In this document: positions 1-64,000 of the stretch, one piece after another
How the letters are laid out: each line of letters begins with the position of its first letter
How positions within the stretch are numbered: position 1 is the first letter of the stretch
Source: Escherichia phage vB_EcoM_G17
DNA length: 64,000 nt
Strand: one strand, 5' to 3'
Sequence record: MK327931.1
The notes under the pieces: model-generated
What the model saw: the letters and a program-made list of their open reading frames with translations, nothing else
Told to the model about the DNA's origin: nothing
Database searches by the model: none
Made by a program: the position numbers and the translations under genes

Positions 1-152
1 AGGTTACCCGCCCTTTAGCCCCCTACGCATTTTGCCATAGTCCAATCCCTTTTATTTCAAAAAAGTCAAGGGATTACCTATGCATTTTTTTAACGCATAA
101 TTTTAAAAACGCCTTGACTTTTTTCTGAATCAGTACTAGATCCCTTTACGCA

Positions 153-362
153 TTAATCCTTCGTTACGCTAACGATTATCTGTGTATCCCCGTAGTCCTG
201 CCATACTTCCACGCCATCGGTCGCCCTGGTTAGTCGTGCTGTCATCTGCTTAATGGTCTTAGGCTTTAGTGGAACCTGTTGCAGTACTGTACGCATAGCA
301 TCATTGACGTTATCATGTACGCCTGCAATAGTACCTAGAACGCTGTATACTGTATAGAACAT
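153..362 (-). CDS. hypothetical protein (69 aa)
   Basis: Track ORF; ATG at 362 preceded by SD AGGAGGG with 8 nt spacer on minus strand. Confidence 0.55.
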   Translation of the reverse strand: MFYTVYSVLGTIAGVHDNVNDAMRTVLQQVPLKPKTIKQMTARLTRATDGVEVWQDYGDTQIIVSVTKD

Positions 363-430
363 ATGTATGCCCTCCTGATATAGTTAAGGCCGCTACAAGG
401 CGGCCTATGATGTTTGGTGATGTGTAACGC

Positions 431-832
431 TTACAGTCCTAAGATAGTGCGTGCTTCGTTACGTTCCGTACACAGCTGCATGATGTGAGCAAGTAAGTCC
501 TTGCTAATGTATCCGGTGTTCATAGCTTCACGAATAGATACATCATACGCACCGAACCCCGTGCGAACGATACGCACATCATTCAGGTTAGTATTATAGA
601 TACCGCCGAGATCAACGGCTTCGAATACTACATCAACAGAATATTCATTGTTGCCATCGTGGAAGTTTTCCAGTGCAATAGTATTGGATACCGCCCAACG
701 TTTGCAGTTTCCAATGATGCGGCACTGTTCCGGTTGGATAGTACCATTACTTACAGCGTACTCCAGTGCATCTTTACCAAAAGTCCGAGCCAGTACTAAA
801 ACGTCAGCGAAGGAATTGATTGAGAAGGTCAT
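431..832 (-). CDS. hypothetical protein (133 aa)
   Basis: Track ORF 431..865 trimmed to internal ATG at 832, which has AAGGAG SD; upstream consensus promoter plus hairpin. Confidence 0.6.
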   Translation of the reverse strand: MTFSINSFADVLVLARTFGKDALEYAVSNGTIQPEQCRIIGNCKRWAVSNTIALENFHDGNNEYSVDVVFEAVDLGGIYNTNLNDVRIVRTGFGAYDVSIREAMNTGYISKDLLAHIMQLCTERNEARTILGL

Positions 833-921
833 GATAAAACTCCTTAATTTAGGAGGGAGAACCATTTCCCCCTCTCTATGTAAAACATTATACTTGATTC
901 TAAGTACTATGCAAGTACTTT

Positions 922-1254
922 TTACATTTTAATACCTGGATTCAGGTAGCGGTGAGATCCATATTCTGGATCGGTTTCGGTCCAGTACTGTAAATCGATA
1001 GTACCTTTCGCGTTAATCTTGTCTACCAGCTTATTCATCTTAGTGTATACTACGTCAGCATCGATGCGTTTAAAGCCAGTAGCTTTAGTGAAGTAGTAGT
1101 GATTTGCTTCACTATCATTAAGGATATACCGAGCACCGTTTGCAGTCTGTGCGATAATGATTGAGTATTCTACTTCCCGATCCAGACCGTCGATGAATAC
1201 AGATGAAACATTGGTACGGATGAAAGCTTTAACGATAGCGATTGAAGTACTCAT
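922..1254 (-). CDS. hypothetical protein (110 aa)
   Basis: Track ORF; SD AGGAGA 6 nt upstream; TTGACA promoter upstream. Confidence 0.6.
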   Translation of the reverse strand: MSTSIAIVKAFIRTNVSSVFIDGLDREVEYSIIIAQTANGARYILNDSEANHYYFTKATGFKRIDADVVYTKMNKLVDKINAKGTIDLQYWTETDPEYGSHRYLNPGIKM

Positions 1255-1500
1255 TTTGAATCTCCTAACTTTGTGGGCCGTCGCACCATTGCCGCCCTAC
1301 GAGATACATTATTGCAGTACTGATATACTTTGTCAATACTTTTTTTATTAATAGTTTTCACCCCACCAGCAGATAGTTACTCACCGTTATTAACTATATA
1401 TTTTAGATACACTCCTGCACCCAGTGGGCTAGTTTTTGTCTATGCGTATATAATAGCAAAGGGACTGACCGGAGTCAATCCCTTTTTTTATTCTTTTTTG

Positions 1501-1701
1501 TTAGATGATTCTCCAATCTTCTACGATCATGGTAAGATAACGGACCATCGATTCAAGTGATTCGAATTCCCGATAGTCTGCCGCTCCACCAGCGGTACAA
1601 GTACAGCCGATTAAACCATTTTGTAATTCCTTAATCTGTACATCGATAAGGTTGGCTTTAGCTTCTTTCAGTACTTCAACCAGGGCGATAGCGATAGACA
1701 T
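1501..1701 (-). CDS. hypothetical protein (66 aa)
   Basis: Track ORF; GGAG SD; promoter/hairpin module upstream. Confidence 0.55.
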   Translation of the reverse strand: MSIAIALVEVLKEAKANLIDVQIKELQNGLIGCTCTAGGAADYREFESLESMVRYLTMIVEDWRII

Positions 1702-1790
1702 AATGTTTTACTCCAAACTATTGACGGGAGAACTATTCCCCCGCTCTATGTAAAACATTATACATTACTGGTTAGTACTGTCAAATAGTT

Positions 1791-2048
1791 TTATGAAATA
1801 TCTTCGATGTAGTCGGCCCATTTCATTTTTTCAGTACTGTCAATGGCTACCGGATTATTTGGATCAAACCATTCACCATTCCCGCAATACATACCCACGG
1901 CAACGGTTTTATATCCATCCTGTGCAGTACTCCACGACATAGCACGATAGATATGGCCTTTAACTGGTTGCAATACTGGTAATGTTTTATGGTCTTCTAC
2001 GTAGGCCATAGCTTGAGGATTTACCCGATATTGTGTGAACTGTTCCAT
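1791..2048 (-). CDS. hypothetical protein (85 aa)
   Basis: Track ORF in early-gene series. Confidence 0.55.
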   Translation of the reverse strand: MEQFTQYRVNPQAMAYVEDHKTLPVLQPVKGHIYRAMSWSTAQDGYKTVAVGMYCGNGEWFDPNNPVAIDSTEKMKWADYIEDIS

Positions 2049-2124
2049 TATGTTTCCCCTTGTAGTTAGTAAAGTTATTACATCAGTACTATCAAGCTAT
2101 GTCAATAGTACTGAAATAAAACTT

Positions 2125-2349
2125 TTAGATTAGATTATTGATGCCGTTGATGGTAGACTCGCTTTCTTCTTTCTCCCATTGGCGGTAGTACTTCCATGCT
2201 TCATGATATGTGGCGATTAGTTCATCTTTTTGATCCTGAGTACATGCCAGTACTGAATCACGGTGAGCGGTTTTATAGATAGAATCGAATGATTTCTTCT
2301 CTTCTGCCAGGTTAGCTACTTCCCGCATCAGTTCATCAAAGTTAGCCAT
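2125..2349 (-). CDS. hypothetical protein (74 aa)
   Basis: Track ORF; promoter/hairpin module upstream (2350-2440). Confidence 0.55.
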   Translation of the reverse strand: MANFDELMREVANLAEEKKSFDSIYKTAHRDSVLACTQDQKDELIATYHEAWKYYRQWEKEESESTINGINNLI

Positions 2350-2416
2350 TTTATTACTCCTTTTAGTGGGGGAGGATATCTCCCCCTATGCAAAACATTA
2401 TACTTTGTTTTAGTTA

Positions 2417-2680
2417 TTATGCAAGTACTTTTTTCATATAAAGATTATATTCTACACCGCCGTAACCTTCTACGATGATATGTTTTGCGTTATCACGTTT
2501 GCACATAGTGAAACCGTTGTTGATGTGTTCTGCATTTTCCAGGGCGACATCACCGATAGCGGCACATACGGCACTAATAACAGTATTCCGCAAAGTACTG
2601 GTATCATTAGCGGTCATAGTAGTTTGCAGTACTACGTTGTCGTATACGTGTGCATTGATAGTGATTTCGATAGTGTTCAT
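2417..2680 (-). CDS. hypothetical protein (87 aa)
   Basis: Track ORF; SD AGGAGA; promoter TTGCAT-N16-TATAAT upstream. Confidence 0.6.
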   Translation of the reverse strand: MNTIEITINAHVYDNVVLQTTMTANDTSTLRNTVISAVCAAIGDVALENAEHINNGFTMCKRDNAKHIIVEGYGGVEYNLYMKKVLA

Positions 2681-2698
2681 GGTGTATCTCCTGGACTG

Positions 2699-2759
2699 GC
2701 GGGAGAACTATTCCCCCGCTCTATGTAAAACATTATACGTTAATCTAACTACAATGCAA
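2699..2759 (-). promoter_or_regulatory. sigma70-type promoter (-35 TTGCAT at 2754-2759 rc, -10 TATAAT at 2732-2737 rc) plus 5'UTR hairpin (2699-2719)
   Basis: Read directly: rc of atgcaa and attata with 16 nt spacer; imperfect inverted repeat GCGGGAGAA/TTCCCCCGC between -10 and RBS. Confidence 0.6.
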
Positions 2760-2766
2760 GTACTTT

Positions 2767-2958
2767 TTAAATTTTATTTCCGATATAGTCCGGTCTATTC
2801 TTTTCGGTCATACGCTTTGCTAATGTTTGCATATGGCTTATTGCGTTTAATGTGTCTTCCTCCAGGGATGAATCAACATAATCAGGATCATTCTTCACCT
2901 TGCAATGATTATGATAGCGTAGTACTGCCAGTACTTTTTTAACTTCTTCTACTGTCAT
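2767..2958 (-). CDS. hypothetical protein (63 aa)
   Basis: Track ORF; start overlaps stop of next gene (ATGA). Confidence 0.5.
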   Translation of the reverse strand: MTVEEVKKVLAVLRYHNHCKVKNDPDYVDSSLEEDTLNAISHMQTLAKRMTEKNRPDYIGNKI

Positions 2959-3227
2959 AATAAGTACCCCACTTCGTTAGCTTTCAGGTTAGTATCAATC
3001 ATCAGTGGATTTTTGTAGTTCACAAAACGATTAGTTTTCTCGATAGCGAATCCCATATAATCCAGCTTACTAACAGTACATTCATTCTTAAAAACTTCTT
3101 TCGCTGCATCGATGGCTGATTGCATGGATAACCGACCATCTAAATTAATGTTTCCAAATGATCCACCAGCAGAAGTAGGATTACCGTTCATATCTTTAAT
3201 GATCATAGTAGCGGAGTAGCTGGACAT
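2955..3227 (-). CDS. hypothetical protein (90 aa)
   Basis: Track ORF; promoter/hairpin upstream. Confidence 0.55.
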   Translation of the reverse strand: MSSYSATMIIKDMNGNPTSAGGSFGNINLDGRLSMQSAIDAAKEVFKNECTVSKLDYMGFAIEKTNRFVNYKNPLMIDTNLKANEVGYLL

Positions 3228-3314
3228 AATTTTGTTTCCTTTTAGTATCGGGGAGAACTATTCTCCCCTTGATGTAAACTATTATACAGTACTGATATAC
3301 TTTGTCAAATACTT

Positions 3315-3722
3315 TTATTCGCCCATATAGATTAAGTTATCATCGCCTACATAGGGATCGCAAACGTTGATTTCTTCGCAGTACTTCGTGAATACATCGC
3401 CATAGTGACCTAAACCACGATCCCAAAAACCAGTTCCGTGACCTTCGCGGGTAAGGAACAGATCATGACCAGCTTGCTCATAACCGTAATCAATAAACAT
3501 ACCGCGAACTACTTCCAGATCATTACCGTGTTTCTCAATGAAGCGAGAACATGCAATCACCGCCGCTTGACGTGCTTCATCAGATAACTCATAATCTTCC
3601 AGGTAATCGCCGTTATCATTATGTACAGTACTGAATTGCATAGCTTCAATGTAAGCTACAACCATTGCAGCATGATTTTTATCGTTAGTGATGTTCCGAG
3701 CGAGATTAGTAGTAGTAGACAT
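3315..3722 (-). CDS. hypothetical protein (135 aa)
   Basis: Track ORF; promoter/hairpin upstream. Confidence 0.6.
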   Translation of the reverse strand: MSTTTNLARNITNDKNHAAMVVAYIEAMQFSTVHNDNGDYLEDYELSDEARQAAVIACSRFIEKHGNDLEVVRGMFIDYGYEQAGHDLFLTREGHGTGFWDRGLGHYGDVFTKYCEEINVCDPYVGDDNLIYMGE

Positions 3723-3805
3723 GATTTTATTCCTTATTGTATTGGGGAGAACTATTCTCCCCTTGATGTAAACTATTATACAGTACTGATATACTTTGTC
3801 AATAC

Positions 3806-4027
3806 TTAATTACGTTTAAAATGATATGTGCCTTTATCATCCTGTACGCCCCACACTGATTTACCATCAACACCAGTGAAACCGGATTGTAATTCAATAT
3901 GGAAACCATTATTATCAACTACAAAAACTTTTTTATTTTCATCCCGATAACATTGATATTCTGAATCAACATTAAAGGCCGCATCATTCAGAAGATTGGA
4001 AGCGTAAATGCAAGTCATTGTAGTCAT
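3806..4027 (-). CDS. hypothetical protein (73 aa)
   Basis: Track ORF 3806..4102 trimmed to ATG at 4027 (MTTMTC) with AAGGA SD; the longer form would start inside the hairpin/promoter. Confidence 0.55.
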   Translation of the reverse strand: MTTMTCIYASNLLNDAAFNVDSEYQCYRDENKKVFVVDNNGFHIELQSGFTGVDGKSVWGVQDDKGTYHFKRN

Positions 4028-4248
4028 GATTTTATTCCTTATTACCAGGGAGAACCATTTCCCCCTCTCTATGTAAAACATTATACTTGATTCTAAGTAC
4101 AATGCAAGTACTTTTTATCAAATAGTTTTCAGTACTGAATACTTATATAATAGATACACTTCCGCACCCTATGGGTCAGTGAGTTATCTCTCAATGAATA
4201 TATAATAGCAAAGGGACTGACCGGAGTCAATCCCTTTTTTAATCTTTT

Positions 4249-4833
4249 TTATCGTGTTACCTTACTTGCTTCTACATCACGCTTTTTATAGTACTGATTC
4301 CAGATATTGCGGGTTAAACCGTAATCAAGTACTTTAATAAGGCCATTACGATCCTGGCCGATATTCTGTTTTCTGATATCTCTTATCGTTAGTGTTGATA
4401 ATGTATCATCAACGTGTTGTAGTGCATCAGCAAAGCGGTGCTGGCGTTCAATGGCATTACGTTTAATATTGTACTTTAATTCATTGCACGCGTTTACGTG
4501 CTTTACACTGCCTTTACTTGCAGTACTCAACCGATCCATAACGATAAACATATTATCAGGATCGCATAAATGCATATGCACCTTTGCAAAGTACTGTTTC
4601 AATTGAGGGCGGTCATAATCTAAAAAATTCCATACCTTACATTCAGTTTCATTTTGTTCTACACCCGCATCACAATTCGCGACCTTGATCACTAACCGAT
4701 CATTTAAAGCGAATACAATACGGGAAGAACCCGCACCGATGATCTCCAGACCAGCTAACCGACAAGCTGAAAGGATCTCTTTGTTGGTTTCCATTTCTGA
4801 CAGGGTACGGATGAATTTAGTATAATTACGCAT
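4249..4833 (-). CDS. minimal protein-kinase-like protein (about 194 aa)
   Basis: Motifs in translation: glycine loop IGAGSSRIVF, VIKVA lysine, catalytic-loop-like RDIRKQNIG, DFG-like IKVLDYG; start trimmed to ATG 4833 with AAGGAGA SD. Confidence 0.55.
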   Translation of the reverse strand: MRNYTKFIRTLSEMETNKEILSACRLAGLEIIGAGSSRIVFALNDRLVIKVANCDAGVEQNETECKVWNFLDYDRPQLKQYFAKVHMHLCDPDNMFIVMDRLSTASKGSVKHVNACNELKYNIKRNAIERQHRFADALQHVDDTLSTLTIRDIRKQNIGQDRNGLIKVLDYGLTRNIWNQYYKKRDVEASKVTR

Positions 4834-4864
4834 TGCATGTTCTCCTTGAGTTAATGAAACTATC

Positions 4865-5107
4865 TTACAGTACTTTACTATCAATGGCAACTACTTTTTT
4901 AACATTAACGGCGTGGATCACCTCCTTAGTGTTTTTAGTACTGAATACTTTCGCCGCCCCATTCACGACCGTGATACGATAGCGACCATTAACATCAACC
5001 ATATTAATAAAGTCCGGCGTGCTGAATGGTGTTGTTTTACATTTGAGTACTGTTAACAATTCCACCAGCGATGTAGTTTCTTTGATACGTTTTTCTAAAG
5101 TAATCAT
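4865..5107 (-). CDS. hypothetical protein (80 aa)
   Basis: Track ORF; GGGGA SD; upstream region nearly identical to that of 5166..5384. Confidence 0.55.
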   Translation of the reverse strand: MITLEKRIKETTSLVELLTVLKCKTTPFSTPDFINMVDVNGRYRITVVNGAAKVFSTKNTKEVIHAVNVKKVVAIDSKVL

Positions 5108-5165
5108 TTTGTTTTTCCCCGTGTTGGTATGTACATATAGTACTAAAACATTTGAGTACTGTCAA

Positions 5166-5384
5166 TTAGATAATATTATATTTCTTAAAATAAAATGCGT
5201 CCTGTGTTGGTTGATACTCAATGCCATTGCCGTTATTGACTTCAACTAATAAACCTTTGTCAATAAGTTTTTTAATAGTACGATACCCTTGTTGAAAATT
5301 GGTAAAATGTGAATCATTACGAAAGGTATAACCGTGCTTAACTGCTTCATCAATAGTTTTCTTTTCGATTTTAGATAATTTCAT
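5166..5384 (-). CDS. hypothetical protein (72 aa)
   Basis: Track ORF 5166..5441 trimmed to ATG 5384 (MKLSKIEKK) with GGGAGA SD. Confidence 0.5.
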   Translation of the reverse strand: MKLSKIEKKTIDEAVKHGYTFRNDSHFTNFQQGYRTIKKLIDKGLLVEVNNGNGIEYQPTQDAFYFKKYNII

Positions 5385-5437
5385 TTTGTTTCTCCCGTGT
5401 TGGTATATGTACATAGTACTAAAACATTTGAGTACTG

Positions 5438-5692
5438 TCAACGTGATATTAGTTTTATTTTCTTATTATATTGTTGGTGTTCATATAGGTTTATCTTTCC
5501 TGTGTTCTCAATTACTATTCTGTTGTTAGTGTCCACATCGATTACACGCAGTTTCCCGTTGCTTAACTTCCTTGGTAATAGGTTACCATTAATAAACTCA
5601 TTAGCAAGCTGTACGGCCTTTGTGATGATTCTCTTCGGTGCTTTATAGTGTACCCGTAAGATGTTATCTTTATATAGTTGAACCTTAATCAT
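5438..5692 (-). CDS. hypothetical protein (84 aa)
   Basis: Track ORF; hairpin GGCGGGA-N5-TCCCGCC plus T-run just upstream. Confidence 0.5.
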   Translation of the reverse strand: MIKVQLYKDNILRVHYKAPKRIITKAVQLANEFINGNLLPRKLSNGKLRVIDVDTNNRIVIENTGKINLYEHQQYNKKIKLISR

Positions 5693-5753
5693 TTTGTTTG
5701 TCCTATAAAAAAGGCGGGAACTGATCCCGCCGTGTTGTTAGTACTGCAAGTTA

Positions 5754-6149
5754 TTAGATAACCTGGCGGCGTTTACTGAATACTGTTACACGATTACCCT
5801 TACGGTCGTGTCGGATCTCTTTCTGGTTGCGAATCAGTTCACTTGGACGCTTAAGGTTTGCCAGGTGATCCGCGTGAGTCCATGCGGTGTGGTTTACCTG
5901 TACTTTGATATCAGAATCAGCGATAAACTCATCTTGTGCGTCAAGTATTGCCGCCAGCATATCCGCTCGTTTTAGTTCTGCTGCTGTCAGTACTGGCTCA
6001 GGTGAATTCACAATATCAGAGATTTCTTTGAACTGTACGGCCCAGCGTTGACCTTTCGGTGCATCTTTGCCCATGTCTTTAAATGCTGCTCCTTCCTCGC
6101 GTGCAACAATACGGGCAGCTTCACGGGTAGCGTAGAATTTAGTAATCAT
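5754..6149 (-). CDS. hypothetical protein, paralog of 17936..18202
   Basis: Shared N-terminal FATRE(A/Q)ARI and C-terminal DRKGNRVTV motifs with 17936..18202; start trimmed to MITKFY (AGGA SD). Confidence 0.6.
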   Translation of the reverse strand: MITKFYATREAARIVAREEGAAFKDMGKDAPKGQRWAVQFKEISDIVNSPEPVLTAAELKRADMLAAILDAQDEFIADSDIKVQVNHTAWTHADHLANLKRPSELIRNQKEIRHDRKGNRVTVFSKRRQVI

Positions 6150-6244
6150 GGTATACATCCTATTAGTTGAGATAGTACTACAAGTTAGAGTCTATTATAA
6201 AGTACTATCTGGGCAATGTCAAATAGTACTTTAAATGGATTCTA

Positions 6245-6568
6245 TTACATGTCTTTCTTACGTTTTACATCGTAGTATCGAACTGTAATTTCTTTGTTGA
6301 TCTCTTCCTCGATGCGGTGAATAACTTTTTCTTTCGGGTTGAAACCTATAACGGTTTCTTTAATGATCTCCAAGCCCGTGTATTCGCCTTGTGTACCGTA
6401 ACCGTATGTAAAGGTTTCGTGTCCCAGGTCTTCCCAGCGGTCGCCAATTAACGCTGACACGTAGCAAGAGTGGTAAGTATTGCCGTTCCGATCAGTCCAG
6501 CGATTAACTTTAATGTCAAAGGAGGTTACAATTTTCAGTTCTACTTTCTGGGTAAGGATCATAGCCAT
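6245..6568 (-). CDS. hypothetical protein, paralog of 12363..12686
   Basis: Both share RWTD..GNTYHSC.VS and FTYGY motifs and end VKRKKD(M/L). Confidence 0.6.
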   Translation of the reverse strand: MAMILTQKVELKIVTSFDIKVNRWTDRNGNTYHSCYVSALIGDRWEDLGHETFTYGYGTQGEYTGLEIIKETVIGFNPKEKVIHRIEEEINKEITVRYYDVKRKKDM

Positions 6569-6591
6569 TTTTATTTCTCTCTCTTTGTTAG

Positions 6592-6652
6592 GAGGGGAAC
6601 CATTCCCCTCGCTTGATGTAAACTATTATACAGTACTAAGATACTTTGTCAA
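6592..6652 (-). promoter_or_regulatory. consensus sigma70 promoter (TTGACA 6647-6652 rc, TATAAT 6625-6630 rc, 16 nt spacer) plus 5'UTR hairpin GAGGGGAA/TTCCCCTC (6592-6610)
   Basis: Read directly; representative of about 35 similar modules on the minus strand. Confidence 0.65.
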
Positions 6653-6655
6653 TAC

Positions 6656-6838
6656 TTATTTTTTGGAAAGTTTACGCATTAATTCTACGCTTTCTTGTGA
6701 ACGTTTTGCTACCTGGCAAGCTGTATGGGCAGTAAACATTTTTGTATAGTCTGACGCTTTGCCACCAAACCGAGCGGCACGTTCACGGGCACTTGGAACT
6801 AATACTATTTCTTTCTTGCAGATAGTGCACTTAGCCAT
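6656..6838 (-). CDS. hypothetical small protein (60 aa)
   Basis: Track ORF 6656..6883 trimmed to ATG 6838 (MAKCTICKK); the longer form would read through the upstream hairpin. Confidence 0.5.
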   Translation of the reverse strand: MAKCTICKKEIVLVPSARERAARFGGKASDYTKMFTAHTACQVAKRSQESVELMRKLSKK

Positions 6839-6926
6839 TTTTATTTCTCTCTCTTTGTTAGGAGGGGAACCGTTTCCCCTCACTTGATGTAAACTATTAT
6901 ACAGTACTAAGATACTTTATCAATAC

Positions 6927-7202
6927 TTAAGTATTGTAAATGTCGTGAATAGTGATAAAGTTTTTACGACCGTAAACCTGCAAATCAATATCAATGTAGT
7001 GCTTATCTAGTACATCCTCGACGCTTAACGCGGTGTCGTGGATATCTTCGTAGAATTGAGGATCTACAATCTTGCTTAAGTCATCCGGCGTTAACTTATC
7101 GTTAAGCCATTGAACCGCCTGGATATCTGCTTCACGTTTCCAGTCTTCCAGGTTAGTAGTCAGTACTTGTTCGATTTCGTTAGCTGTCAGTAGAATCCGC
7201 AT
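6927..7202 (-). CDS. hypothetical protein (91 aa)
   Basis: Track ORF. Confidence 0.55.
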   Translation of the reverse strand: MRILLTANEIEQVLTTNLEDWKREADIQAVQWLNDKLTPDDLSKIVDPQFYEDIHDTALSVEDVLDKHYIDIDLQVYGRKNFITIHDIYNT

Positions 7203-7517
7203 TTTTATGTTTCCTTATCAGTGGTTGATGTAAGTATTATACTCGTTTACTTTCTATTGTCAAACTATTTTATCAGGGGAGTTTTTCGTATGTCTTACTC
7301 CTGGACTACTTAACAGGGTTACTTATTTCGTTCCCCGTCCTGATGTAAAACATTATACTTGATTCTAAGTACAATGCAAGTACTTTTTTAAAAATAGTTT
7401 TCAGTACTAGCCACCAGCAAACAATAGATACATTTATGCACCCTGTGGGCTGATTTGTTTCTATGCGTATATAATAGCAAAGGGACTGACCGGAGTCAAT
7501 CCCTTTTTCAAATATTT

Positions 7518-7667
7518 TTAAACTTCTTTCGGGTTGCGATAGGTGATAGCGTTCGGGTACATTTGTTTAATGTTATTCCATGCCTGGTTAACATTATAAC
7601 CACTTGAGCGAATCAGTTGGTTACTACCGACACCTTGAAACACTACTTCGAATAAGAATTCTTTCAT
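7518..7667 (-). CDS. hypothetical small protein (49 aa)
   Basis: Hand-translated ORF below track cutoff (MKEFLFEVVFQGV...); start overlaps stop of upstream gene (ATGA). Confidence 0.35.
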   Translation of the reverse strand: MKEFLFEVVFQGVGSNQLIRSSGYNVNQAWNNIKQMYPNAITYRNPKEV

Positions 7668-7837
7668 GCTTTCACCTCGCTATCTGCTTTACCTTTACGC
7701 CAGGACATTACTAATTGTTCGCGTTGCCATAAGTCGAGTGATACAAAAAGTTTTGCGGTATCACTTTTAGGATACTCGCCAGTAGTACCTAACCGATAAA
7801 ACAGATCTTTCAGTACTGATAATTCTACTTGAATCAT
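7664..7837 (-). CDS. hypothetical small protein (57 aa)
   Basis: Hand-translated ORF (MIQVELSVLKDLFYRLG...); ATGA overlaps on both sides. Confidence 0.35.
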   Translation of the reverse strand: MIQVELSVLKDLFYRLGTTGEYPKSDTAKLFVSLDLWQREQLVMSWRKGKADSEVKA

Positions 7838-7926
7838 TTTATTACTCCTGATTGCGTTAATACTTCTACTATTGCATGAATGATCATAAGTACAGCTAAC
7901 ACAATAATCATCGGATTCATTTGCAT
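7834..7926 (-). CDS. hypothetical hydrophobic peptide (30 aa)
   Basis: Hand-translated (MQMNPMIIVLAVLMIIHAIVEV...); AAGGAG SD 8 nt upstream. Confidence 0.3.
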   Translation of the reverse strand: MQMNPMIIVLAVLMIIHAIVEVLTQSGVIK

Positions 7927-7943
7927 AAGCTGTACTCCTTATA

Positions 7944-8156
7944 TTAATCTTTCAGCCAATGATCTTGAATGAATTTTTCACCGTATCCCTGTTTCATGGA
8001 TTCTAACAGGCGTTCGCGGTGAGCGGCGGCATATTGCTCAGTACTATGCGTTACGCCAGGCTGATAACGTGATACCCCATCCGGTCCGATGTATTGTACA
8101 TCCCACGGTTTTTCGTTAGTATCAGACCATTTACGAACGATTAGTTGACCTTGCAT
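7944..8156 (-). CDS. hypothetical protein (70 aa)
   Basis: Track ORF; promoter/hairpin upstream. Confidence 0.55.
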   Translation of the reverse strand: MQGQLIVRKWSDTNEKPWDVQYIGPDGVSRYQPGVTHSTEQYAAAHRERLLESMKQGYGEKFIQDHWLKD

Positions 8157-8239
8157 TTTTCTTTCCTCTCAGTGGGGAGAATCATTTCTCCCCTTCATGT
8201 AACTTATTATACAGTACTAGATTATCTTGTCAATAGTTT

Positions 8240-8563
8240 TTATTCACCTTGTTTGAATTTAGTTTTCTCCATTGATTCCATGATTGCAACCAATACGCTG
8301 TGGATCTCGCTTAACGCGGAATCACTGAAAGCATTAATGAATAGTCGATCATTCTCGCGAATATTTTTAATGTACTTTTCAGCAGTAGTTGCGAATTCAT
8401 TCAACGGTAGATCAAATGCTTTATCCCATGATGGATGGCGTAATTGTAACAGTACTGGATTATCACGATCACCAGGGGAAAACGTACCAGTGATGAAACA
8501 TACGCCCGGAATACTTTCGAACTGGCAACGGACTTCCTTTGTGATAGTAGTATGAATGTACAT
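8240..8563 (-). CDS. hypothetical protein (107 aa)
   Basis: Track ORF. Confidence 0.55.
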   Translation of the reverse strand: MYIHTTITKEVRCQFESIPGVCFITGTFSPGDRDNPVLLQLRHPSWDKAFDLPLNEFATTAEKYIKNIRENDRLFINAFSDSALSEIHSVLVAIMESMEKTKFKQGE

Positions 8564-8590
8564 TTATTGTTATCCTCTATTAAATTAATA

Positions 8591-8779
8591 TTACAGTTTA
8601 TGAATCAATTCTTTATCTAAGCGATAGCGTACATTATTAATAGTAACGGCATTGTTTTTAATGCTACGCTGTACAGGTCCACCAGCAATAACAAATGTTG
8701 CTTTATTACCCCGAACAATGATAGCACTTCCAGGATTACCGAAATCATCTTGTACTAAAATACTTGATAAGTTTTCCAT
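8591..8779 (-). CDS. hypothetical protein (62 aa)
   Basis: Track ORF 8591..8785; second ATG (MENLS) has better SD spacing. Confidence 0.5.
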   Translation of the reverse strand: MENLSSILVQDDFGNPGSAIIVRGNKATFVIAGGPVQRSIKNNAVTINNVRYRLDKELIHKL

Positions 8780-8860
8780 TTTCATTTCCTCTTAGTAGGG
8801 GAAGATGTTTCCCCTTGATGTAAGTACTATAACACTACTGGATAGTACTGTCAATACTTT

Positions 8861-9118
8861 TTATCTCATAGATCTATGCCAACAATTACGCGGGGGACGT
8901 TTAAAAGTACTATCATGATCCTCCTGGCAAGTTATGCAGTACTTACATCCCTTAACAGCCTGGCGGCGATTCTCAGGGATTTTATCGCCACAGTCGAGGC
9001 AATGTATCAGTGATTCTATTTGTGCGTTAATTTGCTTTCTAGCGTGGTTTACGGCGGCCTGAATCACTGCGTTAATCTCGTCTTGTTCGGCCCCGTCTTT
9101 CGCGAATCCTACAGCCAT
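8861..9118 (-). CDS. TraR/DksA-family C4 zinc-finger protein
   Basis: Motif CLDCGDKIPENRRQAVKGCKYCITCQ matches the C-x2-C-G-x2-IPE-x-RR...C-x2-CQ signature of the TraR/DksA family. Confidence 0.65.
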   Translation of the reverse strand: MAVGFAKDGAEQDEINAVIQAAVNHARKQINAQIESLIHCLDCGDKIPENRRQAVKGCKYCITCQEDHDSTFKRPPRNCWHRSMR

Positions 9119-9315
9119 TATTTTAACCTTTTTCTATCATTAATTAATGCTTTCAGTACTATACTAATAACTTGCAATGATTCATCAATGACTATAAAAT
9201 TATTTTCTTTCATTAGATGATAGTTACCATTGATATTATATTCTAACGAGTACTGTTTACGTTTAATTTTTGATAATGTTTCTATTTGTTTTTGTACTGA
9301 TTTCATGCTAATCAT
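9118..9315 (-). CDS. hypothetical protein (65 aa)
   Basis: Track ORF; start shares a base with stop of upstream gene. Confidence 0.5.
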   Translation of the reverse strand: MISMKSVQKQIETLSKIKRKQYSLEYNINGNYHLMKENNFIVIDESLQVISIVLKALINDRKRLK

Positions 9316-9420
9316 TGTTAAACGTCCTGTAACGCATTCTAACGAGATAAACGGTTTAGTACTGGCATTGTATAGGGTAATGAATTAAAGCCCACCAGCG
9401 TTAACCAGTGGGCTATAATC

Positions 9421-9564
9421 TTACATCTTGCGGATAATCTTAACAGTATCTTTCACCGATTTACCGTCTTGCTGGCATTGCTCGATCATTGCGTATTGTT
9501 CTGCGGTCAGATCCTCGCCAGTTTTTGCCAGTACTGCGTCGATGAATGAATCCAGTGCGATCAT
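9421..9564 (-). CDS. hypothetical small protein (47 aa)
   Basis: Hand-translated (MIALDSFIDAVLAKTGEDL...); SD AAGAGAGA; promoter module upstream. Confidence 0.4.
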   Translation of the reverse strand: MIALDSFIDAVLAKTGEDLTAEQYAMIEQCQQDGKSVKDTVKIIRKM

Positions 9565-9663
9565 TTTATTTCTCTCTTAGGTTAAGTTAACTACTGTTTA
9601 TAAAACTTATTATACAGTACTATCAAACGTTGTCAATATATTTAATAGTACTGGTAATATATT

Positions 9664-9843
9664 TTAGCGGTAATCGTCGTATGCTTTATTCACCTGGCGA
9701 ATGTAACTTTCAAAGGCTTCGTCTACCGTTTCATACTCCCGAACATAATCACCATAGGAAACTACATACATACCTTTTTGATCTTCAAACGTCATGATGA
9801 TAGAATCCAGACCAACGATTTCAGTTTTTGCGATGATAGCCAT
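9664..9843 (-). CDS. hypothetical small protein (59 aa)
   Basis: Hand-translated (MAIIAKTEIVGLDSI...); promoter module upstream at about 9850-9910. Confidence 0.4.
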   Translation of the reverse strand: MAIIAKTEIVGLDSIIMTFEDQKGMYVVSYGDYVREYETVDEAFESYIRQVNKAYDDYR

Positions 9844-9936
9844 TTTTTTAATTCCTTAGTAGTGTAGTTGATAAAACTTATTATGCCAGTACTATCAATC
9901 ATTGTCAATAGCTTTGATAGTACTGTGATAATATTT

Positions 9937-10149
9937 TTAGTTAATGATAGTCAGTGTAAAATTGTAATCACCACAGCGATATAGCACGTTATTCCCAAAT
10001 GTTCCAACTAATCGCACATCACACAAAACGCCGGTTTTTTCTTTTACTTCCTTGATACTTGTAACTCCTGTAATATCTTTATTAAAGTATTCATGATCTG
10101 AAAATAAAACTTGTTTTGCATTTTTTAATTTCGACCGGATATTAGCCAT
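9937..10149 (-). CDS. hypothetical protein (70 aa)
   Basis: Track ORF; promoter/hairpin upstream. Confidence 0.55.
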   Translation of the reverse strand: MANIRSKLKNAKQVLFSDHEYFNKDITGVTSIKEVKEKTGVLCDVRLVGTFGNNVLYRCGDYNFTLTIIN

Positions 10150-10244
10150 TTTGTTTTCTCTCTGTTAGTGGGGAGAAGTTTTTCTCCCCTTGATGTAAAC
10201 TATTATACAGTACTATAATCTATTGTCAAACTATTTTTTTTATA

Positions 10245-10586
10245 TTATTCGAAATCTTCTGGACCGGACTGATAATCATCTTCACCGTATGCACTTTCTA
10301 ACTTCTCGCCAGTGTGGTCATCAGTTAGTGAGTCATCCTCATAGTTCACGTCTACGCCAGTGATGTAAAACTGGCTATCGTCTGGATCATTGAAATTAAT
10401 TTTCTGTATGTTTACAATAACTGTATTGATGCCCAGGACACCGCCATCAGCCGTTACAAAGTACTGATATTTTTCACAACCGCCTGAATTGAAACCGTAA
10501 TTAATTTCGGCCCGACCATCATTTAAACGCAGTGCCTGAGCGATGATTTCATTTTCAAAGTTAGATTGAGCAATTGAGATAGTCAT
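10245..10586 (-). CDS. hypothetical acidic protein (113 aa)
   Basis: Track ORF; promoter/hairpin upstream. Confidence 0.6.
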   Translation of the reverse strand: MTISIAQSNFENEIIAQALRLNDGRAEINYGFNSGGCEKYQYFVTADGGVLGINTVIVNIQKINFNDPDDSQFYITGVDVNYEDDSLTDDHTGEKLESAYGEDDYQSGPEDFE

Positions 10587-10796
10587 GATTTGTTTCCTTA
10601 TTACCAGGGGAAACCGTTTCCCCTTTCGATGTAAAACATTATACGCTTATTGAGATAGTTTGCAAGTACTTTTTAAAAATAGTTTTCAGTACTCAAACAT
10701 TATACAATAGATACACTCCTGCACCCTGTGGGCTAGTGAGCTATCTCTCAATGAATATATAATAGCAAAATGGCTGACCGAAGTCAACCACTTTTT

Positions 10797-10934
10797 TCAT
10801 TTATTTTTAGCTTTTAGAATCGCCGCCTTTCGTGTCATTCCTTGTTTGATGTACTCCTTTACTTTCGCTTTTTTAGCGTTTACCTTGTCTGCTTTCGTTT
10901 TAGGAGTACTGTAAATTATACCGTTAGGATTCAT
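10797..10934 (-). CDS. hypothetical lysine-rich small protein (45 aa)
   Basis: Hand-translated; TAAATG junction with upstream small ORF. Confidence 0.3.
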   Translation of the reverse strand: MNPNGIIYSTPKTKADKVNAKKAKVKEYIKQGMTRKAAILKAKNK

Positions 10935-11024
10935 TTAAATCACCATAAAGAATAGATAGGTTACTAACAACGCCGCGATCAATGCACCGACCAGGGCCGA
11001 ACTATAGTAAGCTAATGTTTTCAT
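10935..11024 (-). CDS. hypothetical membrane peptide (29 aa)
   Basis: Hand-translated (MKTLAYYSSALVGALIAALLV...); hydrophobic. Confidence 0.3.
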   Translation of the reverse strand: MKTLAYYSSALVGALIAALLVTYLFFMVI

Positions 11025-11173
11025 TTTTTAGCCTGAAAATAATGTTTAATTTGTGCGGCGGTCAATGCACAATTACGCAGGAAGTTTTCTGTATAACTGC
11101 GGCGAGTACTGAAAGAGAATTGACCTTTGCCGTTGCCGATAGTAACATCAAACCGAGCGTTGTATTGTTTCAT
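11021..11173 (-). CDS. hypothetical small protein (50 aa)
   Basis: Hand-translated (MKQYNARFDVTIGNGKG...); promoter/hairpin upstream. Confidence 0.35.
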   Translation of the reverse strand: MKQYNARFDVTIGNGKGQFSFSTRRSYTENFLRNCALTAAQIKHYFQAKK

Positions 11174-11257
11174 TTTGATTCTCCTTGTATCAGGGGAGAA
11201 CCATTTCCCCCCCCTCTATGTAAACAATTATACAGTACTGGAAACTAATTGCAAGTA

Positions 11258-11404
11258 CTATTTTTTAGATTTACGCAAACTTTCTACCATCTCAGGAGTA
11301 AGGCCCGGCGGGTAGGAAACCACTTCATCCACAAAACGCAAAGGGAATACCCCAGCGAAAGGTGAACGTGCTTTCTTGTTAGTACTCTTTTTTGATGCTT
11401 TCAT
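11258..11404 (-). CDS. hypothetical basic small protein (48 aa)
   Basis: Hand-translated (MKASKKSTNKKARSPF...); AAGGA SD; promoter/hairpin upstream. Confidence 0.35.
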   Translation of the reverse strand: MKASKKSTNKKARSPFAGVFPLRFVDEVVSYPPGLTPEMVESLRKSKK

Positions 11405-11473
11405 TTCATATTCCTTAATTAGTGGGGAGAATCATTTCTCCCCTTCATGTAAAACATTATACAGTACTGAAAA

Positions 11474-11683
11474 CTAATTGCAAGTACTATTTGAAAGTAA
11501 ATGCTCATACGCTGCATTAACTACGTTTTCAATAACCGACTGTACAGAAAGATCCCCCACGTCCCGGCTATAGTAGAAATCGCTTACAGTGGTGTCATCG
11601 TATGCAAATACTTTACCAGGTACGGCATCAATCACATACATATTAACCTTTAAGATGTCGATCTTATCCTGTACAGTAAGCAT
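11474..11683 (-). CDS. hypothetical protein (69 aa)
   Basis: Track ORF. Confidence 0.5.
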   Translation of the reverse strand: MLTVQDKIDILKVNMYVIDAVPGKVFAYDDTTVSDFYYSRDVGDLSVQSVIENVVNAAYEHLLSNSTCN

Positions 11684-11688
11684 ATTAA

Positions 11689-11961
11689 TTAACCTTTTAA
11701 GTACTGGCTTAAGTAGTCTTGTTGATCTTCGGTGATTGCAGCCATCTTCCCTAGTACTGGATTGATGATATAATCCCCTGTAACGTCCTGTAACGCATTC
11801 TCAGGCGGTTTAACGGCTGGGGTAGCCATAGCCATTGCCTGGACTTGTTCGACGCTGTAACGCTCATAAAGGCGGCATTCTTCCGGTGTTAACATAGCAT
11901 CAGTACGCTTCATCGGTTTAATGATGCTTTCGATCTCATTCAGTACTTGATTAACGTTCAT
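11689..11961 (-). CDS. hypothetical protein (90 aa)
   Basis: Track ORF. Confidence 0.55.
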   Translation of the reverse strand: MNVNQVLNEIESIIKPMKRTDAMLTPEECRLYERYSVEQVQAMAMATPAVKPPENALQDVTGDYIINPVLGKMAAITEDQQDYLSQYLKG

Positions 11962-12012
11962 GGTATAATCCCCAATATAAGCGGCCTGAATCGACCGCTA
12001 ACGATGTTTTGA

Positions 12013-12282
12013 TTAATAGGTGTATGGTTGACGTTCAAACAATGATTGCACGTTGTACGCCCCACTAATGGGCTTTGCTGGTAAATCAATTTTATATTGT
12101 TCACGCTTAAAGATAATAAAACGGCAATTGTTTTTTACATCAAAATTGATTGAACGTTCCAGGAGTTTTCCATCGTGTACAAATACAAGATAACCGCTTG
12201 CTACTTGTTTTGTAGTACTGGTTGCAACCATAGACCGACGAACATGCGTACCTGCATCGATTAAAGTACTGATATTTTTCAT
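12013..12282 (-). CDS. hypothetical protein (89 aa)
   Basis: Track ORF. Confidence 0.55.
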   Translation of the reverse strand: MKNISTLIDAGTHVRRSMVATSTTKQVASGYLVFVHDGKLLERSINFDVKNNCRFIIFKREQYKIDLPAKPISGAYNVQSLFERQPYTY

Positions 12283-12362
12283 TATACGATCCTCTTAAGT
12301 TAATTTAATTTCTTTCCCCTATGCAGACACTATATCAAAGTATCTGCATAAAGTAAAGCTAA

Positions 12363-12686
12363 TTAAAGATCTTTTTTGCGTTTAACATTCTGTACAGTAC
12401 AATGCAACGGGATATTAAGATCATTGCACACACGAGTAAGGGAGGTTTCATCAGTATTAAGCCCGTCTACTGATTCCTTTAAGAGAGATAACGCCGTTTG
12501 TTGATATGCATCTTCATAGCCATAAGTAAATGATTCAACCGCCAGATCATTCAAACCGTTATCCAGTTCAACGCTTACATGACAAGAATGATAAGTATTG
12601 CCATATGAATCAGTCCAACGTTTACCGTCAACATTGATTGCACGGATTGCAGCCAGGGAAACGGTGTTAATGATAGTTTTAGCCAT
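12363..12686 (-). CDS. hypothetical protein, paralog of 6245..6568
   Basis: Shared motifs with 6245..6568 (RWTD..GNTYHSC, FTYGY, C-terminal VKRKKD). Confidence 0.6.
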   Translation of the reverse strand: MAKTIINTVSLAAIRAINVDGKRWTDSYGNTYHSCHVSVELDNGLNDLAVESFTYGYEDAYQQTALSLLKESVDGLNTDETSLTRVCNDLNIPLHCTVQNVKRKKDL

Positions 12687-12775
12687 TTTTGTATTCCTTA
12701 AATTAATATGTTGTCTTGATAAAATCTATTATGCCAGTACTATCAAACTATGTCAATAGTACTGTGATAATATTT

Positions 12776-12919
12776 TTACTTACTTTTTGCTTTCTTTGCT
12801 GCTTCCACCTGGTCGGCCCATTCTTTACCCCATACTTGTAAATTATAATGGTACTGGCAAAGAGCAACGCCCCGCTTTAAACCCGTAATAGATTTCTGAC
12901 CACATTGACAAGTTTTCAT
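12776..12919 (-). CDS. hypothetical small Cys-containing protein (47 aa)
   Basis: Hand-translated (MKTCQCGQKS...CQYHY...); possible zinc ribbon. Confidence 0.35.
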   Translation of the reverse strand: MKTCQCGQKSITGLKRGVALCQYHYNLQVWGKEWADQVEAAKKAKSK

Positions 12920-13005
12920 TTTAGTTTCCTTGTAGTGGGGAGAACCATTTCTCCCCTTGATGTAATGTATTATACTTTATTCGATTTACTTTGCAAGTAC
13001 TTTTT

Positions 13006-13233
13006 TTAATTTAATTCATCCAGGCAAAGGATACGCTCAACGCCCAAATCAGTTAAACTAATCGACGGCACTTGATAGGTTTCAATGTATGCTACACTTG
13101 CCCACTGACCGAACTCATTAACGGCCCAGGTATTCATTGCATTTTGCAATTCCGCACCTTCCTTGTTGGTAATTACAGCAACAGTAGAAGAATTACCAGT
13201 AGTACCAGATACGCGAGTGATTACGATAGCCAT
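13006..13233 (-). CDS. hypothetical protein (75 aa)
   Basis: Track ORF. Confidence 0.55.
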   Translation of the reverse strand: MAIVITRVSGTTGNSSTVAVITNKEGAELQNAMNTWAVNEFGQWASVAYIETYQVPSISLTDLGVERILCLDELN

Positions 13234-13302
13234 TTTTTAATTCCTATTCAGTAGTTGATGTATGTATTATGTCAGTACTTAAAACTATTGTCAAACTATT
13301 TT

Positions 13303-13455
13303 TTAAAGTTTATCAATGATTGATGCCGTTTCATTGATAGTCTTGCCGTGTTTTGCACACGCGATAACTGCTTTAAATTCCTTTGATGACCAATCTTTCT
13401 TGCTGCATACTGACATTACTTGTAAAGTAAAACAATCCAGTTCATAAGTATTCAT
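13303..13455 (-). CDS. hypothetical small protein (50 aa)
   Basis: Hand-translated (MNTYELDCFTLQVMSVCSKKDW...); GAGGA SD. Confidence 0.35.
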   Translation of the reverse strand: MNTYELDCFTLQVMSVCSKKDWSSKEFKAVIACAKHGKTINETASIIDKL

Positions 13456-13669
13456 CTTTAAATCCTCAGTTAGTTAAGGTGTCTCGCCTTGATGTAATTA
13501 ATTATACGCTAATCTCTTAATCGTGCAAGTACTTTTTATTACTTTTTGCAAAATACTTTAAACGCTCTCAATCGCATTCTAACGACCTTAACTCCACCAG
13601 CTAGGGCGATGTATCAGATAATCAGTTTAATGCGTTAGGCGGTGCTAGTGGACTGGAATACTATAGACA

Positions 13670-13697
13670 CAAAAAAGCCCACTGTTTAAGGTGGGCT
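13670..13697 (-). terminator. Rho-independent terminator (AGCCCAC-N8-GTGGGCT plus T-run on minus strand)
   Basis: Perfect 7 bp inverted repeat followed by run of T on minus strand, immediately downstream of gene 13719..14201. Confidence 0.6.
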
Positions 13698-13718
13698 AGT
13701 GATTCAGTACTTTAATTT

Positions 13719-14201
13719 TTATGCTTCAACTTTGCGATGAGCTTCGATCCATTCCTCGCGAGTCATACCGCTTTCTTTGATAGCGTCCAGTACTACCGCA
13801 ATGCAGTTACCGCGTACAGGAATCAAATGTTCTTCCCCGTTATCAAGTACTACCGCTACACGTTCCTGAATCCATTTTTTAGGCTTAGATTCCGGCTTAT
13901 CTTCACCATACTTAACCGCCAGGGCTTTATGTGCCATTTCCACAACCACTTCCAGATCCAATCCAGACACTGCCGCCTGAATACTTTCAATTGTTGCTTG
14001 TAGTTCTGCTTCACGGGCTTTTTTCTGTTCTTCCAGTTCTGCTACCTTTTTGGCTTGCAGTTCTTTCGCAGTACTGTACGCAATGTTAAAATTGTTGCGT
14101 ACCGCTTTCATGGTATCGCTATCCAGTTCAGCCAGGATTTCTGCCGCTACGTTAGTTTCATTTGCTACCAGTGCTTTGATGAATGATTTTACATTAGCCA
14201 T
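13719..14201 (-). CDS. hypothetical protein (160 aa)
   Basis: Track ORF 13719..14216 trimmed to ATG 14201 (MANVKSF) with GAGGA SD. Confidence 0.6.
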   Translation of the reverse strand: MANVKSFIKALVANETNVAAEILAELDSDTMKAVRNNFNIAYSTAKELQAKKVAELEEQKKAREAELQATIESIQAAVSGLDLEVVVEMAHKALAVKYGEDKPESKPKKWIQERVAVVLDNGEEHLIPVRGNCIAVVLDAIKESGMTREEWIEAHRKVEA

Positions 14202-14400
14202 TTTATAAATCCTCAATTAAAGTTTAGTTTACGTTAGATAGTGTATCAAAGTTTTCTCGACGTGTCCAGTTTTTCGTTCGACTTACTGGCGGTCTACTTA
14301 GTGCTCCCCGTCTTGATGTAATACATTCTACGCTTTTCTGTGGTAATGTCAACTACTTTTTTAAAACTATTTTTAAAGTATCTCAGTACTACGATACTAC

Positions 14401-14433
14401 AAAAACAAAAAAGCCCACTGTTTAAGGTGGGCT
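14401..14433 (-). terminator. Rho-independent terminator, second copy of AGCCCAC/GTGGGCT hairpin
   Basis: Same hairpin as 13670..13697 followed by T-run on minus strand, after gene 14451..14750. Confidence 0.6.
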
Positions 14434-14450
14434 AGTGATTCAGTACTAGA

Positions 14451-14750
14451 TTATAAACAGTTAATTACTCCGGTGTGCGTTACTTTCTCAGTATCCATAA
14501 CCGTGACCGATCCACGCTTAGTACTGGCATCATAATAAATTGTGGTGCTACCGTTTTCGTCTTCTTCATGGAACGGGCCGTTTTTAAATGCTTCCGGCTG
14601 GATCTCTAAATCCTTTAATACAATCTCGCCAGTTCTTTCATCGGTCATTGCAACAGTGCACTGAATGAATTTTTCATTACTTACATCTAATGACGCATTA
14701 ACAGCGAAAGAGGAAACAGATAAAGCCAGGGCGATGATTGCAATTTTCAT
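14451..14750 (-). CDS. hypothetical secreted protein (N-terminal signal peptide)
   Basis: N-terminus MKIAIIALALSVSSFAVNAS is signal-peptide-like. Confidence 0.55.
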   Translation of the reverse strand: MKIAIIALALSVSSFAVNASLDVSNEKFIQCTVAMTDERTGEIVLKDLEIQPEAFKNGPFHEEDENGSTTIYYDASTKRGSVTVMDTEKVTHTGVINCL

Positions 14751-14834
14751 TTGATTATCCTTAGTTACCAGGGGGAACCGCTCCCCCTTGCTATGTAAAA
14801 TATTATACAGTACTAAAAACTAATTGCAAGTACT

Positions 14835-15071
14835 TTATGATTTTTTATAAAACATTTCGGCAGTGATATTTTTACCCGTTGGCTGTACTTTATCCAGAAT
14901 TTTTTGATGCCCTGGCCGTCCAAATGAATATGATCCGTAAACCGTAAACCAGTAGTTACCCTCAGTGTTTACATGTACAGCACAATAGGGAACGCCCCGC
15001 GATTCATCACTAGTAAAGTGTGCTACCGTTCCCGTTACATTCGAAGTCGTTGATTTGATTTGTTCAAGCAT
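14835..15071 (-). CDS. hypothetical protein (78 aa)
   Basis: Track ORF. Confidence 0.55.
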   Translation of the reverse strand: MLEQIKSTTSNVTGTVAHFTSDESRGVPYCAVHVNTEGNYWFTVYGSYSFGRPGHQKILDKVQPTGKNITAEMFYKKS

Positions 15072-15313
15072 TTTCTTATTCCTTAGTTACCAGGGGAACC
15101 GCTCCCCTATGCAAAACATTATACGCGTTTAAAAACTAATAGCAAGTATTTTAATAAAAAGTATTTGGAAAATAATTGTTGACAAGTGCATCCAGTACTG
15201 GCATAATTACTACATCAAGACGAAACAGTCACTAACCCACCGGGTGCATAGATCCGTCTATTAAATGATTCAGTACTGAAAAAGTAACGGGGAGTTATTA
15301 TCTCCCCGCGTTG

Positions 15314-15535
15314 TTATTTTGTAAGGTATAAACAGAAGTCACCTTTATTTGCTACGCCGCCAGTGTAACGCGATGAATAGTTAGAAATATCTTGTACTTC
15401 TGCTATTACCAGTGTATCATCATTCATTTCGTCGCAGAAGCAAACGGCTGGATCTTTTACGCCGATATTGTCGGCATGTTCCCGCATAGATTTAACCAGT
15501 GCTTCCAGTTGAGAAAGAGTAGTGATATTAGCCAT
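15314..15535 (-). CDS. hypothetical protein (73 aa)
   Basis: Track ORF 15314..15565 trimmed to MANITTL (GAGGA SD). Confidence 0.55.
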   Translation of the reverse strand: MANITTLSQLEALVKSMREHADNIGVKDPAVCFCDEMNDDTLVIAEVQDISNYSSRYTGGVANKGDFCLYLTK

Positions 15536-15621
15536 TGTATTTTCCTCATTACCAGGGAGAACCATTTCTCCCCTCTATGTAAACTATTATACAGTACTGA
15601 AAACTAATTGCAAGTACTTTT

Positions 15622-15825
15622 TTAATTTAATTGCTTTAAAACATACTCAAAGACACCACGCACATCATTGATCATCGCCTGGCGGTTAGCAGGTAACGCA
15701 TCAGGATCGCCACTATCCCAGGCATTGATAAAACTCCCCAAATCATGATAGATTTTATTCTGTAAGCCGATTAACTGTAATTCTTTTTCTTCAAGCTCTT
15801 TGATGCGGTCGATTAAATCACTCAT
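15622..15825 (-). CDS. hypothetical protein (67 aa)
   Basis: Track ORF 15622..15861 trimmed to MSDLIDR (GAGGA SD). Confidence 0.5.
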   Translation of the reverse strand: MSDLIDRIKELEEKELQLIGLQNKIYHDLGSFINAWDSGDPDALPANRQAMINDVRGVFEYVLKQLN

Positions 15826-15842
15826 TAGATAATCCTCAGTAC

Positions 15843-16127
15843 TTAACTGTAAGATCCGCAACGGTCGCAGTAGTGCCCGTCCTCGTCATCGTCAACGAAT
15901 TGACCGACGAAATGATCTACTTTCGCTTTCAGGTTATTATAATCGTTTTCTACTTCATTTAAACGCTTCTGGTAGTATTCCAGTGCTTTAAGATATGCCG
16001 CATCAGCAGTTTTCTCCTGCATAGCTAAATTCATGCCACGCGTTTCATCGTACAGCCAAAAACCATCGGTGCACTGGCTAATAGATAATGACTTGCTTAG
16101 TACTGTATAGTTAATTACTTTACCCAT
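15843..16127 (-). CDS. hypothetical protein (94 aa)
   Basis: Track ORF; same RBS context as 15622..15825. Confidence 0.55.
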   Translation of the reverse strand: MGKVINYTVLSKSLSISQCTDGFWLYDETRGMNLAMQEKTADAAYLKALEYYQKRLNEVENDYNNLKAKVDHFVGQFVDDDEDGHYCDRCGSYS

Positions 16128-16219
16128 TAGATAATCCTCAGTAAAGGCGGGAACTATTCCCCGCCTCGATATAAAGTATTATACGTTAATCTAACTACAA
16201 TGCAAGTACTTTTTAAATT

Positions 16220-16486
16220 TTATAATCCTTTTACTGCATCAGGTGCGACTACTCCATCAATGTATTGAACATCGTTTTCAACTTCACGGGCGGCATCATT
16301 CAGCAGATCAAAATTAAATTCCATTTCTTCCAGATCATCGAAATCAGGCTCATAACCATTAATTGTTGAATAAGTCCAAGTACCTTTTTCATAAGTTACG
16401 ACACTTACATCAGGGAAGAAATCTTGCACATGATCCATCGCATCCCGAACCAATTGATGTGCAGTTGTGATATTTAAAGTTTTCAT
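16220..16486 (-). CDS. hypothetical protein (88 aa)
   Basis: Track ORF. Confidence 0.55.
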   Translation of the reverse strand: MKTLNITTAHQLVRDAMDHVQDFFPDVSVVTYEKGTWTYSTINGYEPDFDDLEEMEFNFDLLNDAAREVENDVQYIDGVVAPDAVKGL

Positions 16487-16579
16487 TTTGTTGCCCTTTT
16501 AGTGTGAGCGGGGAACCACTCCCCGCCTCGATGTAAAGTATTATACGCTTTTAAACTTAGTTTGCAAGTACTTTTTAAA

Positions 16580-17191
16580 TTAATATGCGATTGATTCTAC
16601 TACGTCATCAATAACATTGAATTGATATTCGTTACCCTCAATCAGTGCCGTAATGTTTTCAGTAGTGAATTGATCCTCATATGCATTCTCTAAATCACGG
16701 TACAACTTGCGGGATAATTCACGAATAGTTTCAGTGAGTAGTTCCTCAAGCTCATTAACTAACGTTTCTTGTTTTGCGGTTAAATCAGTGTAAGCCGATT
16801 CAATGTACCCGCTTACAGTATTCTCATGCGAGTAGTGGGAGTGAGAACGCTTTACACTCATCGCCAAATCATCTTCATTCAGCAGGTGACGGATTGAGCG
16901 ATACTTAGTTAATGCTCTTACCTTGCGTAAAAACTTCACTGCGTCAACGTGGTCAGTACTGATTGATGCACCGTCACCCTGGGACCAAAAACCACTGAAT
17001 TGTATTTCAGCTTCATTAATGCCATATTCCGGTAGTACTGTTTCTTTATAGTATTCAATTTCACTTTCAGAAAAATAATTGTCGTTTGAGTTTTTTTCAC
17101 GTTCCCGAACCAGTTCGATAGCTGACGTTTTTTGTTCTGCGTTCAATTCAGAAAAATCCATAACGAAAGTAGTAGTAGTGATAGTTTTCAT
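16580..17191 (-). CDS. hypothetical protein (203 aa)
   Basis: Track ORF; tandem promoters and structured leader upstream (17200-17400). Confidence 0.65.
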   Translation of the reverse strand: MKTITTTTFVMDFSELNAEQKTSAIELVREREKNSNDNYFSESEIEYYKETVLPEYGINEAEIQFSGFWSQGDGASISTDHVDAVKFLRKVRALTKYRSIRHLLNEDDLAMSVKRSHSHYSHENTVSGYIESAYTDLTAKQETLVNELEELLTETIRELSRKLYRDLENAYEDQFTTENITALIEGNEYQFNVIDDVVESIAY

Positions 17192-17617
17192 TTTGTAACC
17201 CTCATTCAGTAGTTGATGTAAGTATTATACGCTTTTAAAAACATTTGTCAAACTATTTTATCAGGGGAGTTTTTCGTGTGCCTTACTCCTGGGCTACTTA
17301 ACGGGAAGTTACTTATTTCGTTCCCCGTCCTGATGTAAAACATTATACGCCTTTAAACATAGTTTGCAAGTACTTTTTAAAAATAGTTTTCAGTACTGAA
17401 TATTTAAAAAAGTATTGACAGCATTATCAAGTACTGGCATAATATACCCCATGACAACAGCTAACCCACCGGGTGCACAATTGTAACTATACTAAACTAC
17501 TTTTTCTATAGATACACTCCCGCACCCTATGGGCTACGGCTTATCTGCCAATGAATACATTATGCCAGTACTGACAAAATAAGTCAATACCGGCAATTGT
17601 AAAGATTTGTAAACTGC

Positions 17618-17848
17618 TTATACTGCAATCGCGTCCAGGCTATAATAATAATAAGTGCCGTATTGGTGTACTTTATTACCTTTTATTTCAGTACTGAATG
17701 AATCCGAACGGTTTGCATATGATGTTAATTTAAAGTACTTTGATTTGCTGATACGTTGCCATACACCGCAGATCCGCTGTAAGTAAGTAGTTTTATTCGT
17801 GGTAGTATCTTTTACAGTTTTAACTTCAGTCATATACATATTAGTCAT
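17618..17848 (-). CDS. hypothetical protein (76 aa)
   Basis: Track ORF; GGAG SD. Confidence 0.5.
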   Translation of the reverse strand: MTNMYMTEVKTVKDTTTNKTTYLQRICGVWQRISKSKYFKLTSYANRSDSFSTEIKGNKVHQYGTYYYYSLDAIAV

Positions 17849-17935
17849 TTTTATTACTCCAGGTTATAGGCGGGAAGAGTTCCCGCTCTCGATGTAAAAC
17901 ATTATACGCCATTAAACATAGTTTGCAAGTACTTT

Positions 17936-18202
17936 TTATTCAAGTACTGCAATCTTTTTAGTACGGTACACGGTCACGCGGTTGCCCTTTCGGTCGAGCT
18001 TTATTTCTACCACTCGACGCGATACACTATCAGGACTTTTCAACGCCGCTAACCAGTACTGTAATGATCTGGCGGTACTACGCTTTATAATGGCCCAACG
18101 TTTACCACGTTCCGATTGTACGCCCATATCTTTAAACGTTGCCCCGTCCTGGCGTGCGGCGATCCGAGCTTGTTCACGCGTCGCAAAATACTTAATATTC
18201 AT
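17936..18202 (-). CDS. hypothetical protein, paralog of 5754..6149
   Basis: Shares KYFATREQARIAARQDGATFKDMG and DRKGNRVTV motifs with 5754..6149; start trimmed to MNIKYF. Confidence 0.55.
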   Translation of the reverse strand: MNIKYFATREQARIAARQDGATFKDMGVQSERGKRWAIIKRSTARSLQYWLAALKSPDSVSRRVVEIKLDRKGNRVTVYRTKKIAVLE

Positions 18203-18287
18203 GCTGTTGCCCTTATCGTTGGTGTATGAATAAAACACTATTATAAAGTACTATCGCAAAAAATGATAGTACTTTAAATAAATTCTA

Positions 18288-18527
18288 TTACATTCCAACC
18301 ATTGCAGCACGGATCGCAGTAGTGCTATATTTGAATCCGTCCGGCGTTTTATCTTGTCCAGTCTGTTCTAAAAATAACATCATATGACGGGCCGCATCAT
18401 TACGATTAGTATTGGCGGCAATAAAGTCCTGGGCCAACCGGTATAATGATTCATCGTTATTAATCCAAAGGCTTACATTCCAATGAGTTTTGTTTTTGTG
18501 ACCTAAGAACATTTTTGATTTAGCCAT
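18288..18527 (-). CDS. hypothetical protein (79 aa)
   Basis: Track ORF 18288..18566 trimmed to MAKSKMF. Confidence 0.5.
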   Translation of the reverse strand: MAKSKMFLGHKNKTHWNVSLWINNDESLYRLAQDFIAANTNRNDAARHMMLFLEQTGQDKTPDGFKYSTTAIRAAMVGM

Positions 18528-18620
18528 TTTTTTAATCCTCTTATATAGTGGGGAACTATTCCCCACCTGATGTAAAACATTATACGCTTTTAAACATAGT
18601 TTGCAAGTACTTTATTAAAC

Positions 18621-18983
18621 TTATTCGTAAATTTTGCCACTGTCAGCCCATACCAGGAAACGAGGCATATTATCCCATGCATCTTGTTTTAAATTTAAAC
18701 CGTGTAATACTTCTGTACTTTCCATTCCTGGTACTGGTTTACTATACACCGCGAAATTTTCGCCCATATACTGATAAACCATCGTCAAATCACTGGCGAT
18801 CATCTTATGGATCATCGCATCAAGCATCACGGTAGCGGCGTATTGTTCACGCTTAAGCGGCAACATTGTAATAAGTTCCCGATAAGCTGAAATGTGAATT
18901 TTTACCGTTTCAGCCGGAAGACCTTTCATCTCTTCACGGAAGTTGACCAGGTTAGAAATAATTTTATTGATTTGGGTCGCCAT
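18621..18983 (-). CDS. hypothetical protein (120 aa)
   Basis: Track ORF 18621..19040 trimmed to MATQINK (AAGAGA SD). Confidence 0.55.
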   Translation of the reverse strand: MATQINKIISNLVNFREEMKGLPAETVKIHISAYRELITMLPLKREQYAATVMLDAMIHKMIASDLTMVYQYMGENFAVYSKPVPGMESTEVLHGLNLKQDAWDNMPRFLVWADSGKIYE

Positions 18984-19764
18984 CGTATTAATCTCTTTTA
19001 AAGTGTAGCGGGAAGTGTTCCCGCTCTCGATGTAAAACATTATACGCCTTTAAACATAGTTTGCAAGTACTTTCTACATGTACTTTTAAAATAGTTTTCT
19101 TTCTATATAGGGGAACTATCATTCAGTACTATTATTCAGTACTGAATCAACCAAATCACTACTACACCCCATAAAACGGCCTCAGACGCATTCTAACGCA
19201 TTAATACACCTAAGCTATACATTTGCACCATTCCAATCATTCCAGGGCTTTACGGGCCGTTTAAACGCGTTAAATTATTTTCAATTATTTTGTTTTTAGC
19301 TATTGACTCAGTACAGAAAAAGCGTATAATTACTACATAGACGCGAGAAAGCGGAAACCCCAGAGGGTGCGGAATTACGCCCAAAATTCAAGATATAAAA
19401 AAAGGATACACTCCCGCACCCTAGCAGGTAAACGCACTTTCTCAGTACTGAAATATAGTACCATAGTCCGGCCCAGGATAGCAAGCAAATTAATTAAAAC
19501 TTTTTTGCTTCCAGGGTATTGCTTTATTTTTTCAGTACTGTATAATAGTTCCATCAAGTCGAGAAAGACTCAAGCCCACCGGGTGCATAGTTACGCCCAA
19601 AATTCAGTACTGAAAAAATTTTTAAAAATATCCGTCCAGGCCGTTGACATTGCCCCCAGTTTATAAGATAATGATTCCAGATTCAGAAAAATCTAACTCC
19701 AGATACTGCGGGGAAACTATCCCCACGCGGTAGGGGAACTATTGGAAAAAACAAAATAAAATTT

Positions 19765-19880
19765 TGATTTAGCCGTCTATACTTCCAGACGTGTAACCAT
19801 CTAGCCGTTTAGCCGTCCAAACGTCTAGCCATCCAGAAATCTAGCCGTCTAGATGGATAGCCATCTTTACTTCCAGACTT
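19765..19880. repeat. iteron cluster: six copies of TAGCC(G/A)T and two of CTTCCAGAC
   Basis: Read directly: tagccgtc at about 19770, 19802, 19809, 19825 (tagccatc), 19841, 19857; no ORF. Confidence 0.6.
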
Positions 19881-20868
19881 CTGGAGGGCTAGACATATCT
19901 ACGCCCAAAATCCATCCAGGGTAACTACACCCAAAATCCGTCAGTACTATACCATAGATCTATCTTTTGAAAGGGAGTATTCAGTACTGCCATCATAGCC
20001 CTCACTATGTTACCCTAGGAGGATGAAGACCATCATGTAGTACTGAATACTGTTAGAGGGAATCCACCAGCACAAGCTGGTGGTATAATGCTTTAGATTA
20101 AAATCAGTACTGACACCATTCTGTTAATATCAGTACTGTTATTACGATTTTCATATGAGGTTCAAAAAGATGTACCACCACAGGAGGAACTATCTTTTCT
20201 GTACTGTCTCACGACAGGAGGTAGAGTAAATGAATTGTTCGCAGCAACTCATCACCCCTTGAAGCTATGTAGAACATTATACAGTACTGAATCATAATGT
20301 CAATAGCTTTCTTTCATTATTCAGTACTGATATTCTTGAGAACTACCCGACTACAAACATCATTATATCCCACAAATCATAAACGTCCCAACGTAAATTT
20401 CAACTTTCGAAGATCCAACTTTTATTTCATAGGTACTCCAAAATTTTTAGGATCGAGATTTAGGATGGAGTACTAACCAACTTTTTGCTGGAGCCTCAAG
20501 GGGTAATTGAATTTTACCCCGAAGGGTAAAAGGGTAATTGTAATTAAGGTGAAAGTAATAATTCAGTACTAATCATTGCGTGATTACTTTTGATTACATT
20601 TGATGTAATTTGCAAAATGGAAAAGGAGCTTGGAAACTACAAAGTACGGCAGACTTCCTCTGCCTACTTAGTGGCATATCAGTACTGAATCATTCACACA
20701 CATTTCCGTGCATTCTTGTCTATACTAATCAGTACTGAATCATATATAATCATTCTGTGATTCTACGGTGCTCATATAAATGTTTATATATGATTACTTA
20801 TGACTACCTATGATTACGGGGTTTAGCCTGGGGAGAATCCTAGTGATCGCATTTGTCCAGGCTGAATT

Positions 20869-20891
20869 TTAACATATGCAACATATGTTAA
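20869..20891. promoter_or_regulatory. perfect palindrome TTAACATATG-caa-CATATGTTAA (candidate dimeric-protein binding site)
   Basis: 10 bp arms, perfect inverted repeat, in non-coding DNA downstream of the small-protein operon. Confidence 0.45.
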
Positions 20892-20933
20892 AGCCTGTAT
20901 AATGCTTCCACTACGGAGCTTCCCCTAGCTATA

Positions 20934-21125
20934 TTACTTCCTATATATAATCATTAAGATATAGTAGTACTGATTATACTGTACATTCTCTTTAATATTA
21001 TAAGGGTCTATAGCAATCTCGGTACATCTATTAAATGCATATCTATTAAATGCCAGTGGAATTATAGATCTAATCCATACTTGTTCATTTTCTTTTAGTT
21101 TACTTATATAGAAGTTTTTATACAT
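20934..21125 (-). CDS. MHKEYY-family small protein (member 1)
   Basis: 63 aa; N-terminus MYKNFY, C-terminus LMIIYRK. Confidence 0.6.
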   Translation of the reverse strand: MYKNFYISKLKENEQVWIRSIIPLAFNRYAFNRCTEIAIDPYNIKENVQYNQYYYILMIIYRK

Positions 21126-21140
21126 AGTATTCTCTATTAA

Positions 21141-21323
21141 TTAATATGATAGTACTAGTGTTAGTACTGAGCACAATTGTTCTTTGTAGTTCTTAGGGTA
21201 TATAGAATCTTTTATGCACTCATTGAAGTGCCATAGGTATAATCTTGGGTCGCATTCTTTATATATTCTTACGGGGACGAATGTTAGTTTTCTTATATAG
21301 AATTCTTTATGTTCTTTATTCAT
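21141..21323 (-). CDS. MHKEYY-family small protein (member 2)
   Basis: 60 aa; MNKEHKEFY...FNECI. Confidence 0.6.
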   Translation of the reverse strand: MNKEHKEFYIRKLTFVPVRIYKECDPRLYLWHFNECIKDSIYPKNYKEQLCSVLTLVLSY

Positions 21324-21328
21324 ATTAG

Positions 21329-21514
21329 TTAGTGTCTGTATATAAGTAATAGTAAGAATACGTACTGCACATCTTCATCTTTAGTATTGAGTACTGTACG
21401 TATTGCGTCATGGAACAAGAATATAGTACTTGGGTCATGAAAATTTAAAGGGGTTCTGGGTACGGCATGTTTGTAGTTCCCTTTAACAAATTGTGTGTAG
21501 TATTCTCTATGCAT
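21329..21514 (-). CDS. MHKEYY-family small protein (member 3)
   Basis: 61 aa; MHREYY...LLLLIYRH. Confidence 0.6.
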   Translation of the reverse strand: MHREYYTQFVKGNYKHAVPRTPLNFHDPSTIFLFHDAIRTVLNTKDEDVQYVFLLLLIYRH

Positions 21515-21515
21515 A

Positions 21516-21701
21516 TTAGTACCTATATATTAGGGCGAGAATGTAGTACAATTCATATGGAATGTAATTTGGGGTGATCGCACACTGTGTATGGTAAATG
21601 AATTGTTCGGTATTTTTCTTATCCTTGATATCTATTGGGATTAGTGGTATAAGCATTTGGGAGTTTAGATCCAGATGGCTTAAGTAGAATTCTTTATGCA
21701 T
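21516..21701 (-). CDS. MHKEYY-family small protein (member 4)
   Basis: 61 aa; MHKEFY...ILALIYRY. Confidence 0.6.
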   Translation of the reverse strand: MHKEFYLSHLDLNSQMLIPLIPIDIKDKKNTEQFIYHTQCAITPNYIPYELYYILALIYRY

Positions 21702-21710
21702 ATTGTTCTC

Positions 21711-21899
21711 TTAGAATACGAAAGCTAGGTACAGGGTATGATACAGTACTCGATGGTAGCTGTCAAAATCTAGTATACATGCTTTAGTGCACATAGTAAA
21801 ATACACTTTATCATTTTGTGCATTGATACCGCGAGGTTTATCTAATAGATTAGTTCTGAGGTACATTGGGAAATATTTTGTGTAGTATTCTTTATGCAT
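21711..21899 (-). CDS. MHKEYY-family small protein (member 5)
   Basis: Track ORF 21711..21944 trimmed to internal MHKEYY start. Confidence 0.55.
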   Translation of the reverse strand: MHKEYYTKYFPMYLRTNLLDKPRGINAQNDKVYFTMCTKACILDFDSYHRVLYHTLYLAFVF

Positions 21900-21900
21900 G

Positions 21901-22083
21901 TTAGTACCTGAATATAAGTAGGATAGTGTTATATAGCTGGTCATAACTACTACTATTTTCTATACTTCGTTCTATGCAGTTATTGAATCCCAGTACTGCC
22001 AAATCGTTATCCAGAGGGACTTTATATCTGGCGTAGTGTACAAAAATGCTGGGGAGAAATTGTGTGTAGTATTCTTTGTGCAT
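21901..22083 (-). CDS. MHKEYY-family small protein (member 6)
   Basis: 60 aa; MHKEYYTQF...FNNCI...LLIFRY. Confidence 0.6.
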   Translation of the reverse strand: MHKEYYTQFLPSIFVHYARYKVPLDNDLAVLGFNNCIERSIENSSSYDQLYNTILLIFRY

Positions 22084-22084
22084 A

Positions 22085-22276
22085 TTAGTACCTATATATT
22101 AGTAAAAGGATGTGATACAGTACTCGATTATAGTCTTCAATATATATCGAGGATTTAGTGCACTGAATGAAGTAGTCTTTTTCGTAGTTTTTTTCTATAC
22201 CCAATGGTTCTGTTGGTACAAGGTGTTGGAGATACATTGGGAGTTTCTCTATGTAGTATTCTTTGTGGTTATTCAT
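22085..22276 (-). CDS. MHKEYY-family small protein (member 7)
   Basis: 63 aa; MNNHKEYY...LLLIYRY. Confidence 0.6.
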   Translation of the reverse strand: MNNHKEYYIEKLPMYLQHLVPTEPLGIEKNYEKDYFIQCTKSSIYIEDYNRVLYHILLLIYRY

Positions 22277-22277
22277 A

Positions 22278-22460
22278 TTAGTACCTGAATGTTAGCATTA
22301 CTACGTAGTACAGCATATATGGATTATCATCGTATATGAGCGTGTACTTAGTACATTGTTGGAACATTATCTTTGCGTGATCTTTTATTCCTATTGGTTC
22401 TGTTGGTATATGGTGCTGGAGATGCATAGGGATTTTATCCCTGTAGTATTCTTTGTGCAT
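22278..22460 (-). CDS. MHKEYY-family small protein (member 8)
   Basis: 60 aa; MHKEYYRDK...FQQCTK...MLTFRY. Confidence 0.6.
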   Translation of the reverse strand: MHKEYYRDKIPMHLQHHIPTEPIGIKDHAKIMFQQCTKYTLIYDDNPYMLYYVVMLTFRY

Positions 22461-22470
22461 GTTGTTCTCT

Positions 22471-22653
22471 TTAGTACTTATATATTAGGAGTAAAATGTT
22501 ATAGTACTGGTTCATTGCGTCATCATTTTCTATAGCACGTTTTACGCTATTCATGTAGTTAGATCGAGCGGCACGAGTTATGAGAAGAACTTTGTATGCA
22601 GCAAAGTATTTTTGCTGCACGGGTAGTTTAGAGATATAGTATTCTTTATACAT
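22471..22653 (-). CDS. MHKEYY-family small protein (member 9)
   Basis: Track ORF 22471..22716 trimmed to MYKEYYISKLP; start overlaps stop of the 223 aa gene (ATGTATAA). Confidence 0.55.
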   Translation of the reverse strand: MYKEYYISKLPVQQKYFAAYKVLLITRAARSNYMNSVKRAIENDDAMNQYYNILLLIYKY

Positions 22654-23317
22654 AGTTTGTAATATACGTAATGAGGTGATGCATTTTCTTATTAGTACTG
22701 ATAATTTCCTGTACATGTTTTGTCAGATTGTACGCGTTTTTATAGAGTACTGGATTATCGATTACAGTACTGTACATGAATAGTTCTTCTTCCTGTAGTT
22801 CTTTGTGTTCTAGTTCTTTGAGGAAATCTACAATTGATTTAGTTTCTTCTGAACGTTGTGCTTGCCAGAAGTGCATATTCTCGTGTACTTTTTCTGCATC
22901 AGTAGAGTATATGCCACCCATTTGGAATTGTGCTGTATTGACATCGTGGGAGGTGTTACAATTCCCGAAGAAGTATGTATTCCCGAAGTATAGCATTAAA
23001 GTGCACGGGGTATTATCCAACTGCATATTGATGATGAAGGATGCGTTCTTTAGTACCTTTGTGCTCGTATTAGTACTCAATACTTTTAAATCAGTATTAT
23101 AGATATTCATATAATGAACAGCTATATTATTTTTCTTCATGTACAATTCAAGGTTCTTTGATACGTTAACTCCATTTGTACTGGATTTTTCCTTTTTATT
23201 TCGTTTCTTTAGTACATTCGGGTGATACGTATATGCAGATGTAACTGATTCTGCCTGAATACTATTGAGGTACTTAAAGTGCTTAAGGTATTGTTTGCTG
23301 TGTGCATTAAGTTTCAT
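22646..23317 (-). CDS. hypothetical protein (223 aa) embedded in the small-protein operon
   Basis: Track lists it as +, but the stop (rc tta at 22646-22648) and ATG (rc cat at 23315-23317) are on the minus strand; AAGGAAA SD upstream. Confidence 0.6.
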   Translation of the reverse strand: MKLNAHSKQYLKHFKYLNSIQAESVTSAYTYHPNVLKKRNKKEKSSTNGVNVSKNLELYMKKNNIAVHYMNIYNTDLKVLSTNTSTKVLKNASFIINMQLDNTPCTLMLYFGNTYFFGNCNTSHDVNTAQFQMGGIYSTDAEKVHENMHFWQAQRSEETKSIVDFLKELEHKELQEEELFMYSTVIDNPVLYKNAYNLTKHVQEIISTNKKMHHLITYITNYV

Positions 23318-23327
23318 TTGGTTTCCT

Positions 23328-23507
23328 TTATATAGATGCCAGGGCGAGGATTTCCCTGTAGGGATTATCTTGTGTTAGTACAGCATAAATGCAGCTATTG
23401 AGATTAATATTTTTAGTACTTTTTGTTCCTAGTTTGTAGTACTTCACGAAGGTGTCGTACATGAAACGGTCTTTTATGGTTATACGTTCTCTATAGAATT
23501 GTTGCAT
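23328..23507 (-). CDS. MHKEYY-family small protein (member 10, 59 aa)
   Basis: Hand-translated (MQQFYRERITIKDRF...ILALASI), below track cutoff. Confidence 0.4.
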   Translation of the reverse strand: MQQFYRERITIKDRFMYDTFVKYYKLGTKSTKNINLNSCIYAVLTQDNPYREILALASI

Positions 23508-23515
23508 AGTATTCC

Positions 23516-23698
23516 TTAAATAGCGATTAGTTTCATTACTTCTCTGTATGTGTACTTTTCGTTTTGTGCATCTCTTGTGACGACATATAGGAAGGTGTGT
23601 TTATCTTTTTTGTTCCCGCAATTGTAGAAAATATTGAACTTATTGAAGTTGAATCTTTCGGCGTGTTGTAGTTTAGTTAAATAGAATTCTATGTTCAT
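23516..23698 (-). CDS. MHKEYY-family small protein (member 11)
   Basis: 60 aa; MNIEFYLTKL...MKLIAI. Confidence 0.55.
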   Translation of the reverse strand: MNIEFYLTKLQHAERFNFNKFNIFYNCGNKKDKHTFLYVVTRDAQNEKYTYREVMKLIAI

Positions 23699-23706
23699 TT
23701 TCTTCC

Positions 23707-23892
23707 TTACATTTCAATAAGTTTAAGTACTGCTCGGTACGTGTACTTAGTTGTTAGTGCTTCTTTAATAGAAATGCAGAAGTAATGTTGTTTGTCTCTT
23801 ATACTGCCGCGTTTGTAGTACCACACATGGGAGTTGTGACTGTACTTGTCTCTGTCGGATAGTTGTTGGTAGTAGTAGCTTATATGATTCAT
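23707..23892 (-). CDS. MHKEYY-family small protein (member 12)
   Basis: 61 aa; MNHISYYYQQL...LKLIEM. Confidence 0.55.
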   Translation of the reverse strand: MNHISYYYQQLSDRDKYSHNSHVWYYKRGSIRDKQHYFCISIKEALTTKYTYRAVLKLIEM

Positions 23893-24101
23893 TATAATGT
23901 AATTAGCCTTACTATATTAAAGTACTCGGTCCCTGGTGTACCTTGTAGTATATTACGCACGACATTTTTTTGGTGCTGGATGATTGCTGAAGGTGCGGTT
24001 CTTTTTAGTTTTTTTAAAGTACTGAATTCTTGTTTAAGTATGAACTGTACATCTTTAGGGAGAATATCTATGTAGTACTGATGAATGTTTGTAGTTTTCA
24101 T
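23892..24101 (-). CDS. MHKEYY-family small protein (member 13)
   Basis: 69 aa; MKTTNIHQYYIDILP...VRLITL. Confidence 0.55.
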   Translation of the reverse strand: MKTTNIHQYYIDILPKDVQFILKQEFSTLKKLKRTAPSAIIQHQKNVVRNILQGTPGTEYFNIVRLITL

Positions 24102-24111
24102 ATAGCACCTT

Positions 24112-24306
24112 TTAGAACTTAAAGATGAGGTTCAGGATAGAGCGGTACTTAGTTTCAGGGAACTGATGTTCTATTGCATAACGTGTCGCCATCCTGAAAT
24201 CGTAATTGTAATATAGATTATCCTTTCTCATAGGTGGTGCTAAAGAGAATGATAGCTGGTCTTGCTTGTGTAGTTTACTACCATAGAAATCTTTATGATT
24301 ATTCAT
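24112..24306 (-). CDS. MHKEYY-family small protein (member 14)
   Basis: 64 aa; MNNHKDFY...LNLIFKF; start overlaps upstream stop (ATGAATAA). Confidence 0.55.
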   Translation of the reverse strand: MNNHKDFYGSKLHKQDQLSFSLAPPMRKDNLYYNYDFRMATRYAIEHQFPETKYRSILNLIFKF

Positions 24307-24508
24307 AGAAGTAGATTAGTCCTATTAAACCTGAGTACATAATATTTTTGTTATTGCATTCGATTGCTTCTAGAGTACTACGTATACAATTATTAAAGCA
24401 ATCTCTACCGAAGTGAGTATTGGTACTTACAGGTGATACACTCCTTAGAAACAATTGTTCTTCGTTGCTAAGGTATTTGGTGTAGAATTCTTTATGTTCA
24501 GTATTCAT
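24299..24508 (-). CDS. MHKEYY-family small protein (member 15)
   Basis: 69 aa; MNTEHKEFY...FNNCIRS...LIGLIYFYE. Confidence 0.55.
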   Translation of the reverse strand: MNTEHKEFYTKYLSNEEQLFLRSVSPVSTNTHFGRDCFNNCIRSTLEAIECNNKNIMYSGLIGLIYFYE

Positions 24509-24509
24509 A

Positions 24510-24713
24510 TTAGTACTCGATTAAAAGGGCAAGGATATAATAGTATTGCATACTTTCTGCCCCTTGTAAAGCATTTCTTATGATATTACTCCTGTACGAG
24601 TTCAGGAGTTTAGGACAACGTTTGTAGTGTATAAAAGTATTTTGTGTATACAGTAGGCTTTCTCGTAGACCTTTTGTTGGTAGTGCATCGATGTAGTACT
24701 GTTCAATGTTCAT
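24510..24713 (-). CDS. MHKEYY-family small protein (member 16)
   Basis: 67 aa; MNIEQYYIDALP...LALLIEY. Confidence 0.55.
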   Translation of the reverse strand: MNIEQYYIDALPTKGLRESLLYTQNTFIHYKRCPKLLNSYRSNIIRNALQGAESMQYYYILALLIEY

Positions 24714-24937
24714 ATAGATAGCAGTACTAAGATTTTTGATAATTGTTTATTGCTATCCCCGCAGATGTTGCTGTGTAAAATACTCACAATGAGGGTATCA
24801 ATTGCATTGTTCATCATAAGGGTGCATCTTGGACTATTATAATTTTTTAGCTCAATTAGCCACGAACTATCCGAGAGAAATTCCCCGTACTCTAGTTCAT
24901 TTAGAGTATTGAGGTAGTACTTAAGAGTATTTGTCAT
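24710..24937 (-). CDS. MHKEYY-family small protein (member 17, first gene of operon)
   Basis: 75 aa; MTNTLKYYLNTL; AAGGAG SD; promoter TTGACA-N17-TACTAT upstream on minus strand. Confidence 0.55.
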   Translation of the reverse strand: MTNTLKYYLNTLNELEYGEFLSDSSWLIELKNYNSPRCTLMMNNAIDTLIVSILHSNICGDSNKQLSKILVLLSI

Positions 24938-25039
24938 GTGTAGTTCTCCTTATATTCCTTCTATAGTACACCAGTACTGAAAGGATGTCAAGGGTTTTCT
25001 TTATGGGGTAAATATGATATAATGAATAAGGAGGGATTT
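24938..25039. promoter_or_regulatory. divergent promoter region between the small-protein operon (minus) and the MLPF/RCC1-like array (plus)
   Basis: Minus: TTGACA-N17-TACTAT then AAGGAG; plus: TATAAT at about 25016 then AAGGAGGG and ATG at 25040. Confidence 0.55.
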
Positions 25040-26176
25040 ATGTTACCTTTTGTTAGAATGTTAAATTATGGGAACGTAGCACCAGAAAAACTAAAAGTTC
25101 GTGATATTGTTGCAGGTGCTAATTCATTATTACTAATAACCGAGGATAATGAATTATGGGTGCGTGGTAATAATTCGTATGGCAAATTAGGTATAGGAAC
25201 TGATACTATAGTGAATGTAACCGAGTGGACTAAAGTTAGAGATGATGTTAAGTTTGCTTGTGCTAGTAATTTAGTATGCGTTGTATTAACTGTAGATAAT
25301 AAAATTTTCTACTGTGGTGATGAATGGTTTGAATCTGGTGGTTCGACAAGTTCTAAAGTTGTTACATGGAAAGATGTTACGACACAATTTAGTGCAGTGA
25401 ATCTAAGCACAGTACGTGAAATGAAAATGACTTCTTATTGTGTAGGATTACTTACAAATGATAATAGATTATATGCTAAAGGATATGATAATAACCAATC
25501 ATTTGGTGGTTCAACAAGCAAAGTTAATGCTGTATTAGTTGCGTCAAATGTTTCAAAATTCTACACTTCTCTATCTGGTACTATATATTCTAGTACTACT
25601 GGTGGTTACTACCGCTGTGGTATAAGCAATACTGGAGCATTGGGTACTAGCACAAATTTAACTTCTTATAATTTGTACTCTGCTCCCGAATTTGCATCCG
25701 AATGTGCAGTTGGTATGTCAACATTAAACTCTGGTATATTATATTATGATACTAATGGTAGCACTAGATATGTTATAGCAGGTCAAAATAGATATTATCA
25801 ACTAGGTAATTCTTCTTCAAATACCACAAACGTATATTCGTATACAGAATTAACCGGATATAGAGGCAGGTTTAGGGATTTGTGGAGTGATATGAATAAC
25901 TCTGTTCTTTCTTTTGCTATAAGCACAGATGGCAATACTTTATATTATGCTGGTACTAACACTACACTATCTTCTGGTGACCCTGGTGTTGAATATTCAT
26001 CTACATTTAAAGAAGTACCACACGGGTTTAATGATATAACAAAGGCGGCATCGTTAGCCTATCTATCTATAGTGCAAGATTCAACGGGATGGTATTATTC
26101 TGGAAATGCAACTACGTTATATGGTTTGCCATCGAGTGATGAATTTATACCATTACCATTACCAACAATAATTTAA
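25040..26176 (+). CDS. MLPF-family RCC1-like repeat protein R1
   Basis: N-terminus MLPFVRMLNYGNVAP; repeated G-x-N-x-(Y/G)-(G/Q)-LG-x-G motifs (NNSYGKLGIGT, QNRYYQLGNSS); start trimmed from 25022 to the ATG with AAGGAGGG SD. Confidence 0.7.
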   Translation: MLPFVRMLNYGNVAPEKLKVRDIVAGANSLLLITEDNELWVRGNNSYGKLGIGTDTIVNVTEWTKVRDDVKFACASNLVCVVLTVDNKIFYCGDEWFESGGSTSSKVVTWKDVTTQFSAVNLSTVREMKMTSYCVGLLTNDNRLYAKGYDNNQSFGGSTSKVNAVLVASNVSKFYTSLSGTIYSSTTGGYYRCGISNTGALGTSTNLTSYNLYSAPEFASECAVGMSTLNSGILYYDTNGSTRYVIAGQNRYYQLGNSSSNTTNVYSYTELTGYRGRFRDLWSDMNNSVLSFAISTDGNTLYYAGTNTTLSSGDPGVEYSSTFKEVPHGFNDITKAASLAYLSIVQDSTGWYYSGNATTLYGLPSSDEFIPLPLPTII

Positions 26177-26182
26177 ATACAG

Positions 26183-26211
26183 GCCAGTACTTGATACTGG
26201 CTTTTCTTTTT
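26183..26211 (+). terminator. Rho-independent terminator after R1 (GCCAGTA-N5-TACTGGC plus T-run)
   Basis: Inverted repeat followed by ttttctttttt; next promoter -10 TATAAT at 26226-26231. Confidence 0.6.
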
Positions 26212-26247
26212 TGTATTAAATATAGTATAATGAATAAGGAGGGAAAT

Positions 26248-27450
26248 ATGTTACCTTTTGGAAGAATGGTTAAGTACGCAAATATTGCACCAGGTCCAGA
26301 ACCTGTAGAGTTCTCAGATGTTTTACAACAACATTATACAAACTGTATGTATCTCCATAACCCAACTAATACTTTATATGGTTATGGTAGTAATAACTTT
26401 TACCAATTTGGTCTTGGGAATTCAGCAGCAGTTTCGTCATTTACAGTACTTGCAAGGAACTGTGCAGCCTTTTGGCTTGGTGTTCAAGGTTCATTGATGA
26501 TTGATTTGGATAATAAAATATACTACACTGGGTCGGTTGGTGCATTTTCTGATTATGGAGATGCAACACCTGTTAATGGTTATTTGACAACATGGACTGA
26601 TGTTACTGTTGCATTTAATAAAATAGGTGTTATGGCTAATATGATCAAGAGTGTATATATAGGTGAAAGTACTAGAATATTATTAACCGATGGTAGAGTA
26701 ATTGCGTGTGGAAGAAATACTAATGGTGAATGTGGCTCTGGTAATAAAAATTCCATCCCTACACTCACAGTTATGACTAATATGGGTGAAGTTACACATA
26801 TGGCATGTTCATTACAAGGAACGCACTATATCAAATCAAATAAAGATGCATGGTTTTGTGGTAAGGATAACTTTGGTGAAAGTGGATGTGGTGGTAGTTT
26901 TGTTGTATATTTGAACAAATTCGTGATTAGTAATGTAGAACATATTAGTACTACATACGATGTTACTTGGTGGTTTACTACTGGTGGGCCTGTATATTAT
27001 AGCGGGGCTAACAGTTCTGGACAAGCTGGTAATGGTACGACTACATCGGTAAATCAGCTAACACCAATTAGGAACACATCGGTCACGGTTGATGTAAGTA
27101 AGTACAGTACTTTTATTTGTCCAAGTAATATGGGAAATGCATCAATTGGTGCACCTATGGCACAATACGCACCATATGTTAGAAGTAGTGGTGCTAACTC
27201 ATATGGTCAAGAAGGTAATGGAACTAATACATTAGTTAGAACTTGGAATATTTTTAATCTTAGTGCAATAAGTGGTGGTTATGACAATGTTCTTATGGCA
27301 TCTAAAGATTGGAGCAGAACCATAATAATTACTAAAGATTATAAATTATATGCATGTGGTGGCTGGAATGGTAGTGGTGGTAGATTACCTGATGGCACTT
27401 ATAGTATTACTACACTAACATTAATGCCAACGCAGTTATGGCAACAATAG
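26248..27450 (+). CDS. MLPF-family RCC1-like repeat protein R2
   Basis: MLPFGRMVKYANIAP; motifs SNNFYQFGLGN, RNTNGECGSGN, ANSYGQEGNGT; start trimmed from 26191. Confidence 0.7.
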   Translation: MLPFGRMVKYANIAPGPEPVEFSDVLQQHYTNCMYLHNPTNTLYGYGSNNFYQFGLGNSAAVSSFTVLARNCAAFWLGVQGSLMIDLDNKIYYTGSVGAFSDYGDATPVNGYLTTWTDVTVAFNKIGVMANMIKSVYIGESTRILLTDGRVIACGRNTNGECGSGNKNSIPTLTVMTNMGEVTHMACSLQGTHYIKSNKDAWFCGKDNFGESGCGGSFVVYLNKFVISNVEHISTTYDVTWWFTTGGPVYYSGANSSGQAGNGTTTSVNQLTPIRNTSVTVDVSKYSTFICPSNMGNASIGAPMAQYAPYVRSSGANSYGQEGNGTNTLVRTWNIFNLSAISGGYDNVLMASKDWSRTIIITKDYKLYACGGWNGSGGRLPDGTYSITTLTLMPTQLWQQ

Positions 27451-27458
27451 GAGGGAAT

Positions 27459-28568
27459 ATGTTACCTTTTGGAAGAATGATTAGGTATGGAAATATTGTC
27501 CCTGGTCCTAAAAAAATAATTAAAGTTGGTGCTTCTACCCAAGGCCAATTCTTATTGACTGATTCACATGATTTATATTACATAGGTAGAAATCAAGGTG
27601 GTGAATCTGGAAATGGTAATACCAACACGGTGTCTTCGTGGACATTAGTAAGTGCAGATGTTTCTAATTTTTTCGTGGGTGATCGTACACTTGTTATTAT
27701 TAAAAATGATAATACGATATGGACATCAGGTCAAACGTACTGGTTCTCATCTTCTACAACTACTTCTTACAGTACTGTATTAGTTGAAAGAACTAATTGG
27801 TTTACCAATGCTATACCAGTAAGTGAAATTGCTAATATTGTATGCACAAATGGTTTAATATTTGTACTTAGCACTAATTCAGTACTCTATGGTGCAGGAG
27901 ATAATGGATATCGTGGTTCTTTGGGTATTGGTTCATCATCAATTTACACATTAACTCAATGTGCTACGAACGTTCGTAAAGTAATGACCAATGCGAATGA
28001 TAGTATGTATCTTACATTAGATAATAAGCTATATAGTTCTGGATGGAATAGTAGTGGGCAGCATGGTACGGGGAACCAAACACAAATTAACACTTGGGGA
28101 TTGCGTAGTTCTGGTGTAATCGATGCAGCCATTGGTGGTAATGCATTAAATTACTATAATGGTACATCATATTTCGTATGTGGTCAAACTCCAAACTTTC
28201 TTAGTTCAGGTACGACTACATTCCGTGCAGTTCCTTTAAGTACTTTGCCTAATAGTTCTCCATTGTTTATGACGAATTCACCTGCCTTAAATACTGCTAC
28301 ACAAATGGTAATTACTAGTACATATCAGAAGGGTGTTGGGGCGAACCGTGGTTTGGGATTAAACAATTCTCAAACTGGTGCTATATATAGTGCTACCAAT
28401 TTACAATTACCCGTTGAAGTTAGTGAGATTAGGGATGTTCTTTTTAGTGATGGTTTGACATCGATATTAACCAAAAATGGAGACGTGTATAGTACTGGAT
28501 CGTATTACGCCATTCCAGGTGCAATCGAGGATGTTGCAGTCTTTACTAAAATTGATTTACCAAAATAA
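27459..28568 (+). CDS. MLPF-family RCC1-like repeat protein R3
   Basis: MLPFGRMIRYGNIVP; motifs RNQGGESGNGN, DNGYRGSLGIG, WNSSGQHGTGN; no terminator between R2 and R3 (co-transcribed). Confidence 0.7.
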   Translation: MLPFGRMIRYGNIVPGPKKIIKVGASTQGQFLLTDSHDLYYIGRNQGGESGNGNTNTVSSWTLVSADVSNFFVGDRTLVIIKNDNTIWTSGQTYWFSSSTTTSYSTVLVERTNWFTNAIPVSEIANIVCTNGLIFVLSTNSVLYGAGDNGYRGSLGIGSSSIYTLTQCATNVRKVMTNANDSMYLTLDNKLYSSGWNSSGQHGTGNQTQINTWGLRSSGVIDAAIGGNALNYYNGTSYFVCGQTPNFLSSGTTTFRAVPLSTLPNSSPLFMTNSPALNTATQMVITSTYQKGVGANRGLGLNNSQTGAIYSATNLQLPVEVSEIRDVLFSDGLTSILTKNGDVYSTGSYYAIPGAIEDVAVFTKIDLPK

Positions 28569-28574
28569 CATAAT

Positions 28575-28604
28575 GCCAGTACTCTGTACTGGCTTTCTTA
28601 TTTG
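28575..28604 (+). terminator. Rho-independent terminator after R3
   Basis: GCCAGTAC-tct-GTACTGGC then T-rich tract. Confidence 0.6.
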
Positions 28605-28638
28605 TATTAAATATAGTATAATGAATAAAGGAGGGAAT

Positions 28639-29808
28639 ATGTTACCTTTTGGAAGAATGATTAAGTACGGAAATATTGCACCTGCTAAACCAAATATTAA
28701 AAAAATACTTGCTAACAACTATAATGTTGCTGTTTTAACAAACAGTGGTGATTTATATGTGCGTGGTGAGAATGCAAATGGTCTTTTGGGTTTAGGTCAC
28801 AAAAATACTGTTACTACATGGACTTATAGTACTTCTGGTGTTCAAGATTTTTGGATGGGAGCCACGACGATAGTTCTTAAGAAAAGCAATGATGAAATAT
28901 GGTACAGTGGAAGTTCAACAACTGTTGGTATGAAAGGGGCAGCAGTATCAATATGGACTTCTGCTATGCCAACATTCGATACATTAACATTACCAATATT
29001 AGATATAGCAGTTAGTTATCAGACTACAAGTGTGTTACTGTCAGACCAAACAATATGGAGTACTGGAGTGGGGTCAGATGGTCAGTTGGGTGATGGGACA
29101 ACAACTAACAATATTGCTGGTAAATTCGTCAAAAGTACTGTTCCGGCCGCAGCAAATCAATTACCTGTTAAATTGTTTGCAAGTAATTTAATGCACGGTT
29201 ATGTTACAAACCAAGGATGGCTATTTTATACAGGAAGAGTAAATGCAGTTACAAGTTCAGGAAGTAAGTTATATACTATATATTATGGTGCTCCTACCAG
29301 CTTAAGAAATACAATTAATATCAAGTACTACACGGAGAATGGTACTTCAATGGCAATGGCAATTGGTACTGATCCAAATGGAAAAACCATCATCGCAAAT
29401 GGCGGTTCGAGAATATTTGGTGCACAAGCAGATGGGACAAATGGTTCTCTCAATGATTATAGAGCATTTGAGGTTCAAACTGCTTCACTAATGCCACCCG
29501 GTGATGTAGTAAGCATTGCTAACAATACTTCATATTATAACCAAGTTATTGCTACAACAGATGGTATATATTGTTGCGGCTACAATCAATCTTCAGAAGC
29601 TGGTATGTTAGGTATTGGTACATCTACCAATGCATTGGTATATACCAAAGCAATCGTGCCTGATGGGTTTGATTATAGTAAGTCGCAGATGGCAGGTGGG
29701 TATAACCGAACTTATATAACTGATGGTAATTTTGTATATAGCACAGGGACAAATGTCACATATGGTGGCGTTAGTAGCTTAGAATTTGTATTAGATTCAC
29801 CAGTTTAA
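28639..29808 (+). CDS. MLPF-family RCC1-like repeat protein R4
   Basis: MLPFGRMIKYGNIAP; motifs ENANGLLGLGH, VGSDGQLGDGT, YNQSSEAGMLGIGT; start trimmed from 28477. Confidence 0.7.
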   Translation: MLPFGRMIKYGNIAPAKPNIKKILANNYNVAVLTNSGDLYVRGENANGLLGLGHKNTVTTWTYSTSGVQDFWMGATTIVLKKSNDEIWYSGSSTTVGMKGAAVSIWTSAMPTFDTLTLPILDIAVSYQTTSVLLSDQTIWSTGVGSDGQLGDGTTTNNIAGKFVKSTVPAAANQLPVKLFASNLMHGYVTNQGWLFYTGRVNAVTSSGSKLYTIYYGAPTSLRNTINIKYYTENGTSMAMAIGTDPNGKTIIANGGSRIFGAQADGTNGSLNDYRAFEVQTASLMPPGDVVSIANNTSYYNQVIATTDGIYCCGYNQSSEAGMLGIGTSTNALVYTKAIVPDGFDYSKSQMAGGYNRTYITDGNFVYSTGTNVTYGGVSSLEFVLDSPV

Positions 29809-29814
29809 ATATAT

Positions 29815-29845
29815 GCCAGTACTCTGTACTGGCATTCTTATTTGT
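29815..29845 (+). terminator. Rho-independent terminator after R4
   Basis: GCCAGTAC-tct-GTACTGGC then attcttatttg. Confidence 0.55.
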
Positions 29846-29879
29846 ATTAAATATAGTATAATGAATAAAGGAGGGAAAT

Positions 29880-31028
29880 ATGTTACCTTTTGCAAGAATG
29901 ATGAATTATGGGAATATTGCCCCTGGTAAGGATAGGCGTTTTAAAATATATTCAAGTGATTCTATGTATCTTCATGATACTTATACTAATAAGTTGTATG
30001 CATCTTCTGCGACGAATTGGGGTACTGGAACAGGTGTAGCATCGAGTAAATTTATTCTTTGTGCAGAGAATGTTAAACGAGTTCTATTGGAAGATAACAG
30101 TAGTAGTTGTCAATTGTATGAAGAGAAAGGTACTGGAAAAGTTTTTATCACTGGTAACACGAAGGCATTCACTGGTGTAACTGATACAAAAACTTTGTGG
30201 ACGGACTGTACTACGTGGATAACATCAGGTGGTATTAATGTTTCTGATATAAAATACATGAGTAGTTTTAATGATATGAAGGTGAATTTGATAACAAACG
30301 ATGGTACGTTGTATTGTTGTGGAGTTAACAATAACTCGAACCTATCATCATTTGGTGATGGTACAAACATTAATTCTTTTAACACATTCAAAAGGGTAGA
30401 TACTATAACTTCGGTTAAAAAGGCAGTTGGTAACATATACCTAAAAGAAGATAATACTTTATGGGGTTGTGGTTTTAACTATTACTATCAGTTAGGTACA
30501 GGTAATCAAACTTCTATTACTGGGGTGACGATGATTGCTTCGGATGTTATAGATTTTGATGTAAGTTATCAAAGTACATTTTTTATTAAATCGGATAATA
30601 ATTTGTACGCTTGTGGTAAACAGTTCGGTGCACAATACGGGAACGAATTTGGCACAGGTGGTACTTCTTCATCTACCGATATACAATACAAAACTCCGAC
30701 ATTATTGAGTTCAGGAGTTTATACTCTATATACTTGTGTTAGTAACATGGCATCACATATAGCTAAAGGTGATGAAGTTCTATACGCATCTGGGTCGAAT
30801 GGATTTGGTCAATTAGGTGTTGGTAATAATATTAATCAGTACTCATATACTCCTTCGTATACTTCGTTTAATAGTTCGTGTAATTTGGTACGCACTCCAT
30901 CTGGTTCACTTATACTTACGGACACTGAGCAATTATATTATTGTGGGTATGCTATGGTAGTAATGGGGGGAATTGCTGGACAAAACATTCTTAGTTATAC
31001 AGAAGTTGATATGTCATTTATACAATGA
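29880..31028 (+). CDS. MLPF-family RCC1-like repeat protein R5
   Basis: MLPFARMMNYGNIAP; motifs FNYYYQLGTGN, SNGFGQLGVGN. Confidence 0.7.
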   Translation: MLPFARMMNYGNIAPGKDRRFKIYSSDSMYLHDTYTNKLYASSATNWGTGTGVASSKFILCAENVKRVLLEDNSSSCQLYEEKGTGKVFITGNTKAFTGVTDTKTLWTDCTTWITSGGINVSDIKYMSSFNDMKVNLITNDGTLYCCGVNNNSNLSSFGDGTNINSFNTFKRVDTITSVKKAVGNIYLKEDNTLWGCGFNYYYQLGTGNQTSITGVTMIASDVIDFDVSYQSTFFIKSDNNLYACGKQFGAQYGNEFGTGGTSSSTDIQYKTPTLLSSGVYTLYTCVSNMASHIAKGDEVLYASGSNGFGQLGVGNNINQYSYTPSYTSFNSSCNLVRTPSGSLILTDTEQLYYCGYAMVVMGGIAGQNILSYTEVDMSFIQ

Positions 31029-31034
31029 TTTAAT

Positions 31035-31063
31035 GCCAGTACACTGTACTGGCTTTCTTATTT
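31035..31063 (+). terminator. Rho-independent terminator after R5
   Basis: GCCAGTAC-act-GTACTGGC then T-rich tract. Confidence 0.6.
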
Positions 31064-31099
31064 GTATTAAATATAGTATAATGAATAAAGGAGGAATTT

Positions 31100-32242
31100 A
31101 TGTTACCTTTTGCAAGAATGATGAATTATGGGAATATTGCACCAGAACCAAAACCTCTATTTAAAAATAGATTACAAGCAAATTATAATACTCGTTTTTA
31201 TTTGCATGTTAATGGTGACTTGTACTGGTATGGTTCATCTTCATTTGGACAAGGTGGTAATGGTTCATTACAATCATCCACCGTATGGACCCGTGTGAAT
31301 AATAATATTGAACGTTACTGGGGTGGTGTTCTTGGTTCCATTGCCATTAAGAATGATGGAACTATTTGGTTCACAGGTGCTAGTATAGTAATGCCACAAA
31401 TCGGAACAAATACAAATGGGGTTTGGATTGATGTAACCCAGTACTTCACTGATTTTGGTGTCAGTGCTGATGATATTGATGGTATTGCTGTTGGGCAGAA
31501 TTTGCGTGTATTTTTAAAAAATGGAAAATGGTTCTACTGTGGTACTGGCGAAGCTGGTGTATTTGGTAACGCGTCAACAGCTAATGTCACATCGTTCAGA
31601 TACAGCACTATAGAAAATGTTAAAAGTTATGGCTGTTCTTTGCTCAGTACTGGGTTAGTACTTGATGATGGCTCCTATTGGTATGCAGGAAATACTGTTG
31701 CTCCTGGTAGTACAAAAACATCAAATATATTAAGTTTTACAAAAGACAATACGATCACCAATGCTATACAAGCTGTAAATACATACCGTACTTCATATAT
31801 ATTTCTTAATGATGGTTCAGTGAAGGTTGCTTCACCAAATGCATATGGTCAAGCTGGTGTAGGTACAGTATCAGCAGTACCAATGAGTACATTAATTCCC
31901 AATTTATCATTCCAAGGTGAAATAGAGTTGGTGGGTGGTTTATCCAACAACGAAGGGAATGGATGTGTTGTTAAAAATAATAATAAGTTATATACTTGTG
32001 GTCGAAATACCTATGGTCTATGTGGTGTTAATCAAACATCCGAAAATATACTAACTTTCACCGAAATGGTTCTTGATGCATTAGAAGGAAGACGAATTTC
32101 AGGCTTCGTAAATGATAATTTCTATTCAATGATAATTGATGAAAATAACAATTTGTATATGTGTGGTTTGGCTGAACTTGGAAATGTTCCAGTCAATAGA
32201 GTTCCAACAAGGGTTCCTGATTCACTTCTACCGTGGAAATAA
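31100..32242 (+). CDS. MLPF-family RCC1-like repeat protein R6
   Basis: MLPFARMMNYGNIAP; motifs SSSFGQGGNGS, PNAYGQAGVGT, RNTYGLCGVN. Confidence 0.7.
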   Translation: MLPFARMMNYGNIAPEPKPLFKNRLQANYNTRFYLHVNGDLYWYGSSSFGQGGNGSLQSSTVWTRVNNNIERYWGGVLGSIAIKNDGTIWFTGASIVMPQIGTNTNGVWIDVTQYFTDFGVSADDIDGIAVGQNLRVFLKNGKWFYCGTGEAGVFGNASTANVTSFRYSTIENVKSYGCSLLSTGLVLDDGSYWYAGNTVAPGSTKTSNILSFTKDNTITNAIQAVNTYRTSYIFLNDGSVKVASPNAYGQAGVGTVSAVPMSTLIPNLSFQGEIELVGGLSNNEGNGCVVKNNNKLYTCGRNTYGLCGVNQTSENILTFTEMVLDALEGRRISGFVNDNFYSMIIDENNNLYMCGLAELGNVPVNRVPTRVPDSLLPWK

Positions 32243-32248
32243 TATAAT

Positions 32249-32278
32249 GCCAGTATCAAGTACTGGCATTTCTTTTTG
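32249..32278 (+). terminator. Rho-independent terminator after R6
   Basis: GCCAGTA-tcaag-TACTGGC then T-rich tract. Confidence 0.6.
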
Positions 32279-32312
32279 ATTAAATATAGTATAACAAATA
32301 AAGGAGGGAATT

Positions 32313-33500
32313 ATGTTACCTTTTGCAAGAATGATGAATTATGGGAATATTGCCCCAGTACCACTTCAAATTAAGAAAATAATCCCAACTGATTTAGATG
32401 TTGTGGTTCTGTATACGGATGGTCAACTATATGCACGTGGGAATAATAGTTTTGGGAAATTCGGTAGAGGAAACAACACTGCATTAAAATCATGGACATT
32501 AATTAGAGAAAACGTTAACGATTGCTGGCTTACACAAGGAACTTTATTAGTAAAAGACAATGACTCAAATTATTATTACTGTGGATATGGTAGTCATATT
32601 GGTTTATCAACTAGTACTACTACGTTTTTAAGTTATAACCAATATATTCAAAATTTGTACACACAAAGTTCAAGTACTTCAATTAAACAGATGTATGGAG
32701 GTACTACGTGGTTTACTTTCTTAATGGACAATAATACAATATGGAGTACAGGGTGGAACAGTGCTAGACAATTCGCCGATGGAACGGGAACTACTTATGA
32801 AATAACCGATGGTTCATTTGTAAAAGCGGTCACACCTAATGTTGATATTGCACAAATACAGTCAACAAATAACTGTGTATTGTTGTTTGATAAACAAAAT
32901 AATTTATATATTGGTGGTGTTACATCCGGTATAAGTTCCGCGACTACATGGACTTCATATAATCAATATACTTTATATCAACCAAATACAACATACACAA
33001 AAACGTTACAATACACAGGATGCTCAACTGGTGCAGTAAGTGCTTTAGTTGAAAATCCAAATACAGGAGCACGTCAGTTCCTTGTCGGTGGGTTAGCTAA
33101 TAATGGGGCATGGGGAAATAACACTACATCTAGCTCTGTTAATGGAGTTTTAGGAAATAACAGTACGACGTTACCACCCGGTACTTTGTATTCAATTCAT
33201 ACTGGATACCCACCACAATCTAGTATACTAATTACGAGTACTGGTGTATATGCAACTGGTTTAAATGCCAGTAGTTATGCTGGTTCATTGGGTATTGGTA
33301 CTAGTGCAACTGTTGGTAAGTTTACTGCATGTCCAATGCCTACACAAATAACATATTCTATGTATGATAAAATAAAAATATATAGAGGTTCATATCGTAC
33401 ATTTCTAACTGATATGAAAAATATATATTCAACCGGAACTTATGATGATGGTGGTCCTAGTACAACTAGATATGTACTAGATACACCCCGACAATTATAA
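32313..33500 (+). CDS. MLPF-family RCC1-like repeat protein R7
   Basis: MLPFARMMNYGNIAP; motifs NNSFGKFGRGN, NASSYAGSLGIGT. Confidence 0.7.
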   Translation: MLPFARMMNYGNIAPVPLQIKKIIPTDLDVVVLYTDGQLYARGNNSFGKFGRGNNTALKSWTLIRENVNDCWLTQGTLLVKDNDSNYYYCGYGSHIGLSTSTTTFLSYNQYIQNLYTQSSSTSIKQMYGGTTWFTFLMDNNTIWSTGWNSARQFADGTGTTYEITDGSFVKAVTPNVDIAQIQSTNNCVLLFDKQNNLYIGGVTSGISSATTWTSYNQYTLYQPNTTYTKTLQYTGCSTGAVSALVENPNTGARQFLVGGLANNGAWGNNTTSSSVNGVLGNNSTTLPPGTLYSIHTGYPPQSSILITSTGVYATGLNASSYAGSLGIGTSATVGKFTACPMPTQITYSMYDKIKIYRGSYRTFLTDMKNIYSTGTYDDGGPSTTRYVLDTPRQL

Positions 33501-33507
33501 TATAATA

Positions 33508-33537
33508 GCCAGTACTCAGTACTGGCTTTTCTTTTTG
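33508..33537 (+). terminator. Rho-independent terminator after R7
   Basis: GCCAGTAC-tca-GTACTGGC then ttttctttttg. Confidence 0.6.
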
Positions 33538-33572
33538 TATTAAATATATTATAATGAATAAAGGAGGGAATT

Positions 33573-34310
33573 ATGTTACCTTTTGGAAGAATGATTAAGT
33601 ACGGGAATGAAATTGAATATAAGCCACATGGTGAACAATTAATCACGACAATAGGAACAACACAATTTACAGTTCCTGCTGGCGTTACCGAAATATCAGT
33701 ATGTGTTATTTCGCCGGGTGGTCAACGTGGTGCTGGCGGCGGCTTATCGTGGCGTAATAATATTCCGGTTACTAGTGGTGAGTACTTAAGTGTTTCTCTT
33801 ACGCATACCAACACTACTACACCAGTTGAAAACGGTTTATATCGTGGAACTGAAAAACTATGTGTTAGCTTCACTGGTGCATATACGGTTGGTGGACTAG
33901 GTGGAAAAGCTGCTAACGCTATTAATGATGGTGGTGGTAATGGTGGCAATACTGGTGTAAGTGGTGGTGCAGTCATTGGTGGTGGTGCTGGTGGCTACAC
34001 AGGTAAAGGTGGTAACGGAGATGCAATCACTGGTGAAAATGGTGCTGGCGGCGGCGGGGGCGGTGGTACATTCTATAATACCTCGTTCATTGGTACGGGT
34101 GGTGGTACTGGTATCATTGTTCAAGGTGCTAATGGTATTGGTGGTAGCTACGGTGGTTCATATAATGGTGGTGCTGGTAGTGGTGGTGCTGGTAAGATGT
34201 ATGGTGGTGGTGGTAGTATATGGGATAATTCTTCTTATACGGCTGCTGGTGGTGGTGCTGTGCGAATAATATGGGGAAATGGGAGATATTATCCTAACAA
34301 TTCAGTATAA
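33573..34310 (+). CDS. MLPF-family glycine-rich protein R8 (245 aa)
   Basis: Same promoter/RBS cassette and N-terminus MLPFGRMIKYGN, but body is Gly-rich (GGAGGYTGKGGNGDAITGENGAGGGGGGG...). Confidence 0.65.
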   Translation: MLPFGRMIKYGNEIEYKPHGEQLITTIGTTQFTVPAGVTEISVCVISPGGQRGAGGGLSWRNNIPVTSGEYLSVSLTHTNTTTPVENGLYRGTEKLCVSFTGAYTVGGLGGKAANAINDGGGNGGNTGVSGGAVIGGGAGGYTGKGGNGDAITGENGAGGGGGGGTFYNTSFIGTGGGTGIIVQGANGIGGSYGGSYNGGAGSGGAGKMYGGGGSIWDNSSYTAAGGGAVRIIWGNGRYYPNNSV

Positions 34311-34317
34311 AATATAG

Positions 34318-34347
34318 GCCAGTACAGAGTACTGGCTTTTCTTTTTG
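34318..34347 (+). terminator. Rho-independent terminator after R8
   Basis: GCCAGTAC-aga-GTACTGGC then ttttctttttg. Confidence 0.6.
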
Positions 34348-34380
34348 ATTAAATATAGTATAATGAATAAAGGAGGAAAT

Positions 34381-43883: not shown

Positions 43884-43916
43884 ATTATAGCAAAAAGGGC
43901 TGACCGAAGTCAACCC
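43884..43916 (-). promoter_or_regulatory. hybrid terminator/promoter cassette: hairpin GGGTTGAC-ttcg-GTCAGCCC plus T-run whose stem carries -35 TTGACT; -10 TATAAT at 43884-43889 (rc)
   Basis: Read on minus strand; 18 nt spacer; one of about 13 copies of the ctgaccgaagtcaacc element. Confidence 0.6.
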
Positions 43917-43923
43917 TTTTGTT

Positions 43924-45042
43924 TTAGATAATTTGTACTTCACCATAGATCTGCACGATTTGCTTTCCTGGATTCTCTTCAATGAGTTTAAGGAAAGATT
44001 TCAATGCTCCAATATGGTCTTCATAATACGCAATACGAATGAAGTTATATCCATTTTTTATTGCGTATTCTGTTTTGATTTTATCGTGTTTTTTCCTCAT
44101 AAGTCCGTTTCCCCATCCTGATTCACGTTCTTCAAAGTGATTACTACCATCATATTCAAATAACGTATTAATATCACGAATATAAAAATCATATGGAAGT
44201 TTTGATTTATTTTTTAAATCAGGAAATGTTTTCTCTCTTTCAGTAACAAACATTCCTCTCAAAAACTCTTTACAATCATTATGACCAAATGAGTGTGTTT
44301 CTAATTGGGAACAACATCCACACTTTTGTGCTTGTTTACTAGTAAACGCATAATAGTCTTGATTACACTCGTGTCCTTTATCACATATATATTTTACATA
44401 ATAACGACCATTTGATTTCTTGTAAACTTCTTTTAATGTATATCCTAGTTCATTACAGCGTGTGTTAGCAATTGTTTCACGCATTTCAGGTGTTATAAAA
44501 TATCTAACGTTCATTGATGTTTTTGTAATTATATCATTTATTCTTCGTGGTTGTGTAAATCCATCGGAATATGTGAATTTAATATATGACATTATCCCAT
44601 TGTCTAAATGTTCATTTTCATATATATAGCATCCTCTTTCCTCAAGAGAACCCAATTTGGTTACATAGTAATAATAATTTTCATCTGTATAGGTAAATGA
44701 TGGCTTGAATTTATTGTTTGTTATTTTTTCAAGCTTTGTTTTTAAACCAGTTATTTTATAATTATCATACAATACCCCATTATACATAATCAGTAAATTG
44801 TTATTACTATTTCCGTTTTTACCAAACTCACGTGATGATTTAACTGATAATCCAATAATAGTAATATTGTCAATATCTTTGTTTTTTAATTTTGCTTCTA
44901 TGTCATCAACATGATCCTTAGCAGTGAGTCCTTTTGAAACCCTTTTTATATCTTCAGGCTTCATCCATTCAAAACGCATACCAAGTTCTTCATGAAAATA
45001 AACTTTTTCACCATCTTCATTTAAATAATACTGTTCAAACAT
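43924..45042 (-). CDS. putative endonuclease (DUF559/Vsr-like C-terminal motif) in AT-rich island
   Basis: C-terminal FEYDGSNHF...D..K...G.NFIRI resembles the E-x-DG-x-x-H...R/K...G-x-V-R pattern of DUF559-type endonucleases; strongly AT-rich. Confidence 0.45.
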   Translation of the reverse strand: MFEQYYLNEDGEKVYFHEELGMRFEWMKPEDIKRVSKGLTAKDHVDDIEAKLKNKDIDNITIIGLSVKSSREFGKNGNSNNNLLIMYNGVLYDNYKITGLKTKLEKITNNKFKPSFTYTDENYYYYVTKLGSLEERGCYIYENEHLDNGIMSYIKFTYSDGFTQPRRINDIITKTSMNVRYFITPEMRETIANTRCNELGYTLKEVYKKSNGRYYVKYICDKGHECNQDYYAFTSKQAQKCGCCSQLETHSFGHNDCKEFLRGMFVTEREKTFPDLKNKSKLPYDFYIRDINTLFEYDGSNHFEERESGWGNGLMRKKHDKIKTEYAIKNGYNFIRIAYYEDHIGALKSFLKLIEENPGKQIVQIYGEVQII

Positions 45043-45271
45043 TACTTAATACTCCTTTCCAGTACTGAACCCGTCCAGCACCATTAATCTTAGCTTTAAT
45101 CTTATCTTTTTCGACAAGACCTTCTTTGAAATCGATGGAAGTATTATCGCACTGAATTACATCTAAGTCAAGTACTTCTTGTGTACTTAATGAAGTATTA
45201 TCTGCAATTTGTTGTAAAGTAATTACATCAGTACCGAAGAATTCAGCTAATCGTATAAAAGATAGTTTCAT
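45035..45271 (-). CDS. hypothetical protein (78 aa)
   Basis: Track ORF; 8-nt overlap with downstream gene. Confidence 0.5.
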   Translation of the reverse strand: MKLSFIRLAEFFGTDVITLQQIADNTSLSTQEVLDLDVIQCDNTSIDFKEGLVEKDKIKAKINGAGRVQYWKGVLSNV

Positions 45272-45336
45272 TTGTTACCTCTTGTGTTGATGAAATAATT
45301 ATAGCAAAAAGGGCTGACCGAAGTCAACCCTTTATG

Positions 45337-45696
45337 TTATTCTAATTCACTCATAGTACTAATAGTTAATCCCATTTCTTCTGCAATGTTGCATAACATA
45401 CCAACTGCATTACGAAGAATATCAGTGTTGTCCACCGATAATGATGAGTTTTCATTTACAGTTGAAGACTCAATGTAGTACTCAAAATAACGAGAAGTTG
45501 AACGCACAACTTTAACACCTTCATAGTTCTGTAGTTCAGAGTTGATACGCTCGATGAGCGAATCTTCCAGTACTCGATAGTCACCATTCATTCCACGTTT
45601 CCATCCATCAGCAGGACGGAAATAAAAAGTTTTTGTACGTTGAATTGTTGAGATTGTTAGTGGGTTGTATTCTGCGATTTCACTTAAAGATGCCAT
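45337..45696 (-). CDS. hypothetical protein (119 aa)
   Basis: Track ORF; terminator/promoter cassette at 45300-45333. Confidence 0.55.
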   Translation of the reverse strand: MASLSEIAEYNPLTISTIQRTKTFYFRPADGWKRGMNGDYRVLEDSLIERINSELQNYEGVKVVRSTSRYFEYYIESSTVNENSSLSVDNTDILRNAVGMLCNIAEEMGLTISTMSELE

Positions 45697-45802
45697 GTTG
45701 TATTCCTCATTTGGTGATGTACATAATACAGAAAGATAGAACAGGTGTCAATGTTTATATATCAAATATCCAAATACTTTGGTGTATCACATACTACATC
45801 AA

Positions 45803-45997
45803 CTAATCCTCGCTGAAGACAACAAGAAGGAATGACACGAACAATGCCGCATAACAAGGAGCTATCTTCATGTACCACGGGACTTCATAATACCATGTAC
45901 CTAATTCATCCCACGAAAAGAGTATACTCAAACCGAAGCCGATTAGCGATAGTACAATAAAAGAAATCCAGAAACGCGTTGAATATACTAATAACAT
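45803..45997 (-). CDS. small membrane protein (64 aa)
   Basis: Hydrophobic (FWISFIVLSLIGFGLSILF...). Confidence 0.5.
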   Translation of the reverse strand: MLLVYSTRFWISFIVLSLIGFGLSILFSWDELGTWYYEVPWYMKIAPCYAALFVSFLLVVFSED

Positions 45998-46035
45998 GTT
46001 ATGTTCCTTTGTGTAACCGAAGTCAACCCTTTCCT

Positions 46036-46551
46036 TTAATAATTATTCATTTCATCTTTGATTTGTTCTTCAATTTCGTCGAACATATCAGTACTAGATT
46101 CGTTCTTACTACTTACGTTCTGCATATCTTTAACGTACTGTGGACATTCAACATCAGTAAACTTATACCACGTAGGCTTCATCTGGAGCTTCTCAATCAA
46201 ACGATCACGAGACATTTTAATCTCTGACTCCGTTGGTACGTAGTCATTACAAAACTCAGTAGGGAAGCCGCTAATGTCGTTTACTTCAGTGTTTTGAATC
46301 TTCATACCACGACGCAGACATTCGTTGACAATATCAATATGACGCTTCTGTAAGTACAATAACTTGTCGTAAAAGAATGTCACATGACCTGAACCTAACA
46401 GATAAGTACTATTAATTTTGAAATCACGTACACGCTTACGTGCTTGAACGTGTTTTTGTACAGCACCAAATACACGTGGGAGTTCACGATATTCAGCCAT
46501 CAGATGTTGGTCAGCAAGTTCTTTAACGTGTACTAAGTTAATGCGTGTCAT
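46036..46551 (-). CDS. denV: pyrimidine-dimer DNA glycosylase (T4 endonuclease V-like)
   Basis: Long colinear identity to T4 DenV as recalled from memory: [30 protein letters not shown]...KRVRDFKI....[12 protein letters not shown]...KR.I......CL.RG..I..T.V.DIS..P.EF..DY.P.E..I......RL.EK....PTWYK. Confidence 0.85.
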
Positions 46552-46618
46552 GTATTCATCCTCTCGTCTTGATGAAATAATTATAGCAAAAAGGGCTGAC
46601 CGAAGTCAACCCTTTTCT

Positions 46619-46888
46619 TTATTCAATGATCCCCAACTTCACAATCTCATACCCGTCCAGATAGCCGTAGGAACACTCAGGTGTTTCATAAGATGAACCA
46701 TCATGGATGCCCTGGCATTGACTTTTGGAATTCTCAAGCAATCGTTGCAGTACTGATACGTCATCAAGAACGTAATACAAGTTAGCATATAGGTCAGTTA
46801 CAATACAGTACTCCAACATATCAAATGTATCAATCGAAATTTCAACCTTAGCAAATCGTTTCTTTTCTTTATTATACAGTGCGTACAT
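46619..46888 (-). CDS. hypothetical protein (89 aa)
   Basis: Track ORF 46619..46906 trimmed to MYALYNK, placing the ATG just after the stop of the upstream kinase-like gene. Confidence 0.45.
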   Translation of the reverse strand: MYALYNKEKKRFAKVEISIDTFDMLEYCIVTDLYANLYYVLDDVSVLQRLLENSKSQCQGIHDGSSYETPECSYGYLDGYEIVKLGIIE

Positions 46889-46889
46889 A

Positions 46890-47261
46890 TTAATCTCCAT
46901 AATCAAGTTTAACTAACTTACCACCCAGATACCCAAAGTTTTCTGGCTTCGCATCTGAATAGAAGAAGTCAGTACTTAACTCTGAATTCAATGCTAAAGC
47001 ACACAACTCCACCCAAAATAAACCCCTATGTTGAACTGGCTTACAACGTTTCTGTACAGTTACTAGTCCAGTACATGATGACCACAACGTAGGACAGATA
47101 CTACTATCACTACGATTGGAGTACTGCATCCACGAACGTTCATTGAGGTTAGCTATCATCCCTGTTAAGAATAGCTTCCAACTTTTAAAGGTTGGAATCT
47201 TGATAGCATATTCCCCAATGAGGATAACAGTTCGTGTTGCACCTTTCAAATCTATATTCAT
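46890..47261 (-). CDS. minimal protein-kinase-like protein, paralog of 4249..4833
   Basis: VILIGEYAIKIP (lysine), SDAKPENFG (catalytic-loop-like), KLVKLDYGD (DFG-like); LST...D.K.(Q/E)N.G....G(L/K)(I/L)VK(V/L)LDYG shared with 4249..4833. Confidence 0.5.
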   Translation of the reverse strand: MNIDLKGATRTVILIGEYAIKIPTFKSWKLFLTGMIANLNERSWMQYSNRSDSSICPTLWSSCTGLVTVQKRCKPVQHRGLFWVELCALALNSELSTDFFYSDAKPENFGYLGGKLVKLDYGD

Positions 47262-47269
47262 ATTTTTAA

Positions 47270-47521
47270 TTAGAAGAACACAAACCAAGTCCAGAACAAA
47301 TTCCACATTACAAATAAAGACATAGTGGTTTTATGTACAATATCAGCAGTACTGGTCCATCCTCCACCGTGTCCTATTCCATTTATGAATAGAACTAAGA
47401 ACAAGATACCATTTACTACAATAGTACATACTAAGTACACAAATACATTCCATGCAAGTCCAGGGGATACTAAAGTAAATGGTAAAACTATTAGTAGTAT
47501 TAGAACTAATAATATTTTCAT
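47270..47521 (-). CDS. small membrane protein (83 aa)
   Basis: Hydrophobic. Confidence 0.5.
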   Translation of the reverse strand: MKILLVLILLIVLPFTLVSPGLAWNVFVYLVCTIVVNGILFLVLFINGIGHGGGWTSTADIVHKTTMSLFVMWNLFWTWFVFF

Positions 47522-47560
47522 TTATCGCCTCACTTAATTAACGTGACATATCACGTAATA

Positions 47561-47737
47561 TTAGTACGAATCAGATTCCCAGTACTCGATTGCTTCTTTC
47601 AGCAATTCTTTAGCACGTTGTTTTGCAATGCGAGCGGGGAACTGATATGTGTACATTAACTGACGCTTCACTTCATTCAGTGAAAGCTGTTCATGGTACA
47701 GTGCATCCATCAGTCGATTACGAGTACGTAGTTTCAT
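47561..47737 (-). CDS. hypothetical small protein (58 aa)
   Basis: Hand-translated (MKLRTRNRLMDALYHEQ...); AAGGA SD. Confidence 0.4.
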   Translation of the reverse strand: MKLRTRNRLMDALYHEQLSLNEVKRQLMYTYQFPARIAKQRAKELLKEAIEYWESDSY

Positions 47738-47748
47738 ATAAGTTATCC

Positions 47749-48303
47749 TTATTTCAAAGAATCATAGTAAGCAGTGTCAAAGATTGGAGTCATAATAACA
47801 TAGTCAATACGGTCAATGTAAGTTGAACTCCACATTTCTGGTTTGTCATATAACTGACGCTCGCGTTCATTCATACGAGTCAGTACTTCTTCCAATTTAC
47901 TACGTGAATCCATCAATGTATTACTCGAACCATAAGTGAAGTACTCAGTCCAATGATATTCATATTCAGTACTGATAGATTGAATAGTACCATCTTTGAA
48001 ATGAGCTAAGGCATAACCTTTCTCTACAAAGTTATCAGGTGGAAGAACACCATCTGGATTAGTTTTCAATGCTTGTGCTAACTTTTCTTTAATTTCATTT
48101 AACGTGCATACTGAACGAATGTTCTTCAGGTTTGATACTTGAAAATCACTGTACTTTCCAAAGAAAAAGACACGCCAATCTTTAGGTTCATTATCAGATA
48201 CGGTAGCATCAGGGTGATGGGCGAGTAAACGAAGAAGGCCAGCTTTGTGACCGTTAATGTAGATTTCATGGATGTGGTTAGCAGTTTTCTTAAAAGTAAT
48301 CAT
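47749..48303 (-). CDS. hypothetical protein (184 aa)
   Basis: Track ORF; consensus promoter plus hairpin GGGATGA-N5-TCATCCC upstream (48305-48380). Confidence 0.6.
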   Translation of the reverse strand: MITFKKTANHIHEIYINGHKAGLLRLLAHHPDATVSDNEPKDWRVFFFGKYSDFQVSNLKNIRSVCTLNEIKEKLAQALKTNPDGVLPPDNFVEKGYALAHFKDGTIQSISTEYEYHWTEYFTYGSSNTLMDSRSKLEEVLTRMNERERQLYDKPEMWSSTYIDRIDYVIMTPIFDTAYYDSLK

Positions 48304-48379
48304 GGTAGTTCCTCGATTGTAGGGATGAGAAGTTCATCCCCTTGATAAGCATTATACAGTACTGAATGTGTTTGTCAAC

Positions 48380-48760
48380 TCAAAATAAATTCATTTCATG
48401 TGCGTATTGTGGTTCAAGATAAGATAAGTTTTTGAAACTGTCTTTCAATTCTGCATCATCTACGTACACAGTACCAGGTACATTCCCCATAGTGAAGCCA
48501 ACCCAAACAGTCATGTTTCCAGTTCCTAAGCGGGGCATTGATAGCGTCCCGTCAGGTGAAACATCAAACGCTACACTAAAGTCATCCGTTACAACTTCCG
48601 AACCATTTTCCAGAATAATACAACCACGTTCTTTAAGCTTCTGAATGTGGATAGAAGCCTCTACTGCACGTTTAAAGTTATAGTAAGACTCTTTATCCTC
48701 AAACATAGATTGTTTAACCAGACGCTTGTTTAGCTCGGTTACTTTGTACATTTGTCGCAT
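48380..48760 (-). CDS. hypothetical protein (126 aa)
   Basis: Track ORF 48380..48775 trimmed to MRQMYK (TAATG junction). Confidence 0.55.
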   Translation of the reverse strand: MRQMYKVTELNKRLVKQSMFEDKESYYNFKRAVEASIHIQKLKERGCIILENGSEVVTDDFSVAFDVSPDGTLSMPRLGTGNMTVWVGFTMGNVPGTVYVDDAELKDSFKNLSYLEPQYAHEMNLF

Positions 48761-49014
48761 TACTTCAACTCCCACAGTTGTAGAATTTCATAAGAGCCTG
48801 GTGGTGCTGGATTGATAATCTCAGGGTATTCAGTACTGTTAGGATTACCACCAGCATTGAACTCAGCAAGTAATAATTCGAGTTCATTCCTATCATGTAC
48901 AACAAACACGCAATATCCAGTTCCTTCTTCAAGAACTGTAGTTGACCCCGCACAATCCCATACGGTATCAATACATAATAATTCTTTAGTGTTTTTATTA
49001 CGCAACGCAAACAT
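48760..49014 (-). CDS. hypothetical protein (84 aa)
   Basis: Track ORF. Confidence 0.5.
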   Translation of the reverse strand: MFALRNKNTKELLCIDTVWDCAGSTTVLEEGTGYCVFVVHDRNELELLLAEFNAGGNPNSTEYPEIINPAPPGSYEILQLWELK

Positions 49015-49023
49015 ATTTGTCTC

Positions 49024-49368
49024 CTATCGATTCGGCATATTCTTTCGTAGTCGCAAGAGAAATTCAACCACTGACCATGTTGTAATGAAGGCAATATAAG
49101 TTGCAAGGAATCCAGTAAGAATAAATGCAACCAGCGTACTACCATTTGGGGAATCAGTTTTAATGCCGATGACACCATCGGCTACAGTGAAACATGTAGC
49201 CATTAATGTGTAACCTACGTACAACACAAAGAAAAACTCATTCTCCATTGAAGGATAGAAACGGTTAAACACTTTATAAAATTTAAAGTACAGTAGGATT
49301 ATACCAACAAAGGCATAGAATGTAAACAGTGTTGTTATAATATATGAGATTAGGTTCAAATTATACAT
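49024..49368 (-). CDS. small membrane protein, paralog of 49370..49717 and 49721..50059
   Basis: Shared motif (Y/F)FK(F/Y)(Y/K)..FNR(F/M)YP; hydrophobic; start trimmed to MYNLNL. Confidence 0.55.
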   Translation of the reverse strand: MYNLNLISYIITTLFTFYAFVGIILLYFKFYKVFNRFYPSMENEFFFVLYVGYTLMATCFTVADGVIGIKTDSPNGSTLVAFILTGFLATYIAFITTWSVVEFLLRLRKNMPNR

Positions 49369-49369
49369 A

Positions 49370-49717
49370 TCAACGCTCCGGTAGATTATCACGTAATGTT
49401 TTAATTCGATGATACATTTTCATACCAATATTACCAAAGATACCATATCCAAGTACTAAAATGTATGCGATAAGCATAGTAATAATTACTATAGTACCAA
49501 AACTATAATGTACACTACTGATACCCATTGTAGTTTCAACGATTATTTGAGAAACTGAAAGAATCAAAAGTACAACTACAATTGGATGATTTGGGTACAT
49601 TCGGTTGAACAACGTTTTGTACTTAAAGAAGCACAGTACTCCACCAAATAAGAAGTAAACAATGTAAATGCAAGCAACAGCATAGGCAAACATGTTAGTG
49701 TAATAAATCATTACCAA
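49370..49717 (-). CDS. small membrane protein, paralog
   Basis: FFKYKTLFNRMYP motif; hydrophobic. Confidence 0.55.
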   Translation of the reverse strand: MVMIYYTNMFAYAVACIYIVYFLFGGVLCFFKYKTLFNRMYPNHPIVVVLLILSVSQIIVETTMGISSVHYSFGTIVIITMLIAYILVLGYGIFGNIGMKMYHRIKTLRDNLPER

Positions 49718-49720
49718 TCC

Positions 49721-50059
49721 TTACTTTTCAGGGATATTAGAACGCCATATATCAATGCGATGAACTAGTCCAAAGAACAACCATACTGGAACGGCAGCTA
49801 TCATAACAACAAATGAAAACCCAGTCAAGACCGATACCAGATTTAATTCATCAGTACTATACCCACATATCAGTACTTCTAATATTCCCCACGTACATGC
49901 ACAAAACATCAAGAATGAAATTGGGGCATCATAGTAGATACGTTCATATAAAGTAGTGTATCGGAAGAATGCAATAATGTAGCAAAACATATAATACACC
50001 CAAACCAAAGATACTACATAAAATGATACTTTGTTTATTAATTCAAAATATTGTTCCAT
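49721..50059 (-). CDS. small membrane protein, paralog
   Basis: FFRYTTLYERIYY motif; hydrophobic. Confidence 0.55.
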   Translation of the reverse strand: MEQYFELINKVSFYVVSLVWVYYMFCYIIAFFRYTTLYERIYYDAPISFLMFCACTWGILEVLICGYSTDELNLVSVLTGFSFVVMIAAVPVWLFFGLVHRIDIWRSNIPEK

Positions 50060-50061
50060 TT

Positions 50062-50343
50062 TTACCCCAATATATATTCAGAGAGTAATGTATTAGCTTC
50101 ATCTTTGTTCTTAAGGTAATACATGTAATATAGATTCGGTTCACCATCTTTAGCACTCAAATCGAAGTACTTTAAACTATGTACTTTCATAGTAAAAACA
50201 AATAATGACTTAAAACCAATCTCACCGTACTTAATAAACAGTTCATCCAAATGAATGTAACTTTTTGATTTGGATAATTCTTTAACGTCTGCATCAATTT
50301 CAGATAAAAGATGCTTACCTATTAAGTTTTCAAATGAACGCAT
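50062..50343 (-). CDS. hypothetical protein (93 aa)
   Basis: Track ORF. Confidence 0.5.
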   Translation of the reverse strand: MRSFENLIGKHLLSEIDADVKELSKSKSYIHLDELFIKYGEIGFKSLFVFTMKVHSLKYFDLSAKDGEPNLYYMYYLKNKDEANTLLSEYILG

Positions 50344-50404
50344 GATTTTATCCTTTACCGCAATTTTTATGGTTTATTAAGAATACATCAGAACATCAGT
50401 TCTG

Positions 50405-51046
50405 TCAATAAAAAACTGGATCTTCTTCAGTAATTGGTATTTCTCTACGCACATCACACGAAAGAGGATCAGTAATGAATACATTCCCATCTTTATCCAT
50501 CATCACATTACTTGAATGAATGTCTGGTACAAAACGCCCGTGAAACTCTTTCATGATGTTAGCAGCGACCGTTGCAATAGCAATCTCTTCAGAATTTCCA
50601 CGCATATCATTCACTGAAGTTGCGTACTGACCAGCATGTGCATACGAATACAAATCTCCAATTTTAGTACTAACAAAGTCATCATAATTATTTTTTTGTT
50701 TAATTATAGGATAGTACTTGTCCATCTCATACCATCCAAAGTTTCCTTGTTCGTTTGCACTGTAGATCACAGGAAGAAACTTGGTTCCTGCGTTTTCAAT
50801 GCAGTACTTTGCATAAGCACGAAAACCATCCCAGCGTGAAGTGGTTACTTTAAATGCACTTCCAGGATAGTTTTTATGTTCAACTACTACAGAGTACATC
50901 CCCATTCCAAGCAAAGTAAGTCCAGCAGCTTTAACTTGTGGAAAGATTACGCGTTCAGCATAAGGAATATCAAACTCCATCGCACAACGAGTTTTTGATG
51001 GACGCAAAATGTCAATTAAAGTTTTGAATATTTCTTGCTTAGTCAT
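50405..51046 (-). CDS. protein-kinase-like fold protein (213 aa)
   Basis: LLGMGMYSVVV (Gly-rich loop), AFKV lysine, PDIHSSNVMMDKDGNVFITDP (D-x-H-x-x-N then D); start trimmed to MTKQEIF because upstream ATGs lie in the predicted -10 box. Confidence 0.5.
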   Translation of the reverse strand: MTKQEIFKTLIDILRPSKTRCAMEFDIPYAERVIFPQVKAAGLTLLGMGMYSVVVEHKNYPGSAFKVTTSRWDGFRAYAKYCIENAGTKFLPVIYSANEQGNFGWYEMDKYYPIIKQKNNYDDFVSTKIGDLYSYAHAGQYATSVNDMRGNSEEIAIATVAANIMKEFHGRFVPDIHSSNVMMDKDGNVFITDPLSCDVRREIPITEEDPVFY

Positions 51047-51115
51047 TACTTTATCCTCTGTAGTTAATACCAACATCATAACAAAAAAGGCTGACCGAAG
51101 TCAACCCTTTTATTA

Positions 51116-51535
51116 TCATTTACAGTTTTCTATAACTATTGCACGTTTTAGTATTTTACTTTCATAAACATACTTAAGATGACCTTCTTCACGAATACGA
51201 TTGAACACATATCCTAGTTTATCTTTTAGTACTGAAGCGGTATCAATGTCAAGATTAACTTCAACCCCTCCTGTTAATTTAACTTTATATGTAAAGCTAA
51301 AAGCATCACCAGATTCAACCAATGGGACTACTTGTTCATACGTATTCAACATAACTCGTTCATCATTAACTAAATTATATATTACTATATCACAAGTTTT
51401 TACCCCAATTTCCTCTAAGGTAGGAGCATTGTCTACTATAACATCTTTTACTGTATTAGCAACCTGTTTAGCATCTGCTGCATATACATTAAAACTAAAA
51501 AGTACTAAAATAATACTTAAAAAAATCTTTTTCAT
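51116..51535 (-). CDS. secreted protein (signal peptide), 139 aa
   Basis: N-terminus MKKIFLSIILVLFSFNVYAADAK. Confidence 0.55.
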   Translation of the reverse strand: MKKIFLSIILVLFSFNVYAADAKQVANTVKDVIVDNAPTLEEIGVKTCDIVIYNLVNDERVMLNTYEQVVPLVESGDAFSFTYKVKLTGGVEVNLDIDTASVLKDKLGYVFNRIREEGHLKYVYESKILKRAIVIENCK

Positions 51536-51544
51536 TATATATCC

Positions 51545-51874
51545 TTATTTTATTTTACACGTCATATCGGGTTGTGCTGGTTTATTATTTTTAAACGGAT
51601 TAGGTTTTTTATCTTTCTTTTTATCTTTTAAAGGTTTTTTGTCTTCTTTTTTATCTTTATCTTTGTCTTTTTTATTTTTATCAGGTTCAGAGGGAGTATT
51701 ACATTGTGCTGGGGGTTGATTAGTTGGAGTACAGCTATTGTCTGATGGGAGTATTACTTCTTTACAATTGTAAAATAGTAAACTTTTATTTGTGGTTAAA
51801 TTATGAAAACGATAGTTACGTTCATTATTATAATAAATTGTTTTAGTACTTTCAATGTCATTACACATTGCCAC
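51545..51874 (-). CDS. hypothetical protein with Lys/Asp-rich C-terminal tract
   Basis: Track ORF; KNKKDKDKDKKEDKKPLKDKKKDKK low-complexity tail. Confidence 0.45.
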   Translation of the reverse strand: MAMCNDIESTKTIYYNNERNYRFHNLTTNKSLLFYNCKEVILPSDNSCTPTNQPPAQCNTPSEPDKNKKDKDKDKKEDKKPLKDKKKDKKPNPFKNNKPAQPDMTCKIK

Positions 51875-51878
51875 GGAA

Positions 51879-52130
51879 TCACCGAAACTCTTTTTCTATT
51901 CCCATTACATCAGTCTTACGCTCAGATAGTATACCTGAAGTATATGAATCTTTGTTGTCAAACGCATTAAATCCAATAGTTCTGTCGGTGTCGTGTATTA
52001 TTCCTTTTGTGTATGAGGTAGTATAGAACTCCCCATTTCTGAAATCCTGCCTTGCTACGGAGCAATGATAATCTGCACCATAAGCAGTACTGGAAAATAA
52101 TACAATTCCAAATATAATATATTTTTTCAT
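51879..52130 (-). CDS. secreted protein (signal peptide), 83 aa
   Basis: Track ORF 51879..52205 trimmed to MKKYIIFGIVLFSSTAYGADY; GAGGGA SD. Confidence 0.5.
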   Translation of the reverse strand: MKKYIIFGIVLFSSTAYGADYHCSVARQDFRNGEFYTTSYTKGIIHDTDRTIGFNAFDNKDSYTSGILSERKTDVMGIEKEFR

Positions 52131-52201
52131 TGTAATCCCTCTTCTTAATTCCTCTTTTGTATTTACAAAAAAAGGCTGACCGAAGTCAACCTTTAGTTTT
52201 A

Positions 52202-53746
52202 TCATTTACCGTATTTGCTCATGATGTCCTTTTCCCAATGAGTTACGTTACCGTTATCGTAATCTTTAAAGGAATTATCAAGAGTAGTTAATGCATATTC
52301 GTATGCTTCAGGTGATTCAATGTCAACATCATCAGCACCATTTACTAAATCAGTCCATGCTTTTTGTAGTTTACGAGCATTTTTACCAACATTACTTTTA
52401 ATCCAACTAATGTTTTTGTTGATACTCTTATTATCAGCACCAGCTTTTTTACCAATATCGGATATCCACATCATTAGCTTTTGGAGTTCATGAATGGAGT
52501 TGTCGTTCATTTCACGATCTTTAGCCAATTCTGCTTCCATGCCATCAGTATCAGTACCATCTTTAGAACCTACATCAATTCCATGTTTAGCTAATAGTTT
52601 ACCAAGTTCAAAGAATGCTGCCTCAGCAGGGAAGTCATAACCTTTGTCTTTGTAGTTGTTCCATGCACTATCAAACTCATCTACAAATCGGTTGGCATAA
52701 TCTGGATTGTCCACGAGAGCTTTGTACACTGCCATTGCATGTTCAAATCCTTCTTTGTCAGAACCAAACTCTCCCATTTCTGGACGATGAATGTAACCAT
52801 CCATATCAACAGTATCAGGTAAATCATCATGAGATGTTTCAGCATCTTTCTGGTCAACTGCACCTTCTTCATCTGCACGAACTAAGTAACCATCTTTTGA
52901 TACTTTCTCACCATGTTCAGCTTCATACTTTTTCATAGTATTGAATGCAGAATTCATAACAGTGATGAATCGAGACTTCTCACCTGGTGAGTAAGAATCT
53001 AATGCTGCTTTAATAGCATCATGTACTAATTGAATCTTATCATCTTTGCCTTCAAGACGATTTTCTAACTTAGCAAGAACATTCTTAACTTGCTGGGCGT
53101 TAGCACGGTCTTCTTTACCTATACGGTTAACAGTATGGAGGATGCTTTCAAGACTTGCTTCTTCAGCAGTCGCTTCTTCTTGTCCTTCAAGTGCACGCAT
53201 GATAGTACTGAATACTTCAGTTGGTTCAGTACTGGTATTTCCACTCATTGCATCAAGTACAGCTTGTGCTTTGACTTTTAATTCTTCTTTAGGTACAGAT
53301 TGCAATTCTTTCACAATACCTTGGATAAGTTGTGGTTTATTAGCAAAAATCTTACCTAACTTATCAGACAATTCTTTGACAGGGTTAACCGCCTTTGGTG
53401 CTTCTTGTTTTGGTTCTTCTTTCGCAGGAGAAGACTTTTCTTTTTCTTCACGTTCCATATCAGCTAGGCGTTGTTTTTGTGTAGCATTAAGAAGTCCCAA
53501 TGAATTAACATAACGTAGCTTTTCTAGCTCAGTCATGTTCTCAGTACTCTTAACTTCACCTGCTTCTGCGTTTGCTTTACCAGCTAGACCAGTTCCTTGG
53601 TTACGTGATCCACGTGAACCTTGACCTGCTTGATAACTATTTGGTCGGCGGTTGCGTTCACTCCATTTATCCGAGTGACCAGCCATGTTACCACCATTTT
53701 TATCAGTAAAATTACTTGGCATTTGATTTCTCTCCATAGATTTCAT
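52202..53746 (-). CDS. large charged hypothetical protein (about 506-514 aa)
   Basis: Longest ORF in window; Lys/Glu/Asp-rich; start ambiguous (53746 or 53722); shares motifs with 53992..54375. Confidence 0.65.
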   Translation of the reverse strand: MKSMERNQMPSNFTDKNGGNMAGHSDKWSERNRRPNSYQAGQGSRGSRNQGTGLAGKANAEAGEVKSTENMTELEKLRYVNSLGLLNATQKQRLADMEREEKEKSSPAKEEPKQEAPKAVNPVKELSDKLGKIFANKPQLIQGIVKELQSVPKEELKVKAQAVLDAMSGNTSTEPTEVFSTIMRALEGQEEATAEEASLESILHTVNRIGKEDRANAQQVKNVLAKLENRLEGKDDKIQLVHDAIKAALDSYSPGEKSRFITVMNSAFNTMKKYEAEHGEKVSKDGYLVRADEEGAVDQKDAETSHDDLPDTVDMDGYIHRPEMGEFGSDKEGFEHAMAVYKALVDNPDYANRFVDEFDSAWNNYKDKGYDFPAEAAFFELGKLLAKHGIDVGSKDGTDTDGMEAELAKDREMNDNSIHELQKLMMWISDIGKKAGADNKSINKNISWIKSNVGKNARKLQKAWTDLVNGADDVDIESPEAYEYALTTLDNSFKDYDNGNVTHWEKDIMSKYGK

Positions 53747-53808
53747 TTTTTCTCTATGTCTATATTTATAGTATAAAGAAAAGGCTGACCGAAGTCAACC
53801 TTATTTTG

Positions 53809-53922
53809 TTACTTAGATTGTTCTTGTGCAGGTGGATTTACTTTTTGATCCACTACATAGAATACACCACCAACCAGTACTGCGGCGATGAGTGCAGCAA
53901 CTACAAATTTCAAACCTTGCAT
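53809..53922 (-). CDS. hypothetical membrane peptide (37 aa)
   Basis: Hand-translated (MQGLKFVVAALIAAVLVGGVFYVV...). Confidence 0.3.
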   Translation of the reverse strand: MQGLKFVVAALIAAVLVGGVFYVVDQKVNPPAQEQSK

Positions 53923-53991
53923 ATATGATACCTCAGTTATATTGAGAAGTTATGATACAACAAAGGGCTGACCTTAGTCAACCCCTTTTTA

Positions 53992-54375
53992 TTACTTCTT
54001 GAACTTATGTTTTTCACTTTCGATTGCATTCACGATTTCATCATGAATTTTACGAAGATTGTGAGTTTTCTTGAGAGAATCATGCAATGCACGGAATGCA
54101 GAGTGTACAGTTGCTTTAAAGTGCTCTTTAGGAGTTACTTTAAGTTTCTCGATAATATCACGTACATAGATTGGGTGATCTTCAAACACACGGTTTAGCT
54201 CGTGGCCTAGAGACTCTAGACTAAACGCTTTTTCACGTGAAGGACGATCATGTGCAAGACTTTGGTCAGGTTTTAGAAGACCTAGTGAATCTAGATATTT
54301 GTGCTTATGTGCATTGTCTAGACCAGAAATATCAACATCATGGGATGGATCTTTCTTATTCCATTTATCAACCAT
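53992..54375 (-). CDS. hypothetical protein (127 aa), related to N-terminal part of 52202..53746
   Basis: KYLDSLGLL and LKVTPKEHFKA resemble YVNSLGLL and LQSVPKEELKV in the large protein. Confidence 0.5.
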   Translation of the reverse strand: MVDKWNKKDPSHDVDISGLDNAHKHKYLDSLGLLKPDQSLAHDRPSREKAFSLESLGHELNRVFEDHPIYVRDIIEKLKVTPKEHFKATVHSAFRALHDSLKKTHNLRKIHDEIVNAIESEKHKFKK

Positions 54376-54490
54376 TTTTATAACTCCTATAAGAGATAAA
54401 TTTTACTATAATATTTATAGTTCCTGTGTCATTTATATGAACTGACATAGAAAATTATATCATATTAAAAATGGTTGTCCCAAAGTTAAA

Positions 54491-54934
54491 TCAGTACTGA
54501 TCAAGTTCAGATGTAAAAATGAATGCATCCATGTCTTCCAACGTAAGTTTTAAGTCTGGTACGTACTTAAGAATAACGCACTCTGGCTTCTTAATAGCAG
54601 CTTGATAAGCAGCAATGGCAAGGGATTCCAACTGCTGTGCTGTATAATTTTTACGTTCTGCATTAAAAACTTTGTTTTTGATATCACCACCTGGGAGTTT
54701 TTCAAACTCACGCATAACTGCGGTAAGAACATCGTCAGCAGTGTTACTATATACCCATTGGGGTAATTGCATTACATTATAAATCACACCACTATCATCC
54801 ATCAAAGAGATCCATTTATATCCATCACTCGCACTAAACAAACGCCCTTTTAGTACTGTGTTATTAGTTAAATTTACAAATGCAAAAATATCTTGTTCGT
54901 TAAGTTCAATACTATTAACATTTACCCAACTCAT
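54491..54934 (-). CDS. hypothetical protein (147 aa)
   Basis: Track ORF 54491..54964 trimmed to MSWVNVNS (GGGGA SD). Confidence 0.55.
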   Translation of the reverse strand: MSWVNVNSIELNEQDIFAFVNLTNNTVLKGRLFSASDGYKWISLMDDSGVIYNVMQLPQWVYSNTADDVLTAVMREFEKLPGGDIKNKVFNAERKNYTAQQLESLAIAAYQAAIKKPECVILKYVPDLKLTLEDMDAFIFTSELDQY

Positions 54935-54947
54935 TACGATTCCCCAT

Positions 54948-55520
54948 TCATAAATCACGAACAATATTCATTAAACACAATTTAGGTTTTATAGCATTCA
55001 ACACCCATATGCATTCTTTGTAAGTAGCTATTATATCATCTAAATGCTCAGTTACAATGCTTTCTTGAAAATATTCTTCATCATTGAGCTTTGCTAATTT
55101 AGTAACATCACACGTAGGCACTATAGGTCTGGATTGTACACCCATTCCATTATTGATATTAGTGAAATGTACAAAATGGTACTTCACAACACCTTTATCT
55201 AGATTTACTATACATGACAAGTTTTCCAACTCAGTTAGTTCTTTACTACAAGTAACATTAATGAAACCAGTATTATAGGCTCTATAATCATCTACTGATA
55301 TCTCAAAATCATTACGCTGAAATATAAGTGAAATGAGTTTGTCCAGTGGTTTTACATTCATATATTTTAATGAATTTACGTATGATACTTCAATCTTAGA
55401 TGAAATTATTTTTTTACTAAGTGCAGTCAATTCTTTATTAGATTTACCTGTTAATACTATAGGTTTAAACCTAGAACTCTTATTTTTCTTTGATACTTTA
55501 AAACGACCTTTACGATTCAT
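54948..55520 (-). CDS. hypothetical protein (190 aa)
   Basis: Track ORF 54948..55544 trimmed to MNRKGRF (GAGGA SD). Confidence 0.55.
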   Translation of the reverse strand: MNRKGRFKVSKKNKSSRFKPIVLTGKSNKELTALSKKIISSKIEVSYVNSLKYMNVKPLDKLISLIFQRNDFEISVDDYRAYNTGFINVTCSKELTELENLSCIVNLDKGVVKYHFVHFTNINNGMGVQSRPIVPTCDVTKLAKLNDEEYFQESIVTEHLDDIIATYKECIWVLNAIKPKLCLMNIVRDL

Positions 55521-55527
55521 ATTTTCC

Positions 55528-55749
55528 TCAATTAATAATTTCACATTTAACGTGTGGTTTATATAACATAATTAACCCATTTTTAAGTACAATGATTGTT
55601 CCTCGGTCAGTAATAGAAACGTTTTTAATTATACTTTTTTTATATGTTTCAACATATTTCTCTTCGTAATTTATACATTTAACATATTCTTTTTGTTTAG
55701 CACTTACAACAGTACTGAATAATATCAGTACAAGTACTATATATTTCAT
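55528..55749 (-). CDS. secreted protein (signal peptide), 73 aa
   Basis: MKYIVLVLILFSTVVSAKQ. Confidence 0.5.
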   Translation of the reverse strand: MKYIVLVLILFSTVVSAKQKEYVKCINYEEKYVETYKKSIIKNVSITDRGTIIVLKNGLIMLYKPHVKCEIIN

Positions 55750-55801
55750 TACTATACCTTATAAACAAAAAGGAATTCATTTAAGAATTCCTATTTTACA
55801 A

Positions 55802-56095
55802 TCATTTATCTAACATACCATTGTGTAAACGTTCATATACTTCAGTTCGACGCAAATTCACAATATCTTCTGCGTATTTTAATGTAAATGCCCATGCTTT
55901 TGGATGTACGTTAAGCTTCATACGAATTCGATTTTTCATCAACTCTCCACTTAAACGAATAAATTCGTGTACACCACGACTACCGTATTCAGTAATTAAA
56001 TCATTAATGTACATATCACGAAGAGTTTCATCTGCACATTCTTTAACCATTTCTACGTCAGCGACGATGCTTTCATTAACTGAAGTACTGATCAT
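55802..56095 (-). CDS. hypothetical protein (97 aa)
   Basis: Track ORF. Confidence 0.5.
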   Translation of the reverse strand: MISTSVNESIVADVEMVKECADETLRDMYINDLITEYGSRGVHEFIRLSGELMKNRIRMKLNVHPKAWAFTLKYAEDIVNLRRTEVYERLHNGMLDK

Positions 56096-56106
56096 TTTAA
56101 TTTACC

Positions 56107-56373
56107 TTATTTAAATTCGACTGTAATTTTATCACCTTCAACTACGAACTTACAGTTGTAGCGACGTGCCATATCCATGTACATATGCTCAGAGTACCAG
56201 GGAACATCAATAATCGGATGCTCTGCGTATTGTAGAACTTCACGGTCGCCAACTGTAGTGATGACGAAAGAAATGTTCATCTCTCGTAAAAACAGTTCAG
56301 CACCAGGAGAACGATTAATAAATTCAGTATCATTACGTAAAGTAAATCCATTATATTGTAATTTAAGCTTCAT
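56107..56373 (-). CDS. hypothetical protein (88 aa)
   Basis: Track ORF. Confidence 0.5.
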   Translation of the reverse strand: MKLKLQYNGFTLRNDTEFINRSPGAELFLREMNISFVITTVGDREVLQYAEHPIIDVPWYSEHMYMDMARRYNCKFVVEGDKITVEFK

Positions 56374-56387
56374 ATGTTATCCTCTAT

Positions 56388-56732
56388 TCAATACCATTCT
56401 TTAAAACCATTAAGTTCGGCTATGTGAGTAATTATAACACATATAACATTCAGGTCAAGTATAATTTGATCATAATTTAATTTTATACGATCATCATTAT
56501 ATGCCCTAAAGACTACATCGTAATCAAAGAAATTTGCGTTTTCATCATTCATTGAAACGATTCGGTATCTACGTCTTCCATCTGTATTGAATATTGTTAA
56601 ACACTGTTGAAACTTTCTCATTAACTGTTTAGATAGGATATTATAATATTCAATATCTTTTTGTGAATTACGTGGGTCATCAGGAAGATAGAATGAAACA
56701 AATTTCTTTAATTCTATTTGAGTTTTATCCAT
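56388..56732 (-). CDS. hypothetical protein (114 aa)
   Basis: Track ORF. Confidence 0.5.
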   Translation of the reverse strand: MDKTQIELKKFVSFYLPDDPRNSQKDIEYYNILSKQLMRKFQQCLTIFNTDGRRRYRIVSMNDENANFFDYDVVFRAYNDDRIKLNYDQIILDLNVICVIITHIAELNGFKEWY

Positions 56733-57165
56733 ATATTACCTCATGTGTTTCTCTTTTACTTTGTCGGAACTCATCCTTTGCTTCCTTAACTGACATGATA
56801 CGAACTAATTTAGCACTACCGCAATAGTACTGAACCTGATTACGACCAATGTCTACATGGTGGTCTGGAACTTCATATACAGATATAGCAAACCCAGCAC
56901 GATGCAATTTACCTAAGTCCATAGTGAAGAATCTGAACAAATCTTTCAAACTTTGACAGCCAAATACCCATCCACTTTTGATTGAATAGATCCCATCCTC
57001 AGTTGGTTCAGGTTGGAATTGAGAAGGTGTAGTCATGAGCATACGGTCAAATCCATTTTTAGTACTGTATCTGGTTGAATACCGTGCAAACGGACCTACA
57101 GTTCGTGCAGGATCTAAGTTAGGTTCAATGTAACTAAATTTAAGTTCAAAACGATATACATACAT
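56725..57165 (-). CDS. hypothetical protein (146 aa)
   Basis: Track ORF; terminator/promoter cassette upstream (57205-57232). Confidence 0.55.
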   Translation of the reverse strand: MYVYRFELKFSYIEPNLDPARTVGPFARYSTRYSTKNGFDRMLMTTPSQFQPEPTEDGIYSIKSGWVFGCQSLKDLFRFFTMDLGKLHRAGFAISVYEVPDHHVDIGRNQVQYYCGSAKLVRIMSVKEAKDEFRQSKRETHEVIYG

Positions 57166-57219
57166 AATTAAAATCCTCTAATTTATTAAGAGAATTATAA
57201 CAAAAAAGGCTGACCGAAG

Positions 57220-57411
57220 TCAACCTTTGTTTTGAAGTTCTTGAACTAATTGTCGTACTTCGTTAATATTTTTACACTGCTTTACAGTGAAGTAATCATA
57301 CTTACGACCATAGGTTCTTGGGTCATCACCTTCCATATACTGCTGCACATCAAAGATTTGTAAGTAGGGATGCTGCATAACACGAATATTATCACTTTGA
57401 TAAATCAACAT
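57220..57411 (-). CDS. hypothetical protein (63 aa)
   Basis: Track ORF 57220..57465 trimmed to MLIYQSD (AAGGA SD). Confidence 0.45.
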   Translation of the reverse strand: MLIYQSDNIRVMQHPYLQIFDVQQYMEGDDPRTYGRKYDYFTVKQCKNINEVRQLVQELQNKG

Positions 57412-57415
57412 AATA

Positions 57416-57766
57416 TCAATCCTTATATTTACACAAGCCACCAAAACTAGTTTCTTTAGCACCACGACGCATCATAACTAATTTAGCATATTGTGTGCCA
57501 TTACTATCTTCATATACATCTACTTCAATAAACGCTAAGAAGTTAGGGTCTGTGTCGTTAGAAAACTCAGTGAAGCTAATGTCGCCTACTGTATGCTCTT
57601 TAACAAACGTATATGATTGTCCATCAATATATACAATATCTCGATCGTCACTATCACCTTGATAGATATGTTTAATATTACCATCGGTACAAACTAAACC
57701 TTCCAATGGTTCAGCATATGACAATCCACACATTAACATACATACAAAAAATAAAATAATTTTCAT
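57416..57766 (-). CDS. secreted protein (signal peptide), 116 aa
   Basis: MKIILFFVCMLMCGLSYAEP. Confidence 0.55.
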   Translation of the reverse strand: MKIILFFVCMLMCGLSYAEPLEGLVCTDGNIKHIYQGDSDDRDIVYIDGQSYTFVKEHTVGDISFTEFSNDTDPNFLAFIEVDVYEDSNGTQYAKLVMMRRGAKETSFGGLCKYKD

Positions 57767-57768
57767 GA

Positions 57769-58146
57769 TTATTTTCCTCCAACGTTAAGTGATTTCTTGT
57801 ACTGATATTCTTTATAAGTACTATACCATATATCACCAACGTAAATCAAGTACCACGTAGCAGGATAAAGAGCCAATCCAGTACTGATATATACGAACTT
57901 TTGGTCAAGGACATCAAATACATACAGAAGGAAAGTTACTCCCATAATGCAAGAACAAATTAACCACAAGTTATAAGCAATCGAATCGCAAGCAAAAATA
58001 GAATCAAGCTTAGAAATTAGGACATATTTGTTTGTTAAAATGAAATGAATTACTGCAACTAAACAATATCCTGCCATAAAAATAGAAATTAAAAAAGACA
58101 GAATAATTGGAATATTCAACAACAAAAGTAAAATAGTGTTTACCAT
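57769..58146 (-). CDS. small membrane protein (125 aa)
   Basis: Hydrophobic. Confidence 0.55.
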   Translation of the reverse strand: MVNTILLLLLNIPIILSFLISIFMAGYCLVAVIHFILTNKYVLISKLDSIFACDSIAYNLWLICSCIMGVTFLLYVFDVLDQKFVYISTGLALYPATWYLIYVGDIWYSTYKEYQYKKSLNVGGK

Positions 58147-58157
58147 TTTTTTAAGTC

Positions 58158-58517
58158 CTATATTTCACAGTGTAAGTTCAATTTATCTATATCTAGGTCA
58201 CGGCGTACCGATGAGTCCAAGTAAATTACTATATAGATATCACCATTACCAGTTCTTGGGTCTACAATTAATATTACGTTTGCTAATGTACCAGAATCAT
58301 CTCTATAAGTCGAGATTTTTTTATTACCGATAATACTTTCTACTTTAAAACGATAAATCACACCATCAACAACTATATTTTTACCATTTCTAGGGTCGTT
58401 AGTCAATACATGCCACGTTCCCTTAGTACTACGACAATATGTTTCTGCTGCTGCACCATAACTAAAACATGAAAATAATGCACACACAAGTGCTATTAAT
58501 TTTATATAACTCTTCAT
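58158..58517 (-). CDS. secreted protein (signal peptide), 119 aa
   Basis: MKSYIKLIALVCALFSCFSYGAAAETYC. Confidence 0.55.
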   Translation of the reverse strand: MKSYIKLIALVCALFSCFSYGAAAETYCRSTKGTWHVLTNDPRNGKNIVVDGVIYRFKVESIIGNKKISTYRDDSGTLANVILIVDPRTGNGDIYIVIYLDSSVRRDLDIDKLNLHCEI

Positions 58518-58595
58518 AACAAACCTCTAACGAGAAATACTTCTGTACTATATATATGTACAGAAGTATTTAATACTATAGAGATATTTTCACTG

Positions 58596-58922
58596 TTACA
58601 TCTTATTCGTGAACTTGAATTTGATAATATCAATCCAAATTTTAACATTTCCTGCAAATAGTGCTTTGATTAGCCACATAATTGCAACAAAGTTCTCAAC
58701 TAAATCCAAAGTTTTAACTACTGCACCGAGTGGGAAGATAAAACTCAAAACCCATACAATTACTGAAACCACAACGACTGTATAGAAAATACGCACAATC
58801 GGTGAATCAAGCATAAACAACTCAGAGAACTCTTTTTTATCATTATCATCAGTAATAAAGCATTCGTAAACCAGAAGCCAAATCAGAATTAAAGACGGAA
58901 TTGAAATTAGTACTGATAGCAT
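58596..58922 (-). CDS. small membrane protein (108 aa)
   Basis: Hydrophobic; consensus promoter upstream (about 58960-59000). Confidence 0.55.
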   Translation of the reverse strand: MLSVLISIPSLILIWLLVYECFITDDNDKKEFSELFMLDSPIVRIFYTVVVVSVIVWVLSFIFPLGAVVKTLDLVENFVAIMWLIKALFAGNVKIWIDIIKFKFTNKM

Positions 58923-58979
58923 ATTTTTTACCTCAAGTTTAAGTGTTAAGTTTCAGACTACAGGAACCATTATACAGTA

Positions 58980-59222
58980 CTACGAACGTTTGTCAACATT
59001 TGTTTCTTCAATAAGCATAAGATAACTTAACACGAAGAGTAATACCGAAATAATATCAATAACTGTAAAGCTCACTGGAATGATAATAGACACCAGTACT
59101 AATGCCACGTTTAGCAAGAATACAGTAGTGAGATCTACCATCGTTCGTCTAGTGGCTAATGCCACTAGTGTAGGATAGAACATAAACAATAGTGCAACAA
59201 CAAAACTTAGTACTAGATACAT
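58980..59222 (-). CDS. small membrane protein (80 aa)
   Basis: Hydrophobic. Confidence 0.5.
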   Translation of the reverse strand: MYLVLSFVVALLFMFYPTLVALATRRTMVDLTTVFLLNVALVLVSIIIPVSFTVIDIISVLLFVLSYLMLIEETNVDKRS

Positions 59223-59875
59223 TTCTTTTTCACCTTAATAAAATTATAACACAAAACCACATCAACATCTGGTTCATCATACAAGTACTCAAAACGTTCT
59301 TTACTTCGTTTAGTACCGATATACTCACCATTCTTATGCCAACGCCATCCACCATCCTTTGGTTGTTCAGACTTAAGTACTGGGTGATAGCACAGGACAA
59401 TTTCTTCTGGACCTTCAATTAGGTTCTTGTACTTATTCATAATCTGTTCAAGCGTATCTGCTACACCATAAGATGGATGCATAAGATAAGACTCAGGACG
59501 TGGACGTCCACTTGGTAGAATATCATCAGTACTATTAAAGATAGCACGGAAGTCTTCAGATGTGTATAGACTTCCATCTTCATGGATCATTGGGTATTCA
59601 TCCACTACATCGTAATCAGTGAAGTGTTCAATTGCATGTCCAGGTCGATAACCTGCAAGGATACCTGCATGTTTAGTCTGGACAATAGTCATAACAGATG
59701 TATTGTTGTTTACAGTTGGATCATGAATTTCAGCCCAGAACGGATGATTTGGGTCAAAAGTTGCATTTACCAATGTACACTCACCAATGTAATCAAACAT
59801 AGTTTCCTTGAAGTTTAAAGAAACCCCACGTAATGCCCAGTCAGGTGAAGTGATGAAATTAAGATTAACTAACAT
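59213..59875 (-). CDS. hypothetical protein (about 220 aa)
   Basis: Track ORF 59213..59893 begins at a TTG codon; first ATG (MLVNLNF, 59875) has GAGGA SD. Confidence 0.55.
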   Translation of the reverse strand: MLVNLNFITSPDWALRGVSLNFKETMFDYIGECTLVNATFDPNHPFWAEIHDPTVNNNTSVMTIVQTKHAGILAGYRPGHAIEHFTDYDVVDEYPMIHEDGSLYTSEDFRAIFNSTDDILPSGRPRPESYLMHPSYGVADTLEQIMNKYKNLIEGPEEIVLCYHPVLKSEQPKDGGWRWHKNGEYIGTKRSKERFEYLYDEPDVDVVLCYNFIKVKKKCI

Positions 59876-59906
59876 AAGTATCCTCAGATGCAATTTTTTG
59901 ATGTGG

Positions 59907-60122
59907 TTATTGTATCAAAGATGTATCTATTTGTACAACATTTATTGTAACTATTTCGTACATATAGTCAGGTGCATTGAACTCAGCATACCACTCAATG
60001 ATCTCACAGGCAGCATCAACTTGGTTGTTCGCATTAACACGTCTTGCATAGGTACTAGACATTTTATATCTACCATTTACATACACGTTATATACACCAT
60101 GACACCACCACATCTTAGTCAT
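59907..60122 (-). CDS. hypothetical protein (71 aa)
   Basis: Track ORF. Confidence 0.5.
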   Translation of the reverse strand: MTKMWWCHGVYNVYVNGRYKMSSTYARRVNANNQVDAACEIIEWYAEFNAPDYMYEIVTINVVQIDTSLIQ

Positions 60123-60333
60123 TTATGCTAGGCCATACTTTGTATTGTAAGTTCTGGTATTGAAATTTACCAATTTCATTTTTCTTACGGAATGATTCAT
60201 CTACTTGAATTTCCGCATCGTACTGACCATCAGCCTGTACAACGTACTTAAATTCTTCTACGTGTGAAAAACGTTGACCTTCACCTTCTGGTTTATAGAC
60301 TTGTACTAAACCTTCAACTAGATATAAATTCAT
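60115..60333 (-). CDS. hypothetical protein (72 aa)
   Basis: Track ORF. Confidence 0.5.
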   Translation of the reverse strand: MNLYLVEGLVQVYKPEGEGQRFSHVEEFKYVVQADGQYDAEIQVDESFRKKNEIGKFQYQNLQYKVWPSIND

Positions 60334-60336
60334 TTA

Positions 60337-60558
60337 TCATTCCTCATCACTTTCAGTTAGCATAATGCTATGTACAGTTTCCACATAGCGGTGTGTTTTG
60401 GGTGTGTTATACTTTGTAATTTCATCAAACAATTTAAACAGTGCATCTACTTCACTAAGAGCACGAATGAATACATCCATCTTGGTGACTACTCTGGAAA
60501 ACCCGCGTATGTTATTAAATTCAGAGACGTGTTCATACACAACATAGTATCTATTCAT
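60337..60558 (-). CDS. hypothetical protein (73 aa)
   Basis: Track ORF. Confidence 0.5.
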   Translation of the reverse strand: MNRYYVVYEHVSEFNNIRGFSRVVTKMDVFIRALSEVDALFKLFDEITKYNTPKTHRYVETVHSIMLTESDEE

Positions 60559-61073
60559 ATATTAAAAAGTTCCATGAATTCATTGAATAAAGAAGTTCTA
60601 ATGCACATAACAAATTCAAAGTCAACATCGATGGTGTCAAGTAGTTTGAACAACTTTGGTACTAATGGATCATTCACCTCAAAGTTATGAATCAAACTTT
60701 GTTGAAACACATTTTCTTCAGTACTATAATCAATAACAAAATATTCAGCAATACCAGGTGGTGTGTAAACATCATATAAAATATGGCGGTGATGATTTGT
60801 TTTAGAACTAGGGGAATATATAAGTTCTATTTCATAAGATTTATCAGCACTGCGTGCGTAACAAACAATATCAGTACTTGTTATTTCTGAACCATCACTT
60901 CTCTCTGAAAAACAAACATCAGCATAGCGTTTTCCAGAGAGATTCAAAAGATCATGAGTTGTTTTACCATAACAGAAATCAGTTTCAATGCGTATCACAT
61001 CTTGATATTCAATTGGTCTTGTATCGCGGCGTTCACGATTAAACACTAATTTCAACAACTCATTAATATCCAT
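60555..61073 (-). CDS. hypothetical protein (172 aa)
   Basis: Track ORF. Confidence 0.6.
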   Translation of the reverse strand: MDINELLKLVFNRERRDTRPIEYQDVIRIETDFCYGKTTHDLLNLSGKRYADVCFSERSDGSEITSTDIVCYARSADKSYEIELIYSPSSKTNHHRHILYDVYTPPGIAEYFVIDYSTEENVFQQSLIHNFEVNDPLVPKLFKLLDTIDVDFEFVMCIRTSLFNEFMELFNI

Positions 61074-61273
61074 TACTTAGTCTCAATAACCTTTAGATTT
61101 ACAAAGTCACCTTTAACCTTCATACATTTGTATTCAGTGCGAGTTTCATCACCAGCATCACGAGGCCAATGAGTTGCAGAGTAACACTGATCAGGTGTTT
61201 TATATACACCTTCACCAACGGTGCGAGTGATTTCACCATTAGTTAGTACTACTGCAAGATATAAAGTAAACAT
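61073..61273 (-). CDS. hypothetical protein (66 aa)
   Basis: Track ORF. Confidence 0.5.
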   Translation of the reverse strand: MFTLYLAVVLTNGEITRTVGEGVYKTPDQCYSATHWPRDAGDETRTEYKCMKVKGDFVNLKVIETK

Positions 61274-61424
61274 ATTAGTCCTTAGAATAATTTATTAATA
61301 ATAATAGCACCCAAACCAAGTACTGCAATAATTGCAGATACCCACATTACCGCGTTCACTGCACCTGTGAGTTCTTTATCAAACTCTCGGCACTTCTTGC
61401 GGTAATCTTCCCACTCTTTGTTAT

Positions 61425-61640
61425 TCACACTACCACTCCTAATAGGTCGGTAGCTTTCTTGAGAACTACATCAATCGTTTCCAGTACTGCACCTTTGTGT
61501 TCAATTGATACAATATTATTATAAGTATCAAGGTCCAAGTACTCCATATATTCTGTTTTGAATACACGAACTTCAGTACTGGTGATTTTAATATCACAAC
61601 CTTTATCCCAAATAACCTGCATCATTTCATTGGTAGTCAT
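61425..61640 (-). CDS. hypothetical protein (71 aa)
   Basis: Track ORF. Confidence 0.5.
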   Translation of the reverse strand: MTTNEMMQVIWDKGCDIKITSTEVRVFKTEYMEYLDLDTYNNIVSIEHKGAVLETIDVVLKKATDLLGVVV

Positions 61641-61915
61641 TATTCAACCTTATCATAAACAAGTTTGTGTGTGCTTAGTACTTTGTTGTGATGTCCAGGG
61701 CATTCATATACATACAATCGCTCCTGACGTTTTTCCCAACCACCACAGATACGACCTGATTGTGTACATATTTCATACTCGTTAATAAAAGACTTGCCTG
61801 TGAATGTACAATCCTGACGAACTAAGTCTTTTGCACTAAACCTGCCGTCATCATTACATGCTGTAAGAAACATTGTACAGAATACAAAGACAACTGTCAA
61901 TAGTTTTTTAATCAT
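61640..61915 (-). CDS. putative lipoprotein (91 aa)
   Basis: MIKKLLTVVFVFCTMFLTAC: signal peptide ending in lipobox-like LTAC. Confidence 0.55.
   Translation of the reverse strand: MIKKLLTVVFVFCTMFLTACNDDGRFSAKDLVRQDCTFTGKSFINEYEICTQSGRICGGWEKRQERLYVYECPGHHNKVLSTHKLVYDKVE

Positions 61916-64000: not shown

What the first reader, a model, noticed from the sequence alone, without database searches (positions are those of the whole stretch)
24938..25039. Two paralog arrays are divergently transcribed from one 100 bp control region
The 17-gene small-protein operon (minus) and the 13-cassette array (plus) start back-to-back. The minus promoter is sigma70-like (TTGACA-N17-TACTAT plus AAGGAG), while the plus promoter has TATAAT but no good -35. 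This hints at differential or sequential regulation of two diversified families from a shared switch region and suggests they may form one functional locus.
Basis: partly seen in the sequence, partly recalled or inferred. Interest (0 to 1): 0.65.

Follow-up and report, generated by a model that had tools for sequence, protein, structure and literature searches.

The report
Back-to-back early and late phage promoters
This 102-bp gap in the jumbo coliphage Sharanji holds an ordinary host-type early promoter facing one way and a T4-style late promoter facing the other, so it is a boundary between two timing classes of genes rather than a shared switch for two gene arrays.

Summary
The window is Escherichia phage Sharanji (Asteriusvirus, 350 kb). 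The sequence facts are correct. Seventeen small paralogs plus one 223-aa gene (minus strand) and 13 cassettes sharing an MLPF N-terminus (plus strand) start back to back across 24938-25039. TTGACA-N17-TACTAT plus a ribosome-binding site face left; TATAAT with no -35 faces right.

- The minus promoter is one of dozens of sigma70-like early promoters in this genome.
- The conserved plus-side element is TAAATA (25009-25014), not TATAAT. The same core precedes capsid, sheath and baseplate genes and sits at all 10 plus-strand gene islands of the genome.
- Sharanji encodes an unannotated T4 gp55-type late sigma factor.
- In the relative phAPEC6, the RCC1-like proteins were found in virions by mass spectrometry.
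- The plus array is not one operon. Seven internal junctions repeat a terminator hairpin, TAAATA, a ribosome-binding site and a conserved 15-residue N-terminus. This region therefore drives mainly the first RCC1 gene.
- Relatives differ in cassette content, with homology breaking inside that conserved module, much like the PeSL cassettes of T4-like phages.
- I found no shared operator and no evidence of a functional link between the arrays.

Early-versus-late timing is inferred, not measured. Interest is low to moderate.

The parts
24938..25039 (.). 102-bp divergent intergenic region (the finding)
   Evidence: It is 86-99% identical in 7 relatives.
24986..24991 (-). -35 hexamer TTGACA of the early-type promoter for the small-gene operon
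   Evidence: Invariant in 9 phages.
24972..24979 (.). CAGTACTG palindrome inside the 17-nt spacer of the minus promoter
   Evidence: Invariant in 9 phages. It is a genome-wide over-represented motif.
24963..24968 (-). -10 hexamer TACTAT of the minus promoter. The inferred start site is near 24956.
   Evidence: It reads TACAAT in ph0011 and UE-S1. The same TACTAT -10 occurs in promoters at 5165, 5441 and 43077.
24946..24951 (-). Ribosome-binding site AAGGAG for gene 24710..24937
20934..24937 (-). Operon-like block: 17 small paralogs (phrog_11711) plus one 223-aa gene (22646-23317, phrog_29152)
   Evidence: Gaps between genes are -8 to 15 nt. Only 4 of the 18 genes are annotated in OR545507.
25009..25014 (+). 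TAAATA, the core of a T4-type late promoter for the first RCC1-like gene. The inferred start site is near 25020.
25015..25023 (+). TGATATAAT. It could be an extended -10 for sigma70, or the A/T-rich downstream part of the late promoter.
   Evidence: Not conserved: A4 has TAGTATAAT and ph0011 has TGAGATGAT. Internal cassettes have TAGTATAAT.
25028..25034 (+). Ribosome-binding site AAGGAGG for the first RCC1-like gene
25040..26176 (+). First RCC1-like cassette (gp106), with the conserved N-terminus MLPFVRMLNYGNVAP
   Evidence: Pfam RCC1/RCC1_2 and phrog_4219. The gene at the same position in phAPEC6 (gp549) was found in virions by mass spectrometry, but its body matches Sharanji's fifth cassette.
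26181..26203 (+). Intrinsic terminator hairpin after the first cassette. This is the likely limit of transcription from the finding's plus promoter.
   Evidence: Folding energy -11.6 kcal/mol, followed by a U-tract.
26181..26247 (+). Composite module 1: terminator, TAAATATAGTATAAT, ribosome-binding site
28575..28638 (+). Composite module 2
29813..29879 (+). Composite module 3
31035..31099 (+). Composite module 4
32246..32312 (+). Composite module 5. Here TATAAT is TATAAC while TAAATA is intact.
33507..33572 (+). Composite module 6
34316..34380 (+). Composite module 7
25040..39283 (+). Whole plus-strand island of 13 MLPF-headed cassettes. The last terminator is at 39083-39105.
21738..21766 (-). 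Possible internal sigma70-like promoter (TTGACA-N17-TATCAT) inside the small-gene block. Doubtful.
   Evidence: The -35 is not conserved in A4, TH47 or CMSTMSU.

Best explanation
The 102-bp gap is the left edge of a plus-strand island of late, virion-associated genes that sits inside a long minus-strand early region of the jumbo phage Sharanji.

Leftward side. A host sigma70-type promoter (TTGACA-N17-TACTAT) has an A-tract just upstream of the -35. Early in infection it drives a tightly packed operon of 17 fast-evolving small paralogs plus one 223-aa gene.

Rightward side. A T4-type late promoter with core TAAATA at 25009-25014 is read by host RNA polymerase carrying the phage's gp55-family sigma factor (Sharanji gp368). 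It drives the first RCC1-like beta-propeller gene. Transcription is largely stopped by the hairpin at 26181-26203.

The rest of the plus array. Downstream cassettes are expressed from their own copies of the same module: a terminator hairpin, TAAATA-N3-TATAAT, a ribosome-binding site and a conserved 15-residue N-terminus. This repeated module also acts as a homologous-recombination site through which cassettes are gained, lost and swapped between related phages.

What is shown and what is inferred:
- Shown: sequence elements, their conservation, their genome-wide partition, presence of the sigma factor, terminator hairpins, and recombination breakpoints.
- Inferred: promoter activity, early versus late timing, terminator efficiency, and the role of the N-terminal peptide as a virion-docking tag.
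For: Identity: the window is Sharanji OR545507, record positions 15778-79777.

Minus promoter:
- 10/12 match to the sigma70 consensus.
- Conserved in 9 genomes.
- Member of a large family of sigma70-like sites upstream of minus-strand early genes. These precede 15/83, 19/90 and 25/104 predicted gene starts in the three minus-strand early gene sets, against 0/46 in the 150-200 kb replication and structural region.

Plus promoter:
- TAAATA is invariant at the 24 cassette starts (of 30, in five phages) that have their own upstream spacer, while TATAAT varies at critical positions.
- (T)ATAAATA or TAAATA lies 17-55 nt before the start codon of the major capsid, scaffold-position (gp357), protease, baseplate, sheath and other genes.
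- [AT]TAAATA occurs upstream of 14/46 genes in the 150-200 kb region and 8/12 RCC1 cassettes. In the early gene sets it occurs at 0/83, 4/90 and 4/104. Random 70-nt windows have it 1-2% of the time.
- All 10 minus/plus divergent junctions of the genome have TAAATA on the plus side. One of them, gp300/301, shares the GGGTAAATA context.

Sigma factor: gp368 matches phrog_12791 (E 2e-154) and phrog_234 (E 8e-18). T4 gp55 itself matches phrog_234 at 3e-69.

Late character of the products: eight RCC1-like proteins of phAPEC6 were detected in virions, including gp549 directly after this gap (PMC7247149 Table 1).

Literature: ATAAATA was proposed as the late promoter of Rak2-like phages, alongside RpoD-like early promoters (PMC5259590).

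Separate transcription units: eight hairpins of -11.6 to -14.4 kcal/mol with U-tracts, and the module is repeated.

Recombination:
- Homology to relatives ends 35-45 nt into the first RCC1 coding sequence.
- The first cassette of phAPEC6 is Sharanji's fifth, at 92% amino-acid identity.
- Between paralogs, the first 45 nt of coding sequence are 82-84% identical and the next 45 nt are 35% identical.
Against: - No transcript data exist for any Asteriusvirus in the searched library, so activity and timing are unproven.
- The core here is GGGTAAATA and the internal cassettes read ATTAAATA, that is 6 of 8 against T4's TATAAATA.
- In Sharanji the first copy also forms a perfect extended -10, TGATATAAT. 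This could let sigma70 holoenzyme fire early.
- The CBB paper found no gp33 or gp45 homologs in Rak2-like phages. The late mechanism may therefore differ from T4's.
- Mass-spectrometry detection of RCC1-like proteins was at low coverage (1-5 peptides).
- The terminators are modest hairpins, so read-through between cassettes is possible.
Confidence: 0.7

Rival explanations
1. The plus-side promoter of the first cassette is a sigma70 extended -10 promoter (TGATATAAT, 25015-25023) that works without a -35. The first RCC1-like gene would then be made early or constitutively by unmodified host polymerase, perhaps in addition to late expression.
For: TGnTATAAT is a perfect extended -10 in Sharanji and in 6 of the 8 aligned relatives. 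The first copy differs from the internal copies (TAGTATAAT) at exactly the two bases that create the TG.
Against: - A4 has TAGTATAAT and ph0011 has TGAGATGAT at this position, yet both keep TAAATA.
- A sigma70 start 7 nt after TATAAT would fall at about 25030, on the first G of the ribosome-binding site, giving a leader of only about 10 nt (inference).
- Every other plus-strand island uses TAAATA.
- The products are virion proteins in phAPEC6.
Confidence: 0.2
2. The gap is a true shared switch. A phage-encoded dimeric protein would bind the CAGTACTG palindrome (24972-24979), shut off the early promoter, and thereby or additionally license the late promoter. This would couple the two arrays.
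For: - The palindrome is invariant in 9 phages.
- It lies in the spacer of the minus promoter.
- (C)AGTACTG lies next to the -10 in about 19 other early-type promoters.
- It is strongly selected genome-wide: 147 sites in coding sequence against 15 after synonymous-codon shuffling.
- It has symmetric T-rich and A-rich flanks.
Against: - 80% of the 199 sites lie inside genes all over the genome, which is not an operator-like distribution.
- The same half-site forms the arms of the array's terminator hairpins.
- The motif is 30 bp from TAAATA and does not overlap the plus promoter.
- No DNA-binding domain was found in the flanking genes.
- Other late promoters lack it.
Confidence: 0.1
3. The matches are fortuitous and both arrays are read from distant promoters, so the gap has no promoter function.
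For: Sigma70-like matches at this stringency are as frequent in shuffled sequence: 97 found against 101.9. No experimental data exist.
Against: - No co-directional gene lies upstream on either strand. Upstream of the minus operon lie 14 kb of opposite-strand RCC1 genes with hairpins. Upstream of the plus array lie 4 kb of opposite-strand small genes.
- The gap is conserved as well as, or better than, the neighbouring coding sequence in 6 of 7 relatives.
- Both elements belong to motif classes that partition cleanly by genome region.
Confidence: 0.05

Closest known systems
T4-type late promoters (TATAAATA at -10, no -35, read by the gp55 sigma factor)
   Same: An A/T-rich -10-only element with the TAAATA core. 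It is found before capsid, sheath and baseplate genes of the same genome. A gp55-family sigma factor is encoded.
   Different: The core is 6 of 8 at the RCC1 cassettes (GGGTAAATA at the first copy, ATTAAATA at internal ones). A second TATAA(T/A) box often follows 3-4 nt later. gp33 and gp45 partners were reported as not detected in Rak2-like phages (PMC5259590). Activity is untested.
Predicted promoter classes of Rak2-like jumbo phages CBB and GAP32 (RpoD-like early, TGAAACG -35 middle, ATAAATA late; PMC5259590)
   Same: The same three classes are visible in Sharanji: TTGACA early, TGAGACA...TATAAT before replication genes, and ATAAATA late.
   Different: That work did not describe this junction, the RCC1-array modules, or the AGTACTG element of many early promoters.
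PeSL composite terminator/promoter cassettes of T4-like phages (PMC2839356, PMC4122927)
   Same: A short conserved stem-loop plus promoter unit is repeated between genes of a variable region. It coincides with breakpoints of gene gain, loss and swap between close relatives.
   Different: The promoter here is of the late type, not the early type. The conserved unit also extends through the ribosome-binding site into the first 15 codons, so all cassettes share an N-terminal peptide.
RCC1-like 'DNA condensation' protein array of phAPEC6, 121Q and PBECO4 (PMC7247149)
   Same: The same gene family and locus, with eleven copies in phAPEC6, eight of them in virions.
   Different: That paper proposed a role in the capsid inner body from the RCC1 name alone. 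Here the model places the conserved N-terminal 17 residues outside the propeller. A non-RCC1 glycine-rich protein shares that peptide. This points to a common docking or targeting tag, not DNA binding.

Membership tests
Sigma70-dependent (early) promoter | -35 TTGACA-like and -10 TAnnnT hexamers separated by 17 +/- 1 nt | tested here: met
   TTGACA-N17-TACTAT, a 10/12 match.
Sigma70-dependent (early) promoter | Placed a short leader's distance upstream of a gene with a ribosome-binding site, and conserved in relatives | tested here: met
   The inferred start site near 24956 is 19 nt before the start codon. The elements are retained in 9 genomes.
Sigma70-dependent (early) promoter | Transcription by sigma70 holoenzyme early in infection | not testable with these tools
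   No transcriptome of any Asteriusvirus was found.
T4-type late promoter | TATAAATA-like element at -10 with no -35 | tested here: inconclusive
   The TAAATA core is present and invariant, but the match to the T4 octamer is only 6/8. The same reduced core occurs before gp359, gp378, gp405 and gp411.
T4-type late promoter | The same motif precedes bona fide structural genes of the same genome and is rare before early genes | tested here: met
   14/46 genes in the 150-200 kb region and 8/12 cassettes, against 0/83, 4/90 and 4/104 in the early gene sets. Present at all 10 plus-strand islands.
T4-type late promoter | The phage encodes a gp55-family sigma factor | tested here: met
   gp368: phrog_234 E 8e-18 and phrog_12791 E 2e-154.
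T4-type late promoter | gp33 co-activator and gp45 sliding-clamp dependence | not tested
   The CBB paper reports that no homologs were detected in Rak2-like phages. This was not searched here.
Extended -10 sigma70 promoter | TGnTATAAT, retained where function is retained | tested here: not met
   Present in Sharanji. Lost in A4 and ph0011 and absent from all internal cassettes.
PeSL composite terminator/promoter cassette | Conserved stem-loop plus promoter unit repeated between genes | tested here: met
   Seven internal copies and eight hairpins.
PeSL composite terminator/promoter cassette | The promoter is an early (sigma70) promoter | tested here: not met
   No TTGACW -35 at any of the 12 cassettes. 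A late-type TAAATA is present instead.
PeSL composite terminator/promoter cassette | Marks indel and swap breakpoints between close relatives | tested here: met
   Homology ends 35-45 nt into the coding sequence. Cassette order differs in phAPEC6, TH47 and ph0011.
Divergent promoter pair with shared operators (genetic switch) | Operator sites shared by or overlapping both promoters, and an adjacent regulator gene | tested here: not met
   The only inverted repeats are the two ribosome-binding sites and the CAGTACTG in the minus spacer. No DNA-binding domain was found in the flanking genes.
RCC1-like beta-propeller proteins | RCC1 repeat signatures and a propeller fold | tested here: met
   Pfam RCC1, RCC1_2 and WD40_RLD. 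The AlphaFold model is all-beta with pTM 0.73.

The most novel reading that the evidence does not exclude
The invariant CAGTACTG palindrome in the early promoter's spacer could be one site of a genome-wide recognition system. There are 199 sites, roughly ten times more than codon-preserving shuffles give. The extended consensus tttCAGTACTGaaa is symmetric. The motif lies next to the -10 of many early promoters and forms the arms of the RCC1-array terminators. If a phage protein binds it to silence early promoters or to organise the 350-kb genome, this gap would be a real early-to-late control point, and the motif would be a new global regulatory or architectural signal of jumbo phages.
Probability: 0.12. 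Interest if true: 0.65.

Novelty: new member of a known kind. Interest (0 to 1): 0.27.

Why it matters
- It gives a concrete, testable transcription map for a poorly annotated jumbo phage. The map covers an early small-protein operon, autonomous late RCC1 cassettes and a late sigma factor.
- It corrects the annotation. Fourteen of the 18 genes at 20934-24937 are missing from the record, and gp368 is the late sigma factor.
- The RCC1-like virion proteins emerge as a recombination-shuffled repertoire sharing a promoter and an N-terminal tag. This is relevant to host-range or virion-decoration variation in phages considered for therapy.
- As a regulatory device, the gap itself is ordinary.

Tried and rejected
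- Rfam scan of the whole window: no hits.
- Search for repeats or operators in the gap: only the two ribosome-binding sites pair with each other.
- Small-protein function: no Pfam hit. Homologs occur only in Asteriusvirus-like contigs. The AlphaFold model is a 4-helix bundle-like fold at pLDDT 76 with no PDB match.
- phmmer with T4 gp55 against all Sharanji ORFs gave only E=0.04. The PHROG profiles then settled the question.
- The internal promoter at 21766 looked strong (11/12, with AGTACTG). Its -35 is not conserved in A4, TH47 or CMSTMSU, and the AGTACTG there is coding sequence (R-V-L). I treat it as doubtful.
- A 'one functional locus' reading based on co-occurrence was rejected as uninformative. 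All genomes that carry both arrays are close relatives with conserved gene order.
- No Asteriusvirus transcriptome and no mention of CAGTACTG in phage papers was found.
- The Sharanji paper does not discuss promoters or RCC1.

Full report
**Identity and setting**

The window matches Escherichia phage Sharanji OR545507.1 at 100% identity over the stretches compared. Sharanji is an Asteriusvirus, a Rak2-like jumbo phage of 350 kb. Window position equals record position minus 15777.

Almost all genes of this genome are on the minus strand. The RCC1-like array (record 40817-55060) is one of only ten plus-strand islands.

**Observation**

The finding's coordinates are the 102-bp gap between two genes:
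- the minus-strand gene 24710..24937 (gp105);
- the plus-strand gene starting at 25040 (gp106).

All the quoted elements are present:
- Minus strand: TTGACA (24991-24986), a 17-nt spacer, TACTAT (24968-24963) and AAGGAG (24951-24946).
- Plus strand: TATAAT (25018-25023) with only TTTTCT at the -35 position, then AAGGAGG and the start codon.

To the left lie 17 paralogs of 59-75 aa. They share the pattern MHKEYY...LLLIYRY and belong to phrog_11711, with no Pfam hit. One unrelated 223-aa gene (phrog_29152) lies among them. Gaps between the genes run from -8 to 15 nt, so this is an operon-like block. Only four of these 18 genes are annotated in the record.

To the right lie 13 ORFs beginning MLPF(G/A)RMxKYGNI:
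- eleven RCC1-like propellers;
- one glycine-rich protein (gp113);
- one short remnant.

**The minus promoter**

A 10/12 sigma70 match is not by itself above chance. The scan found 97 such sites in 20 kb, against 101.9 in shuffles.

Other evidence supports it:
- The -35, the spacer palindrome and a TAnnnT -10 are retained in nine Asteriusvirus genomes. ph0011 and UE-S1 read TACAAT at the -10.
- The gap is at least as conserved as the adjacent coding sequence in six of seven relatives.
- It belongs to a family of about 60 strong sigma70-like sites in the window. Three of these share the same TACTAT -10.
- Such sites precede 15/83, 19/90 and 25/104 predicted minus-strand gene starts in the early regions. 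None of 46 in the 150-200 kb replication and structural region has one.

This fits the RpoD-like early class predicted for the related phage CBB (PMC5259590).

**The plus promoter**

The reason appears to be that the functional element is TAAATA (25009-25014), a T4-type late promoter core.

The evidence is as follows:
1. I compared 30 cassette starts in five phages. TAAATA is invariant at the 24 that have their own upstream spacer. The TATAAT box changes to TATAAC, TATAAA, TATGAT, GATGAT or TAACGA.
2. At the orthologous first copy, A4 and ph0011 lose the TGnTATAAT form but keep TAAATA.
3. (T)ATAAATA or TAAATA lies 17-55 nt before the start codon of many late genes. These include the major capsid, scaffold-position (gp357), protease, baseplate and sheath genes. 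It is often followed 3-4 nt later by TATAA(T/A), exactly as in the cassettes.
4. [AT]TAAATA occurs before 14/46 genes of the 150-200 kb region and before 8/12 cassettes. In the early gene sets it occurs at 0/83, 4/90 and 4/104. It occurs in 1-2% of random 70-nt windows.
5. All ten minus/plus divergent junctions of the genome carry TAAATA on the plus side. One of them shares the GGGTAAATA context.
6. Sharanji gp368 is annotated as hypothetical and lies next to the SbcD homolog. It belongs to the T4 gp55 late-sigma family: phrog_12791 at 2e-154 and phrog_234 at 8e-18. T4 gp55 itself matches phrog_234 at 3e-69.
7. In phAPEC6, eight RCC1-like proteins were detected in purified virions. They include gp549, the gene directly after this gap (PMC7247149 Table 1).

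The timing itself is inferred. No Asteriusvirus transcriptome was found.

**The plus array is not one transcription unit**

Seven internal junctions repeat the same module:
- a hairpin GCCAGTAC-nnn-GTACTGGC with a U-tract;
- TAAATATAGTATAATGAATAAAGGAGG;
- the start codon.

An eighth hairpin closes the array. Folding energies are -11.6 to -14.4 kcal/mol.

The promoter in the finding therefore mainly serves gp106, up to the hairpin at 26181-26203. Four cassettes (27459, 35565, 36718, 37908) follow their neighbour without a hairpin.

**A recombination module**

Between paralogs, the first 45 nt of coding sequence are 82-84% identical and the next 45 nt only 35%. The proteins are 24% identical overall, but 76% identical in the first 15 residues.

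Between phages, homology runs through gp105 and the gap and then stops 35-45 nt into the first RCC1 gene. The first cassette of phAPEC6 corresponds to Sharanji's fifth, at 92% amino-acid identity. TH47 and ph0011 have yet other orders.

This behaviour parallels the PeSL terminator/promoter cassettes that mediate modular shuffling in T4-like phages (PMC2839356, PMC4122927). There are two differences. The promoter is of the late type, and the conserved unit reaches into the coding sequence.

In the AlphaFold model of a cassette protein the propeller is confident (pTM 0.73). The highly conserved residues 1-17 have pLDDT below 50 and lie outside the fold. The non-RCC1 protein gp113 carries the same peptide. 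I therefore infer a shared docking or targeting tag. This inference is untested.

**Is it a shared switch or one functional locus?**

I found no evidence for either:
- The estimated start sites (near 24956 and near 25020) are about 64 bp apart and the promoter cores do not overlap.
- The late core lies in the UP-element zone of the early promoter. This would matter only if both promoters were active at the same time.
- The only inverted repeats are the two ribosome-binding sites and the CAGTACTG palindrome in the minus spacer.
- The same early-left, late-right layout recurs at gp193/gp194 and gp488/gp489, next to unrelated genes. gp194 is a lone plus-strand gene with ATAAATAcgtTATAAT, and I take it to be the counterpart of the phAPEC6 virion protein gp077 without aligning the two.
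- The small proteins evolve fast. Only 27-37% of changed codons are synonymous. They have no recognisable fold relatives.

Nothing links the small proteins to the RCC1 proteins except adjacency.

**The residual unusual feature**

CAGTACTG is the most over-represented 8-mer of the genome:
- There are 199 sites.
- Inside coding sequence there are 147, against 15.1 +/- 3.8 after synonymous-codon shuffling.
- AGTACT has 718 sites in coding sequence, against 208 +/- 12.

It lies next to the -10 in many early promoters. It also forms the arms of the array's terminators. Its presence in the finding's spacer keeps open a small chance that a protein binding this motif controls early promoters.

**Verdict**

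Sequential regulation is supported. A shared switch, a single-promoter array and a functional coupling are not.
- It is a new example of known kinds: a sigma70 early promoter, a gp55-type late promoter and PeSL-like cassettes.
- Interest is low to moderate.

Noticed in passing
Whole window (for example 3287, 3781, 11233, 20282, 24972, 48357, 63285) and the whole Sharanji genome: CAGTACTG, which contains the ScaI site AGTACT, is hugely over-represented. There are 199 sites in 350 kb against about 3.5 expected. Inside coding sequence there are 147 sites against 15.1 +/- 3.8 after synonymous-codon shuffling, and AGTACT has 718 against 208. The flanks are symmetric (tttCAGTACTGaaa). The motif lies next to the -10 in many early promoters and forms the arms of terminator hairpins. 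I found no literature on it.
   Followed up: partly
window 20934-24937: Fourteen of the 18 genes of the small-protein operon are not annotated in OR545507. Only gp102-gp105 are. The same genes are annotated in phages A4 and ph0011.
   Followed up: yes
window 21125-22653 (gene junctions): Many small genes end ...Y-R-Y-stop, encoded as AGGTACTAAT, directly before the next ATG. The conserved C-terminal codons therefore double as the weak ribosome-binding site and stop/start coupling for the next gene.
   Followed up: partly
window 1428, 4175, 7449, 10732, 15236, 17465, 17533, 19359, 19575: A family of nine short elements. Each has a strong sigma70-like promoter followed about 45 nt later by CCCAC(N)GGGTGCA. 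They occur on both strands, and some form convergent overlapping pairs (17465+ with 17533-). They may be small RNAs or antisense pairs. No Rfam match.
   Followed up: partly
window 19560-20930: An ORF-poor stretch of 1.4 kb downstream of the small-gene operon. It contains a perfect TTGACA-N16-TATAAT (20303-20276, minus strand), several CAGTACTG sites and hairpins.
   Followed up: no
window 33573-34310: gp113 has the same promoter module and the same MLPFGRMIKYGN N-terminus as the RCC1 cassettes. Its body is an unrelated glycine-rich domain (phrog_4474, no Pfam hit). This shows that the N-terminal module is exchangeable.
   Followed up: partly
window 36718-37897 and 39149-39283: gp116 is a truncated RCC1 copy of 269 aa, followed by short ORF fragments. 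This is probably a disrupted cassette. The last MLPF ORF (39149) is a short remnant with a degenerate promoter, TAAATAtaaTAACGA.
   Followed up: no
Outside the window: Sharanji record 196052-196891 (gp368): This 'hypothetical protein', next to the SbcD homolog, is a T4 gp55-family late sigma factor: phrog_12791 at 2e-154 and phrog_234 at 8e-18.
   Followed up: yes
Whole Sharanji genome: The E. coli Chi octamer is enriched and strand-biased. There are 10 GCTGGTGG and 19 CCACCAGC sites. In 150 kb it is about 22 times over base-composition expectation.
   Followed up: no
window 3308, 3802, 6652, 8233, 10229, 11233, 11462, 15592 (minus strand): Repeated early-promoter-plus-stem-loop units between small early genes, resembling the PeSLs of T4-like phages. 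The unit is TTGACA...AGTACTGTATAAT-agtttacatcaa-GGGGAGAA-nnnn-TTCTCCCC.
   Followed up: no
window 20000-40000: The small-gene operon has GC skew opposite to its coding strand. The plus strand reads +0.19 although the genes are on the minus strand. This is unlike the other minus-strand early genes (-0.09) and probably reflects the Tyr, His, Asn and Lys-rich, Gly-poor composition.
   Followed up: no

What the first reader, a model, noticed from the sequence alone, without database searches (positions are those of the whole stretch)
26177..26250. Near-identical junction cassette repeated before each array gene
Before R2, R4, R5, R6, R7, R8 and R9 the same roughly 70 nt DNA recurs: stop codon, hairpin GCCAGTAC-loop-GTACTGGC, T-rich tract, TTGTATTAAATATAGTATAATGAATAAAGGAGGGAAT, then ATG. 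The first 45 or so coding nucleotides (atgttaccttttggaagaatgattaagtacggaaatattgcacc) are also conserved at the DNA level. The upstream -35 position is poor (TTTCTT), so these may be activator-dependent or late-type promoters. The repeated identical DNA provides homology for unequal recombination, which could expand, contract or shuffle cassettes. R2-R3 and R9-R10-R11-R12 lack the hairpin and look co-transcribed.
Basis: seen in the sequence. Interest (0 to 1): 0.8.

Follow-up and report, generated by a model that had tools for sequence, protein, structure and literature searches.

The report
Repeated terminator-promoter-tag cassette in phage gene array
In a giant E. coli phage, a row of a dozen very different genes share one near-identical 115-base unit (stop signal, late start signal, ribosome site and a 15-residue protein tag), and related phages have gained, lost and reordered whole genes exactly at these units.

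Summary
The window is Escherichia phage Sharanji, a Rak2-like jumbo myovirus of the genus Asteriusvirus. Seven 70-72 nt junctions, before R2 and R4-R9, are 86% identical to each other. The first 45 coding nt are 85-88% identical. The gene bodies share only about 20-25% of their amino acids.

Each junction holds four parts. There is a hairpin followed by a T-run, which looks like an intrinsic terminator. There is a TAAATA-N3-TATAAT element, and TAAATA is the T4-like late-promoter core found upstream of this phage's structural genes. There is a strong ribosome-binding site. Last comes the start of an invariant N-terminal peptide, MLPFxRMxxYGN.

Six relatives carry 10-17 cassettes in different orders with different contents. 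Nearly all homology-block ends fall inside the conserved unit, so whole cassettes are exchanged at the junctions.

The tag is predicted not to be part of the RCC1-like propeller. It also heads Kelch, lectin-like and Gly-rich virion proteins in other Rak2-like phages.

The closest known system is the PeSL promoter/stem-loop cassettes of T4-type phages. This is a late-promoter variant that carries an in-frame tag. Transcription, termination and tag function are inferred, not shown.

The parts
26177..26292 (+). Junction cassette before R2. Hairpin 26181-26203, T-run, TAAATATAGTATAAT + SD 26217-26243, ATG 26248, then the conserved first 45 coding nt.
   Evidence: hairpin -11.6 kcal/mol, z -3.1
28569..28683 (+). 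Junction cassette before R4. Hairpin 28575-28593, promoter/SD 28608-28634, ATG 28639.
   Evidence: -12.4 kcal/mol, z -4.0
29809..29924 (+). Junction cassette before R5. Hairpin 29813-29835, promoter/SD 29848-29874, ATG 29880.
   Evidence: -16 kcal/mol, z -5.8
31029..31144 (+). Junction cassette before R6. Hairpin 31035-31053, promoter/SD 31068-31094, ATG 31100.
32243..32357 (+). Junction cassette before R7. Hairpin 32246-32270, promoter/SD 32281-32307 (TATAAC variant), ATG 32313.
33501..33617 (+). Junction cassette before R8. Hairpin 33507-33527, promoter/SD 33541-33567, ATG 33573. The downstream body is not RCC1-like.
34311..34425 (+). Junction cassette before R9. Hairpin 34316-34338, promoter/SD 34350-34376, ATG 34381.
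25005..25084 (+). Partial cassette before R1. GGGGTAAATAtgaTATAAT (TAAATA 25009-25014, TATAAT 25018-25023), SD, ATG 25040 and the tag codons. There is no intact hairpin. The upstream CCAGTACTGAAAGG resembles the type-B junction of phage EJP2.
39078..39148 (+). Decaying cassette after R12 / before the R13 remnant. Hairpin 39083-39105, T-run, degenerate promoter CTAAATATAATAAC, SD GGAGG.
   Evidence: -15.5 kcal/mol
27451..27458 (+). Tight 8-nt R2-R3 junction (SD only, no hairpin or promoter).
35557..35564 (+). Tight 8-nt R9-R10 junction (SD only).
36686..36717 (+). R10-R11 junction. It has a 10-nt spacer. TTTAAATATAATATAA, a relic of the cassette promoter, lies inside the 3' coding end of R10.
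25040..26176 (+). R1 (gp106), RCC1-like, 378 aa, N-terminus MLPFVRMLNYGN.
26248..27450 (+). R2 (gp107), RCC1-like, 400 aa.
27459..28568 (+). R3 (gp108), 369 aa, a member of the RCC1-like paralogue alignment.
28639..29808 (+). R4 (gp109), 389 aa. Modelled as a 7-bladed RCC1-like propeller with a low-confidence N-terminal tag.
29880..31028 (+). R5 (gp110), 382 aa.
31100..32242 (+). R6 (gp111), RCC1-like, 380 aa.
32313..33500 (+). R7 (gp112), 395 aa.
33573..34310 (+). R8 (gp113), 245 aa. It is a Gly-rich protein (phrog_4474) with no RCC1 body but the same tag, MLPFGRMIKYGN.
34381..35556 (+). R9 (gp114), RCC1-like, 391 aa.
35565..36707 (+). R10 (gp115), RCC1-like, 380 aa.
36718..37897 (+). R11 (gp116). 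The ORF 36718-37527 encodes 269 aa. The rest of the RCC1-like reading frame continues out of frame to 37897.
37908..39077 (+). R12 (gp117), RCC1-like, 389 aa.
39149..39558 (+). R13 remnant (gp118 plus a downstream fragment). It is a 44-aa MLPFRRI... ORF followed by an internally deleted, decayed C-terminal part.

Best explanation
The repeated unit is a self-contained regulatory-plus-tag cassette about 115 bp long. It sits at the 5' side of most genes in a tandem array of highly diverged paralogues, gp106-gp118 of Escherichia phage Sharanji.

Read 5' to 3', it has four parts:
(a) A stable hairpin followed by a T-run. It lies directly after the upstream stop codon and would end the upstream transcript as an intrinsic terminator.
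(b) TTAAATA-tag-TATAAT. Its TAAATA core belongs to the phage's T4-like late-promoter class, which would be read by host RNA polymerase with the phage's gp55-like late sigma factor.
(c) A strong Shine-Dalgarno sequence, AAGGAGG.
(d) The first roughly 15 codons, encoding MLPFxRMxxYGN(IAP).

This peptide is an unstructured N-terminal motif that is not part of the beta-propeller body. Most probably it directs or anchors the protein in the virion.

Because the unit is nearly identical between genes whose bodies are otherwise unalignable at the DNA level, it is the only substrate for homologous recombination in the array. Crossovers and gene conversion within it delete, insert, replace and reorder whole cassettes. 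Every recombinant still has a terminator, a late promoter, a ribosome site and an in-frame tag.

Shown here:
- the sequence anatomy;
- the conservation contrast between junctions and bodies;
- genome-wide specificity of the unit;
- the promoter-class match;
- cassette-level mosaicism among relatives, with boundaries in the unit;
- the tag's conservation and modular distribution.

Inferred:
- termination;
- late initiation;
- recombination as the cause of the mosaicism;
- the tag's role in virion association.
For: Anatomy and conservation. Junctions are 86% identical and the first 45 nt 85-88%, against 48-51% nt and about 20-25% aa for the bodies. The 27-mer occurs 7 times against 0 expected.

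Terminator.
- Hairpins fold at -11.6 to -16 kcal/mol with z of -3.1 to -5.8, and the T-run follows on the + strand.
- Across 71 junctions from 7 phages there are 22 distinct predicted loop sequences, while the stem stays paired.
- There are compensatory changes: GCCAG/CTGGC to ACCAG/CTGGT, and to GTCAG/CTGAC.

Late promoter.
- (T)ATAAATA/TAAATA lies upstream of the capsid, sheath, baseplate and other structural genes.
- It is present within -65 to -10 of 44% of predicted starts in the structural region and 64% in the array, against 5% in small-gene regions and 1.6% by chance (Fisher p = 6e-14).
- gp368 matches late sigma factors (phrog_12791, E = 2e-154).
- TAAATA is kept in every partial or degenerate copy, while TATAAT is not.
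- CBB and GAP32 late promoters were predicted as ATAAATA (PMC5259590).
- Eight array proteins of phAPEC6 are in the virion proteome (PMC7247149).

Specificity. The core at up to 1 mismatch, the GCCAGTAC hairpin and the ATGTTACCTTTT gene start are essentially confined to the array within the 350-kb genome.

Recombination.
- Cassette orders differ. Sharanji has N A B O D P C G Q R H E S. slurp01 has N K W A B T D C I F R E V. phAPEC6 has ac P B A O C G F Q H J E S. WPEC3 has D K M L A B E I Y C U F H am Z aa.
- Homology blocks start at -99 to -1 and end at -110 to +54 relative to an array ATG; most lie within -76..-10 and +24..+54. The exceptions are two ends at the R13 deletion.
- PBECO4 lacks cassette N. 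The crossover maps to the stretch shared by the R1 and R2 junctions.
- 354 of 465 informative site pairs within the block show all four haplotypes.
- Orthologous bodies carry different tag variants in different phages.

Tag.
- M1, L2, P3, F4 and N12 are invariant, and R6, Y10 and G11 nearly so, in 66 proteins that are otherwise 25% identical.
- The AlphaFold2 model is confident overall (pLDDT 87), but residues 1-13 score below 50.
- The same tag heads the Gly-rich R8 and the CBB virion proteins CBB_144, 537, 551, 552 and 553.
- It also heads Kelch, RCC1+Kelch and ConA-like lectin proteins in other Rak2-like genomes.
Against: - No transcript ends or starts have been mapped for any Asteriusvirus. 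I found no such data.
- The junction's element is TTAAATA or GTAAATA, whereas the structural genes mostly have ATAAATA. A perfect TATAAT sits 3 nt downstream, so sigma-70 or dual use cannot be excluded.
- The T-run is interrupted (TTTCTTATTTG in several copies), so termination may be partial.
- Block ends inside the shared unit are partly expected by construction. An alignment runs through any shared sequence, and selection would remove genes broken elsewhere.
- Repeats of about 115 bp can mislead short-read assemblies, so some order differences between published genomes could be artefacts. Content differences cannot.
- Within-genome homogenisation of the tag region is statistically clear but small (0.724 against 0.690 identity).
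- The virion role of the tag rests on correlation with mass-spectrometry lists, with only 1-5 peptides per protein.
Confidence: 0.72

Rival explanations
1. The junctions are ordinary host sigma-70 promoters, using TATAAT as the -10 and the T-rich tract as an UP-like element. They would drive early or constitutive expression, and the late-promoter resemblance is coincidental in AT-rich DNA.
For: A perfect TATAAT is present in 6 of the 7 full Sharanji junctions. It is conserved, with the same 3-nt spacing from TAAATA, in both junction flavours across phages. The phage also encodes an RpoD-like sigma factor.
Against: There is no -35 (TTTCTT) and no TGn. The general scan finds no excess of sigma-70-like sites in the region (98 found against 103.6 expected). 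The phage's evident early promoters have a strong -35, GTACTTGCA. None of the 14 predicted array starts has a sigma-70-like match. TATAAT is lost in R7 (TATAAC) and R13 while TAAATA is kept. Tag-gene promoters in other genera keep GGGTAAATAC but not TATAAT. The products are virion proteins.
Confidence: 0.15
2. The similarity is only the residue of recent tandem duplication or common descent. The junctions have no role in recombination, and array differences between phages arose by other means.
For: The array is clearly a paralogue family, and tandem duplication was proposed for these phages (PMC7247149).
Against: The bodies are about 20-25% identical in protein and saturated at the DNA level, while the junctions are 86% identical. 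Simple descent would decay both together. A non-homologous body (R8) is flanked by the same unit. Synonymous codons are fixed (CCT in 72 of 72, against 31% in bodies). Four-gamete mosaicism is found within the unit. Cassette order is permuted between phages, with boundaries in the unit.
Confidence: 0.05
3. The hairpin acts mainly at the DNA level rather than as an RNA terminator. It could be a protein-binding or cruciform site related to the genome-wide CAGTACTG palindrome, and it might itself stimulate recombination.
For: The arms GCCAGTAC/GTACTGGC are the two halves of CCAGTACTGG. CAGTACTG occurs 64 times in the window against 0.9 expected, and 199 times in the genome.
Against: The hairpin always lies directly after a stop codon and is followed by a T-run on the transcribed strand only. 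Loops vary freely and the stems show compensatory or wobble changes, as expected for a folded RNA. The GCCAGTAC-loop form is confined to the array, unlike the unsplit palindrome. The two roles are not mutually exclusive.
Confidence: 0.12
4. The conserved 45 coding nucleotides are an mRNA-level element, such as a translation enhancer or a structure masking the ribosome site, rather than a functional peptide.
For: Synonymous positions in codons 2-4, 6 and 11 are almost invariant. RNAalifold pairs AGGAGG with CCUUUU.
Against: The predicted helix is weak and no better than shuffles (MFE about -4.4 kcal/mol, z about 0 to +1.5). In other genera the same amino-acid motif is encoded with different codons (CCA in 26 of 33). 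The motif is conserved at the protein level on unrelated bodies.
Confidence: 0.06

Closest known systems
PeSLs (promoter-early stem-loop cassettes) of T4-type phages (Arbiol et al. 2010, PMC2839356; Comeau et al. 2014, PMC4122927)
   Same: Both are composite intergenic units of about 100 bp. Each runs from the upstream stop codon, through a stem-loop terminator and a promoter, to the Shine-Dalgarno sequence and start codon. Both are repeated many times in the most plastic parts of the genome. In both, insertions, deletions and replacements between related phages map to the units, and recombinants keep their own regulation (compared).
   Different: PeSL promoters are consensus sigma-70 early promoters with -35 and -10 boxes and an upstream AT-rich region, and they serve small early ORFans. 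Here there is no -35. The conserved core is the late-type TAAATA. The genes are virion-associated paralogues of about 380 aa. The conserved unit continues 45 nt into the coding sequence as an in-frame tag. The host phage is a Rak2-like jumbo myovirus. The mini-circles described for PeSLs were not tested here.
Internal-protein (Ip) genes of T-even phages, with a shared N-terminal capsid-targeting leader
   Same: A set of otherwise unrelated proteins shares only a short N-terminal leader that directs packaging into the virion. They lie in a variable hotspot (PMC12373910, citing Repoila et al. 1994, which I could not read).
   Different: There is no sequence resemblance to the T4 leader as I recall it. 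I saw no consistent Glu-type cleavage motif after the tag when inspecting the N-termini printed, but this was not formally tested. The passengers here are 20-75 kDa propeller or lectin-like binding domains, which suggests surface display rather than ejected anti-restriction proteins. Their location in the virion is unknown.
Short conserved N-terminal anchor peptides of secondary receptor-binding proteins in phages with branched tail-fibre or tailspike sets (from memory, for example KP32-type Klebsiella phages; not checked in a paper here)
   Same: A short conserved N-terminus is joined to interchangeable C-terminal binding domains, which lets many different modules dock on one virion site.
   Different: No docking partner is identified here. 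The tag is only about 12-15 residues long, and its passengers are not tailspike depolymerases.
T4-type late promoters (TATAAATA, read by the gp55 sigma factor)
   Same: A -10-like A/T element stands alone without a -35. It is enriched upstream of the structural genes, and a gp55-like sigma factor is encoded.
   Different: The junction has TTAAATA or GTAAATA rather than TATAAATA, and it carries an additional conserved TATAAT 3 nt downstream. The T4 co-factors gp33 and gp45 were reported missing in the related phage CBB (PMC5259590).

Membership tests
PeSL-type regulatory cassette | Composite intergenic unit: upstream stop codon, stem-loop, promoter, SD and start codon within about 100 bp | tested here: met
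PeSL-type regulatory cassette | The promoter matches the sigma-70 early consensus (-35 and -10 with an upstream AT-rich region) | tested here: not met
   The -35 position reads TTTCTT. No sigma-70-like match was found at any of the 14 predicted array starts. The conserved core is the late-type TAAATA.
PeSL-type regulatory cassette | Repeated in a plastic region; indels and replacements between related phages map to the cassettes | tested here: met
PeSL-type regulatory cassette | Recombination between neighbouring cassettes yields excised mini-circles | not testable with these tools
   This needs outward-facing PCR or long reads from infected cells or virions.
Intrinsic (Rho-independent) terminator | G+C-containing stem-loop directly followed by a U-rich tract on the transcribed strand | tested here: met
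   Stems have 8-11 pairs, fold at -11.6 to -16 kcal/mol, and a T-run follows on the + strand. Stem pairing is kept despite loop variation. Termination itself was not measured.
T4-type late promoter | TATAAATA-like element without a -35, enriched upstream of late or structural genes | tested here: met
   The TAAATA core is in all 9 cassette copies. Enrichment is 44% against 5% against 1.6%. The junction matches 6 of the 8 positions of TATAAATA.
T4-type late promoter | The phage encodes a gp55-type late sigma factor | tested here: met
   gp368 matches phrog_12791 'sigma factor for late transcription' (E = 2e-154) and phrog_234 (E = 8e-18).
T4-type late promoter | Transcription starts a few nt downstream, late in infection | not testable with these tools
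   I found no transcriptome for Asteriusvirus.
Sigma-70 promoter | A -10 TATAAT with a -35 TTGACA at 16-18 nt, or an extended -10 TGn | tested here: not met
   The -10 is present. The -35 matches 2 of 6 positions, and there is no TGn.
RCC1-like repeat beta-propeller (gene bodies) | RCC1 repeats and a seven-bladed propeller fold | tested here: met
   PF00415 and PF13540 score above their cut-offs. PF25390 matches at E = 1e-15 to 1e-31 but below its cut-off. The AlphaFold2 model has pLDDT 87. Foldseek gives TM 0.77 to UVR8, and RCC1 and HERC2 RLD are also matched. R8 is the exception.
T4 Ip-type capsid-targeting leader | An N-terminal leader shared by otherwise unrelated virion proteins | tested here: met
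   This is an analogy of architecture only.
T4 Ip-type capsid-targeting leader | The leader is removed by the prohead protease at a conserved Glu-containing site, and the proteins lie inside the head | tested here: inconclusive
   I saw no consistent Glu motif after the tag in the N-termini printed. Cleavage and location were not measured.
Integron-like site-specific gene cassettes | An adjacent integrase and attC-type recombination sites | tested here: not met
   No integrase is annotated in the flanking 10 kb. The repeat is a promoter/terminator unit and recombination appears homologous. The neighbouring proteins were not profiled individually.

The most novel reading that the evidence does not exclude
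The unit and its in-frame tag form a plug-and-play display system that needs no integrase. Any open reading frame recombined in behind the 115-bp cassette is insulated by a terminator and expressed late. Through the MLPFxRMxxYGN docking peptide it is then mounted on the virion.

The mounting site may be the unexplained 'hairy' whiskers or capsid fibres of Rak2-like phages.

The phage population would thus share and shuffle a large library of propeller, lectin-like and Gly-rich binding modules. At least 39 body types occur in seven genomes.
Probability: 0.35. Interest if true: 0.75.

Novelty: new variant of a known kind. Interest (0 to 1): 0.6.

Why it matters
The finding gives a concrete sequence-level mechanism for how one of the most variable regions of Rak2-like jumbo phages gains, loses and reorders genes without breaking their regulation.

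It extends the PeSL idea of mobile regulatory cassettes from early ORFans of T4-type phages to late, virion-associated genes.

It adds a new feature. The recombining unit carries an in-frame N-terminal tag, so the product's destination travels with its regulation.

The tag is a simple, searchable marker (MLPFx5YGN) for a family of virion proteins with propeller, lectin-like and Gly-rich bodies. Published work on CBB and phAPEC6 could not assign the hair-like appendages to genes. Four of the six CBB structural proteins singled out as candidates carry this tag, which makes that question directly testable.

For phage engineering, the cassette is a candidate ready-made module for late expression and virion display of foreign domains.

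Tried and rejected
(1) Nucleus-forming phage. I first assumed a Goslar/phiKZ-type phage with its own RNA polymerases. I rejected this: the record is an Asteriusvirus, a Rak2-like phage with T4-like core genes and sigma factors.

(2) Known RNA family in the junction. Rfam at E <= 1 gave only three sub-threshold chance hits, none on a junction.

(3) A ribosome-site-masking helix between AGGAGG and CCUUUU, suggested by RNAalifold. Rejected: MFE is about -4.4 kcal/mol and z about 0 to +1.5.

(4) The junction as the phage's general terminator or promoter. Rejected: the GCCAGTAC hairpin and the exact core are confined to the array. Only the TAAATA core is shared with other late genes.

(5) gp194, a lone + strand gene with a similar upstream motif, as a dispersed array member. 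Rejected: it has no RCC1 match and no tag. It is a different virion structural protein.

(6) The N-terminal segment as the propeller's closing strand. Not supported: residues 1-13 have pLDDT below 50, and the tag also occurs on non-propeller proteins.

(7) The literature holds no description of this cassette or tag. The Sharanji, phAPEC6, CBB and fEgEco12 papers mention RCC1-like multi-copy genes or tandem duplication only. Repoila et al. 1994 could not be read.

(8) The CMSTMSU record is riddled with frameshifts and marked UNVERIFIED, so I excluded it from the quantitative tests.
Full report
**Identity of the window.** A 6.1-kb query from the array matches Escherichia phage Sharanji (OR545507.1, 350,079 bp, genus Asteriusvirus) at 100% identity. 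It gives partial, patchy matches to 35 other Escherichia and Salmonella jumbo phages. Window coordinate equals record coordinate minus 15,777. The array corresponds to gp106-gp118. Nearly all are annotated as hypothetical, on the + strand, between blocks of small minus-strand genes. They fit exactly: R1 25040-26176, R2 26248-27450, R3 27459-28568, R4 28639-29808, R5 29880-31028, R6 31100-32242, R7 32313-33500, R8 33573-34310, R9 34381-35556, R10 35565-36707, R11 36718-37527, R12 37908-39077, and a decayed R13 from 39149.

**Checking the observation.**
- Seven intergenic regions of 70-72 nt, before R2, R4, R5, R6, R7, R8 and R9, have the stated order: stop codon, GCCAGTAC-loop-GTACTGGC, T-rich tract, TTAAATATAGTATAATGAATAAAGGAGG, ATG.
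- The 27-mer core is found 7 times at up to 3 mismatches, against 0.00 expected. The hairpin pattern is found 10 times against 0.28 expected.
It fails to refute. Mean pairwise identity is 86% for the junction and 85-88% for the first 45 coding nt. It is 48-51% for the bodies and 47% for the last 60 coding nt.
- Body protein identity is 15-30% for all pairs but one, R9/R12 at 36%.
- The alignment shows a block from about -66 to +45 with sharp edges.
- R3, R10 and R11 follow their upstream gene after 8-10 nt. R12 follows 380 nt of out-of-frame R11 remnant. None of these has a hairpin.

**The hairpin.**
- Each hairpin folds at -11.6 to -16 kcal/mol, with z-scores of -3.1 to -5.8 against shuffles. 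The terminator scan picks each one up, with a T-rich tail on the + strand.
- Across 71 distinct junctions from seven phages there are 22 distinct predicted loop sequences, while the stem stays paired. Changes include G-U wobbles and compensatory substitutions: GCCAG/CTGGC to ACCAG/CTGGT, and to GTCAG/CTGAC.
- This is the pattern expected of a selected stem-loop. Its position and its one-sided T-run fit an intrinsic terminator. Termination itself has not been shown.
- In the whole genome the GCCAGTAC-loop-GTACTGGC form occurs only in the array, with one related hairpin just downstream.

**The promoter.**
There is also no TGn.
- I assembled the whole Sharanji genome from the record and read the upstream regions of its structural genes. 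The capsid, prohead protease, baseplate, sheath and many neighbouring genes have (T)ATAAATA or TAAATA 17-45 nt before the ATG.
- Using crude gene calls, TAAATA lies within -65 to -10 of 44% of starts in the structural region and 64% in the array. The figures are 5% in the small-gene regions and 1.6% by chance (Fisher p = 6e-14).
- This matches the ATAAATA late motif predicted for the related phages CBB and GAP32 (PMC5259590).
- Sharanji gp368, annotated as hypothetical, matches late sigma factors (phrog_12791, E = 2e-154; phrog_234, E = 8e-18).
- By contrast, the apparent early promoters of the minus-strand small genes have a strong -35 (AAAAAGTACTTGCA-N17-TATAAT).
- In the cassettes TAAATA is kept in every copy, including the degenerate ones. 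TATAAT is not: R7 has TATAAC and R13 has lost it.
- Tag-gene promoters in other genera keep GGGTAAATAC.
- I therefore read the junction as a late promoter. The conserved TATAAT 3 nt downstream has an unresolved meaning. It could be part of the initiation region or a secondary sigma-70 site.
- Eight array proteins of the close relative phAPEC6 were detected in purified virions, at 1-5 unique peptides each (PMC7247149). That fits late expression.

**The coding part of the unit.**
- In an alignment of 66 array proteins from six phages, M1, L2, P3, F4 and N12 are invariant, and R6, Y10 and G11 nearly so. The proteins are otherwise 25% identical per column.
- An AlphaFold2 model of R4 built with that alignment is a confident seven-bladed propeller (pLDDT 87, pTM 0.87). 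Residues 1-13 score below 50. Its closest solved folds are UVR8, RCC1 and HERC2 RCC1-like domains (TM 0.77). So the most conserved segment is not predicted to be part of the fold.
- R8 has the same tag on a Gly-rich body with no RCC1 match (phrog_4474).
- Its distant homologue in Pectobacterium phage CBB, the structural protein CBB_144, starts MLPFSPLIVYGN.
- A scan of IMG/VR for MLPFx5YGN gene starts found the tag on many genes of 168-676 aa in Rak2-like genomes and 355-371 kb metagenomic contigs. These include 121Q, CBB with eight, and GAP32. The genes are often preceded by a terminator and GGGTAAATAC.
- Their bodies are Kelch propellers, an RCC1+Kelch fusion, ConA-like lectin (Laminin_G_3) domains, or unknown.
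- In CBB the tagged genes are CBB_144, 537 and 550-554. Of these, 144, 537, 551, 552 and 553 were detected in virions.
- The CBB authors argued that structural proteins absent from the non-hairy GAP32 (144, 247, 536, 537, 551, 552) are the candidates for its tail whiskers. Four of those six carry the tag.
- This is correlation, not proof. The tag's role as a virion-incorporation or docking peptide is my inference.

**DNA-level versus protein-level conservation.**
- Within Asteriusvirus arrays, synonymous positions are nearly fixed. Codon 3 is CCT in 72 of 72 genes (31% in bodies). Codon 2 is TTA in 71 of 72. Codon 11 is never GGT (62% in bodies).
- In other genera the same motif uses CCA in 26 of 33 genes.
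- So the peptide is selected as a peptide, and within this genus the DNA is additionally kept uniform.
- Non-orthologous genes in the same phage have slightly more similar tag regions than those in different phages (0.724 against 0.690; 0 of 2000 permutations reached this). Orthologous bodies carry different tag variants in different phages.
- An mRNA-structure explanation was tested and rejected.

**Recombination.**
- I fetched the arrays of PBECO4, phAPEC6, slurp01, EJP2, CMSTMSU and WPEC3. I grouped bodies at 75% or more nucleotide identity.
- Copy number ranges from 10 to 17, and at least 39 body types occur.
- Order differs. Sharanji has N A B O D P C G Q R H E S. PBECO4 has A B T D C I F U ab V. 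phAPEC6 has ac P B A O C G F Q H J E S. slurp01 has N K W A B T D C I F R E V. EJP2 has L B ad D X M A ae J af ag ah W ai. WPEC3 has D K M L A B E I Y C U F H am Z aa.
- In pairwise megablast between Sharanji and each relative, array blocks start at -99 to -1 and end at -110 to +54 relative to an array-gene ATG. Most lie within -76..-10 and +24..+54. The exceptions are two ends at the internal deletion of R13.
- PBECO4 lacks cassette N. Its first gene has R1's upstream sequence joined to R2's body within the stretch the two junctions share.
- The junction downstream of body D stays with D whether P (Sharanji) or C (PBECO4) follows. This places that crossover near the 3' end of the tag.
- Tight junctions also recombine. 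Body A is followed by B in Sharanji and by O in phAPEC6.
- Within 42 aligned junction blocks, 354 of 465 informative site pairs show all four haplotypes.
- Two junction flavours exist. They share the hairpin core, T-run, TAAATA-N3-TATAAT, SD and ATGTTACCTTTT. WPEC3 and CMSTMSU mix both.

**Caveats on the recombination evidence.** Alignments naturally run through any shared unit. Selection removes broken genes. A 115-bp repeat can confuse short-read assemblies, although differences in content cannot arise that way.

**Comparison with what is known.** The closest described system is the PeSL of T4-type phages. These are units of about 100 bp running from stop codon through stem-loop terminator and promoter to SD and start. 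They are concentrated in hyperplastic regions, have been shown to terminate and promote, and are proposed to mediate modular shuffling and to yield mini-circles (PMC2839356; PMC4122927). The Sharanji unit works like a PeSL but fails one defining feature, the sigma-70 early promoter. It differs further in three ways. It serves late, virion-associated paralogues. It lies in a Rak2-like jumbo phage. It extends into the coding sequence as an in-frame tag. The tag recalls the N-terminal packaging leader that is the only shared sequence of T-even internal proteins (PMC12373910). I found no paper that describes this cassette or the tag.

**Verdict.** The feature is best described as a late-promoter, tag-carrying variant of PeSL-type mobile regulatory cassettes. 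The recombination role has good comparative support. The terminator, promoter timing and tag function remain inferences awaiting transcript mapping and virion-incorporation tests.

Noticed in passing
whole window (e.g. 282-289, 20105-20112, 24972-24979, 33517-33524); whole Sharanji genome: The palindromic octamer CAGTACTG is hugely over-represented. It occurs 64 times in the window against 0.9 expected from dinucleotide shuffles, and 199 times in the 350-kb genome. Control palindromes are rare (GAGTACTC 4, CAGATCTG 0). AGTACT occurs 903 times. The junction hairpin arms are the two halves of this palindrome. Its meaning is unknown; it could be a binding, modification or restriction-related motif.
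   Followed up: partly
window 36718-37897 (R11): R11 is frameshifted. It has a 269-aa ORF, and the rest of the RCC1-like frame (including a GQLGNG motif) continues out of frame. The same truncated ORF is present in phAPEC6, where gp007 was detected in virions with 3 peptides, and in WPEC3 at 264 aa. The frameshift is therefore old and the short product is made.
   Followed up: partly
window 39149-39558 (R13): This is a decayed last cassette. It has a 44-aa MLPFRRI... ORF ending in a stop, an internal deletion relative to PBECO4 and slurp01, and a C-terminal fragment resembling the end of R4. Its hairpin is intact but its promoter is degenerate.
   Followed up: partly
window minus strand, e.g. 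2397-2408 and 12969-12980 (record 18188, 28760): The small minus-strand genes are preceded by strong sigma-70-like promoters with a shared extended form, AAAAAGTACTTGCA-N17-(A)AGTATAAT. These are presumably the early promoter class. The -35 region contains the AGTACT motif.
   Followed up: no
window 40210-40233: A 10-bp-stem hairpin, ATCCAGTACttaaTAGTACTGGAT, has the same CCAGTAC core. It lies between two minus-strand genes just beyond the array, but its T-run is on the + strand.
   Followed up: no
L004:17053-17892 (Sharanji record 196052-196891, outside the window): gp368 is annotated as a hypothetical protein. It is a clear homologue of T4 gp55-type late sigma factors (phrog_12791, E = 2e-154). 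The published description of Sharanji mentions only the RpoD-like sigma factor.
   Followed up: yes
L059:7040-10965 and L024 (Pectobacterium phage CBB, record about 351.5-355.5 kb): CBB has its own cluster of five consecutive tagged genes (CBB_550-554) with Kelch and ConA-like bodies, plus dispersed ones (CBB_144, 537 and one more). The tagged-gene cluster is therefore not limited to RCC1-like bodies or to Asteriusvirus.
   Followed up: partly
L014 (WPEC3) 16400-18900; L013 (CMSTMSU): The WPEC3 and CMSTMSU arrays mix type-A junctions with EJP2-like type-B junctions and bodies. This suggests cassette transfer between Asteriusvirus lineages. The CMSTMSU record has many broken array ORFs and is flagged UNVERIFIED, so sequencing errors are likely.
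   Followed up: partly
L002:8229-9383 (Sharanji gp194, outside the window): This is a lone + strand gene among minus-strand genes. It has ATAAATAcgtTATAAT upstream and matches a virion structural protein family (phrog_10468). It looks like another late gene embedded in an early-type region.
   Followed up: partly

What the first reader, a model, noticed from the sequence alone, without database searches (positions are those of the whole stretch)
33573..34310. Glycine-rich member swapped into the propeller array
R8 has the family promoter, RBS and N-terminus (MLPFGRMIKYGN) but its body is a Gly-rich low-complexity protein (runs such as GGAGGYTGKGGNGD, GAGGGGGGG, GGSYGGSYNGGAGSGGAG) with no RCC1 blade motifs. 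This shows the N-terminal module is combined with unrelated C-terminal bodies, arguing that the N-terminal peptide has an autonomous function.
Basis: partly seen in the sequence, partly recalled or inferred. Interest (0 to 1): 0.6.

Follow-up and report, generated by a model that had tools for sequence, protein, structure and literature searches.

The report
Tagged glycine-rich jumbo-phage virion protein
The gene is real and encodes a folded, glycine-rich domain of the kind phages use at fibre tips; it carries the same 12-residue N-terminal tag as its propeller-protein neighbours, and in related giant phages this tag sits on at least five unrelated protein folds and marks proteins found in the virus particle.

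Summary
The window is Escherichia phage Sharanji (Asteriusvirus, 350 kb). ORF 33573-34310 is gp113 (245 aa, 29% Gly), eighth gene of a 12-gene array. It shares the terminator/AT-rich/SD cassette and the MLPFGRMIKYGN start with 11 RCC1-like paralogues.

- **The tag is a protein-level module.** It recurs, with synonymous codon changes and unrelated upstream DNA, in Mimasvirus, Eneladusvirus and metagenomic jumbo phages. There it sits on RCC1, Kelch, ConA-like, glycine-rich and unknown bodies.
- **Gly-rich members occur elsewhere.** Serratia phage BF's array holds two. CBB_144 lies outside any array.
- **Virion association.** Published virion proteomics detect 9 of 11 tagged CBB proteins (including CBB_144), the tagged Gly-rich protein of three Erwinia phages, and six phAPEC6 array members.

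Best reading: a short virion-incorporation (docking) tag that presents interchangeable binding domains. The docking site and the inside/outside location are unproven.

The parts
25040..39283 (+). Whole array gp106-gp118: 11 RCC1-like paralogues, the Gly-rich gp113, and a truncated remnant (gp118). Every member starts with the MLPF tag.
   Evidence: The paralogues are only 18-37% identical to gp114, yet 8 of the 12 invariant alignment columns lie in residues 1-12.
33507..33527 (+). Terminator-like hairpin after gp112 (AGCCAGTACTCAGTACTGGCT followed by a T-run). It is the first element of the repeated cassette.
33535..33572 (+). Conserved AT-rich element with TATAAT (33550-33555) and Shine-Dalgarno AAAGGAGGG (33560-33568). 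Promoter function is inferred only.
   Evidence: The sigma-70 consensus scan is not informative here.
33573..33608 (+). Codons 1-12: the tag MLPFGRMIKYGN.
   Evidence: pLDDT is about 45 over residues 1-10.
33609..33629 (+). Residues 13-19 (EIEYKPH): a linker specific to gp113. Homology with the RCC1 neighbours ends here.
33630..34307 (+). Residues 20-245: a TNF-like beta-sandwich (about residues 20-100) plus a glycine-rich region (about 100-245). This is related to PF21722 and resembles the Pam3 gp24 and ALK glycine-rich domains.
   Evidence: - AlphaFold: pLDDT 91.7, pTM 0.88.
- BFVD structure hits.
- Sequence homologues.
34308..34310 (+). Stop codon TAA.
34316..34338 (+). Terminator-like hairpin after gp113. 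It starts the next cassette, upstream of gp114.

Best explanation
gp113 is a genuine late-expressed structural (virion-associated) protein built from two modules.

**Module 1, residues 1-12 plus a short linker.** This is a flexible docking or incorporation tag shared by every gene of the array. I infer that it binds a common site on the assembling particle and so recruits whatever domain is fused behind it.

**Module 2, residues 20-245.** This is a compact TNF-like plus glycine-rich domain. It is the same kind of domain that forms the receptor-recognising tip of the cyanophage Pam3 tail fibre and the accessory 'tail wing brush' of mycobacteriophage Bxb1.

**The array as a whole.** It is a hypervariable locus that gives the phage a changeable panel of small binding domains (propellers, lectin-like domains, glycine-rich domains). 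These most likely sit on the outside of the particle, where they would contact host or environmental surfaces.

**How the array turns over.** New members are gained, lost and reordered, plausibly by recombination in the repeated terminator/AT-rich/SD/tag cassette. The recombination mechanism is inferred from the cassette repeats and was not tested.

**Shown:**
- The gene and its fold prediction.
- The modularity of the tag and the protein-level constraint on it.
- Virion association of tagged homologues in other phages.

**Inferred:**
- That the tag itself causes incorporation.
- The identity of the docking partner.
- The external location.
- The adhesin function.
For: **Real, conserved protein**
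- 206 homologues in the first search, and 5057 representative clusters at E <= 0.001.
- The ORF is intact at 244-245 aa in the six Asteriusvirus genomes read, and tblastn finds a full-length match in 17 records.
- It has a strong Shine-Dalgarno sequence and its own flanking terminator-like hairpins.

**Fold**
- AlphaFold: pLDDT 91.7 and pTM 0.88, with only residues 1-19 at low confidence.
- In Pam3 gp24 these domains recognise the host, and a separate N-terminal element docks the fibre to the baseplate (PMC9608196).
- Bxb1 gp33 is reported to attach through the wing-base protein gp30; gene 30 can be deleted, and a related phage lacks genes 30-35 (PMC12646305).

**Tag modularity**
- 45 tags from 6 genomes keep M1, L2, P3, F4, Y10, G/A11 and N12.
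- The codons vary synonymously: CCT/CCA/CCG/CCC, TTT/TTC, TAT/TAC, GGA/GGG/GGT, AAT/AAC.
- The upstream regions are unrelated between genera.
- The bodies include RCC1, Kelch, ConA-like and glycine-rich domains.

**Gly-rich members elsewhere**
- Serratia phage BF's array holds two.
- CBB_144 carries the tag although it lies alone between nrdD and nrdG.

**Virion association**
- CBB: 9 of at least 11 tagged ORFs are among the 55 of 554 ORFs found by virion MS (Fisher p = 2e-8; PMC5259590 Table 4).
- All six CBB structural proteins that are absent from GAP32 carry the tag.
- phAPEC6 gp003, 005, 006, 007, 009 and 010 are all tagged and all MS-positive.
- GAP32 gp001 is tagged and MS-positive.
- The Eneladusvirus 'PE-PGRS' Gly-rich protein and four 'DNA condensation' (RCC1-like) proteins are MS-positive in three phages.

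**Against a bulk DNA-condensing role**
- The tag is not a propeller strand.
- The array proteins are not basic: pI 5.1-9.2.
- Their peptide counts resemble those of the portal or neck, not the capsid.
Against: - No experiment or structure shows what the tag binds, or that the tag is needed for incorporation. The link between tag and virion detection is a correlation among proteins that are also co-located and probably co-expressed.
- gp113 itself has never been detected. Its phAPEC6 orthologue was mis-annotated in the wrong frame, so it was missing from the MS database. The Sharanji paper does not mention it.
- Within Sharanji, codons 2-4 and 6 are identical at the nucleotide level in all 12 genes. 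Gene conversion therefore contributes to the conservation there.
- dN/dS among close orthologues is only mildly below 1 (0.1-0.85) and rests on few substitutions.
- Foldseek against the PDB gives the same top hits, but weakly (E 1.8e-3, TM 0.28).
- The external location rests on fold analogy and rough peptide counts only.
Confidence: 0.6

Rival explanations
1. The tag is a capsid-targeting or cargo-loading peptide. On this reading the tagged proteins are packed inside the head, and perhaps injected. This would resemble the T4 internal proteins, whose short shared N-terminal targeting sequence precedes unrelated bodies at hypervariable loci, or encapsulin cargo peptides. (Both comparisons come from my own knowledge and were not tested here.)
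For: - The architecture is the same: a short conserved N-terminal peptide with unrelated bodies.
- The locus is hypervariable and its members are found in virions.
- phAPEC6 has an inner body of unknown composition, and its authors proposed the RCC1-like proteins for it (PMC7247149).
Against: - There is no conserved protease site. Position 9 is E in many CBB tags but K, N, R or Q in Sharanji and GAP32.
- The bodies are 24-43 kDa rigid propellers, lectin-like domains and fibre-tip domains with neutral pI. That is unlike small internal proteins.
- The nearest structural relatives are external fibre or wing parts.
- Peptide counts are low.
Confidence: 0.2
2. The tag recruits something other than the particle, for example a phage chaperone, a modifying enzyme or a membrane assembly site. 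Virion association would then be a property of the bodies or of co-expression.
For: - Pam3-type glycine-rich fibre tips need a dedicated chaperone (PMC9608196).
- In both Sharanji and CBB the tagged array lies next to an array of small membrane proteins and an AAA-like gene.
Against: - Five unrelated folds would be unlikely to share one folding chaperone.
- Unrelated bodies would each need their own way into the particle, yet 9 of 11 tagged CBB proteins are in it.
Confidence: 0.12
3. The N-terminal identity is a nucleotide-level by-product of the repeated promoter/RBS cassette, arising from gene conversion or a translation-initiation element. On this reading it has no protein function.
For: - Within Sharanji, codons 2-4 and 6 never vary. 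The cassette alignment, which runs into the first codons, has 83% mean column identity.
Against: - Across genera the amino acids are kept through synonymous changes, and the upstream DNA is unrelated.
- gp108, 115, 116 and 117 lack the cassette but keep the tag.
- The gp118 remnant uses CTA and CCC codons.
- CBB_144 and CBB_247 carry the tag at solitary sites elsewhere in the genome.
Confidence: 0.04
4. The Gly-rich ORF is a spurious or decaying reading frame, or an unstructured low-complexity product.
For: - The protein is 29% glycine.
- Neither Pfam nor NCBIfam hits gp113 itself.
- About half of the related phage records that matched this region lack the gene.
Against: - A deep family of homologues with invariant non-glycine positions.
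- A confident fold prediction.
- Mass-spectrometric detection of tagged homologues in two genera.
Confidence: 0.02

Closest known systems
Cyanophage Pam3 tail fibre gp24 (PDB 7YPX/7YFW) and Salmonella phage S16 adhesin gp38
   Same: - TNF-like beta-sandwich followed by a glycine-rich domain.
- Small size (250-280 aa).
- A separate N-terminal element does the docking (PMC9608196).
   Different: - Pam3 gp24 docks through a trimerising alpha-helical N-terminal domain. gp113 has only a 12-residue tag and no helical shaft.
- Sequence identity is 18%.
- The oligomeric state of gp113 is unknown.
- No chaperone gene is seen next to gp113.
Mycobacteriophage Bxb1 gp33 'tail wing brush' (PDB 9D93)
   Same: - A small accessory virion protein that is reported to attach to the wing-base protein gp30 rather than to core tail proteins. 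gp30 is not needed for growth, and a related phage lacks the whole gene 30-35 region (PMC12646305).
   Different: - It belongs to a siphovirus of Actinobacteria.
- It has no MLPF tag.
- It is not part of a multi-fold tagged array.
ALK/LTK extracellular glycine-rich domain
   Different: It is a metazoan receptor that binds a cytokine. The resemblance is in fold only.
Pfam PF21722 (Gly_rich_2) / PHROG 4474
   Same: - phrog_4474 matches gp113 at E 4e-67.
- Distant homologues of gp113 pass the PF21722 threshold.
   Different: - gp113 itself gets no PF21722 hit.
- The phage BF paralogues score below the cut-off: 17.9 and 20.2 bits against 24.3.
T4 internal proteins with capsid-targeting sequence; encapsulin cargo-loading peptides (from my own knowledge, not tested here)
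   Same: A short shared terminal peptide directs unrelated proteins into one HK97-type particle. In T4-like phages the corresponding locus is hypervariable.
   Different: - The tags have no conserved cleavage site.
- The bodies are large, neutral binding domains.
- Their location in the particle is unknown.
RCC1-like 'DNA condensation' protein arrays of Rak2-like phages (121Q_234-248, PBECO4, GAP32 gp001)
   Same: It is the same locus. The array and its virion association were described previously (PMC5259590, PMC7247149).
   Different: - The published lists skip 121Q_243, which is the gp113 orthologue.
- Neither paper, at the terms searched in them, mentions the shared tag or the glycine-rich member. 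Full-text searches of the paper library for the tag sequences also found nothing.
- The 'DNA condensation' label rests on the RCC1 name alone.

Membership tests
Glycine-rich domain (PF21722 / Pam3 gp24-ALK GRD type) | Sequence match to the family profile above the curated threshold | tested here: inconclusive
   - gp113 has no Pfam hit at E <= 1.
- HMMER-linked homologues P0037 and P0043 pass PF21722 with 32.7 and 44 bits against a cut-off of 24.3.
- phrog_4474 matches gp113 at E 4e-67.
Glycine-rich domain (PF21722 / Pam3 gp24-ALK GRD type) | TNF-like beta-sandwich followed by a glycine-rich lattice domain | tested here: met
   - The AlphaFold model has pLDDT 91.7. Beta strands span residues 20-100; residues 100-245 have few regular strands or helices in DSSP but mostly high confidence.
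- Foldseek returns the same top hits, but weakly.
- This is a predicted structure, not a solved one.
Glycine-rich domain (PF21722 / Pam3 gp24-ALK GRD type) | Polyglycine-II helices packed in a lattice; trimeric assembly | not testable with these tools
   Model coordinates cannot be inspected, and no multimer prediction is available.
RCC1-like beta-propeller paralogues of the array | RCC1 blade repeats / propeller fold | tested here: not met
   - gp113 has no RCC1 or WD40_RLD hit, whereas its neighbours do.
- The predicted fold is different.
MLPF-tagged virion proteins of Rak2-like jumbo phages (operational group defined here) | N-terminus MLPFx[R/I/P]xxxY[G/A]N directly at the start codon, followed by a flexible linker | tested here: met
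MLPF-tagged virion proteins of Rak2-like jumbo phages (operational group defined here) | Presence in purified particles | not tested
   - This is shown only for homologues: CBB_144, the Eneladusvirus 'PE-PGRS' protein, and the array neighbours in phAPEC6.
- gp113 and its orthologues were never in a searched MS database.
T4-type capsid-targeting-sequence internal proteins | Prohead-protease cleavage site at the end of the targeting peptide | tested here: not met
   No conserved acidic residue. Position 9 is K, N or R in Sharanji, Q or K in GAP32, and E in only part of the CBB tags.
T4-type capsid-targeting-sequence internal proteins | Location inside the head and ejection with the DNA | not testable with these tools
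   No localisation data exist.
PE-PGRS proteins (the database name given to the phage BF and Erwinia-phage homologues) | Mycobacterial PE domain plus PGRS repeats | tested here: not met
   Neither gp113 nor the BF paralogues has a PE-domain hit. The name reflects glycine richness only.

The most novel reading that the evidence does not exclude
Rak2-like jumbo phages may have a general plug-in system. A 12-residue N-terminal peptide would dock any protein onto a shared set of sites on the particle, for instance on the unexplained capsid and tail 'hairs'. A dozen or more unrelated binding domains would then compete for the same sites, giving mosaic virions that can be reshuffled quickly. In CBB, all six structural proteins that are absent from GAP32 carry the tag, and the CBB authors looked among such CBB-only proteins for the source of its whiskers. 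The tag would also offer a ready-made display handle for engineering giant phages.
Probability: 0.35. Interest if true: 0.75.

Novelty: new variant of a known kind. Interest (0 to 1): 0.6.

Why it matters
- **Re-reading the 'DNA condensation' genes.** The RCC1-like genes of 121Q-type coliphages have been read as chromatin-like factors because of their name. The shared tag points instead to one class of interchangeable particle-bound binding modules. The supporting facts are the fibre-tip fold of gp113, the neutral charge of the array proteins, and the proteomics from three genera.
- **An experimental handle.** A 12-residue peptide gives a concrete way to probe two open questions in these phages: what the capsid and tail hairs are made of, and how accessory virion proteins are recruited.
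- **A possible display tag.** The peptide could serve for displaying proteins on very large phages.
- **An annotation error.** The phAPEC6 gene model is in the wrong frame, which kept this protein out of the only Asteriusvirus virion proteome.

Tried and rejected
- **Foldseek against the PDB.** It gave only marginal scores.
- **Sigma-70 promoter scan.** It is not above shuffled background, so I do not claim a promoter.
- **dN/dS among close orthologues.** Too few substitutions to be decisive.
- **Propeller closing strand.** I considered that the tag might be the closing strand of the propeller. I rejected this because it is unstructured in the gp114 model and also occurs on non-propeller bodies.
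- **T4-like protease site.** Considered and rejected, because E at position 9 is not conserved.
- **A second tag type.** I checked whether the MxE(L/M)(L/M) starts of the closest non-jumbo homologues are a second shared tag. No neighbour with the same start was seen in the three loci examined. Not pursued further.
- **Peptide-level MS data for the N-terminus.** Not available in the held supplements.
- **Literature.** Searches for the tag sequences and for tag, RCC1 and Kelch in jumbo phages found nothing. The Sharanji paper does not mention these genes.

Full report
**Where the window comes from.** The window matches Escherichia phage Sharanji (OR545507.1, genus Asteriusvirus, 350 kb) at 100% identity over the 1 kb around the finding. 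This is the 121Q/PBECO4 group of Rak2-like jumbo phages. Window coordinate plus 15777 gives the record coordinate. The flagged ORF 33573..34310 (+) is Sharanji_gp113, annotated as hypothetical, and corresponds to 121Q gene 243.

**The observation.**
- The ORF encodes 245 aa starting MLPFGRMIKYGN, with 29% glycine.
- It is the eighth gene of a same-strand array, gp106-gp118 (25040-39283).
- The other eleven full-length members give RCC1/WD40_RLD Pfam hits where tested. All of them start MLPF[GAVS]RM[IVLM][KNR]Y[GA]N.
- The underlying DNA pattern occurs 13 times in the window, against 0.02 expected.
- gp113 shares a roughly 65-nt upstream cassette with seven other members. The cassette is the hairpin GCCAGTACnnnGTACTGGC, a T-run, GTATTAAATATAGTATAAT and AAAGGAGGG.
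- Similarity to the neighbours ends exactly after codon 12.
- Terminator-like hairpins flank the gene at 33507-33527 and 34316-34338. They are enriched in the array: 19 found against 6.3 expected.
- The sigma-70 consensus scan is not above background. Promoter activity of the AT-rich TATAAT element is therefore an inference.
- gp113 has no RCC1 motif and no Pfam or NCBIfam hit.

**The body is a folded domain, not low complexity.**
- PHROG 4474 matches at E 4e-67.
- A database search finds 206 homologues, most of them free-standing proteins of 240-280 aa. The distant ones carry PF21722, 'Glycine-rich domain'.
- An alignment of 32 homologues has 17 invariant and 35 nearly invariant columns. Conserved non-glycine motifs include VP.GVT, LSWRNNIPVTPGE, INDGGGNGG, GGGAGGY.GNGG and VRIIWG..R.YP.
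- A profile search of 1.84 billion representatives finds 5057 family members at E <= 0.001. Many carry the domain inside, or at the C-terminal end of, proteins of 500-5000 aa.
- AlphaFold2 with this alignment gives mean pLDDT 91.7 and pTM 0.88. Only residues 1-19 are at low confidence. Beta strands cover residues 20-100, and residues 100-245 have few regular strands or helices but mostly high confidence.
- Foldseek gives the same top hits but weakly against the PDB. Against predicted viral structures it gives clear hits, including the 'PE-PGRS family protein' of Erwinia phage pEa_SNUABM_47.
- Bxb1 gp33 is a peripheral protein reported to attach through gp30. Gene 30 can be deleted, and a related phage lacks genes 30-35 (PMC12646305).

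**The tag is a protein-level module.**
- The Sharanji RCC1 paralogues are only 18-37% identical to gp114, yet 8 of the 12 invariant alignment columns lie in residues 1-12.
- gp108, gp115, gp116 and gp117 lack the terminator/AT-rich cassette but keep the tag.
- The truncated gp118 remnant keeps MLPF with synonymous CTA and CCC codons.
- Scans of IMG/VR found the tag at the start of real reading frames only in jumbo genomes of about 350-380 kb; the few pattern hits in other contigs are a 548-aa protein of two ~20-kb contigs that I judged a probable chance match, or lie outside any MLPF reading frame. The jumbo genomes are:
  - 121Q;
  - CBB and GAP32 (Mimasvirus);
  - Serratia phage BF (Eneladusvirus, identified);
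  - another 354-kb isolate-type genome;
  - four metagenomic contigs.
- Across 45 tags from six genomes, the residues M1, L2, P3, F4, Y10, G/A11 and N12 persist while codons vary synonymously. The upstream DNA shares nothing but a ribosome-binding site.
- There are two tag flavours: MLPFx[R/I/Q/P]..xY[G/A]N and MLPF[P/S]IIS[N/Q/H]T.
- The bodies behind the tag include RCC1 propellers, Kelch propellers, an RCC1+Kelch fusion, Laminin_G_3/ConA-like domains, glycine-rich domains and several unknown domains of about 170-220 aa.
- In the AlphaFold model of the RCC1 paralogue gp114, residues 1-19 are again low confidence and are not a blade strand.
- The nucleotide-artefact alternative is therefore rejected across genera. 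Within Sharanji, however, codons 2-4 and 6 are invariant, so gene conversion probably adds to the similarity there.

- The Serratia phage BF array contains two tagged glycine-rich genes of 265 and 280 aa, interleaved with RCC1 genes.
- Pectobacterium phage CBB has one, CBB_144. It starts MLPFSPLIVYGN and lies alone between nrdD and nrdG.
- The gp113 body is closer to untagged homologues from other phages (52-56% identity) than to tagged CBB_144 (38%) or the BF copies (46%). Tag and body histories therefore differ, although glycine content inflates these identity figures.
- Among the 35 related phage records that matched this region, the full-length gene is present in 17 and absent from the rest.
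- In Turkey5, the gp112 orthologue is followed directly by another propeller gene.
- Array order and membership differ between Sharanji and phAPEC6.

**Virion association.**
- *CBB.* Virion ESI-MS/MS found 55 of 554 ORFs. These include CBB_144 (5 peptides, 34% coverage) and CBB_247, 536, 537, 548, 549, 551, 552 and 553 (PMC5259590).
  - All nine are tagged. Only the tagged CBB_550 and CBB_554 were missed.
  - This gives 9 of at least 11 tagged ORFs against 46 of 543 others (Fisher p = 2e-8).
  - The tagged set could be incomplete, because the scans fixed some codons.
  - All six structural proteins that CBB has and GAP32 lacks are tagged.
- *phAPEC6.* The six array proteins found by MS (gp003, 005, 006, 007, 009, 010) are all tagged.
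  - The gp113 orthologue could not be found by MS. GenBank annotates a wrong-frame ORF (gp004) inside the gene, and the true 244-aa gene is unannotated.
- *Eneladusvirus.* In three Erwinia phages, the single 'PE-PGRS family protein' is the tagged glycine-rich gene and lies beside the RCC1-like genes.
  - It was detected with 1, 6 and 13 peptides.
  - Four RCC1-like 'DNA condensation' proteins were detected with 3-25 peptides.
  - For comparison, the portal gave 5-30, the sheath 73-249 and the capsid 834-1337 (PMC7760394 Table S5).
- *GAP32.* Tagged gp001 is MS-positive.
- The array proteins have pI 5.1-9.2. That does not fit bulk DNA condensation.

**Mechanism.**
- The best-supported reading is that residues 1-12 are a flexible incorporation tag that docks onto a common site of the particle. 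The bodies would then be interchangeable binding domains.
- gp113 contributes a fibre-tip-type glycine-rich domain.
- An external location is favoured for three reasons: the kinds of fold involved, the nearest structural relatives, and the low portal-like peptide counts. It is not shown.
- The main rival is an internal cargo-targeting peptide, as in the T4 internal proteins (my own knowledge). Against it are the lack of a conserved cleavage residue and the size and nature of the bodies.
- A chaperone or other recruitment role cannot be excluded.

**Novelty.**
- The RCC1 arrays and their presence in virions are published (PMC5259590, PMC7247149). The glycine-rich fold is also known.
- Searches of the paper library, and term searches within the two array papers, turned up no mention of three points:
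  - the shared 12-residue tag;
  - its presence on at least five unrelated folds across three genera;
  - the glycine-rich array member.
- I therefore rate this a new variant of a known kind, namely modular virion proteins with a conserved anchor and a variable distal domain. It is of moderate to good interest and directly testable.

Noticed in passing
L002 7325-8059 (phAPEC6 MK817115.1); the same frame issue occurs at window 33961-34269 (+): GenBank phAPEC6 gp004 (7716-8018) is a Val-rich wrong-frame ORF lying inside the glycine-rich gene. The true 244-aa gene is unannotated, and so is the gp112 orthologue (6063-7253). The published phAPEC6 virion proteome therefore could not detect either protein.
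   Followed up: yes
window 40239-43019 (-) and 43085-43855 (-): There are eight paralogous small multi-pass membrane proteins (104-141 aa) followed by an AAA-like protein, gp128. The same arrangement (CBB_538-547) lies beside the tagged cluster of phage CBB. The tagged array therefore sits at a conserved locus next to a membrane-protein array.
   Followed up: partly
window 20934-24937 (-): A second paralogue array: about 15 tandem ORFs of roughly 60 aa on repeat units of about 190 bp. Function unknown.
   Followed up: no
window 19768-19895: A short tandem repeat with an 8-bp period (TCTAGCCG-like units). It lies in a gene-poor stretch close to where the GC skew changes sign, at about 20 kb.
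   Followed up: no
window 19500-25100 and the array terminators (e.g. 33507-33527): The palindrome CAGTACTG/AGTACT recurs many times. It forms the stems of the array's terminator-like hairpins, GCCAGTACnnnGTACTGGC.
   Followed up: no
window 27438-27479: The annotated start of gp108 (ATG at 27438, MATIGGNMLPF...) is probably wrong. The MLPF ATG at 27459 has its own AGGAGGG just upstream, like all the other array members.
   Followed up: partly
window 39083-39283: gp118 is a truncated first-blade remnant of an RCC1 paralogue. It has an internal MLPFRRI tag at 39149 that uses synonymous CTA and CCC codons, and a terminator-like hairpin overlaps its annotated start.
   Followed up: partly
L003 10001-11432; L005 9162-10783; L007 6998-7840: The closest homologues of the glycine-rich protein outside jumbo phages start MxE(L/M)(L/M) instead of MLPF. 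In two contigs they lie next to lysis genes: spanin-like genes downstream in L003, and a muramidase upstream in L005. In L003 the gene is also just upstream of the terminase. In PVP-SE1 the homologue is gp19.
   Followed up: partly
L027 1602-2336 (CBB_247) and L006 8001-8765 (CBB_144): Two tagged, MS-confirmed CBB structural genes are solitary insertions between conserved housekeeping genes: gp46-like/endoVII and nrdD/nrdG. CBB_247 is absent at that site in GAP32 and BF, and CBB_144 has no GAP32 homologue. Tagged genes therefore also spread as single cassettes.
   Followed up: partly
L013 6416-8416; L031 140-2158; L036 1903-3930: Metagenomic jumbo phages carry tagged proteins of about 670 aa. 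In the one scanned against Pfam (L013), an RCC1-like propeller is fused to a Kelch propeller.
   Followed up: no

What the first reader, a model, noticed from the sequence alone, without database searches (positions are those of the whole stretch)
43884..43916. Hybrid terminator/promoter cassette: terminator stem encodes the -35 box
The element (A)GGGCTGACCGAAGTCAACCC(T)n recurs at least 13 times (near 1463, 4215, 7478, 10767, 43897, 45307, 46010, 46585, 51085, 52175, 53780, 53955, 57205). On the minus strand it reads GGGTTGAC-ttcg-GTCAGCCC-TTTTT, a stable UUCG-loop hairpin plus U-run (intrinsic terminator), and the stem contains TTGACT positioned 17-18 nt upstream of a TATAAT/TATTAT/TATGAT -10. 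One compact module therefore terminates the upstream unit and starts the next, an economical design I have not seen described as a repeated family.
Basis: partly seen in the sequence, partly recalled or inferred. Interest (0 to 1): 0.75.

Follow-up and report, generated by a model that had tools for sequence, protein, structure and literature searches.

The report
Repeated promoter–terminator cassette in jumbo phage
The repeated hairpin is real and most likely both stops transcription of the gene upstream and starts it for the gene downstream, but this kind of cassette (the "PeSL") was already described in T4-type phages in 2010 and 2014, so the only new point is its presence in a RaK2-like jumbo coliphage.

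Summary
The window is Escherichia phage Sharanji (Asteriusvirus, a RaK2-like jumbo phage), genome positions 15,778-79,777. There are 12 intact copies and one truncated copy of A-run/GGGTTGAC-TTCG-GTCAGCCC/T-run, all on the minus strand and all in intergenic gaps between co-oriented small genes. Shuffled sequence gives none. Eleven of the 12 intact copies carry a -10 hexamer 17-18 nt after the TTGAC in the 5' arm, and nine of those also have an extended -10 (TGn).

Evidence for a dual role:
- The first T of TTGAC is always kept, although it forces a G·U wobble that pairs only in minus-strand RNA.
- The outer stem pairs change in a compensatory way and the loops vary.
- Of 87 sense-strand copies from many phages, 70 have a good -10, against 9 of 75 read on the other strand.
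- In IMG/VR the wobble form outnumbers the perfect-stem forms (34 stretches against 3 and 4).

This is the PeSL design (promoter-early stem-loop; Arbiol 2010, Comeau 2014), including "half" copies and indels at the cassette edges, both of which I see here. The same hairpin is listed as a terminator in the phage CBB paper and in GenBank records. No experiment was possible. Verdict: a new member of a known kind, of low to moderate interest.

The parts
43884..43921 (-). The flagged cassette. Read on the minus strand: A-run (43917-43921), stem-loop GGGTTGAC-TTCG-GTCAGCCC (43916-43897) with -35 TTGACT at 43913-43908, T-run/spacer TTTTTGC, and extended -10 TGC-TATAAT (-10 at 43889-43884).
   Evidence: The stop codon of upstream gp129 (43924) lies 7 nt before the stem. 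The SD GAGGG and the ATG of gp128 (43855) follow.
45298..45335 (-). Cassette copy with a stem identical to the flagged one, spacer 18, TGC-TATAAT. It sits between gp131 (stop at 45337) and gp130 (ATG at 45271).
46580..46617 (-). Cassette copy with an identical stem, spacer 18, TGC-TATAAT. It sits between gp133 (stop at 46619) and the denV-like glycosylase gp132 (ATG at 46551).
46010..46029 (-). Truncated 'half' cassette: GGGTTGACTTCGGT followed by unrelated sequence, then an SD and the ATG of an unannotated 64-aa ORF (45803-45997). It does not fold and has no T-run or -10.
   Evidence: fold -1.7 kcal/mol, z +0.65. It is conserved in phages JP4 and UB.
51075..51112 (-). Cassette copy GGGTTGAC-TTCG-GTCAGCCT, spacer 18, TGT-TATGAT.
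52166..52197 (-). Cassette copy AGGTTGAC-TTCG-GTCAGCCT with a 6-T run but no -10 hexamer. It is probably terminator-only. The orthologue in phage 121Q has GTCAACCT, that is G·U changed to A-U.
53770..53806 (-). Cassette copy AGGTTGAC-TTCG-GTCAGCCT, spacer 17, TATACT.
53952..53989 (-). Cassette copy with loop TAAG: GGGTTGAC-TAAG-GTCAGCCC, spacer 18, TATCAT.
57194..57231 (-). Cassette copy AGGTTGAC-TTCG-GTCAGCCT, spacer 18, TGT-TATAAT. The TGA stop codon of upstream gp158 lies inside TTGAC.
1450..1486 (-). Variant copy GGATTGAC-TCCG-GTCAGTCC (compensatory G-C to A-U at stem pair 3-18), spacer 17, TGC-TATTAT. It is followed by a conserved non-coding leader of about 190 nt rather than directly by a gene.
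4202..4238 (-). Variant copy of the same type as 1462.
7471..7507 (-). Variant copy of the same type as 1462.
10759..10795 (-). Variant copy TGGTTGAC-TTCG-GTCAGCCA (compensatory G-C to U-A at stem pair 1-20), spacer 17, TGC-TATTAT. An unannotated 45-aa ORF (10797-10934) ends 6 nt upstream.

Best explanation
The element is a PeSL-type composite early promoter and intrinsic terminator of a RaK2-like jumbo phage.

Termination (inferred). RNA polymerase arriving from the upstream gene on the minus strand transcribes A-run/GGGUUGAC-UUCG-GUCAGCCC/U-run. The 8-bp stem is capped by a C(UUCG)G tetraloop, is extended by A·U pairs and is followed by 4-7 U. It releases the transcript inside what is, on the DNA, the spacer of the next promoter.

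Initiation (inferred). On the same duplex, host sigma-70 holoenzyme reads the A-run as an UP-like element. It reads TTGAC(T) in the 5' arm as the -35. The end of the T-run plus G supplies the TGn of an extended -10, and TATAAT-like follows 17-18 nt after the -35. Transcription starts about 7 nt beyond the -10, so the new transcript does not contain the hairpin and is not terminated by it.

The result is an insulated early transcription unit packed into an intergenic gap of about 68 nt: stop codon, 6-9 nt, hairpin, -10, SD, ATG.

Shown here: the sequence anatomy, its statistics, the strand asymmetry and the comparative patterns. Inferred: termination and initiation themselves, which rest on lacZ tests of the same design in RB49/phi1.

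Because neighbouring copies share about 70 nt, they also act as patches of homology at which gene modules are gained and lost.
For: Repeat. There are 12 intact copies against 0 in shuffles. All are on the coding strand of co-oriented small ORFs, 6-19 nt after a stop codon.

Hairpin. Stable hairpins with U-runs; three copies also meet the generic terminator scan.

Promoter. Eleven of 12 have a -10 at spacer 17-18 and nine have TGn.

Dual constraint.
- The T that makes TTGAC is invariant, although it forces a U·G wobble (57 U·G and 7 U·A among 64 distinct copies).
- The plus-strand RNA would have a C·A mismatch and folds 4-9 kcal/mol worse.
- Stem pair 1-20 is GC 45, AU 10, GU 6, UA 2, with one copy unpaired; the covariation score exceeds all 500 shuffles.
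- Loops vary (UUCG, UCCG, UAAG, GAAA, GAGA, GCAA, GCGA and others) around an unchanged stem.

Coupling of -35 and -10. 70 of 87 sense-strand copies from many phages match TATAAT at 5 or 6 of 6 positions at spacer 17-18, against 9 of 75 read antisense.

IMG/VR exact scans. GGTTGAC..GTCAGCC occurs in 34 stretches, against 3 for the perfect-stem GGCTGAC..GTCAGCC and 4 for GGTTGAC..GTCAACC.

Independent annotation. The hairpin is listed as rho-independent terminators Torf515, Torf518 and Torf520 in the CBB paper supplement. It is annotated 'terminator' in the UE-S1 and Munch records. The fHe-Yen9-03 record places -35/-10 signals over it.

Precedent. PeSLs with a stem-loop overlapping the -35 gave termination comparable to rrnB T1 and about 13,000 Miller units of promoter activity (PMC2839356). 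The nt-1/KVP40 PeSL consensus has the same shape (PMC4122927).

Indels. Homology breaks against UE-S1, JP4, UB, PBECO4 and 121Q fall at cassette edges: 43920 in four phages, 45267-45342 in two, 46618-46627 in two.

Not host-derived. The cassette has no match in 5,426 E. coli genomes.
Against: - There are no transcript-end or transcript-start data for Sharanji or any RaK2-like phage in the searchable literature.
- An 18-nt spacer is suboptimal.
- The four left-hand copies have only 3-4 U directly after the stem, so they may attenuate rather than terminate.
- Copy 52173 has no -10, so the two functions can be separated.
- The inner stem pairs could not be tested for covariation, because the retrieval patterns fixed them.
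- Several indels at cassette edges involve homing-endonuclease-like genes (record annotations). Endonuclease mobility may therefore explain those breakpoints rather than recombination between cassettes.
Confidence: 0.8

Rival explanations
1. Terminator only. The hairpin and U-run end the upstream transcripts, and the TTGAC and TATAAT-like hexamers are by-products of an AT-rich intergenic context.
For: The CBB authors and the UE-S1 and Munch annotators list the element only as a terminator. Copy 52173 and its 121Q orthologue lack a -10. Promoter-like hexamer pairs are no more frequent than in shuffles across this AT-rich region: 89 found against 93 expected.
Against: A good -10 follows 80% of sense-strand copies but only 12% of antisense reads of the same sites. 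The destabilising T of TTGAC is invariant. The wobble form outnumbers both perfect-stem forms in IMG/VR, 34 stretches against 3 and 4. A TGn extended -10 is present in 9 of 12 copies. In 7 of the 8 right-hand copies the SD and ATG sit at a fixed distance, with the ATG 59-62 nt from the start of the stem.
Confidence: 0.08
2. Promoter plus DNA operator. The near-palindrome TTGAC-N4-GTCAG is the binding site of a dimeric phage or host regulator that switches these early promoters off or on. Under this reading RNA hairpin formation is irrelevant.
For: The element is palindromic and covers the -35, a classic position for a repressor. The other strong promoters in the window carry a different palindrome, CAGTACTG, in their spacers, so operator-like palindromes at promoters are a theme in this genome.
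Against: The two halves are not symmetric at the DNA level (TTGAC against CTGAC), yet they pair as RNA through G·U. The outer positions change in a compensatory way within a single genome. The centre varies freely among stable tetraloops. A U-run always follows. A protein could still bind in addition.
Confidence: 0.05
3. The cassette is primarily a recombination or mobility element. It would be kept because it serves as a linker for module exchange (PeSL mini-circles) or as the landing and flanking site of free-standing homing endonucleases. Its regulatory activity would be secondary.
For: Breakpoints fall at cassette edges in five related phages. In UE-S1 a deletion runs exactly between two cassettes and leaves one behind. 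A 'half' copy is present at 46010. The variable modules next to the cassettes are HNH or homing-endonuclease-like: gp129 matches PHROG 559 at E 7e-24, and JP4 and UB carry annotated HNH insertions at cassette 46593. A near-identical cassette occurs in unrelated large myoviruses.
Against: This does not exclude the regulatory role and does not explain the anatomy: the -10 spacing, TGn, U-run and G·U asymmetry. Indels tend to be intergenic in any case, and only 3-4 of about 12 gene junctions in the compared region carry cassettes, so the enrichment is moderate. No mini-circles were tested.
Confidence: 0.3

Closest known systems
PeSLs (promoter-early stem-loops) of T4-type phages RB49/phi1 (Arbiol et al. 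2010, PMC2839356) and nt-1/KVP40 and PST/T4 (Comeau et al. 2014, PMC4122927)
   Same: Both are repeated composite motifs made of a sigma-70-like early promoter with AT-rich upstream DNA and a stem-loop that terminates or attenuates incoming transcription. One described subclass has the stem-loop overlapping the -35. G-T pairs in the stems are noted. An SD and start codon lie at the 3' end. Copies cluster among small ORFans in plastic regions. Indels and 'half' copies lie at the motifs. The nt-1/KVP40 consensus A3-4G3-loop-C3T3-4 with TTGYVH-N17-TAWWAT fits this cassette, and KVP40-like phages (VH7D, ValKK3, phi-pp2) match it in BLAST; read out in VH7D, the stem is identical and a -10 follows.
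   Different: The host phage is a RaK2-like jumbo myovirus (Asteriusvirus), not a member of the T4 subfamily studied. This family is unusually uniform, with one stem sequence in which the -35 always sits in the 5' arm. Four copies drive a non-coding leader rather than a gene. Promoter, terminator and mini-circle activities are untested here.
C(UUCG)G hairpins in phage T4 intercistronic regions (Tuerk et al. 1988; cited from memory, not checked with the tools)
   Same: Both are extra-stable cUUCGg tetraloop hairpins placed between phage genes, acting at the RNA level.
   Different: Those were described as RNA stability or termination structures, not as carriers of a promoter -35.
Morons of lambdoid phages (promoter + gene + terminator units; as discussed in PMC2839356)
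   Same: Both give autonomous, transcriptionally insulated expression of accessory genes.
   Different: Moron signals are separate, non-repeated, often oriented against the flanking genes, and are not proposed as recombination linkers. Here one shared, repeated cassette serves two adjacent units.
RpoD-like early promoters with UP-like elements, and rho-independent terminators, predicted in RaK2-like phage CBB (PMC5259590)
   Same: The phage group is the same, and the same early region of short hypothetical ORFs is involved. The identical hairpin GGGTTGACTTCGGTCAGCCC is listed as terminators Torf515, Torf518 and Torf520.
   Different: In that paper the hairpin sites are not among the listed promoters, and no overlap between the two signal classes is mentioned.

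Membership tests
PeSL (composite promoter-early / stem-loop cassette) | Sigma-70-like -35 and -10 boxes at a functional spacing | tested here: met
   TTGAC(T) followed after 17-18 nt by a TATAAT-like hexamer in 11 of 12 intact copies; TGn in 9.
PeSL (composite promoter-early / stem-loop cassette) | A stable stem-loop within or next to the promoter (here overlapping the -35) that could terminate upstream transcription | tested here: met
   An 8-bp stem plus tetraloop, -11 to -12.8 kcal/mol, or -14 to -19.5 kcal/mol with the A/U extension, z-scores -4.7 to -5.6, followed by 4-7 U. This is in silico only.
PeSL (composite promoter-early / stem-loop cassette) | [quoted passage not shown] | tested here: met
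   An A-run of 3-7 nt lies immediately 5' of the stem, with the stop codon 6-19 nt upstream, and inside the stem at copy 57207.
PeSL (composite promoter-early / stem-loop cassette) | Shine-Dalgarno sequence and start codon of the downstream gene at the 3' end of the motif | tested here: met
   Eight of 12 copies have an SD and an ATG; in seven the ATG is 59-62 nt from the start of the stem and in the eighth (53782) about 55 nt. The four left-hand copies instead precede a leader of about 190 nt and a second promoter.
PeSL (composite promoter-early / stem-loop cassette) | Many copies clustered in a plastic region of small ORFs of unknown function | tested here: met
   All 13 copies in the 350-kb genome lie at 17-73 kb among small hypothetical ORFs. 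Seven of nine neighbouring proteins have no Pfam family.
PeSL (composite promoter-early / stem-loop cassette) | Association with insertions, deletions or replacements between close relatives, and degraded 'half' copies | tested here: met
   Breakpoints at cassette edges against UE-S1, JP4, UB, PBECO4 and 121Q; a half copy at 46010. Homing-endonuclease mobility is a confounder.
PeSL (composite promoter-early / stem-loop cassette) | Promoter and terminator activity demonstrated; mini-circle formation between neighbouring copies | not testable with these tools
   Reporter assays, transcript-end mapping and outward-facing PCR are needed.
PeSL (composite promoter-early / stem-loop cassette) | Carried by a T4-type phage, as the family was originally defined | tested here: not met
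   The host phage is an Asteriusvirus, a RaK2-like jumbo phage. It does encode proteins annotated as T4-like: Gp23-type capsid, Gp20 portal and a baseplate protein. This concerns the taxonomic scope of the original descriptions, not the element's mechanism.
Canonical intrinsic (rho-independent) terminator | G+C-rich hairpin immediately followed by a U-tract on the transcribed strand | tested here: met
   The four left-hand copies are weaker, with CUUUG after the stem.

The most novel reading that the evidence does not exclude
The cassette occurs almost verbatim in lineages that share little else. The shared parts are the A-run, GGGTTGAC-UUCG-GUCAGCCC with the same U·G wobble, the T-run and TGC-TATAAT. 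The lineages are RaK2-like jumbo phages of Escherichia, Klebsiella, Salmonella, Erwinia, Pectobacterium, Yersinia, Serratia and Cronobacter; KVP40-like vibriophages; Aeromonas phage 65 relatives; and unnamed IMG/VR contigs of 108-162 kb. BLAST also matches CR3/CR9-type phages of about 150 kb, but their copies were not read out. The most novel reading is that this is not convergence on one optimal design. Instead it would be a horizontally spreading 'universal linker' that lets ORFan and homing-endonuclease modules move between unrelated large myoviruses, with the G·U wobble selected to keep the promoter one-directional (an A there would create TTGAC on the opposite strand as well).
Probability: 0.2. 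Interest if true: 0.55.

Novelty: new member of a known kind. Interest (0 to 1): 0.27.

Why it matters
The result extends PeSL-type composite promoter-terminator cassettes from T4-type phages to the RaK2-like jumbo phages.

- It gives annotators a rule. The hairpin marks both the end of one early unit and the start of the next. It also exposes probable mis-set start codons, for example gp144 and gp147.
- It offers a simple explanation for how the early, ORFan-rich region is split into insulated units, and why gene content changes at these points between close relatives.
- The 38-nt core (A-run to -10; about 68 nt with the SD and start codon) is a ready-made, compact insulator-plus-promoter part for E. 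coli synthetic biology, if its activities are confirmed.

It does not reveal a new principle.

Tried and rejected
- Rfam. A scan of the whole window at gathering thresholds gave no family. ARAGORN found no tRNA or tmRNA.
- Host origin. The cassette has no match in 5,426 complete E. coli genomes, so it is not a host-derived terminator.
- Literature. The Sharanji and RaK2 genome papers do not mention promoters or terminators. The PA5oct, five-T4-like-phage and rV5 papers describe promoters and terminators but no overlap of the two. A search on phAPEC6 turned up no paper describing the element. A full-text search for the sequence itself found nothing.
- My own generic terminator scan of the genome under-called the cassettes, because it extended the stem into the A/T runs. 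I used it only to show that about 100 other, unrelated terminator-like hairpins exist in the genome. Several of these are followed by a separate TTGACA 13-16 nt downstream, a non-overlapping version of the same logic.
- gp129 has no Pfam domain. Only PHROGs supports the 'homing endonuclease' label.
- I looked for a larger conserved RNA structure in the leader that follows the four left-hand copies. RNAalifold found only a 4-bp hairpin, so I dropped the idea of a structured RNA.
- A boxA/boxB (nut-like) reading of that leader rested only on a resemblance I recalled, and I did not pursue it.

Full report
**Identity of the window.** Window 43000-47000 is 100% identical to Escherichia phage Sharanji (OR545507.1, 350,079 bp, Asteriusvirus, a RaK2-like jumbo myovirus). 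The window corresponds to genome positions 15,778-79,777. Most of it is a run of small hypothetical ORFs on the minus strand. An array of larger paralogous genes on the plus strand occupies about 25-39 kb.

**The observation.**
- The 20-mer has 12 matches with up to 3 mismatches and none in 100 shuffles.
- On the minus strand each intact copy reads A-run, GGGTTGAC, tetraloop, GTCAGCCC, T-run.
- Four sequence variants exist in the window: GGG../..CCC, AGG../..CCT, TGG../..CCA and GGA../..TCC. In each the two arms change together.
- The 46010 copy keeps only GGGTTGACTTCGGT and does not fold.
- I assembled the whole genome from the public record. These 13 sites are the only ones in 350 kb, all on one strand, between 17 and 73 kb.

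**Anatomy.**
- The core hairpin folds at -11 to -12.8 kcal/mol, and at -14.1 to -19.5 kcal/mol once the flanking A and U runs pair. No shuffle does as well.
- The commonest loop is UUCG closed by C-G.
- The fourth stem pair is always U·G. The same DNA read as plus-strand RNA has a C·A mismatch and folds 4-9 kcal/mol worse. The structure is therefore specific to RNA made from the coding strand.
- TTGAC occupies stem positions 4-8.
- A -10-like hexamer follows at spacer 17 or 18 in 11 of 12 copies. In nine copies the T-run ends in TG-N, giving an extended -10.
- Stop codons of the upstream ORFs lie 6-19 nt before the stem, and inside TTGAC at copy 57207.
- In seven of the eight right-hand copies the ATG sits 59-62 nt after the start of the stem; in the eighth (53782) it is about 55 nt. 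The whole intergenic gap is about 68 nt.
- A transcript started at this promoter begins beyond the hairpin, so it is not subject to it.

**Is the -35 a coincidence?** Three tests say it is not.
1. I collected 87 sense-oriented copies from IMG/VR and GenBank phages. Seventy carry a match of 5 or 6 out of 6 to TATAAT at spacer 17-18. Only 9 of 75 do when the same sites are read on the other strand.
2. Exact scans of 2.9 million viral contigs find the wobble form GGTTGAC..GTCAGCC in 34 stretches. The perfect-stem form with C is found in 3 and the perfect-stem form with A in 4. A pure terminator would be expected to prefer the perfect stems.
3. Among 64 distinct copies the stem is kept while the loop varies (UUCG, UCCG, UAAG, GAAA, GAGA, GCAA, GCGA and others). 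Stem pair 1-20 shows GC 45, AU 10, GU 6, UA 2, and one copy unpaired. The covariation score exceeds all 500 shuffles and all slid controls.

One caveat applies. The inner four pairs were fixed by the retrieval patterns, so they carry no information.

**What is already known.**
- Arbiol et al. 2010 described PeSLs in RB49/phi1. These are repeated motifs made of a sigma-70-like early promoter with AT-rich upstream DNA and a stem-loop, in five subclasses. One subclass has the stem-loop overlapping the -35, and G-T pairs are marked in the stems.
- Those authors showed termination comparable to rrnB T1 and strong promoter activity with lacZ fusions. They also showed recombination between neighbouring copies.
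- Comeau et al. 2014 extended this to nt-1/KVP40 and PST/T4. The nt-1 consensus is A3-4G3-loop-C3T3-4 with TTGYVH-N17-TAWWAT, and 'half' PeSLs lie near indels. The Sharanji cassette fits that consensus.
- BLAST of the 48-nt cassette finds it in 178 phage records, including KVP40-like vibriophages and Aeromonas phage 65 relatives.
- Within the RaK2-like group, the CBB paper lists the identical hairpin three times as a rho-independent terminator, but not among its RpoD-like promoters.
- The UE-S1 and Munch records call it a terminator. The fHe-Yen9-03 record places promoter signals over it.
- I found no paper in the searchable library that names PeSLs in RaK2-like phages. That is the only new element.

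**Plasticity.** I compared window 42.5-58.5 kb with five relatives.
- Homology ends at 43920, the upstream edge of the flagged cassette, in UE-S1, UB, PBECO4 and 121Q.
- UE-S1 lacks exactly the segment between cassettes 43897 and 45311.
- JP4 has an extra ORF at cassette 45311.
- JP4 and UB have an HNH endonuclease gene inserted at cassette 46593.
- Cassettes 43897, 45311 and 46593 share about 70 nt at 87-92% identity.
- The variable gene next to the flagged copy, gp129, is HNH or homing-endonuclease-like (PHROG 559, E 7e-24). Endonuclease mobility is therefore an alternative cause of these junctions, or a contributing one.

**Context in the same genome.**
- About 100 other terminator-like hairpins of unrelated sequence exist. 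Several are followed 13-16 nt later by a separate TTGACA. 'Terminate, then restart' is thus a general habit of this phage, and the cassette is its compacted form.
- The strong promoters at 48378 and 58996 have no hairpin. They carry CAGTACTG in the spacer instead.
- The left 19 kb holds a second, more numerous cassette family. Its G-rich stem-loop lies just downstream of the -10, another arrangement described for PeSLs.

**Verdict.** The element belongs functionally to the PeSL kind and is a new member in a new phage clade. Interest is low to moderate.

Noticed in passing
window ~909-19061, minus strand (e.g. 16496-16580, 17857-17941, 18995-19079): A second and more numerous repeated regulatory cassette, about 24 copies, one in front of each small ORF. 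It reads AAAAAGTAC-TTGCA(A/T)-N17-TATAAT-GTTTTACAT, then a G-rich 5'UTR hairpin (GGGGA...TCCCC), an SD and ATG. It resembles the PeSL subclass whose stem-loop lies downstream of the -10.
   Followed up: partly
window 1418, 4165, 7439, 10722, 17523 (minus strand); 15236, 17465, 19359, 19575 (plus strand): An invariant motif CCCAnnGGGTGC lies about 25-35 nt downstream of the -10 of nine sigma-70-like promoters. Four of these are the left-hand cassette copies. One pair is convergent (17465 plus, 17523 minus), so its two short transcripts would be partly antisense to each other. The motif recurs in other RaK2-like IMG/VR contigs. It has no Rfam hit, and RNAalifold supports only a 4-bp hairpin. Its function is unexplained.
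   Followed up: partly
window 48351-48378, 58969-58996, and many sites in 12-20 kb: Strong sigma-70 promoters that lack the hairpin carry the palindrome (C)AGTACTG in the spacer, immediately before TATAAT. This could be an operator or another half stem-loop.
   Followed up: no
window ~25040-39283, plus strand (terminators at e.g. 26181-26203, 28575-28593, 29813-29835): An array of about 12 paralogous plus-strand genes (gp106-gp117, one annotated as an RCC1 repeat protein). Most are followed by a GCCAGTACTnnGTACTGGC hairpin and then TATTAAATATA, which resembles the T4/RaK2-type late promoter. This looks like a separate terminator-plus-late-promoter cassette family.
   Followed up: no
window 43924-45042 (gp129), minus strand: This 372-aa ORF is annotated as hypothetical in Sharanji. 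It matches HNH and homing-endonuclease PHROGs (E 7e-24) but no Pfam family. It is present in JP4, replaced by other genes in UB and PBECO4, not found at this position in 121Q, and absent together with gp130 from UE-S1.
   Followed up: partly
window 51079 (gp144 start), 52205 (gp147 start), 45803-45997, 10797-10934: Probable annotation errors. The annotated ATG of gp144 lies inside the -10 (TATGAT). The annotated gp147 ORF reads through the cassette. In both cases an ATG preceded by an SD lies 40-75 nt further downstream. Two small ORFs bounded by cassettes are unannotated.
   Followed up: partly
window 19040-20934 and 21125-22646: Two stretches of 1.5-1.9 kb have no annotated gene. The first holds a 16-nt tandem repeat (TCCAGACGTCTAGCCA, about 5 copies, 19784-19865). 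The second holds several dispersed repeat families of 33-75 nt.
   Followed up: no
L015:6294 (phage 121Q), orthologous to window 52173; L152:7120 and L152:2659: In these copies the 3' arm has drifted (GTCAG to GTCAA, GTCGG or GTTGG) while TTGAC in the 5' arm is unchanged. RNA pairing is kept through G·U or A-U. This asymmetry is what a double constraint on the 5' arm would produce.
   Followed up: partly
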